From a virus (lineage: Duplodnaviria > Caudoviricetes): a stretch of DNA of 59,107 bases. Under the pieces are notes generated by a model that was not told the DNA's origin, ran no database searches, and worked only from the letters and a program-made list of their open reading frames with translations. The DNA is taken from the IMG/VR virus record IMGVR_UViG_3300023184_000140, positions 1 through 59,107 of that record; one strand, given 5' to 3'. A program made the translations under genes and the position numbers. This document shows positions 1 through 59,107 of the stretch, in pieces. The stretch's first letter is position 1; each line of letters starts with the position of its first letter.

Positions 1-80
1 CGTTTCAACAGCAGGGGAATAAATCATCCCACTACGGTGACTATCATAACTAACCAATACCCACGCTAAAATAAATGAAC

Positions 81-275
81 TCATAACTCCTCCCCATTCT
101 TCTCAGCTTCTTTGTTAAGATTTTTTAATTTATCAGTACATAACCATAATCCAACAAAAGTCATCCCGCCTACATCTTCAGTTAATCTACTAACTAAACC
201 CAATCCCTCAACAGACAAAACTTCATCAATTATTAACTCACCTACAAGATCAATTTTATTTTTTTGTTTTTTCAT
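81..275 (-). CDS. Small hypothetical cassette protein ending ...AEKNGEEL
   Basis: ORF 81..311; more plausible ATG at 275 (MKKQKNK). C-terminus shared with 58698..58928. Confidence 0.6.
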   Translation of the reverse strand: MKKQKNKIDLVGELIIDEVLSVEGLGLVSRLTEDVGGMTFVGLWLCTDKLKNLNKEAEKNGEEL

Positions 276-510
276 TTCTACCCCTTTGGCGAATAGCATT
301 AGCTCCCGCAATTAACCCCATTCGCCACGTATCTACAACAGGAACCATCGTAGTCTGTGAGAAGTCTTCTAACAGTTTGATACACGCTTCGCGCTCTTCT
401 GCTGCGATTAATTCGGCAAATTGTTTAAGCTCTTTAATTGTTTTTTCCCAGCCTTCTACACTCCAACCATTGGCTTTTTTGTATAGCTCAATAACTTTTT
501 CGTCAGTCAT
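256..510 (-). CDS. Small hypothetical phage protein (EREAC motif family)
   Basis: 84-aa ORF overlapping both neighbours; residues 11-43 are identical to the partial ORF at the right end. Confidence 0.75.
   Translation of the reverse strand: MTDEKVIELYKKANGWSVEGWEKTIKELKQFAELIAAEEREACIKLLEDFSQTTMVPVVDTWRMGLIAGANAIRQRGRNEKTKK
382..480 (+). repeat. 99-bp direct repeat, copy 1 (identical to 59009-59107)
   Basis: ACACGCTTCGCGCTC...CATTGGCTTTTTT read at both positions. Confidence 0.95.
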
Positions 511-761
511 ACGTCAGGATCCTTTCTTTTAACTTTCTGTTTAAACCAAGACCTAATCTGCTCAATAGGTAATCCGGTGCGGTCGTATATCACCAGAGTC
601 ATCTTAGGTGTCAACCCCAACGTGTCGTTGTTAATGCGACTTATAGTTGACGGTGAGGAATGCAGAAACTTTGCAAGGTCTTGATCTGTTTCTAATTCAT
701 ATGCGTCTTTAATATGCTCAAACAATTTGTTTGATTTATAAGTGTCGTTAAGGTTGATCAT
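507..761 (-). CDS. XRE/Cro-like helix-turn-helix DNA-binding protein
   Basis: TDQDLAKFLHSSPSTISRINND is an HTH pattern; 84 aa. Confidence 0.75.
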   Translation of the reverse strand: MINLNDTYKSNKLFEHIKDAYELETDQDLAKFLHSSPSTISRINNDTLGLTPKMTLVIYDRTGLPIEQIRSWFKQKVKRKDPDV

Positions 762-763
762 TT

Positions 764-1369
764 TTATTCTTTCAGTATCAATTTGTCTTGTTTAAACTTC
801 TCATTTTCAACTTTACGTTCTAATTCAGTAAAAGCTTTACTGGCTCTGAGCTTAGCAGTCAACGCATTATTTTGGTGAACACGGTCAACCATTATCTTAT
901 TCATCTCACCTACAGGGTACTTAATTAGAACGTAAGCTACATAACGGTCGCCTTCAAGCAGCAGCTTTGCGTCTTCCTGCTCAACTCCTGGTAGTTCAAC
1001 TAGCAGGGCATCCTGAGACGTAACGATAGAAGCATTATTTGAGACGTCTGGGTTATACCCCACCTCGTCCATGAACAAACGCATAGTAGCGTTAATCTCA
1101 CCTTGAATAGCAACCGCCAACTGAGCACGAGCGAGCATGTGAGCCTTGTTGACTGCCATTTGCATGTCACGACTGCGTGCTACAGCTTTCTCATAGACTG
1201 CGGTGTTGTCTTTAGGCGGTGTAAGGTACCACTTGGGCGTGTTGTCAAGAGTCTTAGCCATCTCTTTTTTAATCTCTTCTTTTTCAGCTTTAATAGCTTC
1301 TAAAGATCCTGGCTTAACTGAGCTGCAAGCAGCCAGTACGAGTATTGAGAGTAGTAATAAAGTTTTCAT
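764..1369 (-). CDS. LPP20-like lipoprotein
   Basis: Start MKTLLLLSILVLAAC gives a signal peptide with lipobox LAA-C. PKWY...A...AVNKAHMLARAQLA resembles the LPP20 pattern. Confidence 0.75.
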   Translation of the reverse strand: MKTLLLLSILVLAACSSVKPGSLEAIKAEKEEIKKEMAKTLDNTPKWYLTPPKDNTAVYEKAVARSRDMQMAVNKAHMLARAQLAVAIQGEINATMRLFMDEVGYNPDVSNNASIVTSQDALLVELPGVEQEDAKLLLEGDRYVAYVLIKYPVGEMNKIMVDRVHQNNALTAKLRASKAFTELERKVENEKFKQDKLILKE

Positions 1370-1385
1370 GTTATATCTTTCTAAG

Positions 1386-2168
1386 TTATTTAAGTTCTTT
1401 CTTCGGTACTGCCCAAACAAAATACGGCATTTTGATTATCCTACGGTCTTTCTTTGGAATCTCCTGCAACCTCTGGTTAAACTCATGCAGGGTAAAGCTG
1501 TCCCTGAATGTTACTTCTGTTTTTGTTGCTACGGCTATAATCGTTTCACTTGCAAGGTCACCTACGACAGCGTTTCTTTTTGGAAACCTGACGAGCATTT
1601 TGTAGTTCTCAGATGGAAAGTAAGCTTCCTTGAGTATACGTTGGCTAGGTTGATAACGACTAGGGTACAACAGTTTGACTTGGTCTCGCTCATCTTCATA
1701 GGGAGAATACAAGAACAAGTTCAAATACATCGGCTGGTTTGATTTAGCTTTTATGTTGAGTTGATCACCGTCATAAAGTTTATTTTGAACCAATCTAACG
1801 TCTGGGTCAAAGGTATTGTCAACAGGTGACTTGTCTTTGAAAATATCAACTTCCAAAGACACAGTGCAGGAACCGTTCAACACGAGTTGTTTTATGTTCC
1901 TAACCCCAGTGACCATACCGTCTGTTTGAGACATAGAAGTCTGAGCGTATTGGCATGCGTCTACGTTCTTGTCGTTGCAGATTTGAACCTTTGAGACCGT
2001 GATTGATTCACCGGCAACTTTAACTAGAGCATTCTCAATAGCTCGGTCTTGCGCAGCCTTACATGCTGCTTTCTCAGAAGTCTCCGGACCAAAAACTTCT
2101 TTACCTGCAGTAGCATGCCACTCAGCATGAGCGGTAGAGGCGAGTAGTAACAGTAGAATGTATTTCAT
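1386..2168 (-). CDS. Secreted protein with FlgT-N/LPP20-like N-domain and DUF4384-like C-domain
   Basis: Signal peptide MKYILLLLLASTAHA. AACKAAQDRAIENALVKVAG helix. YDGDQLNIKAKSNQPMYLNLF...VKLLYPS...ETIIAVAT resembles DUF4384. Confidence 0.7.
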   Translation of the reverse strand: MKYILLLLLASTAHAEWHATAGKEVFGPETSEKAACKAAQDRAIENALVKVAGESITVSKVQICNDKNVDACQYAQTSMSQTDGMVTGVRNIKQLVLNGSCTVSLEVDIFKDKSPVDNTFDPDVRLVQNKLYDGDQLNIKAKSNQPMYLNLFLYSPYEDERDQVKLLYPSRYQPSQRILKEAYFPSENYKMLVRFPKRNAVVGDLASETIIAVATKTEVTFRDSFTLHEFNQRLQEIPKKDRRIIKMPYFVWAVPKKELK

Positions 2169-2368
2169 ATTCTCCTCTGGCATACGAAAGCTTCATGCGC
2201 TACACGGAAAGCACCTGCGTATTTGCAGTCACCAATAATACGACCTTCAATCTGCACTTGACCAATCCAAATACCTAAGCAAAATGCAATCACTGCAGCT
2301 AATGATTTAGCCCAGACGTTGTTAATCCAGTCAAGCACCTGCTTGTAGGTGAGTGTTTCAAGCATCAT
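2165..2368 (-). CDS. Small membrane protein
   Basis: 67 aa with one hydrophobic helix; 4-nt overlaps with both neighbours. Confidence 0.7.
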   Translation of the reverse strand: MMLETLTYKQVLDWINNVWAKSLAAVIAFCLGIWIGQVQIEGRIIGDCKYAGAFRVAHEAFVCQRRI

Positions 2369-4476
2369 ATTCCGTATCTACCTTTCTCAATTGCTGCTAC
2401 TACATTTTCATCCACTTGCAAGTAATGATTTGCGCGTCCTTTGGGTACTTCTAATTCAACTCTTACGAGGCTACCGTCGTTTAGCAAACTGGTTATAGCT
2501 CGCTCTTTACGTTCTTGAGAACCTTTTACACCACCCTGATTAGCCGGTAGTCGTTCATAGTGAGAACGTGAGCGACCAGGATCTTTGCGTACAAGGTCAG
2601 TTATATCATCACAAAGTTTGTTCCATACTTCTAACTCTTTAGCTTCTTTACGATCTTCTTTGAGTTGCGCACGTTCACCCGTCTTGAGAGGTCTGGCGAC
2701 TGAGTGAGAGAACCAAATCTCTTTGTCGTAACCTAACACATCTTTATGCGTCTCTTTGTTTTGAATCAAGTCAAACGTCAGCTCATGGAAGGCTACAGGA
2801 AACCTGATCTTTAAAGCTTTTAACACACGTGGGGCATCGTTGTCTTCACCGTCTTTAAACACTGTGTAAACACCTTGAGCATCACCTGTCCAAGCAGATG
2901 CACCGCGAGGTGAGAGCAGGTCAGATTCACCCATACCGTGTGTTTTGGAAGTGTGACTGACGATGATGATTGGGAAAGCTGAGAAGGATTGCTTTATGTA
3001 AGCCATTGCCCGACCGACCTCTGCGTTGTCGTTCTCGTTTTCTAAATCAAACACAGCGTTAGCGGTGTCAAAGATTACGAGCGGTAAAGCAGAATACATT
3101 TCACCGTTAGCTTTCTTGTTGTCAACTGTCCATTCTTTATACTCATCTGCTACCTGCGAGACTATCTTAGGGTCTAAGCGTTGCGCAGCTATAACTCTAA
3201 CCCTTGAGTCAAAGTCAGCTGTACCCATGCCAGTGTAACCCCATGAGTATAACGAGTAAATGACACGTTGCACTTGAACTACAGACTCAGTTATGATGAT
3301 TACGTTACGCCGTACAGAGGGACGCAGAGCGTAGTCAGTTGGGCACAAGTGAGCGGTAGCCAGAGCCATCGGCACTATTAGAGTTGTCTTACCTACACCA
3401 GGAGCACCGGCTACGACATTGACGCCAGTTGACATAAAGTCGTCGTAAACATATTCAAAGACGGTAACGCGAGATGCACCGCTGTCTTTAGAGTTCTTAA
3501 GACTGAGAGGGTGAGTAGAGTTGTTACCGGCTTCAGGTTTACTATTACCTGCCCAACCGTTATCAATCGCCATTCTAAAGATTGAGCGGTAGGTAATACT
3601 GTGTGGTTGATCTAAGTCTCTTTCCCACTTTTTACGTTGAGCACTGGCATCAAACTTATCACTGCGCGCAGACCATTCAGTCCAGACTTTGTATCCGTTC
3701 TCACCGTATGACTTAAGCACCATACCGACGTTGACCCAAGTAGTGTAGTCATCAGCGTCAACGTGACGTAATGCTGAGCGTAAGTCGTCAAACGTCTGAG
3801 CGGTAGCGACTGGCACCCCTCCACGTTCAGTCAGGCTATAATCGACTGTAGCACGTGCCTTGCCCGCTATTAGCGAAGGGAGAGGGGAAGGTTTTGCCGG
3901 TTTAGATTGAGACAGCGGAGAGCGACCGGCTTCCCACCTATAAGCACCAGAGGGTCCGAGTGAGGGAGCTACGCAGATATAACCATTGTGTTTGAGGTCT
4001 AACCCTGCACCGAGCGAGCCAGGGAATGACAACTCTGGGTCAGCTACAAACAGACGATGTTCACCGCCACCTTGAGTTATAGCAGTACAGTCAGAATGCA
4101 GCACACCGTGTTCTGCTTCTAAGGTGGCTAGAGACTCCCGACCGCCGTTTTGTGGGTCAATGTCTAGGGCGATAAGTCCGGACGTAGAGAGGGATATTCC
4201 TATACCTGCGTCGGGATCTTCTGCCCACCAGTTGCGTATTGTTTGTTCGTCTACCGTTGAGTCTTGGTGTCCGTGGGGTACGAGGTTAGCTTGAGGATGC
4301 TTACCGGCTTTATGGCCAGGAGCATCGTTAGGCAGACCGCAGCGGCATTGACCATGGTCGTCAACTGACCAAACAGGCAACACGTACCAACCCAACTTAG
4401 AGTATGCAATAGCATAGTCTAAAGTTGTTGGAGCCTTATCAACAAGACCGAATTTATTCGTCTGCTTCACCACCAT
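2365..4476 (-). CDS. Bifunctional primase-polymerase with PriCT-2 domain and AAA_25-type helicase
   Basis: GWYVLPV...GKHP...LDIDPQNGG...GGGEHRLF (Prim-Pol); DADDYTTWVNVGMVL...WSARSDKFD (PriCT-2); Walker A GAPGVGKT; VIFDT Walker B. ATG at 4476 follows GAGGAG. Confidence 0.9.
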   Translation of the reverse strand: MVVKQTNKFGLVDKAPTTLDYAIAYSKLGWYVLPVWSVDDHGQCRCGLPNDAPGHKAGKHPQANLVPHGHQDSTVDEQTIRNWWAEDPDAGIGISLSTSGLIALDIDPQNGGRESLATLEAEHGVLHSDCTAITQGGGEHRLFVADPELSFPGSLGAGLDLKHNGYICVAPSLGPSGAYRWEAGRSPLSQSKPAKPSPLPSLIAGKARATVDYSLTERGGVPVATAQTFDDLRSALRHVDADDYTTWVNVGMVLKSYGENGYKVWTEWSARSDKFDASAQRKKWERDLDQPHSITYRSIFRMAIDNGWAGNSKPEAGNNSTHPLSLKNSKDSGASRVTVFEYVYDDFMSTGVNVVAGAPGVGKTTLIVPMALATAHLCPTDYALRPSVRRNVIIITESVVQVQRVIYSLYSWGYTGMGTADFDSRVRVIAAQRLDPKIVSQVADEYKEWTVDNKKANGEMYSALPLVIFDTANAVFDLENENDNAEVGRAMAYIKQSFSAFPIIIVSHTSKTHGMGESDLLSPRGASAWTGDAQGVYTVFKDGEDNDAPRVLKALKIRFPVAFHELTFDLIQNKETHKDVLGYDKEIWFSHSVARPLKTGERAQLKEDRKEAKELEVWNKLCDDITDLVRKDPGRSRSHYERLPANQGGVKGSQERKERAITSLLNDGSLVRVELEVPKGRANHYLQVDENVVAAIEKGRYGI

Positions 4477-4762
4477 CGGTCTCCTCGTCAGGTGCATTCT
4501 TATTCTGATACGGTCTTACTGCGTGTAACGCACAAGACAGAACAGTACAGTGTGTTATCTCTTCTCGGTCATAGCTGCAACACTGCAGACATTTGACACG
4601 GATAGCCACACTGCGAGGCACTTGACCGAGCAGCGATCTTTGGGTAGCGAGCTTATGTTTTTCAGGAACACTCTTCTCAAGGTATATCTCAATGTACTGT
4701 CGTTGTTCCGGCAGTAGTGAGCGTTCCTCTTTGAATCGGCTCCTTCTCATTGTATCGGTCAT
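4454..4762 (-). CDS. Cys-rich, putative Zn-binding phage protein
   Basis: AIRVKCLQCC...EITHC...CALHAVRPY; ATG at 4762 with a GGAG RBS. Confidence 0.7.
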   Translation of the reverse strand: MTDTMRRSRFKEERSLLPEQRQYIEIYLEKSVPEKHKLATQRSLLGQVPRSVAIRVKCLQCCSYDREEITHCTVLSCALHAVRPYQNKNAPDEETDGGEADE

Positions 4763-4779
4763 TATATTTTTTCTCCGAG

Positions 4780-6327
4780 TTAGAAAAGTTCTTCGATTAC
4801 GTTCCAATACCGCCCAGACTTACGGGCGATAACCTGTTGGGGCAGTTTACTATTACGCACCTGCCAGACTACTTTTGCCGCAGGGGAGGGTAAGTATACC
4901 GCCAAATGTCTGTTTTTGAAAAATGCTTGGTCAACTCCTCTAGGAGTCTCAGTGTGTACAAACGTAGAGGCATCTATCCTTACGTTGTCAGCTGTAGTGC
5001 AAGCGTATTGAACAAGCAGCACTTGCTTAGAATGACTTTTTGTTTTAATCGGTACTGCTGAGACTGAGTTAACAGTCAACGTGAGGCAGCTACCGTCAAT
5101 AACTTCTTTGCCCGTCATAGGGTCAACCGGCACTAGGTTGCGGACTCCTGGCAACAACTTACGGGTCTTTTTAACGTATGGCTTTCTAATTTCATCAGCC
5201 GGTACCTGCTCAACTACATCTAACCCAACTTCACGGACGTAATTGTCAAGCATGTCAACACCGCCCAACCGTTGGTAGTTACCGACGTAATCCAGTACGA
5301 GGCAGTTCTTTTTGCCGTCGTGTAAGCGTGTACCCCGACCTTGTATTTGAACCCACAGAGAGGAGGATAGAGTAGGTCTCAGACACACTATGCAGTCTAG
5401 TGGGGGAAAGTCAAAGCCGGTTGTGATTGTGTCAACTGAGCAGAGCACCCGTAAGTTACCTGCGTACATGTCTAATAATATTTGATCTCGGTGCTGTTTG
5501 CTTGTACCGCCGGTCATAACGTCAACTGTCCAACCTGTAGTTTCACGTATCATGTCAGCAGTCTTCATAGCTGACTTTATAGTTGGGCAGTACACAGCAA
5601 TGTGCTTACGGTTATGGGCTAAGCTGTGAATAGACTCAGCTACAACCCTAAGCCATTTTTCAGTAGCAAGCTCTTCAACGTCTAGCTGAGAGAAGTCGCC
5701 GTTGTTAACGTCTGCTTTTTCTAAATCTAATTGGTATTCTGTTTCAACACCGATTAACGGTGAGAGGTAACCATCTTCAACCGCTTTGAGTACGGGGTAA
5801 ACGTAAGCTATCAAGTTAAATATGCAATGATTCTTTTCACCGTATATTAGACCATTATCCATTCGCCATGGGGTAGCAGTCATACCTAGACGTTTTGCGT
5901 TAGGGTATTCTAAAAAGATCTCACTATACATTGTAGCTTGATCATTACCGTGAGGCACCCTATGCGCTTCATCGATTATGATGAGGTCTGGGTTAGGTAT
6001 TAAGCATTCCGCAACAGGTTTACGTATGCTTTGAACTGTAGCGAAGGTTACACGGTTTTCATAGTTAGCCATACCCATTCCTGAGCAGACTATGCCAGGA
6101 CTGTCGCCGGTAAACTTTCTGTACGTTATAGCGTTCTGCCCGACGAGCTGTTGAACGTGAGTCAACACCCAGACGTTTAACTGCTTCTTTTCATAGTGAG
6201 AAGCTACCGCAGCGATGATGAGAGATTTACCCGTACCTGTGGCTAATTGCAATACAGGATTGTCACCGGACTCTAAGTGATGTAGAGCACGTTGATAGGC
6301 ATCTAGCTGATAAGGACGAAGTTTCAC
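4780..6327 (-). CDS. Superfamily 2 DNA helicase (RadD/YejH-like, DEAH)
   Basis: LATGTGKS, IIIDEAHR, GMTATP, TTGFD and QIQGRGTR motifs; GTG start. Confidence 0.92.
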   Translation of the reverse strand: MKLRPYQLDAYQRALHHLESGDNPVLQLATGTGKSLIIAAVASHYEKKQLNVWVLTHVQQLVGQNAITYRKFTGDSPGIVCSGMGMANYENRVTFATVQSIRKPVAECLIPNPDLIIIDEAHRVPHGNDQATMYSEIFLEYPNAKRLGMTATPWRMDNGLIYGEKNHCIFNLIAYVYPVLKAVEDGYLSPLIGVETEYQLDLEKADVNNGDFSQLDVEELATEKWLRVVAESIHSLAHNRKHIAVYCPTIKSAMKTADMIRETTGWTVDVMTGGTSKQHRDQILLDMYAGNLRVLCSVDTITTGFDFPPLDCIVCLRPTLSSSLWVQIQGRGTRLHDGKKNCLVLDYVGNYQRLGGVDMLDNYVREVGLDVVEQVPADEIRKPYVKKTRKLLPGVRNLVPVDPMTGKEVIDGSCLTLTVNSVSAVPIKTKSHSKQVLLVQYACTTADNVRIDASTFVHTETPRGVDQAFFKNRHLAVYLPSPAAKVVWQVRNSKLPQQVIARKSGRYWNVIEELF

Positions 6328-6356
6328 AGTTATAAGTTATAAATTAAAGATCCCCA

Positions 6357-6385
6357 ATTATGCCTGACAAATGTAAAAATGTCAA
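6357..6385 (-). promoter_or_regulatory. Sigma70-type promoter for the leftward helicase/primase arm
   Basis: TTGACA-N17-CATAAT on the minus strand. Confidence 0.75.
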
Positions 6386-6391
6386 AATTGG

Positions 6392-6432
6392 AAAAAGCAA
6401 TCAACTTTCTAAAATTGATTCAAAAATACAAT
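6392..6432. promoter_or_regulatory. Putative operator AATCAA-N10-TTGATT, copy 1
   Basis: AAAAAGCAATCAA-N10-TTGATTCAAAAATACAAT between the divergent promoters; near-identical copy at 13010-13050. Confidence 0.6.
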
Positions 6433-6461
6433 TTGCCTTTTTTCCAGAACGTCTCCATAGT
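6433..6461 (+). promoter_or_regulatory. Sigma70-type promoter for the rightward early arm
   Basis: TTGCCT-N17-CATAGT. Confidence 0.6.
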
Positions 6462-6510
6462 TCAGTCCATAGCACGACCCGTTGTATAACTTATAACTAG
6501 GAGCCTCACT

Positions 6511-6816
6511 ATGAACATCATCGCCTCGCTCACCGCCCGCATCGAAGAATACCGCACTACAAACAAAAACCCTTGCAAGAATTATGCCTCAGAAGCTGCC
6601 GCTGAAAAAGCTACCGCTAAGATGGCACAAGACGCTGCTAATTATTTCAGCAAAACACCAGGTGTTGAAGCTCGTCCCGCTCAGTACGTTGTGTTTTACA
6701 ATGAAGCATGGGGTCGCTGGGTAGGTGGTATCAACATGAGCGAGTTGATTCAACGCTCAAGCAGCACTGGTGGTTACCTCGGTTTCTGTGGCGCTAAAGG
6801 TTTTTACACGTATTAA
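6511..6816 (+). CDS. Early hypothetical protein
   Basis: 101-aa ORF with AGGAG RBS; first gene after the promoter. Confidence 0.85.
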   Translation: MNIIASLTARIEEYRTTNKNPCKNYASEAAAEKATAKMAQDAANYFSKTPGVEARPAQYVVFYNEAWGRWVGGINMSELIQRSSSTGGYLGFCGAKGFYTY

Positions 6817-6851
6817 TTTTAACTCAATAACTTAATAACTGGAGAATCATT

Positions 6852-7034
6852 ATGAACCAACCTGAAATCATCGTAAAAGTTAAAGACGTCTACGGTCAAG
6901 CAACCGTGTACCCTGTCTGCGTTCTTGCAGAAGAGTTTGCTAAACTCGCCCGTACAAAAACTCTCACCAAGGCTGCTTTGGACTCTATCCGTGCGCTCGG
7001 CTTCAAAGTCGTTCTTGAACAACAAAGTCTGTGA
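6852..7034 (+). CDS. Early hypothetical protein
   Basis: 60 aa, GGAG RBS; VKDVYG...YPVC...FAKLA.TKTLT is a pattern common in small phage proteins. Confidence 0.8.
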   Translation: MNQPEIIVKVKDVYGQATVYPVCVLAEEFAKLARTKTLTKAALDSIRALGFKVVLEQQSL

Positions 7035-7042
7035 GGCTAAAA

Positions 7043-7198
7043 ATGAATTCACAATTTGAAGAAGCCGTAGAAATATTGCGTCAAATATGCGATTTCAACG
7101 GACATACAGATTTATACAATTGGTACGCAGATCCTGAAACAAGTAAGCTTTTTGAAAAAATCAGAGAGTTTTTAAAAGAGGTGCGTCATGAAGTATAA
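7043..7198 (+). CDS. Small hypothetical protein (51 aa, not in ORF track)
   Basis: GAGG RBS then MNSQFEEAVEILRQ...EVRHEV; fills the gap in the operon. Confidence 0.6.
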   Translation: MNSQFEEAVEILRQICDFNGHTDLYNWYADPETSKLFEKIREFLKEVRHEV

Positions 7199-7457
7199 AG
7201 CAGAAGTTGTAGTTGAGCTGGGCGATGAGGACACTAAGTACATCGCCGGTGTGACGTATTATCACTACCAAAAGCCAGACCGTTATTGCAAAGATAGTGA
7301 TGTAGACTACCACGGCTACACTGAGTTGGAATGGGAGCTTCTCAACATAGACGGCACGCTAGCCCATGAGGTTGAGTCTGTTTTGACTGAGCGTGAGAAC
7401 GACTACATTGAAGAGAAAATTAAAGAAGAGATGGAGGGTTATGATGAGGATCGGTGA
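7188..7457 (+). CDS. Acidic hypothetical protein
   Basis: 89 aa, GAGGTG RBS. Confidence 0.75.
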   Translation: MKYKAEVVVELGDEDTKYIAGVTYYHYQKPDRYCKDSDVDYHGYTELEWELLNIDGTLAHEVESVLTERENDYIEEKIKEEMEGYDEDR

Positions 7458-7641
7458 ACATGTGGCCATTAAGCCTAATACTGGGAGACATAGCTTTGGC
7501 AGTAATATTTCTCATCTGCGCGGTTTTGTTTATAGATTGGATGGAATGATTGCTGCAGTAAAATGGACTAACGGAGATGGACCAGATCATGTTTTAGTGC
7601 AGAACCTTATCCCCGTATCTAAACTTGGAAAATCTCAATAG
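7441..7641 (+). CDS. Hypothetical protein (SH3/KOW-like beta pattern)
   Basis: GGAGG RBS before ATG at 7441. Confidence 0.65.
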   Translation: MMRIGEHVAIKPNTGRHSFGSNISHLRGFVYRLDGMIAAVKWTNGDGPDHVLVQNLIPVSKLGKSQ

Positions 7642-7651
7642 AGGAACTAAA

Positions 7652-7786
7652 ATGACATTAGAAAAATTTGCACTGGCATTAAAAGTCGTGCTATGGGTTA
7701 TAAGCTGGTTGTGCTTGATTGTTGGTACTGGAGTGGCTTGTAAGCTTGTTTATAGGTTGTTCTCTTTGGGATGGAACTTTGCATAA
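7652..7786 (+). CDS. Small membrane protein (44 aa, not in ORF track)
   Basis: GAGGA RBS; MTLEKFALALKVVLWVISWLCLIVGTG is hydrophobic. Confidence 0.55.
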   Translation: MTLEKFALALKVVLWVISWLCLIVGTGVACKLVYRLFSLGWNFA

Positions 7787-7956
7787 TGCGTGATGCTAAC
7801 TGGTTTCGAAATATGGAAGAAGAGTATAACGAGCGTGAAGATCGTCTTGAAGAGATTCGCGAACGTATGCGTCAAGAGAAACGTAATAAAGAATCTGCGT
7901 GGCGTAAACGACAAGTAGAAAAGAAAGATGAAGATGACAACACACACCCTGTATGA
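7786..7956 (+). CDS. Charged hypothetical protein
   Basis: Coupled to the upstream ORF by TAATG; coiled-coil-like. Confidence 0.55.
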   Translation: MRDANWFRNMEEEYNEREDRLEEIRERMRQEKRNKESAWRKRQVEKKDEDDNTHPV

Positions 7957-8104
7957 CCGTAAGTATTGTTCTACTTGCAACATGTTTAAACCGTTGGACG
8001 GTGGTGAGATGCGCATTATAAGGTATCGCTACCGCCGCTGGTTGTGCAAACCTTGTTCACAAAGAGCTAGTCCTTCGGAGTACAAGAAATGGAAACCTTC
8101 GTAA
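7934..8104 (+). CDS. Small Zn-finger protein (56 aa, not in ORF track)
   Basis: YCSTC...WLCKPC, two CxxC pairs. Confidence 0.55.
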   Translation: MTTHTLYDRKYCSTCNMFKPLDGGEMRIIRYRYRRWLCKPCSQRASPSEYKKWKPS

Positions 8105-8280
8105 TGTTAGTTTGGGCTGCAGGATTCTTGACAGCTCTAGGTGTATTTACAGGCGTAGTAGGTATAACTTTTTATCTTTGGAGTCAACATGACAAACCTA
8201 ACAGAACACTTGAAGAAATCAGGTCTAGCCGTTCCAGCCAACAAAAGAGTGTGGATGTACTTAAAAGACCACCCGCATAA
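8089..8280 (+). CDS. Small membrane protein
   Basis: GGAG RBS and N-terminal hydrophobic helix; overlaps the next gene. Confidence 0.45.
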   Translation: METFVMLVWAAGFLTALGVFTGVVGITFYLWSQHDKPNRTLEEIRSSRSSQQKSVDVLKRPPA

Positions 8281-8590
8281 GTCAGCTAAAGAGATAGCGT
8301 TGGGTTTGAATGTTCACCCCGCTCAGGTATATACAGCTCTAAACGATTTATCGTCTCGCAAAATGGTAGTTAACCATATTGAGTTAGAAAAGCGAGGAGT
8401 AGGTAGACGTAGTATTAAAGTTTATCAAGCCGCAGGAGACAGGTTTGAATTGAAACCTGTGAAAAGTTTTGTCAAGATTGAAGAGCCTGTGGTAGTTCAG
8501 CCTGTCAAGCCGGTTGAAATAAACATAGACACGTTAAATGTTAAAGAAGCTAAAGCGTTATACGACAAATTGAAGGAGATATTTGGATGA
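8189..8590 (+). CDS. Winged helix-turn-helix DNA-binding protein
   Basis: VWMYLKDHPHKSAKEIALGLNVHPAQVYTALNDLSSRKMV...KVYQA is a wHTH pattern. Confidence 0.75.
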   Translation: MTNLTEHLKKSGLAVPANKRVWMYLKDHPHKSAKEIALGLNVHPAQVYTALNDLSSRKMVVNHIELEKRGVGRRSIKVYQAAGDRFELKPVKSFVKIEEPVVVQPVKPVEINIDTLNVKEAKALYDKLKEIFG

Positions 8591-9546
8591 GTGACACAGT
8601 GTTTCCTGAACTGTCTCTTGATAGAAATAAAGTTCGCTGGGAAGAACATTTAGGTATCCGTACCCCGTGGGAGAACCATAAAGGTATCTGGTTCAAGCGT
8701 GAAGATTACTTTGCGCCTCTCGGTTACGGTGGTCCGAATGGTTCTAAGATGAGGCAGCTGATATGGTACGTAAACAAATTCAAGACCAATCGTACTCATA
8801 TAGTGACCGGAGCGAGCATCCAGTCTCCTCAGCTGTCTATGTCTGCGATTGTTGGAGCACATTACAACCTCAAGGCTCGCCAGATTGTTTACAGCAAACC
8901 AGAGACAGTTCTGAAACACGAAAACCCAAGAATTGCTTACGGTTTCGGTGCGGAGTTTGAATATGCTAACGGACCATATAATCCTATACTGCAGCGCATG
9001 GTTCAAGACTTAACTAAACCTACTTCGCTGGTCGTTGAGTACGGTATTACTGTACCGCATGACAGGTATCCGGCAGAGTACGTCCAGAAGTTCCACGAGG
9101 TGGGCGCTAATCAGGTCTCTAACATGCCTAATGACGTTCAGACGCTAATCATGCCTGCAGGTTCTTGCAACTCTCTTACCAGCGTTTTACTAGGTTTAAG
9201 CAGGGATAGTAAAAACTTAGAAACCTTGTTCACTATCGGTATCGGACCAGATAAGCGTAGCTGGGTGAAAGAGCGTTTAAAAGTTATGGGTGTTGACATG
9301 GACAAACTGCCGTTCAAAGTGCGTCATCATAGTCTGCACGATACCGGCTTCAGCAAGTACAGTGACAAGTTTAACGGAGAAGAATTTGACGGTATCAGGT
9401 TCCATCCAACGTATGAGGCAAAAATGTGGCGCTGGCTAAAGCAGACCAACATGTTTGAAAACGAACACGTAGGTTTTTGGATTGTAGGTAGTGCGCCTAA
9501 CTCTAAAGTTATTGAACCGTTCTACACGAGGAAATACGATGCTTGA
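8587..9546 (+). CDS. PLP-dependent enzyme (fold type II), putative DNA-base decarboxylase of the hypermodification pathway
   Basis: WFKREDYF...GGPNGSKMR contains the PLP lysine; PAGSCNS phosphate loop; FHPTYEAK. Adjacent to the amino-acid:DNA transferase, like M6 gp52 / ViI gp226. Confidence 0.85.
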   Translation: MSDTVFPELSLDRNKVRWEEHLGIRTPWENHKGIWFKREDYFAPLGYGGPNGSKMRQLIWYVNKFKTNRTHIVTGASIQSPQLSMSAIVGAHYNLKARQIVYSKPETVLKHENPRIAYGFGAEFEYANGPYNPILQRMVQDLTKPTSLVVEYGITVPHDRYPAEYVQKFHEVGANQVSNMPNDVQTLIMPAGSCNSLTSVLLGLSRDSKNLETLFTIGIGPDKRSWVKERLKVMGVDMDKLPFKVRHHSLHDTGFSKYSDKFNGEEFDGIRFHPTYEAKMWRWLKQTNMFENEHVGFWIVGSAPNSKVIEPFYTRKYDA

Positions 9547-10534
9547 TTATCGCCTACCTGAAAACAGGGCAGAGTATTTTGATGACCTGTACATAATGAA
9601 TTTAAAGAACGGTGTCATGCCAGGACTCGTGTATCTTTACATGCCTATGTTGTCTCACCATAACAGCTGGGACAGTGAGCAGACACTTTGGTTCGCGTTC
9701 TTAAACGGTATGACACAGAACCCTATTACGTCGTTGCGTCTGTTTGAGCAGCTGCCTGAGGTTCCTCCTGCTGGAGCAAAGTTGACTCAGTTTGACACAT
9801 GGTTCAACGATAACTGGGACACCCTGCAGTTTGACACAGACCGCCGGTATCAGAAGCGAGATACAATACAGGCGATAAAAGTTTACGCAGAGCTGGTTAA
9901 ACAGTTCGGCTCACAAAGTAAAATGCTACTCGACAAAGACTACGCTACTTTGTGGAACATAGTACGTAACCATTACCATTCTTTTGGCAGACTGTCGTCT
10001 TTCAGTTACCTTGAGTACGTACACTTAAACGGGTTCGGTGCAGACTGTAAAGACCTTTTGTTTGAAGACAAATCAGGTAGCAAGTCGCACCGTAACGGTA
10101 TGTTCTTTCTGCTGGGTCAAGATGATTTAGTATGGGACAAAAGACTACCGAACGGGCAGGATGGTAATTACACAGACTTTAAAAAGATATGTAGCTGGTT
10201 GAGCGTACAAGCTGACGAGTATTTAGAAAAGTTTTACACAAAGAAATACCCGCACTGGGGTGTGAGCAAGTTTACTTTCGAGTCTAACCTGTGTACGTTT
10301 AAGAATCATTTCTTCGGTCGTCGGTATCCTGGTGTGTACGCTGACATGGCATGGGAGCGTATTGAGTGGGCAGAATCTCGCGGTATAAACTGTGACATTT
10401 TTAAAGAGATGCGAGCCGCTAAGTTACCTGACTGGTTGCGTCAGGAATGCGGAACTGACAAGTTGACGCTGAAACAAAAAGCTGCTATATTCCCTGAGAC
10501 GGGTTTTCCGTACAGAGGAGAACATTTCTTATGA
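9539..10534 (+). CDS. Amino-acid:DNA transferase (aGPT-Pplase2 family)
   Basis: FDTDRRYQK, FGRLSSFSYLEY, SKSHRNG and FESNLCTFK...RRYPGVY motifs; ATG at 9539. Confidence 0.85.
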   Translation: MLDYRLPENRAEYFDDLYIMNLKNGVMPGLVYLYMPMLSHHNSWDSEQTLWFAFLNGMTQNPITSLRLFEQLPEVPPAGAKLTQFDTWFNDNWDTLQFDTDRRYQKRDTIQAIKVYAELVKQFGSQSKMLLDKDYATLWNIVRNHYHSFGRLSSFSYLEYVHLNGFGADCKDLLFEDKSGSKSHRNGMFFLLGQDDLVWDKRLPNGQDGNYTDFKKICSWLSVQADEYLEKFYTKKYPHWGVSKFTFESNLCTFKNHFFGRRYPGVYADMAWERIEWAESRGINCDIFKEMRAAKLPDWLRQECGTDKLTLKQKAAIFPETGFPYRGEHFL

Positions 10535-11115
10535 GACATCAATTAGTCAATATTCGTGGCTGTAACGGTTCGGGCAAGACTACGATCGTGCGTAGGTTTT
10601 TAGACAAACTACCTACGCAGTCTTTAGGCGGTAGACCGGATAAACCTGTCGGGTACAAAGTAGATGCGTCTGGCTGGGGTATTCAAGCTCCCGTATTTAT
10701 CGTAGGTAGTTATGAGAACACTTGCGGCGGAGCTGACGGAATAAAGACTCAGGAAGAAATTGCAGAGCGTATCGTACAAGCTTTACCTTACGGACACGTG
10801 ATTGTGGAAGGTTTGTTGATGTCTAAGTCTAGCGACAAAGGACACACAGCGCCTATCATAAGAGACCATAACGGTATATTTGCATTTTTAGATACACCAT
10901 GGGACGTATGTTTAGATAGAGTATTGAACCGCCGCTTAGCAGCCGGTAATGACAAAGAATTTGATCCTGAGAAAACGATGCGTATGGCGTATAAACAATG
11001 TCATCGTAGCGCAGAACTCTTAACCGCTGCCGGTGGTTATGACGTTAGATGGCTAGATTGGCAAGACCCTATAACTGGAGTAGTAGGATACTTTAAAGAG
11101 GCTGAAAATGGTTGA
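10531..11115 (+). CDS. P-loop kinase, putative 5-hydroxymethyluracil DNA kinase catalytic subunit or hmdUMP kinase
   Basis: NIRGCNGSGKTT Walker A; GSYENTCGGADGI; VIVEGL; FLDTPWDVCLDRVLNRR; located inside the cluster. Confidence 0.8.
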   Translation: MRHQLVNIRGCNGSGKTTIVRRFLDKLPTQSLGGRPDKPVGYKVDASGWGIQAPVFIVGSYENTCGGADGIKTQEEIAERIVQALPYGHVIVEGLLMSKSSDKGHTAPIIRDHNGIFAFLDTPWDVCLDRVLNRRLAAGNDKEFDPEKTMRMAYKQCHRSAELLTAAGGYDVRWLDWQDPITGVVGYFKEAENG

Positions 11116-12031
11116 GACCTGCCCGTACCCTAGACCGACTGCTGAAAATGTTTGCACGATGGAGTCACTGCTTTACTTCGTGTGGGAGAGAGAAGTCGTA
11201 AGGATCGTGAAAGAGCGAGGTGGTGAAAAGCCATGGACTAATGATCCCGTGTTTGAAAAATATAAGTTTACTAACATACACCGTAAAGACGACAGAGTAT
11301 CAAAGTGGATCATAAAAGAAATAATCAATCTAAACCTGAAAGATAAAAACCTTTGGTTCTCTTTGCTAATCGCGAGGTTAGTCAACTGGCCACCGACTCT
11401 TGAAAGGTTGCTCTATGAAGATATTATTCCATGCCCCCCAGAGGATTTCGACGGTAAAGCGTTCTCTAAAACTATTGAGAGCTTCAAAAAAGAATCGACG
11501 AAAGTTTACGGGGGAGCGTATATGGTTTACCCGACCAAGTTGGATATCGGTAAATGCAAATCGTATTCACTTTCGAAACATATTATCGGCGCTGCTATCG
11601 AGGCATCAGCAGAAATATATTTCTCTTTGTGGAGGAAGGATGAGAATAAGTCGGTTCAAAGCTTTGTCGATACGTTATCTAAATGCTATGGAATTAGCAC
11701 CTTCATGGCAGGGCAGGTCGCGGCAGATTTATCGTACGCCAGAGGTCATCTTGACGATGCGGAAGACTTATATACCTTTGCGCCGATGGGACCAGGTAGT
11801 ATGCGAGGGTTAAACTATTTACAGAATAGAAAACCTTTTGCTGGTTGGCAGCAAGATGATTTCAACCAGATACTGTACGACATAAATAAAAACATAGCAG
11901 AAGAATTACGCATAACTGATTTAACTTTACACGATGTACAGAACGTGATGTGTGAGTACGGTAAGTATTGCCGAGTTGTGTTAAACGAAGGTGTACCTAA
12001 AACATTATATAAGCCTGAAATGGAGTTCTAA
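11108..12031 (+). CDS. aGPT-Pplase1 / 5-hmdU DNA kinase helical-domain protein
   Basis: FVWERE...PWTNDPVFEKYKFTNIHRKDDRVSKW, FMAGQVAADL, GPGSMRGL and QNVMCEYGKY motifs. Confidence 0.85.
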   Translation: MVETCPYPRPTAENVCTMESLLYFVWEREVVRIVKERGGEKPWTNDPVFEKYKFTNIHRKDDRVSKWIIKEIINLNLKDKNLWFSLLIARLVNWPPTLERLLYEDIIPCPPEDFDGKAFSKTIESFKKESTKVYGGAYMVYPTKLDIGKCKSYSLSKHIIGAAIEASAEIYFSLWRKDENKSVQSFVDTLSKCYGISTFMAGQVAADLSYARGHLDDAEDLYTFAPMGPGSMRGLNYLQNRKPFAGWQQDDFNQILYDINKNIAEELRITDLTLHDVQNVMCEYGKYCRVVLNEGVPKTLYKPEMEF

Positions 12032-13030
12032 ATGGAAATAACTGTACGCAACGTCAACCAAGCTTTTTCTGAAGTATTCTGGAAGCTTAAAGCAGCTAAC
12101 TTACAACCTGAACAAACTAGAAACGGACCAGCGTTAGTGTTTCCAGAGCCTGTGATTACAACGTATCTACGACCAACAGAGAGGGTATTATTCCATGCCG
12201 GACGAGACGCCAATCCTATTTTTCACCTCATGGAAGCGATATGGATGCTTGCAGGACGCAATGATGTTGCATTCTTGGAACAATTTAATCGTACGATCGG
12301 GCAGTACAGCGACGACGGAAAAGTGTTTAACGCTGCCTACGGACACCGCTGGCGTAAACATTTTGGACATGATCAACTCATCGAAGTTATAAACCTTTTA
12401 CGTAAAGACCCTAAATCTCGACAAGCTGTGATTCAGATGTGGGACGATAAAGATTTAACGAAGGAAACTAAAGACAAAGCTTGCAATACGCAGGTTGTGT
12501 TCAGTATTCGCGGAGGTTTCTTTTTAGACATGACTGTGTTCAATAGGTCTAACGATATCTGGTGGGGAGCGTATGGCGCTAATGCTGTACACTTCAGCGT
12601 GTTACAAGAGTTCGTAGCTACTTCCGTAGGTATGCAGGTTGGCGTGTACCGTCAAATTAGCAATAATTTACATTTGTATACGGAACTGTATGATGCTGAG
12701 AAATACGTGAACTCTCCTCCGAACGCACACATATATGATCACTATAGCAACTACCTAGTTAAACCTTTGCCGCTCATGTTGGACGGTCATTACCAGAGCT
12801 TTTTATGGGACGCAGAAGAGTTTTGCACGAAACCTTTCAACGATAAAATTGTTTACCGCCACCCGTTCTTTCAAGGTGTAGCTGTACCTATGGCTACAGT
12901 CAGCGCGATGCGTAAAGGTAAAGTTACAGACGGAAGAGGTTACGCTTCAAAGATAAAAGCACCTGATTGGAAAAACGCTACGCTTCAATGGATCAATAAT
13001 AGAGAAGCTAAAAAGCAATCAAAAGTTTAA
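12032..13030 (+). CDS. dUMP hydroxymethylase (thymidylate synthase superfamily)
   Basis: TRNG, RDANPIFH, AYGHRWR, SRQAVIQMWD, catalytic DKACN, and RSNDIWWG...N with Asn at the dUMP-specificity position; NLHLY. Confidence 0.88.
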   Translation: MEITVRNVNQAFSEVFWKLKAANLQPEQTRNGPALVFPEPVITTYLRPTERVLFHAGRDANPIFHLMEAIWMLAGRNDVAFLEQFNRTIGQYSDDGKVFNAAYGHRWRKHFGHDQLIEVINLLRKDPKSRQAVIQMWDDKDLTKETKDKACNTQVVFSIRGGFFLDMTVFNRSNDIWWGAYGANAVHFSVLQEFVATSVGMQVGVYRQISNNLHLYTELYDAEKYVNSPPNAHIYDHYSNYLVKPLPLMLDGHYQSFLWDAEEFCTKPFNDKIVYRHPFFQGVAVPMATVSAMRKGKVTDGRGYASKIKAPDWKNATLQWINNREAKKQSKV

Positions 13031-13053
13031 TCTTGATTTGAAAATACAATCAA
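13010..13053. promoter_or_regulatory. Putative operator AATCAA-N10-TTGATT, copy 2
   Basis: AAAAAGCAATCAA-N10-TTGATTTGAAAATACAATCAA, upstream of TATAAT at 13072-13077. Confidence 0.6.
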
Positions 13054-13106
13054 CCAATGTTATTTTTAACCTATAATTCTTCGTATAACTCATAACTGGA
13101 GAGCGC

Positions 13107-13604
13107 ATGAAAACCACCCTTGAATTCATTTTAGCCGGTGCTGCTGTAAAGCGATACCACACGGTGACTACGCTCATGACTGAGACCGTTGGTCATCATT
13201 CGCATGGTGTTGCTTTGCTGTGTATGCTTCTTGACCTTAACCCGAGTCGGGGGTTAATACACGCTGCTCTTTTCCACGATTTAGCTGAGCATCAGACGGG
13301 TGATATACCTTCACCTGCTAAGCATAAATACGGCATCGGTGATCAGGTTAGCCAGCTTGAAGAAAAGTTACTCAAAGAAGCTGGTATAGCTATGCCTCAA
13401 CTTCATCCTGACGACGCAAGAATTTTAAAATTAGCAGACGTGGCACAAGGTGCGTTGTTCTGCGTGAAAGAAATGTCTCTAGGTAATAGTAACATGAGAA
13501 GCATTTTCAATCGTTATATCGCGTATGCTGAAGAGATGATGCTTTACGGACGTGAAAAAGAATTGTTTAATCTAATTAAGGAGATGGCAGATGAGTGCAA
13601 ATGA
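13107..13604 (+). CDS. HD-domain 5'-deoxynucleotide phosphohydrolase (YfbR/DatZ-like)
   Basis: VKRYH...ETVGHHS...AALFHDLAE...GDIPSP.K...LKLAD. Confidence 0.85.
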   Translation: MKTTLEFILAGAAVKRYHTVTTLMTETVGHHSHGVALLCMLLDLNPSRGLIHAALFHDLAEHQTGDIPSPAKHKYGIGDQVSQLEEKLLKEAGIAMPQLHPDDARILKLADVAQGALFCVKEMSLGNSNMRSIFNRYIAYAEEMMLYGREKELFNLIKEMADECK

Positions 13605-13842
13605 CAAGCAGGTTGCAGGTACGCATTACCGCTCAGGTATTCAGCACTGGGACTACGTGGTAGCTAACGATCTTGATTATTTTCAAGGTCAAATTACTAA
13701 GTACGTCACCCGTTGGAAAAATAAGAACGGTATGGCTGATTTGTTGAAAGCTCAACACTTCCTTGAGAAGTATATTGAGATCATCAACACGCCGCCTGAC
13801 GATGGTTCCGAACCTACTAGAAATTACATTAATCAGGACTAA
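13591..13842 (+). CDS. DUF3310 (SaV / T7 gp1.7-like) protein, putative nucleotide kinase
   Basis: QVAGTHY...QHWD...YFQGQITKYVTRWKNKNGMADLLKAQHFLEK. Confidence 0.85.
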   Translation: MSANDKQVAGTHYRSGIQHWDYVVANDLDYFQGQITKYVTRWKNKNGMADLLKAQHFLEKYIEIINTPPDDGSEPTRNYINQD

Positions 13843-15683
13843 TGGCTACGTTTGTGTTTGATACTGAGACATTACCGAATCGTACTTTGTTCTGCGCTAA
13901 AAACGTAGATACAGGCGAGTGGTTTGATCTCTGGCAGCATGAGGAAGACTCAGCGCAGAGACTGTTGAAATTTGTTCAGCAACCTGACTCTACGTTTGTA
14001 GGTTTCAATAACCGCTCGTTTGACAACGTAGTGGTTGCTGCATTTTGTGCCGGACGCACTTCGTTAGAAATTAAACGTATAGCTGACGATTTGATTGTGA
14101 ATCGTGTAGCACACTGGCAGGCAATGCGTAAGTTCAGTCTCAGGGACGTAATGATAGACACTATAGACATTATTGAAGTGGCTCCGTCGTTCGTAGGTTT
14201 AAAAGCTTACGGAGCGCGTATGCACATGCCTATACTGCAAGACATGCCGATAGCTCATGATGCTCATATTACGCTTGAGCAGGAACCGCTGGTGCTTGAA
14301 TATTGTCATAATGACGTTGATACTACGCAAGAGTTGCTACGCCAGCTTGAAAAAGAAATCATGCTCAGAGTAGACATGTCAAAGCAGTACAAAACTGACA
14401 TGCGTAGTAAGTCTGATTCACAGATGGCTGAACAAGCTTACGTAACGTCTATGAAGCTTGAGCGTAGAGATAATGAAGTACCAGACACCGTAACATACGT
14501 ACCTCCTCAGTTTCTCAAGTTCATAGATACCGAGTTACAAGGTTTGTTGGATAAGGTTTCTGTGCATGTGTTTGATATGAATAAAAACACAGGGCACGTC
14601 ATACTGCCAGATTTTTTGGGTGGAACTACAATAAAATTCGGCGTAGGTGAATATCAACTTGGAGTAGGAGGAATACATAGTGTACACGACAAATCAATCT
14701 GCTACGTCGCTGGTGACGACATCATCTGCGACATCGATGCTGCCTCGTTTTACCCCTCGATTATCCTTGAATGTGGTTTTATCCCCAAGTCGCTCGGGAA
14801 ACCGTTTATCGATGAGTACAGAAATATTTATAACAAACGACTCGAAGCAAAGCGAACCGGAGACAAAGTAATTAACGAAACTCTAAAGATTTCGTTAAAT
14901 GGCACTTTCGGTAAACTGGCCAGCAAATATTCAGTTCTTTATTCCCCCGATCTGATGTTAGCGGTAACGCTAACTGGCCAGTTTACACTTTTAATGTTGA
15001 TTGAATGGTTGGAGAAAGCCGGTGCGGTAACTTTATCCGCTAACACCGACGGCATAGCGATTCGCTACTCGAAATCGCTGCACGAGACCGTTCAGAAGGT
15101 TGTGGCTAAGTTTAGTGAAATATCGCGGTTTGAGTTTGAATTTACGCCATATAGAGCGTTAGCTATGAAAGACGTAAACAACTACATAGCAATCAAGCCA
15201 GATCGCAGTCTAAAAGTAAAAGGTATATATGCGCCGTTATCGTTGCGGAAGAACCCCACAGCGCAGGTCGCTTCAGACGCAGTCGGTCAGTGGCTCGCGG
15301 TCGGTACGCCATTTGAGGAGACTATACGCAATGCACCGTTTCAAGATTTTATCTCGGCTAGGAATGTCACTGGAGGGGGTGAGCAGTTTGGCAAATTCCT
15401 TGGCAAAGTCGTTCGTTGGTACCAATCTAGTGATGGTGAAGTGGATCCTATTAGATATGTTTCCAACGGAAACAAAGTACCAAAGACGGATGGTGCGAAA
15501 GCGTGCATGATTTTAAAAGACAAAGTCATACACCCTAAAGATTTAGACTATGACTGGTATATCAAAGAAGCAATTAAGATAGCTATAGCAGTAGGTTGCA
15601 AGGATTATTTAACAGCGGAGCAGTTGGCTTTGGTTGCTCCTCCACCAAAACAGCCTAGGAAGAAGAAAAATGGAACAGGGTAA
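13842..15683 (+). CDS. DNA polymerase, family B, with N-terminal 3'-5' exonuclease
   Basis: Exonuclease motifs FDTET, GFNNRSFD and YCHND; polymerase motifs DIDAASFYPS, KISLNGTFGK and SANTDG. Confidence 0.92.
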   Translation: MATFVFDTETLPNRTLFCAKNVDTGEWFDLWQHEEDSAQRLLKFVQQPDSTFVGFNNRSFDNVVVAAFCAGRTSLEIKRIADDLIVNRVAHWQAMRKFSLRDVMIDTIDIIEVAPSFVGLKAYGARMHMPILQDMPIAHDAHITLEQEPLVLEYCHNDVDTTQELLRQLEKEIMLRVDMSKQYKTDMRSKSDSQMAEQAYVTSMKLERRDNEVPDTVTYVPPQFLKFIDTELQGLLDKVSVHVFDMNKNTGHVILPDFLGGTTIKFGVGEYQLGVGGIHSVHDKSICYVAGDDIICDIDAASFYPSIILECGFIPKSLGKPFIDEYRNIYNKRLEAKRTGDKVINETLKISLNGTFGKLASKYSVLYSPDLMLAVTLTGQFTLLMLIEWLEKAGAVTLSANTDGIAIRYSKSLHETVQKVVAKFSEISRFEFEFTPYRALAMKDVNNYIAIKPDRSLKVKGIYAPLSLRKNPTAQVASDAVGQWLAVGTPFEETIRNAPFQDFISARNVTGGGEQFGKFLGKVVRWYQSSDGEVDPIRYVSNGNKVPKTDGAKACMILKDKVIHPKDLDYDWYIKEAIKIAIAVGCKDYLTAEQLALVAPPPKQPRKKKNGTG

Positions 15684-16017
15684 CGAAAGAACAGTGTACG
15701 TTGTACAAGTTGACAATAACAAAGATTTATCAGACGCTAAAAAATATGGGAAGTTACGTGCTATATTTGCTAATCCTCGTAAGCCTTACGATACTCATCA
15801 GTTATTGAATAAAGCTCGTAGGGAACTCAAAGACTGGCAGTCAGGAGATTATCTTTTGATAGTCGGTGATCCTACGCTTTGTGCAGTAGCTATGTCCGTA
15901 ATAACGGAATACCACTCACTGGTAAACGTACTAAGCTGGGATAGGAATCAATTTCAATATACAACTCAGCGTTGGGACTTCGGTATACTTTTCAACGATG
16001 AGTTTCAGGTTTTATAA
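15670..16017 (+). CDS. Conserved phage protein (alpha/beta) next to the DNA polymerase
   Basis: VYVVQ...AKKYGKL...DYLLIVGDP; ATG at 15670. Confidence 0.75.
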   Translation: MEQGNERTVYVVQVDNNKDLSDAKKYGKLRAIFANPRKPYDTHQLLNKARRELKDWQSGDYLLIVGDPTLCAVAMSVITEYHSLVNVLSWDRNQFQYTTQRWDFGILFNDEFQVL

Positions 16018-16059
16018 GTGCGGACGACAAACCGCCAATCTTCAGAAAGGAGAAACAAA

Positions 16060-16800
16060 ATGTCAGACTGGCAAAAGAGCCTTAGAAAAGGCAAGCAGGA
16101 AATACCCCCTCGTATTTGTATCTACGGAGGACACGGTATCGGTAAATCAACATTGGCGAGTCAGTTTCCTAAACCAATCTTCATAAGCACTGAAGACGGT
16201 TTAGATTCTTTGGACGTGGTCAGCTTCCCTAGAGCTGCCTCAGTCACCGATGTGGTTGAGAGCATTAAAACGCTTATTAAAGAAGATCACGAGTACAAGA
16301 CAGTTGTAATTGACTCGGTTGATTGGCTAGTTGAGCCATTGATCACGCAGAACGTAGAAAGCTCTCATGAGGCTAAAGATCTAGCTTACGGTAAAGGTCA
16401 GATGCTAGTAGCTGAAGAGTTCCGTGAAATTCTGCAAGGTTTAGACGTGTTGCGCACAAAACGTAATATGAATGTTGTGTTGATTGCACACTCAGCCGTT
16501 ATACGTTTTGAAGATCCGCGGACTGAACCGTATGATCGGTATCAACCTAAGTTACCTAACCGTTGCAATGCGTTATTGATGGAATGGGCAGACGTGTTAG
16601 CTTTTGCTGCTTTCAAAGTCATCATCCGTAAAGCAGACACCGGATTCAACAATACGAAGAATCGTGGTGTCACAACTGGTGAGCGATTATTACATTTCGT
16701 TGAGAATCCGGCGTATGCTGCAAAGAATCGTTACGCATGCCCAGACGAAGTCGAGATGACTATCGAAAATGTCGCTAAACTTATTCCTATTGCCAACTAA
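16060..16800 (+). CDS. AAA_24 / Sak4-like ATPase (recombination)
   Basis: IYGGHGIGKST, TVVIDSVDW, VLIAH and AKNR motifs; AAGGAG RBS before ATG at 16060. Confidence 0.88.
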   Translation: MSDWQKSLRKGKQEIPPRICIYGGHGIGKSTLASQFPKPIFISTEDGLDSLDVVSFPRAASVTDVVESIKTLIKEDHEYKTVVIDSVDWLVEPLITQNVESSHEAKDLAYGKGQMLVAEEFREILQGLDVLRTKRNMNVVLIAHSAVIRFEDPRTEPYDRYQPKLPNRCNALLMEWADVLAFAAFKVIIRKADTGFNNTKNRGVTTGERLLHFVENPAYAAKNRYACPDEVEMTIENVAKLIPIAN

Positions 16801-16810
16801 GGAGATTACC

Positions 16811-17293
16811 ATGGCTAAATTTGGTTTTGATGTATCCGCTGTAGAAGTTTCGGCTCCTGTTTCTTATGATCCTATTCCTGAGGGGGAATATACTCTCAAA
16901 GCTGTGGATGCTGAAGAAAAAGCTACGAGCAAAGGTGATGGATCTTACATTAAGGTTAAGTTTGAAGTAGCTAAAGGTGACTATGCTGGTCGCTTGATTT
17001 GGCAAAACTTTAATCATAATAACCCTAGTGAAAAAGCTCAGAACATTGGGCGACAACAGCTCATTGCATGGGCTTCAGCTTGCGGTAAAGCGGATGCTGA
17101 AGACACTGACAAGCTTTTGGATAAACCGTTCTCAGCAGTCGTGGCGATTGAAAAAGGTACTGGTGGTTATTCTGACAGTAACCGCATTAAAGTTTTCTTG
17201 TCTGGCGCTGCTGAGTCTGCTCCAAAAGCTGCCCCAAAAGCAGCACCCAAACCAGCTCCGGCAGCAGCTAAAACAGGCAATCCTTGGGATTAA
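16811..17293 (+). CDS. DUF669 single-stranded DNA-binding protein
   Basis: PIPEGEY...G.YAGRLIW.NFN...A.NIGRQQL, low-complexity tail ending in NPWD; follows the Sak4-like gene. Confidence 0.82.
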   Translation: MAKFGFDVSAVEVSAPVSYDPIPEGEYTLKAVDAEEKATSKGDGSYIKVKFEVAKGDYAGRLIWQNFNHNNPSEKAQNIGRQQLIAWASACGKADAEDTDKLLDKPFSAVVAIEKGTGGYSDSNRIKVFLSGAAESAPKAAPKAAPKPAPAAAKTGNPWD

Positions 17294-17310
17294 TGTAGCA
17301 ACGACACCCA

Positions 17311-17386
17311 GCCGGAGGTGGTGTAAAACACCGGCAGTGGGGGCTAAAGTATATCGTTAGGCAGTTTCCTTCTTTAGTGACCCCAC
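17311..17386 (+). other. Two intergenic hairpins, candidate structured RNA or ssDNA element
   Basis: GCCGG...CCGGC enclosing GGTG-TAAAA-CACC; then GTGGGGGCTAAAG...CTTTAGTGACCCCAC. Confidence 0.5.
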
Positions 17387-17407
17387 ATCTACATAACAGG
17401 AGAACTT

Positions 17408-18247
17408 ATGGTAGCCTTACCACCTCGCCCAGAGCAGGTCGTAATAGATAGAATTTATGAGAGCATAAAACAAGAAAAATCTAATTCTGATTTATACCTC
17501 GGTCGTCTCGGCGCATCTTTCATAGGCGAAGATTGCATACGTAAAATTTGGTTTAGCTGGCGTTCATTTACTTCTTCGTCATTTGACGGTAGAATACTGA
17601 GATTGTTTGAAACAGGGCATCTTCAAGAAGATAGAATCGTCAATGATTTACGCCGTGCTGGTTTTCAGATTTGGGCAAAAGACGATGATGGAAAACAGTT
17701 TGAGTTTAAAGATGACACAGGGCATTTTGTAACTAAAGTTGACGGTATAATGAAGGGAGTGCCGGAAAGCGAAAACACGGCGCATCTGTTGGAAGTTAAA
17801 ACTCACAATAAAGACAGTTTCAACGGGTTAAACAAAAAAGGTGTTCAAGACTCAAAGCCAACGCATTATGCCCAGATGCAGTACAGTATGGCGCTCATGG
17901 GTCTAAACCGAGGTATGTATGTAGCTGTTTGCAAAGATAATGAACAGTTTTACGTAGAGCGTATCAGGGAAGATCGTGCTGAGCAGAAGAAGTTAGCTAC
18001 AAAAGTAATCAAGCTTGTAGAAGCTAGAATGCGCCCCGCCGGTATAAGTGACGATGCTTCATCTTTCGGTTGTAAATTTTGTGACCAAAAAGCTGTTTGC
18101 TTGAAACAAGAAAAGCCGTTAAAAACATGTCGTTCTTGCGTTAACTCTGCAGCTACTCAAAACGGCAGTTGGACATGTCTCAGAGACGAAACAGTACTAA
18201 CCCAAGATCAGCAAAGAGCCGCATGTGAACATTACGAGGCATTATGA
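17408..18247 (+). CDS. Cas4-like PD-(D/E)XK exonuclease with probable Fe-S cluster
   Basis: LGASFIGEDC, VDG, LLEVKT, HYAQMQY, CKFC...C and CRSC motifs. Confidence 0.85.
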   Translation: MVALPPRPEQVVIDRIYESIKQEKSNSDLYLGRLGASFIGEDCIRKIWFSWRSFTSSSFDGRILRLFETGHLQEDRIVNDLRRAGFQIWAKDDDGKQFEFKDDTGHFVTKVDGIMKGVPESENTAHLLEVKTHNKDSFNGLNKKGVQDSKPTHYAQMQYSMALMGLNRGMYVAVCKDNEQFYVERIREDRAEQKKLATKVIKLVEARMRPAGISDDASSFGCKFCDQKAVCLKQEKPLKTCRSCVNSAATQNGSWTCLRDETVLTQDQQRAACEHYEAL

Positions 18248-18720
18248 TAACAGTCGGCATTGACCCAGGATTAGATGGCGCTATAGCATTCCTCTCTGAT
18301 GGCGCTTTCTTAGCCGTAGAAGACATGCCGATTATAATCAAAGGTACGGGTACAGTTAAAAGGGAAGTTGATCCTGCAGGGTTGATTCGGCTACTCAGAC
18401 AGCATGTTCCAGCTGACGATAAATGTGCGGCAGCTTTAGAGCGTGTGAATGCTATGCCAGGTCAAGGAGTATCAAGTGTTTTCAGTCTAGGTGACAGTTT
18501 CGGCTGCGCCAGATCAGCTATAGCAGCGTGTAGTTATGAGATGCACGTGGTAACACCCGTCACTTGGAAAAAGCATTTTAAATTGACAAGCGACAAAGAT
18601 CTATCGAGAGCGTTAGCCGTAAAGCTGTTTCCTAACGCACCTATCCATCTAAAGAAGCATACCGACAGAGCAGAAGCTCTATTAATGGCACGCTGGTTAT
18701 ATGAGGTGAATCATGCTTAA
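18244..18720 (+). CDS. RuvC-like Holliday junction resolvase
   Basis: GIDPGLDGA, LERV.AMPGQGVSSVFSLG, P..WKK and DRAEALL motifs. Confidence 0.88.
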   Translation: MITVGIDPGLDGAIAFLSDGAFLAVEDMPIIIKGTGTVKREVDPAGLIRLLRQHVPADDKCAAALERVNAMPGQGVSSVFSLGDSFGCARSAIAACSYEMHVVTPVTWKKHFKLTSDKDLSRALAVKLFPNAPIHLKKHTDRAEALLMARWLYEVNHA

Positions 18721-18973
18721 CGTAAAAACCGCAAGAAACGTAGAAACTCGTAAGATATTTGAGAAGCCTAAAAAGGTTCCTCATGTTACTACAAAAGAGC
18801 TTGTAATCCGCAGTGAAGAACTGTTCAACAGTGAATACGCTACTGATGAAATTAATCTAGCTAATCGTGAAAAATGGGTTAAATCTATTATGATTTTAGG
18901 TGATAGATGGCTATTTGCTAAACCTATTCCTAAACCAGAAATGCCGTTAGAAGAAAAAGAACCCCGAAATTAA
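18713..18973 (+). CDS. Hypothetical protein
   Basis: 86 aa, GAGGTG RBS; last gene of the rightward arm. Confidence 0.75.
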   Translation: MLNVKTARNVETRKIFEKPKKVPHVTTKELVIRSEELFNSEYATDEINLANREKWVKSIMILGDRWLFAKPIPKPEMPLEEKEPRN

Positions 18974-18980
18974 TCGGGGT
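18951..18980 (-). terminator. Rho-independent terminator at the convergence of the early and late arms
   Basis: ACCCCGA-N6-TCGGGGT hairpin followed by TCTTTTTC on the minus strand. Confidence 0.7.
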
Positions 18981-19004
18981 AAACCCACTTACGTGAGGAG
19001 AAAG

Positions 19005-20999
19005 CTATTTTTGGTTAGCTTCTTCAGCTCGTATGTCATCTTCTATACTTGGTCCACCACTAGGTGATGCGATATCAGATTCAATATCGTTTTCTATAGG
19101 TTTAGGTGTTTCTTGATCTGACGGTGACGGGAATATTGCGCTTGAGGTTCCTGTCACTGTTCCTCTTTCTATAGCTGAAGCTTTGAGAGCTTTTGGACCG
19201 GCTTGAGCAGCATGGTTCTCTAAAGCTTTAACAGCTGCCGCTACTTGTTTAGGGTCGCTAGCCATCAACATATCTGCTAATTTATCAGCAGTAGCATCTG
19301 TCATTTGCGTTTTACGTAGACCTGTCAAAGCCGTTTTTGTCAAAGAATTCCAGAAACCGCCGGTAACTGCATCAGCAATTGCTCCACCTATCTCATTACC
19401 TTCTTCAAGCTTTTTACCCATCTCTGTACGCTTTGCAGTACGAGAGTTCGATAGAATAGTATTAGCTTGATGGAACAATTGAGATTCACGCTCTAAAGCA
19501 TTTTTAAACACTCTAAACTGTTTTGGGCTGTCAAACAAAGGTTTCAATTTGTCTTGCATTTCAATACCGCCGATGATACGTTGGGCAGCATTAAAGTTTG
19601 TTGAAGGATTCATAACACGGCTATAAAGGTCTCTAGCAACGCCTGTACGGAACGCATGCTTTTCAGCATCACTCATGTTTTTTACTAAACTAACTACTTG
19701 TTCATGATCCATACCGCCAAAATCATCCATACCTTTACGCATAGCATCTATGACTTCCATGTCGCCAGCGTAAGAACCACGAGCTGTTTTGTAATCAGGT
19801 ACAATGTTGTCAAGTCGGTCAACAAATCCTTTACGCAGCTGTTTTAAAGCTGTAGCTTCTGCTGTTGACATACCTTTAGCGCTTTTATAACCGGCATCGA
19901 TGCTAGCATCAATACCCCGTTTAATGTAGTCTAAAGTACGAACGTCTGGCAACTGTGTAACTTCAACACCTATAGGGTTTAGTTTATCATCCCTGATAAC
20001 TTTGTACAGATTTTGCAGTTCGTATTTAGACGGGTCTTCACCTCTAACCTTAGCAGCTAAAGCTTCCGCATCTGCGATCTCTTTAGCTTTATCAAAGAAG
20101 TTTTTAAAAGCAGGTGATTTTAAGACCTCGTTAATGACTGGATCATCGACCGTACCGTATTCGTAAGCTTGGTCGTAAAGAGTGTCAGCTTTTTTACGAA
20201 GTTCGCCAACCATTCTTTGTTCGTCAGCATAATAATCTCCTGGTTTTAAACCTTTTGAAGCCTGACTATATGTACGCTCTCTAATTCCTGCTTTTTGCTG
20301 AGTTAAACCTTTTTCAATCTTACGAGCCGCTTTACCGCTACGCTGAGCAACTGCTTCTGCTAAGTCTGTAACCGCTTCCCCGACATTAGCAACTTTAGAA
20401 GGTACGTTTAAAGCTCTATCCCGCTGCATGATACGTTTAATATCATTTGGAGACATTCCTGAATCAGACAAAGCTTCGGTAAACTTTTGCAAAGCTCGTT
20501 GCTCAGTTAATGCGTCAGTTGGACGTATTCTTTCTTTAGCCCAATTATAAAGACCTTTACCTGTTCGCATTGCTATAGGTAAAGTACCACCTAAAGTAGT
20601 ACCTATAACACCACCTGTAACAGCTCCAGCACCACGGTCTTCTTCAGCAGAACCAGCACCTGATATAGCACCTGTTACACCGCCGGTAGCAGCCAGCCTA
20701 GCAAGCGCATTAAGAGTAGAGCGTTGAACTTGAGCAGCACCGGCAGCTTGCCCACCAGGAACGAACATAGCAGCAACCCCAGGAAGAAAGCCGCCGCCGA
20801 ATTCGGCAGCTCCGCTAACATATGGGTTTTCTTTAGAAAATTGACCGTATTCTTTACGTATTTTATTCAGGTTCTGTTGGTAATCACCATCACCTGATTT
20901 AGCACGTAGCCATGCTTCAGCTTCATCACCCCAACCCATACCTAAACCCTGCCCAATTGCAGCTCGGGCAAGGTTTGTGCCGTAGTTCTTAGTAGCCAT
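19005..20999 (-). CDS. Internal virion / DNA ejection protein
   Basis: 664 aa; GQGLGMGWGDEAEA N-terminus and Gly/Ala membrane-like segment; last gene of the morphogenesis module. Confidence 0.75.
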   Translation of the reverse strand: MATKNYGTNLARAAIGQGLGMGWGDEAEAWLRAKSGDGDYQQNLNKIRKEYGQFSKENPYVSGAAEFGGGFLPGVAAMFVPGGQAAGAAQVQRSTLNALARLAATGGVTGAISGAGSAEEDRGAGAVTGGVIGTTLGGTLPIAMRTGKGLYNWAKERIRPTDALTEQRALQKFTEALSDSGMSPNDIKRIMQRDRALNVPSKVANVGEAVTDLAEAVAQRSGKAARKIEKGLTQQKAGIRERTYSQASKGLKPGDYYADEQRMVGELRKKADTLYDQAYEYGTVDDPVINEVLKSPAFKNFFDKAKEIADAEALAAKVRGEDPSKYELQNLYKVIRDDKLNPIGVEVTQLPDVRTLDYIKRGIDASIDAGYKSAKGMSTAEATALKQLRKGFVDRLDNIVPDYKTARGSYAGDMEVIDAMRKGMDDFGGMDHEQVVSLVKNMSDAEKHAFRTGVARDLYSRVMNPSTNFNAAQRIIGGIEMQDKLKPLFDSPKQFRVFKNALERESQLFHQANTILSNSRTAKRTEMGKKLEEGNEIGGAIADAVTGGFWNSLTKTALTGLRKTQMTDATADKLADMLMASDPKQVAAAVKALENHAAQAGPKALKASAIERGTVTGTSSAIFPSPSDQETPKPIENDIESDIASPSGGPSIEDDIRAEEANQK

Positions 21000-23248
21000 T
21001 ATTCTATACCTCCCGCAGGAGCAGGTGTAGTTTCACGATATAAACCTTGGTTAACTTCGTTAAGTCGTTTGTTATGACGTTGGCGAGTAGCTTCTAAAGC
21101 TTTGTAAGCGTCTTTCAAAATGAAGGCTCGTTCTTCTTTACTCTTAGCTCCAATACCTTGTACGCTTAAAAGTATAGCACGTTCGCCTTCTGTTGGGTTG
21201 CCTCCAAAAGCTGATTTCAGGGAGCTTAAAACTTGTTTAGCTAACAAATTTTCTTGTTCTCTAGTAGCTAAAACTTTTGGATCTTTAGAACCCGTTTCTT
21301 CAAGAAGTTTACGTTGAGCTTTATCTACAAAAGAAGAATCAAACGTATTTGGATTTAAAGCATACGCTTTTTTCAAGCTAGCCATTGCTGCGTCTGTAGC
21401 GGCTAAAGCGTCTTCTGTTTCAGACTTCATTTTAACTTCTACAGGAGTCAATTTACCCTGTTGGTTTTTAACATTCTCAAACTTCGCTTGCTCTAAATTA
21501 AACTTACCTTGAGAAAGAGCTAAGTTGGCTTGCGCTGTAGTCATACCAGCTAAAGCAGCGGTTATGCCAGCCATTTGTTTTTCGATATTAAGATCAGCGA
21601 TCTTTTCTACACGTTTCTGGAACTCAGGAGTGCCAGGAGTTAAACCTTCGTCCCTAGCTTGTTTACCAGCAGTAGACTGCGGTTCGCCTGATTTGACGTA
21701 TTCTTTCATCATCTCAACGGCGATAGCTCGTTTGTCTTTGCTTTGTTCACCAGCCAGCGCACGTAAAGAAGCAACCTCATCTTTAGCGGTTTGCATCTTC
21801 AACTTCTGACCTTCAATACCTAACTGTAAACCCAAAGTTCTCTTTTGAGTATTGGTTAGACGTTTTTCTTTCTCAATATCAGCCATCACATTACCGGCTT
21901 CAGATACGTTCTCGGTGAACTGACCTGTTTTAGTAGGTTTGCCGAAAGCAGATGCGAGTCTGAAATACATTTCAGCTTTGCTAGGTGCTTCGTCACCGCC
22001 TTTCATAGCATTGGTTATCATGTTTTGAAAAGCAGTTGCTTCATCAGATGCTCTTTTGTTAGCCGCTTTAATTTCTGTAGCGTAGTCTGTGTCTCCAGTA
22101 GAATATCTTGCTAACATTGCGCTGAGCATGTCTTGTTTAGGAAGAGTTTGTTCTTCCATAACTTTGTTGTCAGGAAGCATAGGTATATCTTCTACCGGAC
22201 TCACCATCTGTGGAGGACGAGGATAATTATCAAAATCTACTTTTTCTGCCCGTATGTCTGTATGCGTAGGAGAAGTCTCGGTAATTATAGGTCTATCTAC
22301 GTTAACCATAGAAGCATCTGGCCAATACTTACCTTGGAAATCTACTCCAGCAAGCTGCATTCCGTCAAGATCGTTTTCTCCACCCGTGTAAAAATGAGTT
22401 TTAACGGGACCACCATGAGCAAACCCTACAAACTTTTGACCAGGATTAGCGTCAGTATATTGTTTAATAAGACCAAGTGCTCCAGTGCCCAACGGAACGG
22501 CTGATGCAGGCACTGTGGTAGGTTTATCAGTGTAGTATCCGCGAACGCCACCAACCATAGTTAACGGTTCTCCATTTGGTCCGTAACCCCAAGAACCGTA
22601 AGTGTATGTAGGCGAGTTTACAGGTTGTACTTCAGGTTTGCTAAACTGCCCTTGCCCAGTATAATACTGAGCTTGGTTATACATGTTATTATTTGGGTTA
22701 GACATCGCCCCATAGTAGTTGTTTACGTAGTCTTTGTACGTAGTTTGATCTGTATTGTATTTGTTTAACAAATCTTCATATTTAGGCTGAGCAAAATTAT
22801 AAGCCGCTAAATCTGTTTGATATTGCTTAGCTACAGTCGGATAGTTTTTAACCGCAGCGTTATACGCAGCTAAATCCGTCCCGTATTGGCTTTTAGCTTG
22901 GTTGTATGCCGCCAAATCATCTTGGTATTTAAGCTGATTAGCAGCTATGACTTCTGGTGTAGCTTGTTGATAATCATACAGAGCTACTTGATAATTAGTA
23001 TCGGCTAAGTTGTAAGCGTCTTTTTGAGCCTGAGTAGCTTTTGACCCAAGAGGCTTAGGAGCTACAGGTTTAACTGGAGCAACGTATGCTTTTGGAGCAA
23101 CTTGTGTAAATGCTACGGGAGCTACAGGTTTAGTTAGCTCAGAAGGCTTAACAGGAGCCTCGCCAGGATCTTCAGCACCAGAATAATTAGCTAACGTAGG
23201 AGTGCTAATACCGTACTGCCTCATCAATTGATCAAGTTCGTATCCCAT
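20999..23248 (-). CDS. Internal virion / ejection protein
   Basis: 749 aa; Pro-rich and Y-x6 heptad repeats, coiled coil; FAHGG and FYTGG motifs. Confidence 0.7.
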   Translation of the reverse strand: MGYELDQLMRQYGISTPTLANYSGAEDPGEAPVKPSELTKPVAPVAFTQVAPKAYVAPVKPVAPKPLGSKATQAQKDAYNLADTNYQVALYDYQQATPEVIAANQLKYQDDLAAYNQAKSQYGTDLAAYNAAVKNYPTVAKQYQTDLAAYNFAQPKYEDLLNKYNTDQTTYKDYVNNYYGAMSNPNNNMYNQAQYYTGQGQFSKPEVQPVNSPTYTYGSWGYGPNGEPLTMVGGVRGYYTDKPTTVPASAVPLGTGALGLIKQYTDANPGQKFVGFAHGGPVKTHFYTGGENDLDGMQLAGVDFQGKYWPDASMVNVDRPIITETSPTHTDIRAEKVDFDNYPRPPQMVSPVEDIPMLPDNKVMEEQTLPKQDMLSAMLARYSTGDTDYATEIKAANKRASDEATAFQNMITNAMKGGDEAPSKAEMYFRLASAFGKPTKTGQFTENVSEAGNVMADIEKEKRLTNTQKRTLGLQLGIEGQKLKMQTAKDEVASLRALAGEQSKDKRAIAVEMMKEYVKSGEPQSTAGKQARDEGLTPGTPEFQKRVEKIADLNIEKQMAGITAALAGMTTAQANLALSQGKFNLEQAKFENVKNQQGKLTPVEVKMKSETEDALAATDAAMASLKKAYALNPNTFDSSFVDKAQRKLLEETGSKDPKVLATREQENLLAKQVLSSLKSAFGGNPTEGERAILLSVQGIGAKSKEERAFILKDAYKALEATRQRHNKRLNEVNQGLYRETTPAPAGGIE

Positions 23249-23257
23249 TTTTATTCC

Positions 23258-24649
23258 TTAAATACTTGTCAGAGCTTTGCCAGTGTAGTAAGCAGTTGCC
23301 AGTTGAGACAACGGAGAAGGAGAATACGACGCTCCAGTAGTGCTTCCTGACTGAGTTTGTGAAGTAGGAGTAATCGGAGCCATACCGCGAACCTGCGTAC
23401 TGAGCCAATCTGCCTGTTGTTTCGGATAATCACGTTTATCAACAAACTGTTGGTAAGCCGCATCAAGAGTAGCTTGTTGTTGCCTTTGTTGAGCCTGACC
23501 AGCAGCTTCCAAAGATGCGACATCGGTATTACGCATAGCTTGTTCTTGCTGTTGCATCTGCGCATAACTACCTAACGCACCCATCTGACGCTGGTAATCT
23601 GCCGCTTGAGCTTGTTGAGCCGCCTGAGCAGCACTTAAACCAAACTGTTGTTGAGCTTGTCCAGCTCCTGTTTGCATCTGCCCGAGGTTAGCTAAATTCT
23701 GCTGTTGTTGAGAAGTCAATTGACCAGCAGTTTGGCCTAAATTAGTTAGATTCTGCTGTTGTTGCCCAGTGAGCTGCCCAGCCGTGCTAGCTAACTGAGC
23801 CTGTCTAGCGAGGTCAGCTTGAGACGCAGACAAAGCCTGTCCGTAACCTTGATTAGCTAACTGAGCTTGTTGATTTAAAATACCTTCTTGAGTATCCCTT
23901 AAAGCACGAGATCCGAACTCACCCATACGACCGCTACCGAACTGACCAGCGCGTATAAATGCGTCTGAAACTCCTGGCAGAAGGTTTTCAGACAGATTAC
24001 GGGCACCTTGTCTAGCCATAACGTCCATGACGTTCTGCTGATAAGGCGACATGTACTGGTTAATATTAGCAGCAGAAGACTGGGCAGCTGTTTGAAGATA
24101 AGGATCCGCTGCGCCCGTTATACTTTGTTGCCCCGCCTGAGCTAAGTAAGGTTGAGCGGCACCTGTTATATCTTGCTGACCGGCTCTGTTGTAATAATCT
24201 TGTCCAGCAGTTAGATTGCTACCTACAAGACTAGGGTTTAAATACCTGTCTTGCGCAGTGTTCAACTGGTCTGACGTACCTTTTCCAGCGTAGCCGTACA
24301 TGTCTGTTTGCGCAGCATCGATACCTGACTGCCAAAAACCTTGATTATTAGCTACGTTTTTATAAGCCTGTTGCTGTAACGGAGAAAGCTCAGCAACACG
24401 GGGAGCATTATACTCTTGATACGGTTTACTAGCAAGATTGCTAGCCATTTGAATCTGAGTATAAATGGCGTCTTGCATCCACTTCGGAGTCTCTGAAGTA
24501 GTTGTAACGTAAGACGTAGCGGTTTGCGGAGCACCTTGAAAAAGACTAGTGCTAGTTGAAGGTTTAGCCGCAGCCGCCGGTGCTGGAGCTGCAGTTGTTT
24601 TTGGAGCACTGTAAGACGCACCGCTCATTTGGTTTACAGTAGTAGCCAT
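23258..24649 (-). CDS. Gln-rich DNA transfer (pilot) protein
   Basis: 463 aa; INQYMSPYQQNV, AGQFGSGR and Q/A/G repeats, as in podovirus ejection proteins. Confidence 0.75.
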   Translation of the reverse strand: MATTVNQMSGASYSAPKTTAAPAPAAAAKPSTSTSLFQGAPQTATSYVTTTSETPKWMQDAIYTQIQMASNLASKPYQEYNAPRVAELSPLQQQAYKNVANNQGFWQSGIDAAQTDMYGYAGKGTSDQLNTAQDRYLNPSLVGSNLTAGQDYYNRAGQQDITGAAQPYLAQAGQQSITGAADPYLQTAAQSSAANINQYMSPYQQNVMDVMARQGARNLSENLLPGVSDAFIRAGQFGSGRMGEFGSRALRDTQEGILNQQAQLANQGYGQALSASQADLARQAQLASTAGQLTGQQQQNLTNLGQTAGQLTSQQQQNLANLGQMQTGAGQAQQQFGLSAAQAAQQAQAADYQRQMGALGSYAQMQQQEQAMRNTDVASLEAAGQAQQRQQQATLDAAYQQFVDKRDYPKQQADWLSTQVRGMAPITPTSQTQSGSTTGASYSPSPLSQLATAYYTGKALTSI

Positions 24650-26583
24650 TATGCTGCTCCCTTCAAATACTGTAATGGTGATTTAGCATTCGGGCTAAAC
24701 TTACCTTTGGCCATTTCTTTACCTTTTTGTTTACGTAACTGTTGGCGCATCGCATCTAAACGTAGAGCACCTTCTTTGTTAGAACCGTCTCCTAACAACG
24801 CTACTGTTTCAGCATCCATAACATATTCTCCGTCTGAAAGCTTTGCATCAATGGTGTCTTCTCGACCAGAACCCGCACCCTGTGCAAACCTACCTATCAT
24901 AGAAAGAGGACCACCTTGAGCTAATTTATGAACAGGCGTATTATAAGTTCCAGAAGTAATTTTATTCCAATTCGTAGCCATGTAAGAATCTAAACTTTGA
25001 TTAGCTCTGTTTGCATCTTGCTGCATTCTTGCCCAGTCCCATTGCACAGAAGGTCTGTTAAAATACTCTTGCTGACTAGGTGACATACCGCTTATAGCTT
25101 TTTGGGCATCAGGTGGTCTTTGCATTGATGAGGCTAAAAGAGCCATAGTTGCTAAGTTTCCAGCACCACCAAACCCGCTCAAGCCTCCCCCGCCTCCAGC
25201 TGTTTGAGTACCTATAGAAGCACCTATCGGATTATTATAACCCGCCGGAGCCATCAGATTATTTGAAATACCTCCGTTTGACGGAACAGTACTGAAATTA
25301 CCTGACATTGACCTAACAGTATCAGATGCGGCAGAAGGACTACCTAGACTATAATTTGCGTTTTGAGTTCCTGTGTCAACGTATTTTAAACCACCGGTGT
25401 CGCTATACGGATTTTGATAAAGCCCTGTAGGTACTTCAGAACCAACCGTAGAAAGAGAAGTTTTTAACCCGTCAACAGTCATGTCAGCCGGTTTCATTTT
25501 CAAGCCTAATGACGAATCCGGAGTGCCGCTCAAAGCGTTTGAGGTGTATTGAGTTCCTCCAGCAGCTAAAGCTGTCAATGCTGCCGCTTTAGGGTCGTAA
25601 CCTACGGTTAAAGCGTTACCGAAACTCCTACCCGCAGCTCCTCCAAACCCGCTACCAGTACCTACAGCATTTCCTATAGCTCCGCCAAGTGCTCCTTGCG
25701 TAGCACCGCCTAAGAAACCTTTACCTGTAGCCATGCCGGCGACACCGCCAACTAAACCGCTACCGAGAATAGATTCACCGGCTTTTCCTAAACCTAAACC
25801 TAAAGTACTGTTAGCAGCGTTTCCTACAACACCACCTAAACCGCCACCTAAGCCGCCCATAAGCGCACCTTGTAGCACGTTACCGCCAGTTAGAGCAGAG
25901 GAGGCTCCACCTATGATAGCACTACCTAACATAGATGCGCCTACACCTGTAGCACCTAAACTAGTTCCGATAATTGTTCCAAGTCCTGGGGCGATTACGC
26001 TTAAAGCGATAGGTAAAATAGCACCTAAAAGACCGCCGCCTTTAAATTCACGTAGTCCGGTGTTAGGGTTGATTGTCCCTGAACCACCCATTCTACGTAA
26101 TACTTCAGCTTCTCTAGGGTTGATATGAGCTAACATTGTGTCGCCACCGCGACCTTGGTTAGCTAAGCTCCTAGCAACAGCCAAACCACCGCGAGCGAAA
26201 CCTTGTTTAGTGAGTCGTTCTTCCACACCGTAAAGAGCAACTAGCAGAGATATAACGAACACTTGGTCAAACTGAGGAGGAGCTTGATCTTCTGTGACTA
26301 CACCGTCTTTAATAGCCGCAGCTCTGACCTGTTCGTAGTTTTCAGGATGTTGAAGAACATACTCTAGCATTTTAATGATTTCTTGAACGTCTCCAGCCAT
26401 GATGGGCATACCGGAGATTTGTTGTTCAATCATGTCAATCGCTTGCTGGAACCTTGGGTCTCGGTTTGCGATGTCTAAAATAGCTTGTTTATTCAAAGCA
26501 GGACGCTCACCACCTTGCATATCTGCAGGAGGAGGTTCAGCAGGAGCCATTTGCATAGGATCCATCATAGTATTCTCATTCAT
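24649..26583 (-). CDS. Internal virion protein with Gly-rich membrane segment and tape-measure-like C-terminal motif
   Basis: FARGG...GRGGDTMLAHINPREA...GTINPNTGL; glycine zipper; LAQGG...GSGREDTIDAKLSDGEYV. Confidence 0.75.
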   Translation of the reverse strand: MNENTMMDPMQMAPAEPPPADMQGGERPALNKQAILDIANRDPRFQQAIDMIEQQISGMPIMAGDVQEIIKMLEYVLQHPENYEQVRAAAIKDGVVTEDQAPPQFDQVFVISLLVALYGVEERLTKQGFARGGLAVARSLANQGRGGDTMLAHINPREAEVLRRMGGSGTINPNTGLREFKGGGLLGAILPIALSVIAPGLGTIIGTSLGATGVGASMLGSAIIGGASSALTGGNVLQGALMGGLGGGLGGVVGNAANSTLGLGLGKAGESILGSGLVGGVAGMATGKGFLGGATQGALGGAIGNAVGTGSGFGGAAGRSFGNALTVGYDPKAAALTALAAGGTQYTSNALSGTPDSSLGLKMKPADMTVDGLKTSLSTVGSEVPTGLYQNPYSDTGGLKYVDTGTQNANYSLGSPSAASDTVRSMSGNFSTVPSNGGISNNLMAPAGYNNPIGASIGTQTAGGGGGLSGFGGAGNLATMALLASSMQRPPDAQKAISGMSPSQQEYFNRPSVQWDWARMQQDANRANQSLDSYMATNWNKITSGTYNTPVHKLAQGGPLSMIGRFAQGAGSGREDTIDAKLSDGEYVMDAETVALLGDGSNKEGALRLDAMRQQLRKQKGKEMAKGKFSPNAKSPLQYLKGAA

Positions 26584-27035
26584 AACTTACCTCTACGCCA
26601 TGCGTGTGTGTAATATTCTTCTGCTAAAAAGCCGTATATGTGTAGATCATCATCTGCGAAAGATTTACGCATTATACCTTCTAGTTTGAAACCTAAATGT
26701 TCTACAAAATTCTTTGAAGCTTCGTTTTTACCTCTAATTAGACCAGTTACTCTAGCAGCCCCAAGCTGGTCAAACGTGTAGCTAAAAACAGCATTAAACA
26801 ATGTTAAAACTTCTTTCGGTGAATCAAACCCTTTAGGTTTTAAAGCAATGTTTATGTCTACGTTCCTAGATGAAAAATTTGTAAAAACAACAGCGCATGT
26901 AAATTCATTGTTTTCATCTACCACAGACATAACTCTGCAAAACCCTGTTATGTTTAGAGCACCTACACGTTCTTTTACCCATTTTTCAGCTTCTTCCTCT
27001 CGGTTAAAGCCGATGAATCTCATCATGTTAAACAC
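26580..27035 (-). CDS. GNAT acetyltransferase (DUF2824 / T7 gp13-like)
   Basis: YTFDQLGAARVTGLI...NEASKNFVEHLGFKLEG.MR is a RimJ-like pattern; lies between the nozzle and ejection genes. Confidence 0.85.
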   Translation of the reverse strand: MFNMMRFIGFNREEEAEKWVKERVGALNITGFCRVMSVVDENNEFTCAVVFTNFSSRNVDINIALKPKGFDSPKEVLTLFNAVFSYTFDQLGAARVTGLIRGKNEASKNFVEHLGFKLEGIMRKSFADDDLHIYGFLAEEYYTHAWRRGKL

Positions 27036-27253
27036 TGGCAGAGACGCTCTGCCCAGTCTAACCAGTTGTCATACTGGTACGGGTTTGGTGGGTTTCTACC
27101 GATGTCAGTATTGTTTAAAAACTGGACAGCCCAGTTTTGCCATTGCGTAACATCGTCAAGACGACCAAACGAACCATAAGAATCAAGATCTAAAACGATC
27201 TGGTCAGCCCAGTCGTTTAAAGACATATATGTAGGTCTAGTTATAGTCGTCAT
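27023..27253 (-). CDS. Hypothetical virion-module protein
   Basis: 76 aa, Trp-rich, coupled to both neighbours. Confidence 0.75.
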   Translation of the reverse strand: MTTITRPTYMSLNDWADQIVLDLDSYGSFGRLDDVTQWQNWAVQFLNNTDIGRNPPNPYQYDNWLDWAERLCQCLT

Positions 27254-28776
27254 CCTAGCATTGTTCCATCGCCGGTACTTACATGGCCAATGATTTGACC
27301 CATTTGATAATCACCATTAACCGCACTAGAGGTGAACCTAGCTCTTAACTCTCTACGTTGCTCTTTTAACATTACGACCTGTTCAAAAGGTAAATCTGCT
27401 TGCTCAGGGAAACTAAATACAGAACTATAGACTTCAGGAGCACGAGCATTTGCTCTACCCGTTATCTGAACTGTCATCGGACCAGACTGAATGAAGTCAG
27501 GTTCTATACTTGTCACCCGAGTGTAAACATTTCTACCTTGTACGAGCTGAGACAAATCTGCTGTTTCAAAATAAGACGCTATAGGGTTTATAACCTGTCC
27601 GTTAATTTCATTAGTACCACGTTCATGTATCCAAACATGATAACCTTCTGTAGTAGGAACCACTCCGGTTAAAAGCGGGGACATCAAAGAGTTGTTATAA
27701 ACACCTGCGCTACGTCCTAAATTAGGTAGTTCTGTGTCGTACCAGCTGTTTTCTCTAACGTTAAAAATAACTGCATGAGTACATTCTGTAGCGTCTCCTC
27801 TAGGGTAACACCACCAGATTTCACCAAAATGTGGTACTTTAAAAGCAAATACTTTAGACCTTTGAGTTGTGTTTAAACCGTCGTAAAAGTAATTGAGGTT
27901 CATCTGGTTAGGAACCTCTCGCACGACACCGTTAAACATTAAGAAGCGATCCATACCCGCCCAAAAGAAAACTCCATCGTAATCTACGACACAGTTTTCA
28001 GACATTATAGAAGTCTCAGTGGCTATAACGTCATATTGGAAAGTGGTTGCGCCGCCGGTAAACGTAGCACGAATCACAGCGTCGTATGCCCAAAATAAAC
28101 CAGCAGGAGCAGAACCCGCACCAGCTCGTAACGGCATACCTTTAACTATTTTTTGCCCCCACGGTCTAGAAATATTGGAACCTGAACCCGTAAGATCTGT
28201 AGGATCTCCGGCAACAGAATGACCAATAATACCATCAGTCCCATAGTAAAACAAATACGGATGAAGAACAACTATTCCTCCGGTAGCGTTTGCGCTAGCA
28301 GGTAATGTTATTTCTACTAAAGGATTCGTGTCTAACACATCTCCAATGAATATTTGACCGCCGGCATCGTTACATATGCAGCTAAGATTAGGTGAAACGT
28401 GGGCGACAACAGCGTTAAAACTGCTTGACGAATCGTATTGATAGTCAAACATCCATTGGTTCAAATCAGAATTAACTAAAGTTGACGGAGTTCTGTCACT
28501 TATGATAGACGTGTTACCTGAACCGTCAACAGTAAAACGCTCTAAGGTATTAGCACTACCAGAGTGACAATAAACAAAGTTCTGCTGAGTAAAAGAAGTT
28601 ATACCCCGACTTACTTCAGTGAGGTATTTACTGATTGAGCGGTATCCTCCTATTTTACGAGGTAAACCTCGCTGAAACCTAACCCACTGTCCGTCGGTAT
28701 AAAAGTTACCGTCAAATTTAGTCCCGTCCCGTTTAATTCCTGGCTCAGAACGTAAGACGATAGTAGTATCTGGCAT
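27250..28776 (-). CDS. Tail nozzle / DNA stabilisation protein (P22 gp10 / T7 gp12-like)
   Basis: PGIKRDGT...WVRFQRGLPRKIGG start, beta-propeller-like repeats, FGEIWWCYP; TAATG coupling at 28776. Confidence 0.78.
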   Translation of the reverse strand: MPDTTIVLRSEPGIKRDGTKFDGNFYTDGQWVRFQRGLPRKIGGYRSISKYLTEVSRGITSFTQQNFVYCHSGSANTLERFTVDGSGNTSIISDRTPSTLVNSDLNQWMFDYQYDSSSSFNAVVAHVSPNLSCICNDAGGQIFIGDVLDTNPLVEITLPASANATGGIVVLHPYLFYYGTDGIIGHSVAGDPTDLTGSGSNISRPWGQKIVKGMPLRAGAGSAPAGLFWAYDAVIRATFTGGATTFQYDVIATETSIMSENCVVDYDGVFFWAGMDRFLMFNGVVREVPNQMNLNYFYDGLNTTQRSKVFAFKVPHFGEIWWCYPRGDATECTHAVIFNVRENSWYDTELPNLGRSAGVYNNSLMSPLLTGVVPTTEGYHVWIHERGTNEINGQVINPIASYFETADLSQLVQGRNVYTRVTSIEPDFIQSGPMTVQITGRANARAPEVYSSVFSFPEQADLPFEQVVMLKEQRRELRARFTSSAVNGDYQMGQIIGHVSTGDGTMLG

Positions 28777-29972
28777 TAGAATGTACCACCTGAAACTACA
28801 GGAATCGGACCTAAAGCTACCCACGCATCTAACTCTGTAGCTGCTGTGAATATAGGTATACCTACAGATGTTCCACCTAAATTAATAAGTGCGCCTCCAG
28901 CAGTAGTAGCCCCCGTACCACCTTGGGCAACACTAATAGGGAAAGCTACCGTTGAGGTGTCTGCGTCTATTACGTCGGCACCGTCACAATAAAGGATAGC
29001 TCTAGCACCTTGGTTTATAACAACACCTGTACCAGTTGTTGAAATAACCGTTAAGACGTAAGCGCCAGTGGTAGCGTTATCTACCCAATACTGTTGTACG
29101 GTGTCAGGTACAACGACATTTAAATCACCTGTTAAAGTTCCGGTAAATTTATAAACAATTCTATTAAGTTCGGAGCCAGCTAGTACATAGTCTCCGGATC
29201 CTGAAACATTGATAACGGTATAATCAAATATGAAAATAGCAGACTGACCGAAACCTACAGTGTAGTAATCCGTTCCGTCACTGACGATTACTGAAGAGTT
29301 TCCTGGCTGATAAGTTTTTGCGGATAATCCGTCTATGTTACAGATACCGTCAGGAGTAACAGTAACGTCACCACCGCCAGCATTGTTCAAATACATAAAC
29401 CAATTGTTTCCAACCGTAGCAGCGTTCGGTAGCGTTAAGTCTCCTGCACCGCTACCGTTCCAAACGTACATTTTAGCGCGGTCTGTGGCTCCAGCAGTAT
29501 AATTAGCGTTGAATTGAACAATAGGCATAGACTGCGAAAGCAGCGTACCGATAGCTATAATACCAGTTCCAGCAAGAGCTGAAGCGTTAGCTGCAGAAAC
29601 AGCAGCGCCATATTGAAGCGATACCCAAGAACCGGCTTCAGTAGAATTGTTAGTTAAATATACCTGCCAAACTGTACCAGGAGACAAAGAAACAATCTGT
29701 GTGCCCGTAGCGTTTTTAACTACAAACGAGTTTGCGCCGGTATTGTTAAATAATATCGTTTCACCGTTAGCTGCTTGAGAAGCGTTCGGTAAAAATACAC
29801 TTCTAGAAGCTACAGTAGCGTTAACGTCTATAATCCTAGTAGCTAGGTTCGTAGACGTAGAAGTTTCTTCTGGCCAACTTAGAACAACATCGGTAGTTAA
29901 AGTTAACGAGCTGTAACTTACATCACTTGGATATATGTTTGCGCCGCCAAAAACATCTGTGTAAATAGTCAC
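28776..29972 (-). CDS. Tail structural protein
   Basis: 398 aa, beta-rich T/G/N composition; ISVAQGGTGATT fibre motif. Confidence 0.7.
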   Translation of the reverse strand: MTIYTDVFGGANIYPSDVSYSSLTLTTDVVLSWPEETSTSTNLATRIIDVNATVASRSVFLPNASQAANGETILFNNTGANSFVVKNATGTQIVSLSPGTVWQVYLTNNSTEAGSWVSLQYGAAVSAANASALAGTGIIAIGTLLSQSMPIVQFNANYTAGATDRAKMYVWNGSGAGDLTLPNAATVGNNWFMYLNNAGGGDVTVTPDGICNIDGLSAKTYQPGNSSVIVSDGTDYYTVGFGQSAIFIFDYTVINVSGSGDYVLAGSELNRIVYKFTGTLTGDLNVVVPDTVQQYWVDNATTGAYVLTVISTTGTGVVINQGARAILYCDGADVIDADTSTVAFPISVAQGGTGATTAGGALINLGGTSVGIPIFTAATELDAWVALGPIPVVSGGTF

Positions 29973-30598
29973 GCTTCGCTCCTAGTAGCCGTACGATCTA
30001 AGATACGTTTGAGGTCTTCTCCGTTGAGAGCCTGTGCCGCACGATCGTACATAGCTTGCCATGTCTGTATCCGCTCGTCGTTCTTCAGAAACGGCGCAGC
30101 TTCTAGCAGAGTTGCATAAAGTAACGCATCTGGGGCATATTCAGTGACCCAGTTCGTTTGGAAATCTTCGCCTAAAAAGCGAGGTTGCTCGTAGTATAAA
30201 ATTTCTAAAGTCTGAGCTGTAGTCGGAGTCGGTGTTATCAACCAGTGTTGATAATCGTAATCTGCGTAAAACTCAGGTGTTCCGGTTTGAGCATCATCTG
30301 GCCAATAATAACGTAGGTATTCATAAGACCGACCAAATATAGGTTGACCGTCAACAGTCATAGAAACCGTATCGCGCCAACGATCAGGTTTAAGGTAAAC
30401 AGCAACGCCAGGAGAGAGGGGGGTCGTGACTGCTCGAATGAAGCCTGTTATCTTCAGTTCGCGGGAGATTCTACGCTCTCCCAAAGTTACTAAGCGTGGC
30501 AGCTGATCATAGACTATCGCATCGCTCTCGGCAGTAAAGCCTCGTTCGAGGTAGCGACGAACGTCCACCAGCAAGCTCTCGTACGTCATCGTGTACAT
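29969..30598 (-). CDS. Tail adaptor / tail tubular protein A-like
   Basis: MTYESL...GTPEFYA...PTPT...TNW.TEYAPDALLYATLLEAAPFLKND. Confidence 0.8.
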   Translation of the reverse strand: MYTMTYESLLVDVRRYLERGFTAESDAIVYDQLPRLVTLGERRISRELKITGFIRAVTTPLSPGVAVYLKPDRWRDTVSMTVDGQPIFGRSYEYLRYYWPDDAQTGTPEFYADYDYQHWLITPTPTTAQTLEILYYEQPRFLGEDFQTNWVTEYAPDALLYATLLEAAPFLKNDERIQTWQAMYDRAAQALNGEDLKRILDRTATRSEA

Positions 30599-30647
30599 TT
30601 ATATACTCCGTAAGTACTAGCAGCTGGTGCAGCTTGCGCCTGTGAAA

Positions 30648-30676
30648 ATTATACCCTTGAAAGTCAATAGAGGCAA
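30648..30676 (-). promoter_or_regulatory. Sigma70-type promoter in the late region
   Basis: TTGCCT-N17-TATAAT. Confidence 0.75.
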
Positions 30677-30679
30677 GTT

Positions 30680-30838
30680 CTAATGCTTCATGAAAGCAAT
30701 GTTTATAAGCAGTAGCATGATTGCCCCCGCAGAACCGATAAGTATAGCCTCTATACGTTTAATACGGAGAATAGTTTCTTTCCATCGCTCAGCACAAACT
30801 GCTTCATGTGTTGCAAATTTTGTATCTATGGAGTCCAT
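30680..30838 (-). CDS. Small membrane protein, XhlA/holin-like (52 aa, not in ORF track)
   Basis: MDSIDTKFATHEAVCAERW...RIKRIEAILIGSAGAIMLLLI; directly follows the endolysin. Confidence 0.65.
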   Translation of the reverse strand: MDSIDTKFATHEAVCAERWKETILRIKRIEAILIGSAGAIMLLLINIAFMKH

Positions 30839-30839
30839 T

Positions 30840-31319
30840 TTAACTTCCTAAGTAAATAGCACGTTCGTCTTTTCTGCGGTTTTCAAGACCTTTTAGAATC
30901 TTACCATTGGCTTTACAATACTTTAAAAACTCGTCGGCAGCACCAGCGTAATCACCGCGATTATGCCGTTGTCTGAGTGTACTGCGCTGTAGAGTTCCCA
31001 ACCCGACATTGAAACTGAAGCTAACAAGAGCGTCCATCCAAGCTTGGCGAGTGCTAGCATTAGGACAATATTTAAGAACTCCTCGTTCAAACCTTTCAAG
31101 ATCTTTTGCAAGAATAGCATTAATTTCTTCTACTGTAAATGTTCTGTTCCAACCTTCTGGAATTGACAAATTGTTTCGCTCTTCAAACGGCACTTTTGCA
31201 TGGTTAGGATCAATCACATGACCAATTCCAACCGTCCACAACCTAGCAGGGCAACGGTAAGGTTTAATCCTTACCCCCTCGTGGTGGGCAATCATCTTTA
31301 AAGCCTTGAAGCTTATCAT
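30840..31319 (-). CDS. Endolysin (GH24 lysozyme)
   Basis: IAHHEG...PYRCPA.LWTVGIGH, DALVSFSFNVG and GLENRR..E motifs. Confidence 0.93.
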   Translation of the reverse strand: MISFKALKMIAHHEGVRIKPYRCPARLWTVGIGHVIDPNHAKVPFEERNNLSIPEGWNRTFTVEEINAILAKDLERFERGVLKYCPNASTRQAWMDALVSFSFNVGLGTLQRSTLRQRHNRGDYAGAADEFLKYCKANGKILKGLENRRKDERAIYLGS

Positions 31320-31389
31320 TTTGGTAAATGCAAAATTAGATACACACTAGCTATTAAAGTAACAAACATTCTGAAATAAATTACGTAGA

Positions 31390-31905
31390 TCATTTTTTAA
31401 ACTCACGACCGCCAAAATAAAACGCAATAATCGAAGCAAACAGTGCTTGAGTCTCGTCATCCCAAAGCTGGTCAGCCAACACATTAAACTCAATCCCACT
31501 AGTTACACCTTTGTAGGCTAAAACCGCATCTATAGCCACTAGCAGAAAGAAAAACCCATAGGTAATTACAGGGCGAACCGAAGCACGTAGGTCTTTCATC
31601 CACGTAGATGTACCTTCGTTTAGCGACATATCGTGAGCATAGATAGCACTCATCTCGGCTTGCTGTGCGCCTATTACCGCTTGTCGTTCATCTGAAGCAG
31701 TCTGGGTCTTTATTTCATCTAACTTAATAGCTTCAATTTGTTGCTGTGCTGCAAACCCTGCTGCAGCTAGTTGTAGTTCCCGTTCAGTTTGCATCTTGGC
31801 AAGTGCAAGTTCGTGCGACTTATCAGACTTGTCTTGAAAAAAATCCAGTATTTTGGGCAACCCACCCATTAAGAACGATACAAAAGTTGAGATAAGTGTC
31901 AGCAT
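31390..31905 (-). CDS. Holin-like membrane protein (GTA 3TM holin type)
   Basis: N-terminal TM, DKSHELAL, LRASVRPVITY, TM segments, IIAFYFGGR. Confidence 0.75.
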   Translation of the reverse strand: MLTLISTFVSFLMGGLPKILDFFQDKSDKSHELALAKMQTERELQLAAAGFAAQQQIEAIKLDEIKTQTASDERQAVIGAQQAEMSAIYAHDMSLNEGTSTWMKDLRASVRPVITYGFFFLLVAIDAVLAYKGVTSGIEFNVLADQLWDDETQALFASIIAFYFGGREFKK

Positions 31906-32198
31906 TATTCCCCCTGCAATTCAAGCATTATCTTAGCGCGTAACTCACGCATCTTTCTTGTTTCTTCCATCGCCCTAGCCGTAGCGTTGTTCATGTCCAT
32001 ATACGCTATCCCCATGACCGGCAAAACTATGACTAGCACAATACACAAAACCAAAACGGTGATGAGTAAACTCCACGGTATGTTTGGCTCGTTCTTATCA
32101 GAATCATCACCCATAGAAACCACAATATTATGAACACGACCGCGAGTATTGACGTCATCTGCTCCGCGATTTTTCTTTTTATACTTGCCCGTCGCCAT
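31905..32198 (-). CDS. Membrane protein of the lysis region
   Basis: Single TM WSLLITVLVLCIVLVIVLPVMGI; start uncertain. Confidence 0.55.
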   Translation of the reverse strand: MATGKYKKKNRGADDVNTRGRVHNIVVSMGDDSDKNEPNIPWSLLITVLVLCIVLVIVLPVMGIAYMDMNNATARAMEETRKMRELRAKIMLELQGE

Positions 32199-32578
32199 TG
32201 AGCCACCTGTTGCTTTAGTAGTTCTTGACGCTGAACTTCTGCCCGTTCTGCTTTAACCCTGTCGCGCATTACTTCAAATTCTGTCCATATAGCACCGAGT
32301 TCTTTGGGTGCTTGGTACACCATCATTTCGCGCAACTCAGTTTCCAACCGAATCATTTCTTTTACTGCCATAACCCTGTTAAACGCTTCTTGGTTCACAG
32401 ACAACTCAGGGTCACGCGCCTTCTTAGTCTTTAATTCTTCTTCGTGTACATGCGTCTCTAACTGCTCATGCGCTTTAAAGAAATGACCAAGGTGTCCGCT
32501 TATATCAGCAACAACATCCTTGGCCTGTCCATACGCATCTACTAACTCCATCCCCTGCGCTTTGTACTCTTGGTACAT
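32033..32578 (-). CDS. Coiled-coil membrane protein
   Basis: 181 aa with a C-terminal TM; the frame stays open upstream to ATT at 32644. Confidence 0.7.
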   Translation of the reverse strand: MYQEYKAQGMELVDAYGQAKDVVADISGHLGHFFKAHEQLETHVHEEELKTKKARDPELSVNQEAFNRVMAVKEMIRLETELREMMVYQAPKELGAIWTEFEVMRDRVKAERAEVQRQELLKQQVAQWRRASIKRKIAEQMTSILAVVFIILWFLWVMILIRTSQTYRGVYSSPFWFCVLC

Positions 32579-32647
32579 CTCACAGCCTTTGCGTATTGCA
32601 GCAGCTGCGGTTTTTGCTGCGGCTAGGATTACAAGCGGTTCAATGGC

Positions 32648-32962
32648 TTAGATTGACTGCGAAGTTATAGAATTCAAATCGGTAGTAATTTCTGCCGAGT
32701 AATCAATTGGCGTTCTTGCTTCAACAGTAGGAGCAACGAACACATTGTTTACTTCGTCATATGTGTCACCTATAGCAGCATATTTACCACGGAAACTACC
32801 ATTGTAACTTGTTTGTTTCCATATGCCGCCTAGTAAACGCTCACAGAATGCTGCGCCAATATATTCTTTTTCAACACCATTAGCGTCCGAAGTATCTTCG
32901 TTGGCTACTACGATTACACGTAGAACAACTTTATCACTATTCAATTCAGCAAAATGCGCCAT
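32648..32962 (-). CDS. Tail-fibre-associated hypothetical protein
   Basis: MAHFAEL...WKQTSYNGSFRGKYAAIGDTYD, a pattern often seen beside Gly-rich fibre genes. Confidence 0.75.
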   Translation of the reverse strand: MAHFAELNSDKVVLRVIVVANEDTSDANGVEKEYIGAAFCERLLGGIWKQTSYNGSFRGKYAAIGDTYDEVNNVFVAPTVEARTPIDYSAEITTDLNSITSQSI

Positions 32963-33570
32963 TATTCTTCTCCTAAATGTAACCCTGTCAAACTTTCATC
33001 TGAACCAATGTAACCTTTGACAAAAGTGTTAAATGATATACTGATACGAGTTCCATCGCTCTGTTTTGTTTGCACCATGTGCGTTAAATTGGATGGAAAA
33101 ATAATTAAGTCACCAGTGCCTGTTTCAAACCACCAGCTTTCGCTATTCCAATGGTTCCAGTTTTCAGTTGGAATCTTAATGCGCTCGTAACCGTCTTTAT
33201 AAAAATAAATTCTGTCTGTTTCTCTATCAGCTTGCGGGTAAAACACACCAGAAATAATACTGTTAGGGTGAGCGTGTTTGTGGTGATACTGACCTTTTTC
33301 TGTGAAATTAGCCCAGCTTTGAGTAATATACGGTGTTACATCATGTTTAGGCGCATACACAGATTTAAAATACTCCAACATCGCGTCTTCAATAAACTCA
33401 CGAATCTCTGTCATTTCAACAGACTGCAGCATTTTTCTATTTTCGCTTGTAGTATTACCATCATTTGGGTAACGTACTTGTTCTTTAATAAATTTTAATT
33501 CTTCTTCAGTTAAATCACGATCTAGTTTAGAAAAACCTACTGCCGTCGGAAAAAGATTATTTATATTCAT
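32962..33570 (-). CDS. 2OG-Fe(II) oxygenase (TIGR02466-like)
   Basis: SWAN...HHKHAHPNSIISGVFY (HxH), GDLIIFPSNL.H.V and RISISFN. Confidence 0.88.
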   Translation of the reverse strand: MNINNLFPTAVGFSKLDRDLTEEELKFIKEQVRYPNDGNTTSENRKMLQSVEMTEIREFIEDAMLEYFKSVYAPKHDVTPYITQSWANFTEKGQYHHKHAHPNSIISGVFYPQADRETDRIYFYKDGYERIKIPTENWNHWNSESWWFETGTGDLIIFPSNLTHMVQTKQSDGTRISISFNTFVKGYIGSDESLTGLHLGEE

Positions 33571-33821
33571 GCGACCGCCTGATCATATATTTTTTGTTGA
33601 CCAAGCATTTGCTTTCTTTGCTCTTCCGTCCAGATCGTATTGATACTGTCTTCAAAAGCTTTTATCTTCTCCATCGTTTCTTTTACTTCTTCCATAGTCG
33701 GGCAAGGACGTGAGTCTTCCCAACGTGTAAACGTAGTATTGCTGATCTCCCACTTAGCTCCTGGGCGAAGTAAATGCATAGCTGTATCTATACCATATAG
33801 CTGATAAATTTTGTTTTCCAT
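33567..33821 (-). CDS. XkdW-like tail fibre accessory protein
   Basis: AMHLLRPGAKWEI...W.DSRPCPT.EEV. Confidence 0.65.
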   Translation of the reverse strand: MENKIYQLYGIDTAMHLLRPGAKWEISNTTFTRWEDSRPCPTMEEVKETMEKIKAFEDSINTIWTEEQRKQMLGQQKIYDQAVA

Positions 33822-33824
33822 AGA

Positions 33825-35585
33825 TTAACTGTAATTTAGTTTAAGAATAACTACACCTGAACCACCAACACCGCCAACAGAATAAAAATTGCCGGCTGAA
33901 CCTCCACCGCCACCACTGTTTGCACCGCCAGCACCTCCGTCTGCACCCGTAGTAGATGCAGAACTACCGTTACCGCCTGCAGAAGGATAAGCAGAACCTC
34001 CTTTACCAGCTCTGTTCAAATTAGAACCGTCACCACCACCGCCGCCGCCACCGATACCACCATTACCAGCCCTATCATGCGTTGAAGGCTGACGACTATC
34101 GGCAAAATCAACACATCCACCGCCTCCACCACCAGCATAATAGTTGCCGTCTATCCATTGAAGACCAGGACCACCGCTACCTTGTGAACTGGTCGTTGAT
34201 GCTGCTTCTCCATTACCACCAGGACCACCAGCGCCGCCACCACCGCCACCGTTACCTACCCAAAAACCGCTCGCTGCTTGTCCGCCAGAAAACCCTTGTA
34301 ACGGACTTGTAGCAGGAGTATTACCCGCGCCCCCAGCGCCATTGTCTGTACCGCCACCGCCACCTGAACCGCCGACGTTACCTGTACCACCGCTATAAGA
34401 CCCACCGCCGCCCCCGCCAGTAGACGTAATGGAACTAAAAGTAGAATCGGTTCCGTAACCGCCTTTAGTACCACTACCGTTTCCACCAGAAGCACCTGAG
34501 CCGCCAGCGCCAATTGTAATTGTATACGAGTTACCAGCTGTTACAGCTAAACTAGTGCCAGACCTATAACCACCCGCACCGCCACCACCACCGTGTTGAT
34601 ATCCGCCACCGCCCCCACCAGCTACAACTAAATAATCAACTGACGTTACACCTGTCGGCATCGTGTATGACTGCGTTGAAGTAAATCTAGCAAAAGTGCT
34701 TACAGGTTGTATGTACCTGATAACGACTAAACCAGACTGACCAGGAAACCCAAAACCTAAACCAGTAGTTGTTCCATTACCACCGTTTCCGCTTCCTGAA
34801 GCAATTGATGTTATTGGGTTTGGACCAGCACCTGATGACGCACCTTTACCTCCAGTTGCATAAGTTACAGACGGACCAGATAATGTAGAAGCAGTTCCAA
34901 TACCACCGGCTGCACCACCCCCAGGAATAGTAATTCCTGCAGTAGTACCTCCAGCCCCGCCTGAACCGCCACCGCCACCGGCAGTTGCGTTACCAGCGCC
35001 GACAGTAGAATTTGAACCGCCAGCGTTCCCTTGACTTGGGGAAGTAGAAGGCGTATTACCGCTACCACCTGTACCAGCATTAGGGTACCCGTACGAGCCG
35101 CCGCCAGAACCGCCAGAATTACCGTTGTACCCCCCAGGAGAAGCATATGGTCCCGCAGCGCCACCGCCTCCTCCAGTAGCGACTAAAGAACTAAATATAG
35201 AAGCAACACCGTCACCACCATACAAGTTACCGGAAGGAGCGTTAACTGTATACCCGCGATCACCACCAGTTCCAACAGTTACGGTATATGTACTACCAGG
35301 AATAACTGTAAAACCTGTGCCAGTGAGAAAACCACCAGCTCCCCCACCACCACCAGCTCCACCGCCACCACCAGCTACTACAAGGTAGTCAATTTGCGAC
35401 ACCCCCGCAGGGCAAGTCCAAGTGCCAGAAGAATAAAAACTGACTATTTTAGTATTGCCCAATCCTGGCCATATACCTGATTTAATAGCCTGTAAAGCTT
35501 GGTTTAACGTCCACACACCTGACGCTTGCGTAGTAGATATTGTTATTGGAGCTTTTGTGATGATTCGACCAGGATAATTACTCAT
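33825..35585 (-). CDS. Glycine-rich tail fibre / adhesin with two polyglycine modules
   Basis: Two copies of ...PxGVxxxDYLVVAGGGGG...GGAGG...GxSGxVxx. Confidence 0.8.
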   Translation of the reverse strand: MSNYPGRIITKAPITISTTQASGVWTLNQALQAIKSGIWPGLGNTKIVSFYSSGTWTCPAGVSQIDYLVVAGGGGGAGGGGGAGGFLTGTGFTVIPGSTYTVTVGTGGDRGYTVNAPSGNLYGGDGVASIFSSLVATGGGGGAAGPYASPGGYNGNSGGSGGGSYGYPNAGTGGSGNTPSTSPSQGNAGGSNSTVGAGNATAGGGGGSGGAGGTTAGITIPGGGAAGGIGTASTLSGPSVTYATGGKGASSGAGPNPITSIASGSGNGGNGTTTGLGFGFPGQSGLVVIRYIQPVSTFARFTSTQSYTMPTGVTSVDYLVVAGGGGGGYQHGGGGGAGGYRSGTSLAVTAGNSYTITIGAGGSGASGGNGSGTKGGYGTDSTFSSITSTGGGGGGSYSGGTGNVGGSGGGGGTDNGAGGAGNTPATSPLQGFSGGQAASGFWVGNGGGGGGAGGPGGNGEAASTTSSQGSGGPGLQWIDGNYYAGGGGGGCVDFADSRQPSTHDRAGNGGIGGGGGGGDGSNLNRAGKGGSAYPSAGGNGSSASTTGADGGAGGANSGGGGGSAGNFYSVGGVGGSGVVILKLNYS

Positions 35586-35593
35586 CGTTCACC

Positions 35594-37288
35594 TTAATAT
35601 AATCTAAGAACAACTAAACCAGAACCGCCATTATAAGCACCACCGCCTGAATTACCTCCACCGCCACCCGTGCCGGTGTTAGCAGTACCGTTACTACCTG
35701 TGTTATCGCCTTGGCCAATACCACCATTAATACTATTTGAACCGCCTTGCCCACCAGGACCACTACTACCAAGACCTTGGAAAGAACCGCCTCCACCACC
35801 GCAAGAATATACTGCAAGACGCCCAGCAGAAATAGCTAACGATGACGCTAAACCAGCACCGCCAGCACCACCGGCTTGACCAGTAACATTTGCTCCTACC
35901 CCACCAGCTCCACCGCCGCCAGCACCATGATAGTTAATCGAGGGAGAACCTGCGCTACCGCCATTATTTCCTTGAGACGGACTTGTGGTTGGAGAATTTC
36001 CTGTACCACCGCCAGCACCTGTACCACCACCCCCACCAGAACCACCGTTTCCACCGTTAACCGGATCAGCGCCACTACCGTACCCGCCGCCAGTAGAAGT
36101 AATAGATGAGAAAGTAGAATTAGAACCTGACGATCCAGCTGTACCAGTGCCAGTGTTAGTGCTGCCAGCACCACCAGCGCCTACAGTGATGGTGTATGTA
36201 CCAGAAACAGACAACCCAGTACCTGTTCTAAACCCACCACCGCCGCCTCCACCGCCATGACGCGAACCACCGCCTCCACCACCTGCTACAACAAAATAAT
36301 CTGCTTGTGTATATCCGGATGGTATCGTGTAAGTCGTGGTAGATGCAAAAGATACAATTGTAACACCTTGTTGCAAGTAACGGAGAATGACTATACCTGA
36401 ACCGCCTGTACCGCCGTAACCTTGATTGTCTGGGGCACCAGCATAATGAGCGCACCCACCACCGCCGCCACCTGAATTAAGGGCACCGTTGTTACCAGGA
36501 TTAACTGGTCCTGGTGGACCAACCGCAGTACCACCGTTACCACCTCCCCCAAGACCACCAGTGCCAGGATATGCGTTAACACCGCCGCGATTAAATATTC
36601 CACCACCGCCGCCACCGGCGTAGTAAAAACCAGTACCTGAAATTGCTGAAAGTGAACCATTTCCACCGTTACCAGAATATGGTGCGGTAGTTCCGCCAGC
36701 TTGTCCCGCCGCACCCGCTGCGCCACCGCCGCCCGTGTAATAAGGGTCGCTGTTTGAACTTTGTCCGTTTCCGCCATTGTTACCTTGGCTCGGGGATGTA
36801 CTTGGTGTGTTTCCAGCGCCACCGGTATTAGCAGCACCGGCATCTGTTCCACCGCCCCCACCACCGCAACCTCCGGCAGACCCAGAAGTTTTATACCCGC
36901 CAGCCCCGCCACCACCAGCTGAAGTAATTGAGCTAAATACAGAATTAGCTCCGTTAGATCCAGAAGCTGGAGCATTAACAGCACCTGAACCAGCTCCACC
37001 AGCACCAACAGTGACTGAATAAGAAGTGCCAGGAACAACAGCTAACCCAGCACCTGTACGAAAACCGCCAGCCCCAGCACCGCCAGTACACGCCCCACCG
37101 CCACCAGCGACGACTAAGTATTCTACGGATGTCACACCTTCAGGGCATACCCACGTGCCAGATGCAGTAAATACTTGTACTACAACATTGTACGTTTTAT
37201 TAAGACCCGAAAGCGTCCAAATACCTGAGCCTAAAGCTACCGGAGGGGTAGCGCTTAGTATTTGACCAGGATAACCATGAATTGCCAT
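35594..37288 (-). CDS. Glycine-rich tail fibre / adhesin with two polyglycine modules
   Basis: Paralog of 33825..35585 with the same module architecture. Confidence 0.8.
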   Translation of the reverse strand: MAIHGYPGQILSATPPVALGSGIWTLSGLNKTYNVVVQVFTASGTWVCPEGVTSVEYLVVAGGGGACTGGAGAGGFRTGAGLAVVPGTSYSVTVGAGGAGSGAVNAPASGSNGANSVFSSITSAGGGGAGGYKTSGSAGGCGGGGGGTDAGAANTGGAGNTPSTSPSQGNNGGNGQSSNSDPYYTGGGGAAGAAGQAGGTTAPYSGNGGNGSLSAISGTGFYYAGGGGGGIFNRGGVNAYPGTGGLGGGGNGGTAVGPPGPVNPGNNGALNSGGGGGGCAHYAGAPDNQGYGGTGGSGIVILRYLQQGVTIVSFASTTTYTIPSGYTQADYFVVAGGGGGGSRHGGGGGGGGFRTGTGLSVSGTYTITVGAGGAGSTNTGTGTAGSSGSNSTFSSITSTGGGYGSGADPVNGGNGGSGGGGGTGAGGGTGNSPTTSPSQGNNGGSAGSPSINYHGAGGGGAGGVGANVTGQAGGAGGAGLASSLAISAGRLAVYSCGGGGGSFQGLGSSGPGGQGGSNSINGGIGQGDNTGSNGTANTGTGGGGGNSGGGAYNGGSGLVVLRLY

Positions 37289-37300
37289 AGCAACCTCTTA

Positions 37301-37699
37301 TTAAGACGATATTTCTTCGTAGCTTATTGAGTAGGTGATCCCACTAGCTGTACCAGATGTGACCGAAATACTCGTGCCTTCTTCCAAGTAAATCGCTGTG
37401 GTTTTATCCGTAACGATCAACGAAGCTAGTGCAGGAACAGATACTGTGCTTACGATTGGGTAAGCTGTACCGCCAGCAGGAGCAGAGCCTTGAGCAACTG
37501 CGCCGTTCGTATAGAGAGACACGGTAGTGTTCACAGCAGCAGAACCATTAACATTGGCAGCAACAATCTGGTTGATCTTTAAGACCTTGCCAGATGCAGC
37601 AGCATTAGGTAACAGAACCACCGCAGAAGTACCTGATGGGGTGTAGTACGTTGTCTTACCGTAGATGGTAGTGACGTTAACAATATTTGGGGCTGCCAT
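37301..37699 (-). CDS. Virion structural protein of the tail fibre region
   Basis: MAAPNIVNVTTIYGKT...KINQIVAANV.G...YLEEG...SYEEIS. Confidence 0.7.
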   Translation of the reverse strand: MAAPNIVNVTTIYGKTTYYTPSGTSAVVLLPNAAASGKVLKINQIVAANVNGSAAVNTTVSLYTNGAVAQGSAPAGGTAYPIVSTVSVPALASLIVTDKTTAIYLEEGTSISVTSGTASGITYSISYEEISS

Positions 37700-37708
37700 G
37701 ATTGCTCC

Positions 37709-38026
37709 TTAGAATCCAAAGATCATCGCCATAGCGATAGATTTACCTGTTGTAATACCGCCAGAAGATGTTGCAAAAGACAAGTTGCCGGCTCCATCAG
37801 TAGTTACAAACTGACCACTTGTCCCGTCTGCCGTGGGGTACTTTAAACCGGCAGGATTGTTTATAATACGTTTAACAGTTCCGGTGTTGTTTTTAGCGTA
37901 CAACGCCATGTCTGCGTCAGCGATGTTAAACCCTAATTCACCAGGATTCAAATTACCAGACGTAGGAGCAGCTCCTGCCGTCGTAGTACGATAAAGTTGA
38001 ATCGGAGTATATCCTGTTTGTGCCAT
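37709..38026 (-). CDS. Short tail-fibre-like protein
   Basis: PTSGNLNPGELGFN, PTADGTSGQFVTTDGAGNLSF, GKSIAMAMIFG. Confidence 0.7.
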   Translation of the reverse strand: MAQTGYTPIQLYRTTTAGAAPTSGNLNPGELGFNIADADMALYAKNNTGTVKRIINNPAGLKYPTADGTSGQFVTTDGAGNLSFATSSGGITTGKSIAMAMIFGF

Positions 38027-38030
38027 AATT

Positions 38031-38375
38031 TTACCTCAAATTTTCAAGTTTGTACAAGGTTTTCATGTAGTTCGCGGTCATTTCGTCTAATATATTCTCT
38101 AATGCTGGAATATTGCAAGCGATTTTTTCACGATTTTCATTTAACCAAACTAATTCGTCCCTCAAAACTTTAACGATATTGGGCACGTCCTCAGGCATAT
38201 CTCCAATTAAACCGTATGTTCCTTGGTAGGCTTCAACGTATTTATCAAGAGATTCTACTAAGTCTTCATAGAAATGACCTAAAGCTTTATGCTGAGCATA
38301 AGAGTTTGTCTTCCAATGTTTAACGTGGGTGACGTTTCTTACCTTAAACGCTCTAGCTATTAATTTTTCAATCAT
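38031..38375 (-). CDS. Dps/ferritin-like protein (DUF5856-like)
   Basis: HVKHWKTNSYAQHKALGHFYE...DKYVEAYQG resembles a ferroxidase motif; LENILDE...TLYKL; ATG at 38375. Confidence 0.75.
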   Translation of the reverse strand: MIEKLIARAFKVRNVTHVKHWKTNSYAQHKALGHFYEDLVESLDKYVEAYQGTYGLIGDMPEDVPNIVKVLRDELVWLNENREKIACNIPALENILDEMTANYMKTLYKLENLR

Positions 38376-38950
38376 CAGAACGTGCCTCCGCTGACACCAC
38401 CCCAAGTCGGAGCACTTGCCCCGTTACTAGTTAATACTTGCCCTGCGGTGCCAGCAGAAGTAAATGCGTAAGCTGTTCCAGTTCCGTAAGCTGACCCGCC
38501 CGCAGTTGGGGTTGCTGTAGCGTTTGTACCACCGTTAGCAACAGGTAAAACACCAGTAACTTGACTAGTTAAACTAATTACACCGAGCGTTTGCTTTATA
38601 GCTCCAGTCGTATCAAAAGTACAGTCAGTAGTCCACGTGTCACCTACCTGCAGAGTAACTTTAGCTATAGTTCTTGATGTTGCAGAATTTAAATACGTTA
38701 CCGTGATTGTTATAGCTGCTGTATCTTTGTTTTCAATATAGATACTTTTAACGATACGGCGAGTAGAAGCCGCCGGTGCGGCAACAACCGTAACCGCAGT
38801 AGTTCCGTTTAACGCTCCGTCTAGAGAGCCTTCAACAAAAGTTGTGCCGTTATTGTCTGAATACGTTGAAACAAAGTCAGGATTAGTCGTGGCTGCTGCC
38901 CCGCTCATCACTACTTGTATCGACTTACTGGTGCTGTCAAGAACTAACAT
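38375..38950 (-). CDS. Tail fibre protein
   Basis: GVLPVANGGT and GTAGQVLTSNG fibre motifs. Confidence 0.7.
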   Translation of the reverse strand: MLVLDSTSKSIQVVMSGAAATTNPDFVSTYSDNNGTTFVEGSLDGALNGTTAVTVVAAPAASTRRIVKSIYIENKDTAAITITVTYLNSATSRTIAKVTLQVGDTWTTDCTFDTTGAIKQTLGVISLTSQVTGVLPVANGGTNATATPTAGGSAYGTGTAYAFTSAGTAGQVLTSNGASAPTWGGVSGGTF

Positions 38951-38959
38951 GACTGATCC

Positions 38960-40849
38960 TTATGATATAAACCAAGCGTATGCTTGCGCTTGAGCTGCGC
39001 TACCACCTGCGCCCCAACGCAGTCCGCTAGCAGTGGTTGAATCTGCTGTAAGAACTAAATCGTTTGCGCCTACTGGAAATGCGATATTATTTGTTCCGTC
39101 AAATCCGATTATATCACCTTTTGCCGCGCTCGGTGATAAAGCATTAAATGCCGGAATCTTAGTACTTTGACCCGTACCGCCGTTACCTATAGGTAGCGTT
39201 CCAGAAGTTATCTGACTAGCGGAGATAGCGATGTTTGTTGATCCGGCGATAGTCAGCTGACCCTGAGCGTTGACGCTAAACGTACTAACCGACGAAGCCG
39301 AACCGTAAGCTGCTGCGGTAACGCCGGTGTTAGTTATGCTAAACGTAGTGCTAGCAAGGGTTAAACCTGTACCGGCAGAATACGTAATAGGTGCATTAAA
39401 CTGTACAAACGAAAGAGCAGTAGTACCAACTACGATAGGTAAAGCAGTCTGCTGAACCCACGCAGTGCTAGCTAAAGTTCCAGACAGAACTAAAACATAA
39501 TCACCTTGGTCTATTTCATTAGTACCCGTACCGCTAGAGTCATAATCTGTAGCTCTAGTTAAAATAAACGGCGTTCCCGCAGTACCAGCTTGCGTCACTA
39601 CATAAACACCGTTATACGGAGCTTTTGTAGATGTTTCATCTTTAACTAAGACACGCTGCGTAGCTGTAGGAGAACCCCCACCTAACGACAGGGCACCGTT
39701 TGCGCTAGCCGTAATCGTAGCACCAACACCACCCGTACCGTTATTATACGTATACGCAGGTAATGCTGCCGTAGAAGCATAGTTAACAGGTTGGTGATAA
39801 TTTAAACCTGATGCAATTGAGTCAGCATAATCTTTATTAACAATGTCAGTCCCGTTAGTCGGCGACGTCGTTATAGTACCTGTGGTTAACGCGATAGCGT
39901 TGATAGGCGTATTAGTTACAGAAGTCGCCTGACCTTTTGCGTTAAACGTAACCACAGGAACACTAGCAGAAGTTCCGTAGGTACTAGCAGAAACTCCAGA
40001 GTTAGGCAGATCGTTTATAACTAAAGAACGAAAACCTGTAGCTCCGCTCGGACCGGAAGACGGACCAGCGTAAACAACATTAGCAGGTTGGTCAGTAATA
40101 ACTAAAGCTGAACCCCACGTATACTGCCCCGTGCCGCCTGAAATTAAAACTTGTCCGGCTAAACCTTGAGGACCAATGTAAAGACCGTCTGCACCTGACC
40201 ATACGATCGCACCGGCAGCAGGTGTTAAGCTTCTAGCAGTACCACCGTTAGAAAGACCTAGAACACCGTCAACCTCGTCATCAACAGCTAGATTAACTGC
40301 CGGATGTTTATGGTCTGCTCTAGAAATATTAGTAGAACTTCCAGCAGAACCACTCTGAAAACCGGCTAAAGGTGTAGAATTACTTAAATTTGCGTTTAAA
40401 GTGACATTGGAACCAAGCGTGCCGCCACCATTTAAACCCGTCCCAGCTATAACTTGGCGGGAATCAGGCACATAACCTGAAATAGTAGCTGATACGGTGG
40501 TTGCCGCAGTAACTCTACCCGTAGAGTCTACAGTAAATACAGGAATCTGCGTAGAGTTTCCGTAAACTCCTGGTGTTACACCAGAACTTGCTAACTGAGT
40601 GCTTCCAACACCGCCTGCAGCAATGCTTAAAGTCACATTACTACTGAGTTGCCCACCGCCGGTCAACCCTGTACCAGCGATAACTTGTCTTGTGGTTGGT
40701 ACGCCGGCAACACTCAGCAAATCTCCGACGCGAATTTGATAATTATTGCCCTGATAGACAATCATCATCAAGCTGTTTTCGTCAGCTACAGGCGCAACTG
40801 GAAGCTGCGTTATTCTGGTCGGTATTAAATTGCTTGGAACGTCTGACAT
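38960..40849 (-). CDS. Long tail fibre protein
   Basis: Repeated GV...YG.S..IPV.TV...GR.T.A; RVLVKDE...NGVYVV...LTRATD; AGTGL motifs. Confidence 0.82.
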   Translation of the reverse strand: MSDVPSNLIPTRITQLPVAPVADENSLMMIVYQGNNYQIRVGDLLSVAGVPTTRQVIAGTGLTGGGQLSSNVTLSIAAGGVGSTQLASSGVTPGVYGNSTQIPVFTVDSTGRVTAATTVSATISGYVPDSRQVIAGTGLNGGGTLGSNVTLNANLSNSTPLAGFQSGSAGSSTNISRADHKHPAVNLAVDDEVDGVLGLSNGGTARSLTPAAGAIVWSGADGLYIGPQGLAGQVLISGGTGQYTWGSALVITDQPANVVYAGPSSGPSGATGFRSLVINDLPNSGVSASTYGTSASVPVVTFNAKGQATSVTNTPINAIALTTGTITTSPTNGTDIVNKDYADSIASGLNYHQPVNYASTAALPAYTYNNGTGGVGATITASANGALSLGGGSPTATQRVLVKDETSTKAPYNGVYVVTQAGTAGTPFILTRATDYDSSGTGTNEIDQGDYVLVLSGTLASTAWVQQTALPIVVGTTALSFVQFNAPITYSAGTGLTLASTTFSITNTGVTAAAYGSASSVSTFSVNAQGQLTIAGSTNIAISASQITSGTLPIGNGGTGQSTKIPAFNALSPSAAKGDIIGFDGTNNIAFPVGANDLVLTADSTTASGLRWGAGGSAAQAQAYAWFIS

Positions 40850-41158
40850 TTAAAACTCCAAGTAGCCGTTACCGTCTTCTGTGACGAAGAACTCATCACC
40901 TGCCTCTTGAATAACTCCAGCAGGACGTGTGTTGATCGGAGTGTCTGGACGCGTAAAAGGAAGAATGATTTGATCTTCTTTACGTGGTGCGAGACGGTAC
41001 GGGTCATAATCATCACGATCTTGTTCACAGACCATGAGATTAGGGTAATTAGGATCAGAAGCTAAATCTGCAAGTTTAAACTTACGCGAGCAACGAGCGC
41101 AAATACCGATGCCGAACGTCGGTTCTCCTTGTACGTCAAGATACAGAACATTACTCAT
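40850..41158 (-). CDS. Conserved CxxC protein of the morphogenesis module
   Basis: GICARC...LMVC..D.D..DP. Confidence 0.7.
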   Translation of the reverse strand: MSNVLYLDVQGEPTFGIGICARCSRKFKLADLASDPNYPNLMVCEQDRDDYDPYRLAPRKEDQIILPFTRPDTPINTRPAGVIQEAGDEFFVTEDGNGYLEF

Positions 41159-42135
41159 GCTGTGTATACCCCGATCGAAGGCTGAATATAGGTAGGTGAA
41201 CGGTCACTGTCACCTTCCCAAGCTCGTTCCTCAGACACAGCTGATTCCTGTTGTAAAATAGGAAACAGCGTCATGTCTACTGCTGGTGTTTCTCTAGCTA
41301 CTTTGTAAGCTAACTTGTTAACTATAGCATCATACCAACGAGTAGGTATTTCAACCTGCTGCTGTAGGTTCTGAGTGTCCATTATCTCTCTATGGCGCCA
41401 AAGAATCAGCTGCGCATTTTCAGCAGCTAAAAACGGTGCTGGCCACAGGTTTACGACAGGATTAGGTAAATCTCTTTGGTACCAATAGTTACTTGGTCTA
41501 CCAGGGAAATATTTATTGCTCTGGTTAACATAACCGTCTCGGTTCAAAAGTCCTAGAGGGATCTCTTGAGGTAAGTTGCCGAGGGTTATCGCAGAGTACG
41601 AAATCGTAGCCGTAGAAGTAATACGGAAATACTGATAGGCAAGGGCACCAGAGATGTCTGTCCAGTTTATTTCGCCAGCTGAAGACGTGTCGTCTGCACT
41701 ACCTACGGTAATCCAAGTCGCCCCGTCAACACTAGTTTGGAATGTAAGCGGGACAGAAGCACCGCTCCATTTAATTCCTACGGTATCTACGACGGTAGAA
41801 GTGGTAAAGTTTACAGTATACGAAGTAGAAGTGGCTACGTATGCGCCGCTCACTGGTTGTATCTGCCGATAATTGAGATTCAAGATGTCGATTGTACCGG
41901 CTGGCATCGGTATAATCGGTTGATTTTCATACATGGGTAGAATGAGCTTTTGGATACACCAGCTAGGTGTACGCACATTCGACATGTCTGACAGAAGCAT
42001 GAACAATGAATCTAAAGCATAGTTCTGCATCTCGCTCGTTATAGCTTGAGCAGGCAAGCGACAACGTCTGTAGGCATGATCAATCACCTTCAGAGCGTTA
42101 AACGTCGTATTTCCTATGCTGCCAGAATAGGCCAT
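41155..42135 (-). CDS. Head-to-tail adaptor (P22 gp4 / T7 gp11-like)
   Basis: IDHAYRRC...NK..PGRPSNYWYQR...LWPAP...EIPTRWYDAI. Confidence 0.78.
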   Translation of the reverse strand: MAYSGSIGNTTFNALKVIDHAYRRCRLPAQAITSEMQNYALDSLFMLLSDMSNVRTPSWCIQKLILPMYENQPIIPMPAGTIDILNLNYRQIQPVSGAYVATSTSYTVNFTTSTVVDTVGIKWSGASVPLTFQTSVDGATWITVGSADDTSSAGEINWTDISGALAYQYFRITSTATISYSAITLGNLPQEIPLGLLNRDGYVNQSNKYFPGRPSNYWYQRDLPNPVVNLWPAPFLAAENAQLILWRHREIMDTQNLQQQVEIPTRWYDAIVNKLAYKVARETPAVDMTLFPILQQESAVSEERAWEGDSDRSPTYIQPSIGVYTA

Positions 42136-42192
42136 GCTAACTCCGGATAGTAGTCAGTATAGCCGCTGTTCCAGCGTGCCCGAGTTGACGAA

Positions 42193-42221
42193 ATTATAGT
42201 TCAATAATGCTAAAATAGCAA
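42193..42221 (-). promoter_or_regulatory. Sigma70-type promoter in the late region
   Basis: TTGCTA-N17-TATAAT. Confidence 0.72.
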
Positions 42222-42222
42222 A

Positions 42223-42660
42223 TTACTTCTTACTAGCTTTACGAGCCTCTGACATACCGATAGCAACCGCTTGTTTACGGTTAGTAACGACAGGACCAGA
42301 TTTGCTACCGGAATGTAAATCTCCAGCTTTAAACTCACCCATAACCTTGCCCATTTTCATCGAGCCGCCTTTTTTCATACCGATCATTGGCGCTTGCGGA
42401 GCTACAGGTACAGAACGACGCATAGCACGACCAGGAATAGCACCTTTAACTTCAGCACGTTGCATGACTTCTTCACGCTGCATGCGAGGAGTTTCCATCG
42501 CTTCGTGCTTCATCATAACTTTTTTGCTAGGGTAACGCTCGCCAGTAGCCTTCTCGACTACACCGCCTTTTGCGTAACCTTTTACTTTACCGCCATAGCT
42601 GTACTCGCAAGGTTTTACATTGAAGTCAAAATCTTTAACGTACTGTGGTCCTTTTGCCAT
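42223..42660 (-). CDS. Basic head-associated protein with xxxGG motifs
   Basis: YSYGG, YAKGG and MKKGG; C-terminal KVMGEFKAGDLHSG...VTNRKQAVAIGMSEA resembles DUF6496. Confidence 0.75.
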   Translation of the reverse strand: MAKGPQYVKDFDFNVKPCEYSYGGKVKGYAKGGVVEKATGERYPSKKVMMKHEAMETPRMQREEVMQRAEVKGAIPGRAMRRSVPVAPQAPMIGMKKGGSMKMGKVMGEFKAGDLHSGSKSGPVVTNRKQAVAIGMSEARKASKK

Positions 42661-42669
42661 GATTTATCC

Positions 42670-43080
42670 TTACGCTGTAGCGTATGTTTTAATACATTCA
42701 AGTACGATAGTATACATATCTCCGTTACTAGCGTCTACAGTTGTAAACAACACATTACCTGTACTACCGGCTCCGGAATTGTTTGATATGCCGCCGAATG
42801 AAGAAAAATCCATAAGGTAGTTTGTGTTTTGCGGAAGCATCCAAGCAAAAACATCAGTAGTAGCATCCCAAAGAATTCTAACTTCCATGCCGTGGGTAGT
42901 AGCGTAAACTTTATTCAGTTTTACGCCATTACATGCTAAATTGAAAGCATTAGGTGCAAGCGTAGAAGCATTAATCTTTACGACCGCTGTCTCACCCGTA
43001 CCGTCTGAAATATTTGTAAATTTTGCGATGTATAGTCGTTCGCCATCAAGCAAAACTTGCGAGGTTACTGCATCAGCCAT
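42670..43080 (-). CDS. Virion structural protein
   Basis: MADAVTSQ...KFTNISDGTGETAVVK...YTIVLEC.K; AAGGAG RBS. Confidence 0.75.
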   Translation of the reverse strand: MADAVTSQVLLDGERLYIAKFTNISDGTGETAVVKINASTLAPNAFNLACNGVKLNKVYATTHGMEVRILWDATTDVFAWMLPQNTNYLMDFSSFGGISNNSGAGSTGNVLFTTVDASNGDMYTIVLECIKTYATA

Positions 43081-43093
43081 GTGTATCTCCTTA

Positions 43094-43117
43094 AAATGAG
43101 GGGGAGAACCCCCTCAC
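43094..43117 (-). terminator. Hairpin / weak terminator
   Basis: TGAGGGGG-TTCT-CCCCCTCA followed by TTTT on the minus strand. Confidence 0.5.
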
Positions 43118-43119
43118 AA

Positions 43120-43539
43120 TTACGCTGTACGAGTAAAGACGTATGCGGTTGGGCTAGAGAACATGATTGTATAGCGAGCAACACCTGTTACGCCTGAAGC
43201 AACTGTCAAATCACCGAAACTAGTAGCACTGTCTGCGGCTGCTGTTGACAGAATAGCGTTTGTGTTAACGGCGATAGTTACAGTGTTTGCACCAGCTGTG
43301 TTATCAATATACAGATCCAGACTTGTACCTTGAGTCGCGCCAAGCAGGTTACCTAGAGCAGTACCTGTAGGCAGCGTGATGGTAGTAGCTGCTGCGGAAG
43401 TAGAAGTGATATAGCCGGTAGCAACCTGAGCTGCCGTAGCGGTAGCAGTTGCGTTGATAGCGTTGTTTGTTGTTACTTGGTGGCCAGGAATAAAACCGTT
43501 CAAAGACGATACCGGACCATTAAATGTAGTACGTGCCAT
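43120..43539 (-). CDS. Capsid decoration / head fibre protein
   Basis: MARTTFNGPV.S..GF start, Ala/Thr-rich; directly after the capsid gene. Confidence 0.7.
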   Translation of the reverse strand: MARTTFNGPVSSLNGFIPGHQVTTNNAINATATATAAQVATGYITSTSAAATTITLPTGTALGNLLGATQGTSLDLYIDNTAGANTVTIAVNTNAILSTAAADSATSFGDLTVASGVTGVARYTIMFSSPTAYVFTRTA

Positions 43540-43546
43540 TTTAATT

Positions 43547-43608
43547 TCCTCACATGCGAGTGGTGCGTATCTGTCTGCATGTCGTCAGCCGGAACTGTCA
43601 GATACACG
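43547..43608 (-). ncRNA. Candidate cis-regulatory structured RNA (stem with inner hairpin and possible pseudoknot next to the RBS)
   Basis: GTGTATCTG/CAGATACGC 9-bp stem; inner CAGT-TCCG-GCTG hairpin; loop ACATGC complementary to GCATGT beside the GAGGA RBS. Confidence 0.4.
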
Positions 43609-43619
43609 GAATAATCCGG

Positions 43620-43651
43620 AAAAAACCCCCGCCTGTTTCCAAGCGAGGGTT
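43620..43651 (-). terminator. Rho-independent terminator after the major capsid gene
   Basis: ACCCTCGC-N10-GCGGGGGT followed by a T run on the minus strand. Confidence 0.8.
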
Positions 43652-43660
43652 ATTCTTGCT

Positions 43661-44575
43661 TTAGACTCCAGCAGTGCCGTAGACACCACGTGGGTCAGTC
43701 CAACCGAAAATGTAACGCTCGGTTGCTTTGTAACGCATCGAATCGGTCTCGAAATCACCTTCCATTGACTTCTCCAAACCACGACGCATCAACAGTTTCA
43801 GACCCTGTGGAGCATCAGTCTGAACCCACCATGCGGTAGTTGAAGTAATACGAGAAAGGTTAGCTTGACCTTCAGCCAACAGACCCATCGATTTAACAGG
43901 GTTGATGTCGTTGTCAGCTGTGCCAGCACGGAGAACCGACTTCAACAGAACTTCAGCTTGGAACACGTTAGAAGGACCAGAAACGATCTTCTTTGGTGTC
44001 AAACGGATACGCTTACCGTTGTTGTCAACAGCGTTGCGGATCTGAATCAGCATCTGCTCAAGCGAAGTTTGCGACAAAGCTGCGGCAGTAGTCAGCTGGT
44101 TGCTGAATGTGCCGTTGACGATTGGGTGGTTGGTAGCTACGAGAGCTACGCCATCACCGCCAGCGTAAGCAGCATTGAACGCACGGTTCAGAATGTTAGC
44201 GCCGAGAGTTTCTTTGGTTTCAACCAGTGACTGGGCGAGGTGCTCAGCATAGGTCTTACCGATACGGATGTGGTCGCCGTCTTCTACCAGAACTTTGGTC
44301 AGCGCGAAAGCCAAACCATAGACTTTGTAGAGGTAGCGTTGCAGGAACAGAACACCACCGGACTGATACGTAACAGCCATACCGTCAGGCAGTTCTGGAG
44401 CTGCGCCAAAACCGTACAGAACAGGTTCCTCGTGGTAATTACGTGGAATACCTTTTTGCTCACGGAAAACCATCTTCCACTCGTCTGCGCGCTGGTCATA
44501 AACACCATCAAAGACTTCGTTGAGGATAGGTTCAACTACCGACCGAAAGTCGGTACTTCTCATTGGAGTTGCCAT
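43661..44575 (-). CDS. Major capsid protein (HK97 fold)
   Basis: 304 aa; LNEVFDG.Y, GFGAAPELPDG, LNRAF, GDGVAL...HP and GDFETDSMRYKATERY.FGWTDPRG motifs; followed by a terminator. Confidence 0.88.
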   Translation of the reverse strand: MATPMRSTDFRSVVEPILNEVFDGVYDQRADEWKMVFREQKGIPRNYHEEPVLYGFGAAPELPDGMAVTYQSGGVLFLQRYLYKVYGLAFALTKVLVEDGDHIRIGKTYAEHLAQSLVETKETLGANILNRAFNAAYAGGDGVALVATNHPIVNGTFSNQLTTAAALSQTSLEQMLIQIRNAVDNNGKRIRLTPKKIVSGPSNVFQAEVLLKSVLRAGTADNDINPVKSMGLLAEGQANLSRITSTTAWWVQTDAPQGLKLLMRRGLEKSMEGDFETDSMRYKATERYIFGWTDPRGVYGTAGV

Positions 44576-44590
44576 TTAATCAACCCTCCT

Positions 44591-45184
44591 TTAAATACTA
44601 TTAACAGCAGCTTTGTAGGCGTGTTCGTTGATACGAACCGTAACCACAACATAAGCGTCTGTCAAAGAGTCATTGATGTTACCCTCAAAACCTGTAATCT
44701 GGAACTGGCCAGAGGTAGATTGGATAGCAGTCAAATAGGTATTGGAAAGACCTGTTTGGGTCGAACCACCAGGAGATGCTACAGTCCAGTCACATTCTTC
44801 ACCGACTGCTGTTTGCACAGTAGTACCGGCTGAAGGATTATTGTACTGAACAGCGAACAGCGTCTCAGGATCGTCATACACCCAAGCAGTGATTTCAGTA
44901 CCAGTTGCGCCCGTAGGCCAAAATGGCGAAATCGTTGGTTTACCAGTAGCATCAAGATACTGACAACCAGCAAAAATGCCGAGCAGAGTAACACCATCAG
45001 TAGTGCCCGAACGGGTACCATCTGAAGTGCCGAGTTGAATAACACCAGCGTCTACCAGCTTAACGGGGTCACCGCTAAAAATGTTAGCTGCATAGGTCGA
45101 AGCGATTACATAGGCTTTCGGACGCATTTGACCACTGTTGTGGTACGATGCGCGAAAACCAAAAGGTGCGCTAGTCGAAGACAT
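44591..45184 (-). CDS. Capsid-associated (cement/decoration) protein
   Basis: APFGFR...IFSGDPV...GIFAGCQY.D...VYDDP; immediately upstream of the capsid gene. Confidence 0.75.
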   Translation of the reverse strand: MSSTSAPFGFRASYHNSGQMRPKAYVIASTYAANIFSGDPVKLVDAGVIQLGTSDGTRSGTTDGVTLLGIFAGCQYLDATGKPTISPFWPTGATGTEITAWVYDDPETLFAVQYNNPSAGTTVQTAVGEECDWTVASPGGSTQTGLSNTYLTAIQSTSGQFQITGFEGNINDSLTDAYVVVTVRINEHAYKAAVNSI

Positions 45185-45213
45185 GCTTGCTCCTAAATGG
45201 TTAAAAGGTTACG

Positions 45214-45744
45214 TCAGGAAAGATCAAAAAGAGCTTCCCGCTTTTGTCCCATTTCCGCATTACCTTCACCTATTGTCAACCTCGACTTAGACATCTTGGC
45301 TTGTTCTTCTAAGAACTCAGCTGTGTCTGTCAGTTTCTCTTCTTCGCGCATAGGAGCATCATGGTGAGCTTCCTTCATAAAACGCTCGTAAAGACTGATA
45401 GGCAACTTAAAAGCCAACATCTCGTTAACACCGATAAAACCTTGCCAGTCACCCGTCTTGAGTGTGGCATACTCCCAGCCAGGAACATCCTCCGGCTTCA
45501 CAGGTTCATAACCCAAACGAATTCTCGTCTGGATGGAGTCACGGGGATTAGTCGTGGTAAGCCAGCACGTATGCCAGCCAGGAATCTTAGGTAAGTCCGG
45601 AAGTGAGGACTGAAAAAACTGCTGACGGAACATTTCAACCCGCTCGTCTTCGGTTACTTCGCGATTTTCAGTGACTGGGCGATCTTTCATCACCCTGCTA
45701 TCACGGTTCTCTCCAGCGGATTTCTTTAGTCGTTCGTCGGTCAT
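45214..45744 (-). CDS. Conserved head-module protein
   Basis: LP.IPGWHTCW...RLGYEPVK; AAGGAG RBS. Confidence 0.75.
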   Translation of the reverse strand: MTDERLKKSAGENRDSRVMKDRPVTENREVTEDERVEMFRQQFFQSSLPDLPKIPGWHTCWLTTTNPRDSIQTRIRLGYEPVKPEDVPGWEYATLKTGDWQGFIGVNEMLAFKLPISLYERFMKEAHHDAPMREEEKLTDTAEFLEEQAKMSKSRLTIGEGNAEMGQKREALFDLS

Positions 45745-45774
45745 AATACTCGCTCCTTTCAGCGATTAGTGCAA

Positions 45775-45803
45775 ATTATAGTGGGTAACTTCAAAAAAGG
45801 CAA
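45775..45803 (-). promoter_or_regulatory. Sigma70-type promoter for the capsid operon
   Basis: TTGCCT-N17-TATAAT. Confidence 0.75.
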
Positions 45804-45811
45804 CTGATGAC

Positions 45812-46777
45812 TTAAGCTTTGTTAGCTTTATCATACTCAGCATACCTCTTAGCGTATCTCATACGTAAAACAGGGTCGTCCCATACTCCGGCATCAATAA
45901 GAGCTTGCTTACGGTCAGGGGACAGATAGATCTCTTTTCGAGTAGATGTCGGAGCATGCTCTCTGCCTGAACCAACTGCTGGTCCCCCTCGAGGTTTACG
46001 CTCTTGTTTATCTTCGTAGTCGTCGTCACGATCACGGGACTGTTTACCGAACCGCTCAGGTAAACGACGTGCGGCACGACGCTCTAACTCGTTCCAGTAA
46101 TCTTCAGTACGAGGGTCAAAACCGTCTTTTGCTAAAGCTTGATCAATCGCCATAACGATAGCTGAGTCCTCATTACGACCTTGAGGATCATACCATTTGT
46201 TATTTTGCATGAACTGTTTAGCATAGTACGCTGTTACGTCATCAATACCGTCAGACACTGGAGCTTTTTGCTGAGCTTGCTGCTTAGCATATGCCAACTG
46301 TTGAACCTTAGCAATAGCTTCGTCACGATAACGTAAAGCTTGAGTTACGTCTTCACCGTTACCGGCTTCAACAGCTTTAGCAATGATCCTGTCAGCCATC
46401 TGCGCTTCGTTCTGCGCTTTCTGGATTTGAGCATCAATACCGTTGACGTCTAGCTGTTGTGTACGCTGCTCTTGCACCGTTAACCGACGCTCAAGATCAT
46501 CGTTACGTTTACGTAGGAAGTCTAGCTCTAGTTTGTCTCTAGAGATAGCTTTATCGCGACGTTCTTTACGCTCTTGCTTTTCTTGCCGGCGACGCTCACG
46601 GATAGCTTCCCGTTCGTCTTCATCTCCGTCATCGGCTTTAGCCGAGCGTTCATCATCTTGATCATCGTCATCATGATCATCTTCTGCTGAAGCTTTCTTT
46701 GCAGGATCTTCTTCAACAATTATGACATCATCTTTGTCTTTGATGTCATCATCTTCTTCTTTCATTACGTCAGCCAT
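45812..46777 (-). CDS. Capsid scaffolding protein
   Basis: Acidic N-terminus, long coiled coil, NKWYDP; position between portal and capsid genes. Confidence 0.8.
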   Translation of the reverse strand: MADVMKEEDDDIKDKDDVIIVEEDPAKKASAEDDHDDDDQDDERSAKADDGDEDEREAIRERRRQEKQERKERRDKAISRDKLELDFLRKRNDDLERRLTVQEQRTQQLDVNGIDAQIQKAQNEAQMADRIIAKAVEAGNGEDVTQALRYRDEAIAKVQQLAYAKQQAQQKAPVSDGIDDVTAYYAKQFMQNNKWYDPQGRNEDSAIVMAIDQALAKDGFDPRTEDYWNELERRAARRLPERFGKQSRDRDDDYEDKQERKPRGGPAVGSGREHAPTSTRKEIYLSPDRKQALIDAGVWDDPVLRMRYAKRYAEYDKANKA

Positions 46778-46791
46778 ATCTCATCTCCTTA

Positions 46792-47199
46792 TCAGATGAA
46801 TGCTCGGATAGCTAGTGGGTCGCCAATGACCTCACCCAACAAATCCAAATCGTTAAACATAACAAACAACGCAGCTTCGTTGTCTTCTAAAGGTACTTCC
46901 CAGCGATCGCCGCCGTATTTAGCTACGCGAATATAATCTCCAACTTTTGCCCATGCACCTTCTGGCCATGGTTGCATAGTGTCTCGGTTGTGAAAAGCCA
47001 GAGGACCAATCGCGATTACTTTAGCGATTTGAGTATTCCACTTCTCAGTGTCACGAGAACCCGTATCAATTATGATACCACCCGCTGATTTCTTTTTCGG
47101 ACTACGGATTTGAACCAGAACACGGCTACCATAAGGACGTACTCCAGCATCTACTGCTGGAAATGCCTCATCTAGCGCATTCTCATAAGTCGTTGTCAC
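46792..47199 (-). CDS. groES: GroES-like co-chaperonin
   Basis: VRPYGSRVLVQ...KKSAGGIII...KVIAIGP...KVGDYI...YGG...NDLDLLG is the Cpn10 pattern; GTG start after GAGGAG. Confidence 0.85.
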   Translation of the reverse strand: MTTTYENALDEAFPAVDAGVRPYGSRVLVQIRSPKKKSAGGIIIDTGSRDTEKWNTQIAKVIAIGPLAFHNRDTMQPWPEGAWAKVGDYIRVAKYGGDRWEVPLEDNEAALFVMFNDLDLLGEVIGDPLAIRAFI

Positions 47200-47380
47200 T
47201 ATTTTTCTCCTCATCTAACATTGAAAGAAGTACATTGATTGCGGCTTCGTACCCTGCCACGACGCCTACACGATACCCGTACTCAAAAGCATCGCGATTC
47301 TGTGGCCTCTTCATAGACTCCATGGCGAACTCACCTTGCGCCGTTTTCAGCCTATTGAGAAGCTTTGTCTCTACATTCAT
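47183..47380 (-). CDS. Hypothetical protein
   Basis: 65 aa; EYGYRVGVVAGYE; lies between portal and GroES. Confidence 0.75.
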   Translation of the reverse strand: MNVETKLLNRLKTAQGEFAMESMKRPQNRDAFEYGYRVGVVAGYEAAINVLLSMLDEEKNSDNDL

Positions 47381-47514
47381 GCAGGTGTCTTAGGCATAAC
47401 CGGAGTTGAGGGCAGAGTTTGACCTGTGACGGGTACACCCGCTGCCATACGGTGATGCTGCTTGACTGCTGCGTTGTTCATCGGGACTGTGCCCGTAGTT
47501 GGTTTGTCTGACAT
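47377..47514 (-). CDS. Small hypothetical protein (45 aa, not in ORF track)
   Basis: AGGAGG RBS; MSDKPTTGTVPM...MPKTPA; ATGA coupling. Confidence 0.6.
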   Translation of the reverse strand: MSDKPTTGTVPMNNAAVKQHHRMAAGVPVTGQTLPSTPVMPKTPA

Positions 47515-47529
47515 TGTTGCCTCCTAAAG

Positions 47530-49989
47530 TTAAACTCCTGGGTTGACGCCAGTTCCTGTGCTAACGGCGACCTTCTCTCCGCTAGCGATTTCCGCTGCTG
47601 CGAGACGCATTGCTGTCTCGTTGTCATCGGTGTTCATTTCCAGACGTGCTTGCAGTTCGGCCATTGTACGCTGGTCTTCTGACTGCTGACGTAGCTGCTC
47701 GCGCTGCAACTCAGCTTGACGATCTTGGCTGCCGTCAGCCAGTTTCTGCTGTTCAAGTTGCAACCTAGCCTGATCTGTCTGAGCTTTCTGTTGCAATGCC
47801 TGAGTTTGTATCTGAGCGCCGATCTTAGCCACTTGTAGGCTGTTGTCTGGCGGCATAGGCGGTTCAGGTTTGAACTGCTGTGCTTGTTGATCGATCTGAG
47901 CCAGCTCTTGTGCAAACGAAGCCAACTGCTGTTCAATGAATCTTTGCACTTCAAGTATGACTTCTACTTGCTGCTGTGAGTCTTCTTCAATCAAATCTTC
48001 ATTTTGCGCTCTATCTACCGCATCATGCGCTTGAGAGAGGTAATAGTTCAATAGATGGTCGCGCAAATGTATAGACATAGGGTAAAGATATGTCTTTATG
48101 ATGGCTGGGTTCTGCCCAAACAGCGGAGACTTCAAAAAAGCTAGGTGCGTCATCAAGTGCGCCATGTGATCTTGTCCTGGTAGCACGTAAACTGGGCTAC
48201 CCATGGTAGCTGCTACGTTCTCAGACACCGGATCCATGTCTTCTGACGCTGGTTTAGGCTGAAGCACGTCCGTATCGCTGATTTTCAACGTGCGGAGGAA
48301 CATATCCTCCACTTTTCTAGCGTCATACAGCTGAGGCATCATAGCCGCACGCTGCATTACTGCTTGAACCTGCGCAAAACGCTGTGTTTCGCTGAAAATT
48401 GATGGGTCAGACACCGGAATGATGTCCATCGGACCATCAAAGTCACTAGGATCTATCTCAATACCAGCTGCTTGCGCTTTGATATCCTCTTCAGTCAGGT
48501 ATGCACTGTCTATTCGGTGCAGAATCTCAAACACTTTCTCCATGGATGAATGGAGACGTGCGTGGATGCTGCTGAACACCACCATACCTTGCTCAATTAG
48601 AGCTAAAGTAGTACCGACTGGCTGATTAGGGTTCTGGTCTGACAGCTTTTCAAAGCTCGTCTGTACTACACCTTTACCGGCATCAACTAAGAAGCCGAGT
48701 AATTGGAACAGAACAGGACTAGGTTGGTTAAACGGCATAGGCATGGCTAGCTTACGCACGTCATCAATCATCGCTCCACCGTCCATCTCAACAACTTCGG
48801 TAGGTTGTACGTTGATGGTCTGACCGGATGGTCCCCCTTTCAGCTTGAGCAAGGTTGGGATGTTCTGAATATGCGCTGAATCCATCAGCGCACGCAGTGC
48901 GCCGGTGGCTGCTCCAGACAAACCGCCAATCATATGCGTCAAGCCGATTGGGTAAGCACCACGCCAAGGTACAAACGGGAACTCAACAATCCAGTCTAAC
49001 TCTTCACGCTGCTCGTCATCTGCTTCCCAGTTACGATACAACGACAGAGCCTTGCTAGTTGTCTTGTCAATAGACAGAATGTACGGCTCACTACCGTCAC
49101 CGAAGTCCAAAAACGTATACACTTCGTAGATCGTACGTAGTCCGTCTTCGTTGTACGACGATGCTTGACGACCTTCAATCTTATCGTTAGCTACCGTTGA
49201 CTTACTGAACTCAGGATCTCCTGGCATACCTAAGTCAACGTCAATATACATCTCCTGCTTGACACGCTTCTGGTACTCCATCTTCGTGATATACTGCACG
49301 TGCGTCTTGCGCTCAGCAGAGTAGAAATTGGTAGCAGCGAACGGCAGGTATATATCGTCAATAGCGATGAACTCAGAAGCAGGACGCTTAAACTGAGGGT
49401 TCCACATTAACTTCATGTACTGCCCGCCACCCAGCGGGAGCTGCGTAGACAACTGCTCAAGCTCGGAGCGGAACTCCTTCATCTGCTTGGTTGTCTGCCA
49501 GTTCATGAAGGTAGCTTTACGGTCTGCCTTCGCCAGCTTGTCTTTATCTTTTGTGCCGTAGATCTTACTACGTACAGGACCATTTGGAGGGAAAATCTCT
49601 TTCATGAATCGTGCTGAGAAGTCTACACACGCCTCAACTAGCATTGGGTGTACGACCTTGTTTGCGCCGGTGAACTGCGCACCACCAGGAGCATCGTCAC
49701 CTAGTCCGGTACGACGGATACCTTCCTCATACTGTTTGTCACGCTTCTCACGTGCGGTCTTATCTTTGTCAATTTTCTCGAGTAAGTCGGTAACTGCCTC
49801 GTACAACTCTGACTGATCAACTTCTTCAACGATGTTTGAGAAATGACTCAGGTTACGCTTGAGGTCTACGTCGTTCTTTTCGCGCAGAATCGCGCCACCG
49901 TCTTCGGTATCTTCTACCTCGTTGTCTACGTCTTCTAAACGAACGGTTTCACCCTTTAACTCTTCATCATCCTTCATTTGCTCAGCCAT
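47530..49989 (-). CDS. Portal protein (P22-like, with C-terminal barrel)
   Basis: 819 aa; GANKVVHPMLVEACVDF, YPIGLTHMIGGL, PVGTTLALIEQG and IIPVSDP motifs; Q-rich C-terminal helix. Confidence 0.9.
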   Translation of the reverse strand: MAEQMKDDEELKGETVRLEDVDNEVEDTEDGGAILREKNDVDLKRNLSHFSNIVEEVDQSELYEAVTDLLEKIDKDKTAREKRDKQYEEGIRRTGLGDDAPGGAQFTGANKVVHPMLVEACVDFSARFMKEIFPPNGPVRSKIYGTKDKDKLAKADRKATFMNWQTTKQMKEFRSELEQLSTQLPLGGGQYMKLMWNPQFKRPASEFIAIDDIYLPFAATNFYSAERKTHVQYITKMEYQKRVKQEMYIDVDLGMPGDPEFSKSTVANDKIEGRQASSYNEDGLRTIYEVYTFLDFGDGSEPYILSIDKTTSKALSLYRNWEADDEQREELDWIVEFPFVPWRGAYPIGLTHMIGGLSGAATGALRALMDSAHIQNIPTLLKLKGGPSGQTINVQPTEVVEMDGGAMIDDVRKLAMPMPFNQPSPVLFQLLGFLVDAGKGVVQTSFEKLSDQNPNQPVGTTLALIEQGMVVFSSIHARLHSSMEKVFEILHRIDSAYLTEEDIKAQAAGIEIDPSDFDGPMDIIPVSDPSIFSETQRFAQVQAVMQRAAMMPQLYDARKVEDMFLRTLKISDTDVLQPKPASEDMDPVSENVAATMGSPVYVLPGQDHMAHLMTHLAFLKSPLFGQNPAIIKTYLYPMSIHLRDHLLNYYLSQAHDAVDRAQNEDLIEEDSQQQVEVILEVQRFIEQQLASFAQELAQIDQQAQQFKPEPPMPPDNSLQVAKIGAQIQTQALQQKAQTDQARLQLEQQKLADGSQDRQAELQREQLRQQSEDQRTMAELQARLEMNTDDNETAMRLAAAEIASGEKVAVSTGTGVNPGV

Positions 49990-52900
49990 TTTGTTCCTCT
50001 ATTAACTGTGCTGCCATCTCATCAATTTCATCAGGATTGAACTCTACCGCTCCACCCTTTGCGTACGGTACTGAGAGTTCGACTTTGCGTCCGGTACCAG
50101 GAGGCATCTTACGACCGCCATATAAACGAGCAAGAGCGTAAGGAGACATTTCTCCAAGGTAGTCACCATAGTGCTCGAGAGGAATGTCAATCTTCCTATC
50201 TTGGTACGTAGTCTGCTGCGGATTAAAATCATACTCATCAATAATTTTATACTGCTTAGTCTTTGGATCTAATTGGTAATTGAACTGCCCGAGTGCTTTA
50301 GACAAAGACGGACGGGGAGGCATGACACCGCCGATGAGATTCGCCACAACACCTTTACGTCGATTGCCGCCGGTCAGTTCGTCGTAGTCTTTGTACTCAA
50401 TGTAACCCTTACCTTTACCGCCGGACAGCTTCTCTTTCTGCCGGATCAGGTTCTGCAACTCTGACAATTCTTCTGCGTTGAAATCACTAGCAGTGATTGG
50501 GTCACGCTTGTCACGCGCAAACGTATCTAAGTATATCTTATGCGCAGCGGACATACGGTCGCGGTTAGACAGTTTATCGTAAAGATTGATAGCACCTTCG
50601 GTTACTTTGTCTGACACCCATGCGCCCATCCGGTCTCCGAACGTCGGCTCTAAATCATCAAACGGTGAAGGCTCTTTGCGTTTAGCGCTACCGCCTTTTT
50701 CCATATGTACCGCTCCACCCTGCGCGAAGCCGTAACGGTACATAAGGTTCAGCATAGTCTGCCGGCTGTCGGGTCTATGTGTACCGCCGACCATAAACTC
50801 GGAGCCATCGCTCAGTTGTTTACGGTACATAGCATTGAGAGTCTTCTCACGTGTCTCAGGATCCATGTTAGCGCTCAACTGATACCCACCGCGAGGATTC
50901 ATATCTTCGTAAGTGACTCCTAACTGAGATACTTTCTTCTGCCGAGGGTCTACGTCAACGTATCCCCGTAAATGGTCTGTACCTGCGCTGCCTCTCAGAT
51001 TGACACCTCTGTTGTTAGTCCAAGCGTCTAATGCAAATGGTCCGGCAGAGTAGTGCCCGCCTAGCGGACTCATGTTCCTCAAACTGTCAAGCAGGGAAGG
51101 TTCAGGTATGTCTCCGGACTCTGCCGCTCTCTCCTGTTGTACGTCAACCAGCTCTGCTGCCATCTGACGTATCAGGTCGTCATCGTACTCTGCGTGACCG
51201 CCAGCAGCGAAATTCACGGAGCCTCCTTGGGCGAAACCTTCTGGTTTGAAGTTGCGGATAGCTTCCAACACGGTGTTAGCTTGTTCTCCTGGCTCTATAC
51301 CGCTTCTTACTACGTTTGCCATTCCTCTCCAATACGCAATCGGTTCATCCCCTACGACATTTTCAGGATAACCGTGTTGCTGGGCAAGCTCACGTAAATC
51401 TTTTTCACTGAGGTAACTGTTTTCGATTTTAGCTAAATCTGCGTTCCTTAAATCGTTAACGTCTCTCCATTCACCACTACGTACGAAGTCTTGAACAAAC
51501 GGTAAAACTTCTTCAGAAGGTTTGCCGTTCCTTGAGCCTTTAATTTGCTCTATTCTTTCAAGCTTTGGTGTTTCTAAACCTTTACTCTGCAAAAACTTTT
51601 CTAACACTACGTCCATGTCGGGGTCGTAAAACGGACTGTCTTTCCCATACCCTCCCATTTCCCAAAAGTCTTTATGGAGTTCTCTGTATTTCTCATCACC
51701 TAAAGATTTGTGAATTGTGTCCCATGGTGAATTGTCTTTCACAGGCTGAACTTCAATAGTAGCATGAGGTCTACCCTCTGCGTCACGCAGACTGAATATA
51801 CGGGAGTAACCGTTCACTACGCTGTCGCAATACCCTCCCACGCAATGTTTGAGCGTGTCTCCTTCGTATTTGAGAGCGTCTTCTAAAGCTTTTTTACCGC
51901 CTTCACCTTCTGGTAATTTCAGTTCTACCCACTTTAATCCAGCGTTTGGGTATTCTTTATGAGTAACAGTAGCGGCATTAGCAGAGTGTGCTAAACTTGC
52001 TTCTGCTTGCTGAGTAGCTCGCCATGCATTGATTTGGTCAATTATGTCAACCACCTGCGGGACGCTCATCTTGTCAAGCTTCTTCGGGTCTACCCTTAGA
52101 TGTTCAGGAAGGTCGCTTCCTGGTCGCATAGCGTTTTGAAGCTCATCTGCAATATGGTCAAGACCCATATCACCTGTGCGAAATTGATCAATGTGATATA
52201 CCGGAGTCTCAAGAGAAACTTTTTCAAGCCATGGGTTTGTTTTTAAAACTTCTTCTCCGTATATAGAAGCAAGTCGTCCTTTGTCATTTGGATTAGTACG
52301 CGCTCTTCTGTATATCGTATCTAAAAGATCTCCAGAAAGATAAGTATCTATGCTTTTATCAGCAATATTCTCCCAACCTTCTGCCCTTGCTCTCGTGGTA
52401 GGATCCCCTTTGAAGTCTCTCCACGTATGACCCATTATAGGTTCTCCGGCTTTCTTTCTAGCCTCAGTAACGTCTTCTGGCACCCGTCCTTGAGCATTTT
52501 CTAAATGTTCTGCAGTTAAATGCGAACCTGTTCGGTTTTCAATTAAAGCTTTCTCTCTGTTCAACTCACGTATGCGAGCTTGAGACTGAGTCATCATTTC
52601 CGGAGTGAAGCCTCGCTTAGCACGAGCCTTCTCCATGTCAGATACAGCTTTGTCAATCTGCTTCTGCTTCTCAGCGAGCAGCATCTCACGTTTCTCTGGC
52701 CACTCTTGAATAGATAAACGTATCGGGTCTTCTGCAGTCGCCATCTCATTTGAGAGGTATTTAGTTAACTTACTCTCAATCCATTTGTTTAACGCTTCTG
52801 CCCTAGTATTTTGACTGATAACTTGTTGAGTTATTCCTGGTTGCATCTCTCCAGTAGCTTCTCTCCGACCTAAATCTTCTACGTATGCCGGTTCGCGTAC

Positions 52901-53356
52901 AAATTGTTTTAAACGAGACACAGACTCGTCAACATTACCCTTCAACCAGTTGCCACCTTTAGGCTTGATGACGTTCATGGTCGGTGACACACCGTATTTC
53001 TCAGCGAGGTTCACTGCGTGCCGAGCAGCATATGGCGCTGCCGCTTTAGCCAGAGGTTTGACCATACGTGCTGCCGCCGGTACAAGTGGTGCAAAGTTCA
53101 TCGCCCCCGTTAGAGCCTCTTTGGTCTCTCCCGTCAACCCGTAGGTCTCGCCTCTACCCTGCGTGATCGGTGTACCGTAATTGATGTTCTCCATCGTACG
53201 GTATATCGGTGGTACTTGTAAGAAGTCTGAGATGAGAGCCGCCGGTGGGTTCTCGTAGCCGAACGGCTTACGTGCGAACTCGTCAGCTTTCTGTAGGTAG
53301 CGACCCAGCGCACCTACGACTGGGTATTGCTCAGGACGGGAACGGAACTCAGGCAT
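49982..53356 (-). CDS. Large multidomain protein with a PcfJ-like domain (putative packaged polyvalent protein)
   Basis: LKYEGDTLKHCVGGY...IFSLRD.EGRPHATIEV is the PcfJ pattern; further domains are separated by xxxGG motifs. Confidence 0.75.
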   Translation of the reverse strand: MPEFRSRPEQYPVVGALGRYLQKADEFARKPFGYENPPAALISDFLQVPPIYRTMENINYGTPITQGRGETYGLTGETKEALTGAMNFAPLVPAAARMVKPLAKAAAPYAARHAVNLAEKYGVSPTMNVIKPKGGNWLKGNVDESVSRLKQFVREPAYVEDLGRREATGEMQPGITQQVISQNTRAEALNKWIESKLTKYLSNEMATAEDPIRLSIQEWPEKREMLLAEKQKQIDKAVSDMEKARAKRGFTPEMMTQSQARIRELNREKALIENRTGSHLTAEHLENAQGRVPEDVTEARKKAGEPIMGHTWRDFKGDPTTRARAEGWENIADKSIDTYLSGDLLDTIYRRARTNPNDKGRLASIYGEEVLKTNPWLEKVSLETPVYHIDQFRTGDMGLDHIADELQNAMRPGSDLPEHLRVDPKKLDKMSVPQVVDIIDQINAWRATQQAEASLAHSANAATVTHKEYPNAGLKWVELKLPEGEGGKKALEDALKYEGDTLKHCVGGYCDSVVNGYSRIFSLRDAEGRPHATIEVQPVKDNSPWDTIHKSLGDEKYRELHKDFWEMGGYGKDSPFYDPDMDVVLEKFLQSKGLETPKLERIEQIKGSRNGKPSEEVLPFVQDFVRSGEWRDVNDLRNADLAKIENSYLSEKDLRELAQQHGYPENVVGDEPIAYWRGMANVVRSGIEPGEQANTVLEAIRNFKPEGFAQGGSVNFAAGGHAEYDDDLIRQMAAELVDVQQERAAESGDIPEPSLLDSLRNMSPLGGHYSAGPFALDAWTNNRGVNLRGSAGTDHLRGYVDVDPRQKKVSQLGVTYEDMNPRGGYQLSANMDPETREKTLNAMYRKQLSDGSEFMVGGTHRPDSRQTMLNLMYRYGFAQGGAVHMEKGGSAKRKEPSPFDDLEPTFGDRMGAWVSDKVTEGAINLYDKLSNRDRMSAAHKIYLDTFARDKRDPITASDFNAEELSELQNLIRQKEKLSGGKGKGYIEYKDYDELTGGNRRKGVVANLIGGVMPPRPSLSKALGQFNYQLDPKTKQYKIIDEYDFNPQQTTYQDRKIDIPLEHYGDYLGEMSPYALARLYGGRKMPPGTGRKVELSVPYAKGGAVEFNPDEIDEMAAQLIEEQNG

Positions 53357-53364
53357 AGCTCACC

Positions 53365-53616
53365 CTACCATTTAACTTTGTTAGCCCAGTACGCTGCGGA
53401 CATGGTGCCCTTGGCTATATTCTTTGCGTGTCGTGCTTTGAATGATTCATTGCGTGCGCTGCCCTCGGGAGAGCCTTTGACACCCTGCTGCCCGAACCGT
53501 ATGATCTTCTCCTGCCCATCGGCGCATGCCTTGACTACGTGAGACTTGGTGGGATGGCTAGGCGTGCTCTTTGGCTTATTGCAAGCCATCTTGCTCTTGT
53601 CGAGTAGCTTGCTCAT
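53365..53616 (-). CDS. Small basic conserved phage protein
   Basis: KSHVVKAC...IIRFGQQG...SFKARH...SAAYWANKVKW. Confidence 0.75.
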   Translation of the reverse strand: MSKLLDKSKMACNKPKSTPSHPTKSHVVKACADGQEKIIRFGQQGVKGSPEGSARNESFKARHAKNIAKGTMSAAYWANKVKW

Positions 53617-53777
53617 TTCTTCCTCGCTGCGCGCATGTTGTCAACGAGGTTAGGGTACGGACGACCGGCAGACTTGGCAGCGTCCTTTGCAGAAGACTTC
53701 TGCTTTGATGTTAGAGGTTTCGATTCACCTAGCTTGGCGGGACGACTCTTGTCCCAAACAGGTTTCTTAGGCTGCAT
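53613..53777 (-). CDS. Small basic protein (54 aa, not in ORF track)
   Basis: MQPKKPVWDKSRP...AGRPYPNLVDNMRAARKK; GAGG RBS; ATGA coupling. Confidence 0.65.
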   Translation of the reverse strand: MQPKKPVWDKSRPAKLGESKPLTSKQKSSAKDAAKSAGRPYPNLVDNMRAARKK

Positions 53778-55338
53778 ATGGGTTTATCCTCTCACGTTTC
53801 TTCTGCGCTGGTTCATCAATGTCCTTTGCCACCGGCATCTGGAACCACCCATCGTTGCGTAGGTAGATGATAGCCTGTGTGAACGTATCAACGTAGTCAT
53901 CATGTTCAGCCACTGGGAACTTCTCAAGCTGCTTGAGGAATCCCTTTGCCCATGACACGTAGTGACCACGGTTCTTCTTTGACTCAGGGATCCACAGTAT
54001 GTCTTGCTCCAGCACGGGAGCTGCCTGATGGGCACGGGACACCTTGTCAGCATTACCAGGATTATAACCTACGACTGGCACATTCGCCAAGCGCAAATCC
54101 TGTATCAGGCTCTGACCACTTGCTTTGGCCTCTACAAGGACTCTGTTGGGTCGTCTCGCCCGTGCGTATGGGCTCTCGTCTGTAGCCCCACCATACTCCG
54201 TGTTCCACTCTGCTATCGCCTTCTTCCGCAGTGCGGGATAGCTGAGGTGCTCGTCCCATGCGTCGATGAGCATAACCTGTCGCTTGCCCTTCATCGAGAA
54301 CACAGCATAGGCTGTGAAGGCTGTCGGGTCTCCTGTGGTCTTCTCGGTGAACGCGCAGTCGTAGCTCTGCAGTATGTACTCAAACTGTGGCAGCTCTTTG
54401 TCTGCTGACCATTGCTGGAAGTGCTTGGTCTTGAGGATACCTCCCTCTACCGGTGTCGGGTCTTGCTGCAGCTGTCCGCTAGAGCCGTATACGCCTAGGG
54501 ATTGCTTGAGTGCGGTGATCTCTTTGTCGCCGAATCGCTCTGGGCAGATCAGCTCTCCCTTGACCTTACGTGGGTCGTAGTTGCCCAGCATTGTCGTGCG
54601 CGTCCTGCCGTCCCACTCTGCCGGTATGCAGATATGCTCCCATCCTTTGATGTCCTCAAGGATGTGTCCGCTGATGTCTCGGTCGTGCAGACGCTGCATG
54701 ATGGTCACCATGGCGTCACGCTTGGGATCGTTGAGTCGTGTCGCCCAGACTTGGTCGAACCACTCCAGTGCCGTGTCACGCATTGCGTCGGACTGTGCGT
54801 CCTGTGCGCCGTGCGGGTCATCGAGCAGGAGGCGGGAGCCACCTTCACCCGTCGCTGTACCACCGACCGAGGTCGCGATGCGGTAGCCGGTCTTGTCGTT
54901 CTCAAATCGCTGCTTGGCGTTCTGGTCTCCGGACAGTGTGAAGTTCTTGCCCCATCGCTCCTGATACCATGGCGACTGAATCAACCGCCGTGCCTTCAGG
55001 TTGTCTCGGGTTGACAGCACACCGGAGTACGACGCACACAGGAACTTCTCCTCTGGCTGTTCAATCCACTCCCACATTGGCCACATGACGGACACGATGG
55101 TTGACTTGGAGTGTCGTGGCGGGATGTTGATGAGCAGTCGAGTTATGTCCCCTGCCGACACTGCCTCAAGATGCTCGCAGATAGCCTCAATGTGCCAGCT
55201 GGGCACGAAGGGTACTCCTGGCTCTACTACGTGCCACGACTGCTTCACGAACTCGTATAGGCTTGAGGTAGCAGCTCGCCTGTCCTGTTCCTTCTTGATC
55301 AGGTCTAGCATTACCGTTGGTGAGAGCGGAGCGTTCAT
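53767..55338 (-). CDS. terL: Terminase large subunit
   Basis: LLINIPPRHSKS Walker A, LLDDPH Walker B, IMQRLH, LQQDP, QSYDCA, VEAKASG and HDDYVD nuclease motifs. Confidence 0.95.
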   Translation of the reverse strand: MNAPLSPTVMLDLIKKEQDRRAATSSLYEFVKQSWHVVEPGVPFVPSWHIEAICEHLEAVSAGDITRLLINIPPRHSKSTIVSVMWPMWEWIEQPEEKFLCASYSGVLSTRDNLKARRLIQSPWYQERWGKNFTLSGDQNAKQRFENDKTGYRIATSVGGTATGEGGSRLLLDDPHGAQDAQSDAMRDTALEWFDQVWATRLNDPKRDAMVTIMQRLHDRDISGHILEDIKGWEHICIPAEWDGRTRTTMLGNYDPRKVKGELICPERFGDKEITALKQSLGVYGSSGQLQQDPTPVEGGILKTKHFQQWSADKELPQFEYILQSYDCAFTEKTTGDPTAFTAYAVFSMKGKRQVMLIDAWDEHLSYPALRKKAIAEWNTEYGGATDESPYARARRPNRVLVEAKASGQSLIQDLRLANVPVVGYNPGNADKVSRAHQAAPVLEQDILWIPESKKNRGHYVSWAKGFLKQLEKFPVAEHDDYVDTFTQAIIYLRNDGWFQMPVAKDIDEPAQKKRERINPYAA

Positions 55339-55580
55339 CCTCGTATCACCGCACCTAGCAGGTCACAAGCCATTGCCGAGGTCTCCCGCACTTCTCGGCT
55401 AAAGCTCTCGTTACCTCGCCAGCTCTTGGCTAGCATGTCTGCCTTCTGGGCACAGCGTTCACGCTCGTCCTTGCGTATCTGCTCCATGATGGCGTACACC
55501 CGTGTTGCGTTGATGTCAGCGGACACCGGCGATGCCGAGAAGCAGAGCATGATCTCATGAGCGAAGTCATCATTTGTCAT
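55335..55580 (-). CDS. Hypothetical protein between terS and terL
   Basis: GGAGG RBS, ATG at 55580; DERERCAQKA motif related to the cassette proteins. Confidence 0.65.
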   Translation of the reverse strand: MTNDDFAHEIMLCFSASPVSADINATRVYAIMEQIRKDERERCAQKADMLAKSWRGNESFSREVRETSAMACDLLGAVIRG

Positions 55581-56160
55581 TTGGTCCTCCGGCTTTACCG
55601 AGCAGCTTCTGCATCTGCACCAGCTCGTCGTCAGATAGATTGGTGAGGTCAATAGCAGCCATGGTAATCGGTCCACCGTCCTTGCCTGTGTGCTCCGTGG
55701 TCAGCTTGTCACCGTAGATCTTCGGCAGCACCTTACTGAGCATCCACTTGCGTGTGTCAACACGGAGCCGGTTCCGAGCAATCGCGTCGGACGAGAGGGG
55801 CATAACTATGCTTTTGCGTATGCGGTTGCCGGTGGCGTCCAACATCGGGTTGCCGTCTGCGTCCAGTGCGTCGCATTCGATGAGCGTGTGGTTTTCGTCG
55901 GAGATGGCGACAATTTCTTCCGCCAGCAGTTTGTAGCCGATTTCGCGCGCATGCGCGTATTGCTTGCCAAGCCCGTCAGGGTCTTGATTTATCCAATCCA
56001 AAAACCCCGCAGGGGAAGGCATGCCGGCATCAGAGACCAGAATATTATTCAGACTCCGACCTTTCATAAGCTCCGAGCAAACGTGGTTACCGACAAGCTC
56101 CCTGTCGAACTTTCGTGGAGCACCGTTGGGTTTCTTTGGTTTAATCATCATGTCAGACAT
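55570..56160 (-). CDS. terS: Terminase small subunit (Sf6/P22-like)
   Basis: G.SL..I...GMPS...FLDW...YAHAREIG...RLRVDTRKWMLSKVLPKIYGDK...EHTGKDGGPI. Confidence 0.9.
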   Translation of the reverse strand: MSDMMIKPKKPNGAPRKFDRELVGNHVCSELMKGRSLNNILVSDAGMPSPAGFLDWINQDPDGLGKQYAHAREIGYKLLAEEIVAISDENHTLIECDALDADGNPMLDATGNRIRKSIVMPLSSDAIARNRLRVDTRKWMLSKVLPKIYGDKLTTEHTGKDGGPITMAAIDLTNLSDDELVQMQKLLGKAGGPNDK

Positions 56161-56187
56161 TATAGCTTATCTCCTTAAAAACACCAA

Positions 56188-56382
56188 AAAAGTAATCGTT
56201 CGGTTTAATCGTTCGTTCTATAGAGAACACAGCCGAACGAACGATTACTTTTACTCACTCTGACGAGCTACGGAGAGAGGCTAAATTGCCCTCTCCTCCG
56301 TCCGTCGAGTCGTTTTAGACTGTGATCTACGCCAATCGTTCGGTCGGTTCTTTTTGTCGAACGATTACCCGAACGAACGATC
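56188..56382. repeat. Cluster of AATCGTTCG repeats in inverted orientation around a central hairpin
   Basis: Forward copies at 56194, 56207 and 56334; reverse copies at 56238, 56358 and 56374; 15-bp perfect inverted repeat 56188-56202 / 56238-56252; hairpin at 56271-56300. Confidence 0.8.
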
Positions 56383-56388
56383 ACACGA

Positions 56389-56637
56389 TTAGTTACGTTG
56401 AGACGGAATCCGGTTACGGATTGCCTCTCCCAGTTCTTCAATATTGGTACATTCATCAGCCAATTTAGCACAGGCTTCCCGCTCAATCATAATCGCTGTT
56501 TTTGTTGTTTCGATTGCGACTGCCATAATTTCGGCTTTGGCTACGGTTAGAGCTTCATCAAACTCAGTTTGGGTAAACAGCTTTGCACCCGTACCACGGG
56601 ACATAAATTGTTTTTGGAAGTCAGACATCTCGCTCAT
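56389..56637 (-). CDS. Hypothetical protein (EREACAK motif)
   Basis: 82 aa, GGAG RBS. Confidence 0.75.
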   Translation of the reverse strand: MSEMSDFQKQFMSRGTGAKLFTQTEFDEALTVAKAEIMAVAIETTKTAIMIEREACAKLADECTNIEELGEAIRNRIPSQRN

Positions 56638-56782
56638 TTGTATTATCTCCAGAAAAGATCTAAGTAATCATCGTACGCTGCCCAGCATAGCAGGTATTGC
56701 CAACTACGTTGGGGCATACCCATCTCGTAATAAATTTCAGCAAGGTGCAGGCATAACTCCTTTGTAGGTGGCGGTCTGCTAT

Positions 56783-57205
56783 TCATGTATTCTTCTCCTT
56801 TAGCTTGGCTTGTAGCATACGACCTAAACTATATTTGAAACCTTCATGAGGTTGCGCATAAATCATTAGCATCTCATCATCGGTCAGCTCTTTCCATTTT
56901 TTGCCAATATCAAAATTACTATCTATCTCTTCTTCAAGGTAAGCTTTATTAATATAAATTATTTGCCCTTTAGTAGCGCCTCTTTGCTTTTCCCGAACAG
57001 TGAACCGCGCACGAACTGCGTATTCCTGATCGTGCTCTTCATGCGATTTTGGTAGTGTAGAAATTTCTACATTTGTGCGCATAATAATGTCGCACTCATG
57101 TGTTAAACAGTTAAGCGCTTCATGAACGCCAGTGGCCACTCCACGGGCGTGATCAAGAGTTGGGCATCTAACTAAAAAAGTATTAGGTACTGAGCGCTTA
57201 ATCAT
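56783..57205 (-). CDS. Cassette protein ending KLKEKNT
   Basis: 140 aa; W..LTDDE...KLKEKNT tail. Confidence 0.7.
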   Translation of the reverse strand: MIKRSVPNTFLVRCPTLDHARGVATGVHEALNCLTHECDIIMRTNVEISTLPKSHEEHDQEYAVRARFTVREKQRGATKGQIIYINKAYLEEEIDSNFDIGKKWKELTDDEMLMIYAQPHEGFKYSLGRMLQAKLKEKNT

Positions 57206-57534
57206 GTGTTCTTCTCCTTTAGCTTGTCTTCAATGGCTTGGGCAAAAGGCTTTACACGATACAGAACATCTCCTTTGCTTTGACTCCACGCCGCAGCCGT
57301 TTCTTCTTCCGTCAGCCCTACCCATTCTTTCTTTTGTGGCTCGGTTATTACTTCAGCCATTTCTAAGCATTCTGGAGTTGCTATGGATAGTTCACGATCA
57401 ATCAAATCATCAAGCTGTTTCTTGTAACCTTTAACAGTTACCCATTTACGTGCGCTGACAATATCAATAATTACATTCTCACTTCTATCACGTAACCAGC
57501 GATACCTATTTGCGTCTGCAATTATTTTATCCAC
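57202..57534 (-). CDS. Cassette protein ending KLKEKNT
   Basis: DANRYRWLR N-terminus; EWVGLTEEE...IEDKLKEKNT tail. Confidence 0.75.
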   Translation of the reverse strand: MDKIIADANRYRWLRDRSENVIIDIVSARKWVTVKGYKKQLDDLIDRELSIATPECLEMAEVITEPQKKEWVGLTEEETAAAWSQSKGDVLYRVKPFAQAIEDKLKEKNT

Positions 57535-57724
57535 CGTTCTTCTCCTTATGCGTATTGATCTGCGTTATTGCTTGTGTTGCGCAGGGGTACACTAACTGTC
57601 TTTGGTCTATTGTTAAATCATTTGTGTAACGCAAAGCACGAACAACAGCAGGTGTTAACGCCGTGAACTGTTTAGGGTTTGGCTCGTCTGGGCAAATGGT
57701 GATTGTGTATGGTAATTTAGCCAT
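57527..57724 (-). CDS. Small cassette protein
   Basis: 65 aa ending KEKNGG. Confidence 0.65.
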   Translation of the reverse strand: MAKLPYTITICPDEPNPKQFTALTPAVVRALRYTNDLTIDQRQLVYPCATQAITQINTHKEKNGG

Positions 57725-58343
57725 TGTTCTTCTCCTTTAGTTTGGTTTCAATCGCATTAGAAATGTCGTCAAACTCGTAATGCGCTTGCTCTCGAATTTT
57801 ATCTCGCTCATCATCCGTCAGCCCCACCCATTCGCGCTGCGGTGGGGCGGTGTACAGCGGAACCTTATCCATCTTCACGACTGTCGGCGTTTCCCATTTA
57901 ATAGGCGTTGCCCATTCCAACTTGCGCTCTTCTACGTTGATGTACGCTACTGACTCAGGCTCAGGTTCTTTGTAAATTTTAGTAGGGTCAATGCGCTGAT
58001 CTCCTTGGCTAATCGCCGTGTTGTATCTAATAGCATCTATGAAATTGTCAGGAGGTGTAGGCAATCCTGAGTACAAAGGCCAACCGTCTATTGTTGGTTC
58101 AGACTGCACCATACTTCTCAACGCTTCATTCGTAGCTTTTTGTTCAGCAACAAACTCAGGCTTTGTTACTTGAGAGTCGCCCCAATTGTCGGGGCCATAT
58201 TCTTGAAATTTAAACTGAGCTATTTCAGGTTCGCTTAGTTTAGCGCGAAGGATAACTCGCATACCTACAAACATTTCATTGTCGTAAGCATATTCCAAAG
58301 CATCCAGTATTTTCTGCGCTTCTTCGCGTGTAAGAGTAATCAT
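57717..58343 (-). CDS. Mosaic cassette protein
   Basis: MITLTREEAQKILDALE...PLYTAPPQREWVGLTDDE...IETKLKEKNNG. Confidence 0.75.
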   Translation of the reverse strand: MITLTREEAQKILDALEYAYDNEMFVGMRVILRAKLSEPEIAQFKFQEYGPDNWGDSQVTKPEFVAEQKATNEALRSMVQSEPTIDGWPLYSGLPTPPDNFIDAIRYNTAISQGDQRIDPTKIYKEPEPESVAYINVEERKLEWATPIKWETPTVVKMDKVPLYTAPPQREWVGLTDDERDKIREQAHYEFDDISNAIETKLKEKNNG

Positions 58344-58516
58344 AGTTTCTCTCCATTCTCTTCAGAGAAGCGAACAGCGTTCTTCAAGTGCCTGTCTTGT
58401 ATTTGCTTGGCAATCTTAAAGTCTGCAATCAGATCTTCTAAATCTTTGATGGTGTACATGCCCTCTTCCAAGTAAAAACTAGCCATCTCATGTGTTGTGT
58501 GTTCGTACTCGCTCAT
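58340..58516 (-). CDS. Small cassette protein ending EENGEKL
   Basis: AAGGAG RBS; ATG at 58516. Confidence 0.65.
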   Translation of the reverse strand: MSEYEHTTHEMASFYLEEGMYTIKDLEDLIADFKIAKQIQDRHLKNAVRFSEENGEKL

Positions 58517-58701
58517 GGCTTCTCCTTTATCCACGCAGCAACCTTGTAGTACCCATCGGGAGTAATTTCATCTTCAGCTAGTCTGGCGCGAATAGCATCA
58601 ACACATTCTTGATCGGCTAAAGACCAACCATGTCCTGAAGATTCTTTTTCCCATGCTAATAAACAATTCAACGCCATCTTAAATAATTCGCGGTCAGTCA
58701 T
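58513..58701 (-). CDS. Small hypothetical protein
   Basis: MTDRELFKMAL...AIRARLA; coupled to neighbours. Confidence 0.7.
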   Translation of the reverse strand: MTDRELFKMALNCLLAWEKESSGHGWSLADQECVDAIRARLAEDEITPDGYYKVAAWIKEKP

Positions 58702-58928
58702 AGTTCCTCCCCATTCTTTTCAGCTGCTTTGTTTAAGTTGTACAACGCCTCTTGTCCTGCACCTTTGAAGTACATTGGGACAAAGTCTTTTGCATCAATC
58801 CAACCTTGTCTTCCATCATCCATCAGCTCCACAAGAATACGATCACCTTTAATCTCAATAATCTTGCAGTCGTTAGCAGGCGTAGTGCCGCCAAACCACC
58901 CTGTGTACCCAACTACTACGCCTTTCAT
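58698..58928 (-). CDS. Small cassette protein ending AEKNGEEL
   Basis: 76 aa with an SH3-like core; tail shared with 81..275. Confidence 0.7.
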   Translation of the reverse strand: MKGVVVGYTGWFGGTTPANDCKIIEIKGDRILVELMDDGRQGWIDAKDFVPMYFKGAGQEALYNLNKAAEKNGEEL

Positions 58929-59107
58929 TCTTGCCCCCTTGCGCGTATGGCTTTAGCATATTCAACGCGGTCATCTAAACTCCAATGTGCGTTTTCACAC
59001 ACCTTCGCACACGCTTCGCGCTCTTCTGCTGCGATTAATTCGGCAAATTGTTTAAGCTCTTTAATTGTTTTTTCCCAGCCTTCTACACTCCAACCATTGG
59101 CTTTTTT
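58925..59107 (-). CDS. Partial ORF, alternative C-terminal allele of 256..510
   Basis: KKANGWSVEG...EREAC then AKVCENAHWSLDDRVEYAKAIRARGQE; truncated by the window end. Confidence 0.7.
   Translation of the reverse strand, partial: KKANGWSVEGWEKTIKELKQFAELIAAEEREACAKVCENAHWSLDDRVEYAKAIRARGQE
59009..59107 (+). repeat. 99-bp direct repeat, copy 2 (identical to 382-480)
   Basis: Direct sequence comparison. Confidence 0.95.

Follow-up and report, generated by a model that had tools for sequence, protein, structure and literature searches.

The window, the whole 59,107-nucleotide stretch of uncultivated phage DNA analysed here, carries on its + strand, from position 8587 to 15683, eight translationally coupled genes. 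The first encodes a fold-type-II PLP enzyme of the phage ViI gp226 type (8587..9546, 319 aa), a predicted decarboxylase of a DNA-bound amino acid. It is followed by genes for an amino-acid:DNA transferase (ADDT, formerly aGPT-Pplase clade 2 or aGPT-Pplase2; 9539..10534, 331 aa), a predicted P-loop 5-hmdU DNA kinase (10531..11115, 194 aa), a helical protein termed HMUDK_hel or aGPT-Pplase clade 1 (11108..12031, 307 aa), a thymidylate synthase (TS) homolog (12032..13030, 332 aa), an HD-domain YfbR-like 5'-deoxynucleotidase (13107..13604, 165 aa), a DUF3310 protein (13591..13842, 83 aa) and a divergent family-B DNA polymerase (13842..15683, 613 aa). The overlaps at the cassette junctions are 8, 4, 8, 0, 14 and 1 nt; only the TS homolog and HD genes are separated by a gap (76 nt). 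All eight frames are intact. The tight coupling and gene coordinates proposed earlier, in a sequence-only reading of this DNA, were borne out by the ORF calls and junction sequences, and homology to enzymes of established biochemistry supports the gene assignments.

A small + strand ORF (8189..8590, 133 aa), possibly encoding a small HTH protein, overlaps the start of the PLP gene by 4 nt. Its single Pfam match was a weak one to TrmB (17.3 bits, below the cut-off) and a PHROG search found nothing. Just 7 of 80 related loci carry a homolog (37-100 % identity), and the ORF is therefore no conserved part of the cassette. The lineage is common, with 123 relatives in IMG/VR. Six core genes occur in order in 67 of the 69 informative loci, i.e. 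those with at least 4600 nt between the ADDT start and the locus end, and in 70 of all 80 loci; protein identity within the ordered core is 39-98 %. Of the 48 loci that reach 6500 nt or more beyond the start of the ADDT gene, 47 have the polymerase gene after the cassette. The PLP gene was found in 17 of 19 near-complete relatives; in the other two it was not detected even with a family profile, and the PLP step is therefore dispensable in the lineage.

Transferase and PLP enzyme

The longest ORF of the ADDT begins with GTG at 9491, while ATG 9539 gives a protein of 331 aa; the latter is supported as the probable start by homologs of 331-335 aa that span residues 1-331. Profile searches placed 9539-10534 in the ADDT family PF18724 (Pfam, 63 bits, E 4.5e-17, cut-off 26.2) rather than in an unrelated family. 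The protein shares 27 % identity with ViI gp247 (E 3e-27), 36 % with MONT_42 of Glutamicibacter phage Montesquieu and 35 % with gp3 of Mycobacterium phage Prince, and shows no significant similarity (E>1) to M6 gp51, PaMx11 gp46 and PhiW-14 gp109. Residues E248 and C252, which correspond to the essential Glu and Cys of ADDT named in section 17 of Lee 2021 (PMC8989533), are invariant in 11 of 11 aligned ADDTs. In the transferase tree, a check that the sequence-only reading had proposed, ViI gp247, the actinophage enzymes and the window ADDT form one side of a split (100/100), with the N-linking M6, PaMx11 and PhiW-14 enzymes on the other. The gp247 branch is very long (4.04). An insert, GSxS[HN]RNG, is common to the window ADDT and ViI, whereas the N-linking enzymes lack it. 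The nearest cultured relatives (35-36 %) are the actinophage enzymes.

The PLP enzyme matched phrog_3650 (E 3.7e-76). Its identity to ViI gp226 is 33 % (E 4e-62), and the alignment runs from end to end except for one insert of ~50 residues in gp226. K54 aligns with the Schiff-base lysine K92 of gp226 and also with K36 of M6 gp52, a protein to which the window enzyme showed no significant similarity overall; K54 is invariant across 69 diverse homologs. An AF2 model (pLDDT 96.6) shows the fold-type-II architecture of PLP enzymes; the PDB entries nearest to it in fold are D-cysteine desulfhydrase (4d97) and an ACC deaminase homologue (1j0a), the latter being the template cited for gp226 (Lee 2021; PMC8989533). 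A Pfam search gave no match at E<=0.01 and a PDB sequence search found nothing. No radical-SAM domain (PF04055) was detected in the window at E<=0.1, nor did tblastn of the window with M6 gp53, PaMx11 gp47 and PaMx11 gp48 return anything at E<=0.1, in agreement with the absence of a radical-SAM or FAD gene claimed before.

Elsewhere in the genome, a gene for a GNAT acetyltransferase that the earlier reading had overlooked is located at 26580-27035(-) (PF13302, 28.8 bits, above the cut-off).

Kinase module and nucleotide enzymes

The kinase has the Walker A motif GCNGSGKT and shares 33 % identity with PaMx11 gp49 (E 1.9e-22) and 32 % with M6 gp54 (E 1.5e-9). It matched phrog_800 (E 1.2e-19) and scored 21.2 bits on PF18748, below the cut-off of 27. 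The neighbouring helical protein (11108-12031) was assigned to PF18723, HMUDK_hel (136 bits, E 1.8e-39, cut-off 25), and not to an unrelated family; it is 29 % identical to M6 gp55 and 25-29 % across M6 and PaMx11. M6 gp55 was found to be dispensable in vitro (PMC8989533). The same two domains occur in the same order in the gp186-type kinase of Bacillus phage SP10 (PF18748 at residues 35-193, PF18723 at residues 313-598), but there they are fused in one protein of 637 aa, whereas in the window they are encoded by two genes (10531-11115 and 11108-12031) with an 8-nt overlap, the helical protein being a putative kinase partner domain.

The TS homolog, a predicted dUMP hydroxymethylase, matched PF00303 (Thymidylat_synt, 76 bits, cut-off 24.3) and phrog_5131 (E 1.9e-106), with full-length identities of 44 % to M6 gp58 and 43 % to PaMx11 gp51. 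Its best PDB match was the CMP 5-hydroxymethylase MilA (88 bits), E. coli TS scoring 53 bits. In alignment with E. coli TS the catalytic Cys is kept, as is Asn at the uracil-specifying Asn177 position, where MilA has Asp; the Asn noted earlier at the specificity site was thereby confirmed. The HD protein (PF12917, YfbR-like, 46 bits, cut-off 25.9; HD_3, 31 bits) displays the H...HD...D residues and occupies a cluster position equivalent to that of PaMx11 gp52 (34 % identity) and M6 gp59 (33 %). Its predicted substrates are thymidine nucleotides. The DUF3310 protein matched PF11753 (27.2 bits, cut-off 24) and phrog_5839 (E 5.4e-26) as well as several PHROGs annotated as nucleotide kinase, and resembles, at an equivalent position, PaMx11 gp53 (42 %) and the start of M6 gp61 (59 %). 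It is possibly a nucleotide kinase module. The polymerase matched phrog_1252 (E 5e-164) and, weakly, DNA_pol_B_2 (23 bits, below the cut-off of 25.8). PDB hits, likewise weak, were E. coli Pol II (E 7e-4) and a B-family polymerase from Sulfolobus.

Relation to described hypermodification systems

On sequence comparison, the cassette is a chimera of an M6/PaMx11-like core with a ViI-type transferase and PLP enzyme. The kinase, helical protein, TS homolog, HD protein and DUF3310 protein share 25-59 % identity with those of M6 and PaMx11, in the same order (kinase 32-33 %, TS 42-44 %, HD 33-34 %, DUF3310 42-59 %), and among the reference loci compared, the kinase, helical protein, TS and HD had their best matches, or their only ones, in these two phages. 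The gene order of the Pseudomonas siphoviruses M6 (5-NedU) and PaMx11 (5-AcNmdU), both Mesyanzhinovviridae with genomes of ~59 kb, similar to the window, is that of the window: transferase, tailoring genes, kinase, aGPT-Pplase1, TS homolog, HD, DUF3310 and polymerase. However, their glycine transferases and the PLP enzyme of M6 have no significant similarity to the window counterparts, the window lacks their radical-SAM isomerase, FAD lyase and acetyltransferase, and its virion module is of a different type.

Salmonella phage ViI (Ackermannviridae, 5-NeOmdU) has the same enzyme set as the window, likewise with no radical-SAM or FAD step: kinases gp67 and gp243, aGPT-Pplase1 gp160, serine:DNA transferase gp247 and PLP decarboxylase gp226. 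Its gp247 and the window ADDT are not separated by the deepest split of the family. ViI is a 157-kb myovirus in which the genes located are scattered over tens of kb (PF18723 match at 87.6 kb, gp226 at 140.6 kb, gp247 at 151.2 kb), in contrast to the single coupled cassette of the window. Two kinases are known in ViI (Lee 2021; PMC8989533) and one is present in the window, and the ~50-residue insert of gp226 is missing from the window enzyme.

The sequence-only reading had seen novelty in a podovirus-type phage beside known myo- and siphoviruses. This was overstated: HTVC023P-type podoviruses described in PMC9599517, the contig survey of Lee 2021 and the Montesquieu gene set all weaken the argument. 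According to PMC9599517, uncultivated HTVC023P-type Podoviridae of clades V, VIII and IX (2022) carry, near the polymerase, TS and aGPT-Pplase1 and in some cases a 5'-deoxynucleotidase; these hypermodification genes were related to M6 and PaMx11, and the genomes are podovirus-type and similar in size to the window. The window portal is 31-33 % identical to the portals of HTVC023P and HTVC027P. The main text of PMC9599517 mentions no clade-2 transferase, DNA kinase or PLP enzyme ('kinase' being a histidine kinase only) and names the polymerase PolA, whereas that of the window is family-B; in cultured HTVC027P no PF18723 or PF18724 match was found. In metaviromes, kinase, aGPT-Pplase2 and PLP genes had been described in varied combinations on IMG/VR and GOV2 contigs (Lee 2021, section 21; PMC8989533). 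In the cultured phage Montesquieu, from cheese rind, the annotated gene set is that of the window (aGPT-Pplase clade 1, TS/pyrimidine hydroxymethylase, aGPT-Pplase clade 2, an 'ACC deaminase' PLP enzyme and P-loop proteins). Its PLP enzyme is 31 % identical to that of the window, but gene order and phage backbone differ, and similarity between its P-loop protein and the window kinase was not detectable.

Proposed pathway and final base

What the earlier reading stated about the chemistry of ViI, M6 and PaMx11 matches Lee 2021 (Table 1, sections 16 and 19; PMC8989533), and the pathway that it proposed (5-hmdU incorporation, phosphorylation on DNA, amino-acid transfer, PLP tailoring) is supported by homology to characterised enzymes. 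The cassette probably encodes a working thymidine-hypermodification pathway assembled from two known modules. Before replication, as the homology of the M6/PaMx11 core and the pathway of Lee 2021 (PMC8989533) suggest, the TS homolog would convert dUMP to 5-hmdUMP, the HD nucleotidase would clear thymidine nucleotides, the DUF3310 protein may assist phosphorylation of 5-hmdUMP, and the phage family-B polymerase would insert 5-hmdU into DNA from 5-hmdUTP. After replication the P-loop kinase, probably acting together with the adjoining helical protein, would turn a fraction of 5-hmdU into 5-PmdU. The ADDT would then form a Cys252-C6 adduct, expel the phosphate and capture a free amino acid. Attachment would be by the side chain, like serine in ViI, because the PLP step needs a free alpha-amine (a free primary amine in section 19 of Lee 2021; PMC8989533) and a radical-SAM isomerase is absent. 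Finally, the gp226-type PLP enzyme would remove CO2; for ViI an intermediate of 345 u and a product of 301 u were reported (Lee 2021; PMC8989533).

The most likely product is 5-(2-aminoethoxy)methyl-dU (5-NeOmdU) or a close analogue, the chance of its being exactly 5-NeOmdU falling a little short of even. The earlier reading's choice between 5-NeOmdU and a new base is a fair one. The same pathway acting on another amino acid whose side chain is nucleophilic (e.g. threonine, homoserine, cysteine, ornithine or lysine), yielding an undescribed base after decarboxylation, is less likely. The ADDT is just 27 % identical to the serine enzyme gp247, itself on a long branch, and nearer (35-36 %) to actinophage enzymes of unassigned specificity. 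Moreover, the M6 and PaMx11 transferases, 53 % identical, both use glycine, whereas putrescine is the substrate of the PhiW-14 enzyme, at 27 % identity (PMC8989533), which indicates that ADDT specificity changes at this level of divergence. Serine is favoured by both tailoring partners being of the ViI type, the PLP enzyme matching gp226 over its full length and the ADDT sharing the insert that N-linking enzymes lack, and no feature favours any particular alternative.

Two further variants of the last step are improbable, to about the same degree. The GNAT described above might N-acetylate the primary amine after decarboxylation, in a manner analogous to PaMx11 gp48; of the 19 near-complete relatives with the cassette, 9 have the gene, all 9 together with the PLP gene, and it is absent from 4 of 4 cassette-less virion relatives checked. 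However, it lies ~16 kb away on the opposite strand within the virion module, the remaining 10 of the 19 lack it, its similarity to gp48 is a generic GNAT stretch of 60 residues (pairwise E 0.002), and gp48 itself found nothing in the window by tblastn at E<=0.1. Alternatively, the PLP enzyme might act on the DNA-bound amino acid through a different fold-type-II reaction (beta-elimination, deamination or beta-replacement, for example). Among solved structures its fold comes closest to D-cysteine desulfhydrase, ACC deaminase and threonine deaminase, and GenBank annotates homologs as threonine dehydratase or ACC deaminase, but decarboxylation has been demonstrated for ViI gp226 and M6 gp52, of the same fold (Lee 2021, section 19; PMC8989533), the window enzyme aligns throughout with gp226 outside the one insert, and beta-elimination of O-linked serine would just regenerate 5-hmdU. 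That the genes are relics or serve ordinary nucleotide metabolism, leaving the DNA unmodified or with T only, is hardly credible, even though modification of this uncultivated genome is predicted from genes, in view of the intact, coupled frames, the retained catalytic residues, the conserved ordered core and a DNA base kinase and ADDT without known role beyond hypermodification.

The phage is an uncultivated 59-kb short-tailed type with a complete, well-conserved set of known enzymes, and its cassette is a new member of the described thymidine-hypermodification system, not a new kind. With 5-NeOmdU or a close analogue as the predicted product, the modified base would shield the phage DNA against host nucleases.

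Composition of the modification cassette

The window, an entire IMG/VR virus record of 59,107 bases that CheckV scores as 100% complete, carries eight genes on the plus strand within 8587-15683. The ORF list and junction sequences bear out the coupled cluster that an earlier sequence-only reading had placed from 8587 onward. Successive genes overlap by 8, 4, 8, 0, 14 and 1 nt, and the sole gap, of 76 nt, lies 5' of the HD gene. A 133-aa ORF (8189-8590, +) overlaps the start of the PLP gene by 4 nt. Just upstream of the cassette, a small ORF (7188-7457, +) has a weak match to YuA_Gp49, the Pfam family that takes its name from a protein of the M6-like phage YuA; its 22.8 bits fall short of the cut-off of 27.

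Family assignments were obtained for the amino-acid:DNA transferase ADDT (9539-10534, +; PF18724, 63 bits, cut-off 26.2), the helical protein HMUDK_hel (11108-12031, +; PF18723, 136 bits, cut-off 25), the thymidylate synthase (TS) homolog (12032-13030, +; Thymidylat_synt, 76 bits), a YfbR-like HD nucleotidase (13107-13604, +; 46 bits) and a DUF3310 protein (13591-13842, +; 27.2 bits). ADDT and HMUDK_hel correspond to aGPT-Pplase clades 2 and 1, as which the two genes had been read, and neither was assigned to an unrelated family. The family-B polymerase (13842-15683, +) scored under the Pfam cut-off for DNA_pol_B_2, and the PLP enzyme (8587-9546, +) had no Pfam match. Megablast of the cassette against 50,697 GenBank phage records gave no match, and the closest GenBank phage protein matches were all below 60% identity.

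The thymidine-hypermodification pathway via 5-hmdU (Lee 2018; Lee 2021, PMC8989533) comprises an ADDT with an essential cysteine and a neighbouring glutamate, a P-loop 5-hmdU DNA kinase and an aGPT-Pplase clade 1 protein, and leads to a hypermodified thymidine in the virion DNA. Its 5-hmdU comes either from a TET/JBP dioxygenase or from a dUMP hydroxymethylase, the latter being a TS homolog that has Cys and Asn. The window encodes an ADDT with Cys and Glu, a P-loop kinase, a TS homolog with Cys and Asn, and HMUDK_hel. The best solved relative of the TS homolog is the CMP 5-hydroxymethylase MilA (88 bits), followed by E. coli TS (53 bits); over its full length it shares 44% identity with M6 gp58 and 43% with PaMx11 gp51. 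In the alignments the catalytic Cys is kept and an Asn stands opposite Asn177 of E. coli TS, where MilA has Asp; the Asn at the specificity site had thus been read correctly. This residue favours dUMP as the probable substrate. A hydroxymethylated product is inferred from the M6, PaMx11 and MilA relatives and from the accompanying DNA kinase, which needs 5-hmdU.

The kinase (10531-11115, +) has a Walker A motif and shares 33% identity with PaMx11 gp49 (E 1.9e-22) and 32% with M6 gp54, while scoring 21.2 bits against PF18748, under the cut-off of 27. Both phage proteins are listed as 5-hmdU DNA kinases in Lee 2021, which also describes the purification and assay of M6 gp54. A single 637-aa protein of Bacillus phage SP10 combines the kinase and helical domains. 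This fusion points to a functional tie between the two overlapping genes of the window, with the fusion and the overlap as its only grounds; a complex prediction for the helical protein and kinase from purpose-built alignments scored 0.00 and bears neither way on binding. Among related loci (L026-L104) the kinase falls into two classes of identity to that of the window, 68-93% and 39-48%, beside an adjoining ADDT that varies smoothly over 58-95%. This suggests that the kinase gene has been exchanged within the lineage.

Transferase and PLP enzyme

The ADDT shares 27% identity with the serine:DNA transferase ViI gp247 (E 3e-27); for the actinophage ADDTs the figure is 36% (Glutamicibacter phage Montesquieu) and 35% (Mycobacterium phage Prince). 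Comparison with the glycine enzymes M6 gp51 and PaMx11 gp46 and with the putrescine enzyme PhiW-14 gp109 gave nothing significant (E>1). Residues E248 and C252 are invariant in all 11 aligned ADDTs, including M6 gp51 and ViI gp247, in agreement with the essential glutamate and cysteine described in section 17 of Lee 2021. ViI gp247 and both actinophage ADDTs have, like the enzymes of the window and its environmental relatives, an insert with the motif GSxS[HN]RNG, which is missing from the three N-linking enzymes in this alignment. A tree of the transferases had been proposed as a check, and the IQ-TREE phylogeny of the 11 ADDTs separates PhiW-14, M6 and PaMx11 from the window with its relatives, ViI, Montesquieu and Prince (support 100/100). 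The branch of ViI gp247 is very long (4.04) and the inner forks lack resolution. The closest cultured ADDTs are those of mycobacteriophages, whose substrate is not stated in the available text of PMC13229309. In mycobacteriophages, as in Prince (locus L024, 1-6730), these ADDT genes belong to a cluster with ParB, thymidine hydroxylase and kinase genes at the left genome end, and their annotation varies between DNA glycosylase, nucleotide pyrophosphohydrolase and hypothetical protein.

The PLP enzyme aligns with ViI gp226 over its whole length (33% identity, E 4e-62), placing K54 opposite K92, the internal-aldimine lysine proposed for gp226 in Lee 2021. Likeness to M6 gp52 is limited to the stretch around K54 (pairwise E 0.001), and tblastn with gp52 found nothing in the window at E<=0.1. 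Among 1.84 billion cluster representatives, a full HMMER search detected 441 homologs (E<=0.001); the length of several of these, 527 to 1278 residues, suggests that they are fused to other domains. K54 is invariant in an alignment of 69 diverse homologs. A PDB sequence search gave a chance match only (E 0.47), and a structure model and fold search were therefore used. The AlphaFold2 model from the 69-homolog alignment has a mean pLDDT of 96.6. Of the PDB folds, those of D-cysteine desulfhydrase and of the ACC deaminase homologue 1j0a fit it best (TM about 0.6-0.68), the latter being the template reported for ViI gp226 in Lee 2021. Judged by alignment and model, the protein is a gp226-type enzyme of fold type II with a putative Schiff-base lysine, and is predicted to be a decarboxylase.

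Seventy loci extend 1300 nt or more upstream: in 40 of them the PLP gene lies directly upstream of the ADDT gene, in 19 it has another place in the locus, and 11 loci do not contain it. It is present in 17 of the 19 near-complete relatives (at least 92% complete). The other two (G014, locus L079; G019, locus L100) gave no match to the PLP enzyme even with a family profile that matched its positive control. Both have the ADDT, kinase, helical protein, TS, HD and DUF3310 genes, and directly upstream of the ADDT gene an ORF of 167-171 aa of no known family. Some relatives carry an extra ORF between the PLP and ADDT genes (L037:7029-7850; L040:6857-7795; similar ORFs of 248-256 aa in L057, L068, L081, L093 and L101). 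None was recognisable as an additional tailoring enzyme: Pfam matches were confined to two of them, weakly to DHH/DHHA1 phosphoesterases, and the shorter ORFs had none.

Predicted product

The sequence-only reading had seen neither a radical-SAM nor an FAD gene, and this holds. Radical-SAM family PF04055, which matched in 14 of 14 control genomes, had no match in the window at E<=0.1, nor did tblastn with M6 gp53, PaMx11 gp47 and PaMx11 gp48 give any at that threshold. Nor was a radical-SAM or FAD family among the 25 families listed when the other 69 ORFs of the window were compared with Pfam. Unlike M6 and PaMx11, the window thus yielded neither the radical-SAM glycinyl-thymine isomerase of the branch leading to 5-NedU nor the FAD-dependent lyase and adjacent acetyltransferase of the branch leading to 5-AcNmdU.

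By analogy with the reaction sequence outlined in Lee 2021, 5-hmdU would be built into the DNA at replication, after which the kinase would convert it to 5-PmdU on the DNA. Through a Cys-C6 adduct the transferase would then generate an exocyclic methylene open to attack by a nucleophile, and the PLP enzyme would decarboxylate the product; PLP enzymes do this only where the substrate has a free primary amine. As the isomerase was not found in the window, the PLP enzyme would be workable only with an amino acid bound through its side chain, like the O-linked serine in ViI. This linkage, together with the ViI-type kinship of both tailoring proteins, makes 5-NeOmdU the single most likely product, at a little under an even chance.

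A serious rival, though a less likely one, is that another side-chain-linked amino acid takes the place of serine. The ADDT shares only 27% identity with ViI gp247, and glycine and putrescine enzymes as distant as 27% identity use different substrates, so that the amino acid cannot be called at this distance. It is conceivable, if unlikely, that throughout this abundant aquatic podovirus lineage a non-serine amino acid is attached and decarboxylated, so that a large share of environmental phage DNA would contain an undescribed thymidine derivative, perhaps also N-acetylated in genomes bearing a GNAT acetyltransferase, with the undecarboxylated adduct of the relatives lacking the PLP gene as a second natural variant. 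Short-read data cannot reveal thymidine hypermodification.

A GNAT acetyltransferase gene, unmentioned in the earlier reading, lies inside the virion module (26580-27035, -; PF13302, 28.8 bits, above the cut-off). It occurs in 9 of the 19 near-complete cassette-bearing relatives, all nine also with the PLP gene, and in none of four cassette-less relatives; it is not an ortholog of PaMx11 gp48, and a role as a further tailoring enzyme has a low probability.

Distribution, backbone and origin of the cassette

At E<=1e-5 a word-indexed search gave 877 homologs of the ADDT, and among the 120 matches listed identities were 65-95%, on contigs of up to about 59 kb. From 123 IMG/VR relatives, 80 loci were kept for a tblastn survey. 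All six core genes are present and in order in 70 of the 80. Of the 69 loci that continue for 4600 nt or more beyond the ADDT start, 67 have this ordered core. The two exceptions have the PLP and ADDT genes without the usual core behind them: in L101 the 10 kb downstream gave no match to kinase, helical protein, TS or HD, and in L003 the TS homolog is not followed by an HD gene. Where at least 6500 nt are available (48 loci), the polymerase comes next after the core in 47. A Micrococcales MAG label on one ADDT homolog was rejected as host evidence and treated as a binned phage contig.

The portal protein shares 57.5% identity with those of Caulobacter phages RW, KcrB, RLK and GB2A, 36-37% with those of Roseobacter phages CRP-901/902 and 31-33% with those of Pelagibacter phages HTVC023P/027P. 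One ORF has an SU10_adaptor domain and one matches a DNA-ejection-protein PHROG, and no tape-measure or sheath family was found among the PHROG and Pfam matches in the window. These matches fit the podovirus-type virion module that had been proposed and fall short of proof, the morphology being inferred. No tRNAs were found in the window. The virion region also contains a 2OG-Fe(II) oxygenase gene (32962-33570, -; PF13759; phrog_81, E 5.8e-47), and such oxygenases are described as frequent auxiliary genes of HTVC023P-type podoviruses (PMC9599517). Between the large terminase and portal genes lies an ORF of 1124 aa (49982-53356, -) with almost no family match; MW202545 and HTVC027P have large ORFs at the equivalent place.

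Gene order in M6 and PaMx11 is that of the window: transferase, tailoring, kinase, aGPT-Pplase1, TS homolog, HD, DUF3310, polymerase. The position-matched homologs of these phages share 32-33% (kinase), 25-29% (helical protein), 42-44% (TS), 33-34% (HD) and 42-59% (DUF3310) identity with those of the window, whereas its transferase and PLP enzyme are of the ViI/actinophage type. With five M6/PaMx11-homologous proteins beside this pair, the cassette is, on protein homology, chimeric, its core being shared with those phages and its tailoring pair exchanged.

The function proposed in the sequence-only reading was largely right and the novelty was overstated. The GenBank annotation of Glutamicibacter phage Montesquieu contains the gene set of the window, and section 21 of Lee 2021 reports 5-HMUDK homologs on 352 contigs of IMG/VR2 and 713 of GOV2.0; these contigs combine radical-SAM, PLP, flavin and further genes in varying sets, often with a dUMP hydroxymethylase adjacent. 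Contigs of this lineage may already be drawn in Figure 2 or the supplements of that paper. In the main text of PMC9599517, a 2022 paper on HTVC023P-type Podoviridae, the terms 'agpt', 'plp' and 'pyridoxal' are absent and 'kinase' occurs twice, both times for histidine kinases. Within the literature searched, no paper was found that reports transferase, kinase and PLP enzyme together as a full set for this podovirus lineage.

The cassette is a well-conserved, environmentally common addition to the known thymidine-hypermodification systems. It adds no new mechanism, since a characterised relative exists for every enzyme class it encodes. What stands out is its modular make-up, and the final base is not fixed by the sequence. 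For the evolution of the system it joins an M6/PaMx11-type core of hydroxymethylase, HD, DUF3310, kinase and helical proteins to a ViI-type tailoring pair, housed in a podovirus-type backbone. The four cultured virion relatives checked (Caulobacter phage RW, MW202545, CRP-902 and HTVC027P) had no PF18723, PF18724 or TS-homolog match in a family search that found the genes in ViI, M6, PaMx11, PhiW-14 and SP10. The compact post-replicative set of four genes is a handy candidate for reconstitution to learn what sets the amino-acid choice of ADDTs, a question for which it would help that some natural relatives have the PLP step and others lack it. As the lineage is common in metagenomes, a modified thymidine may influence both the recovery of these phages by sequencing and cloning and their escape from host nucleases.
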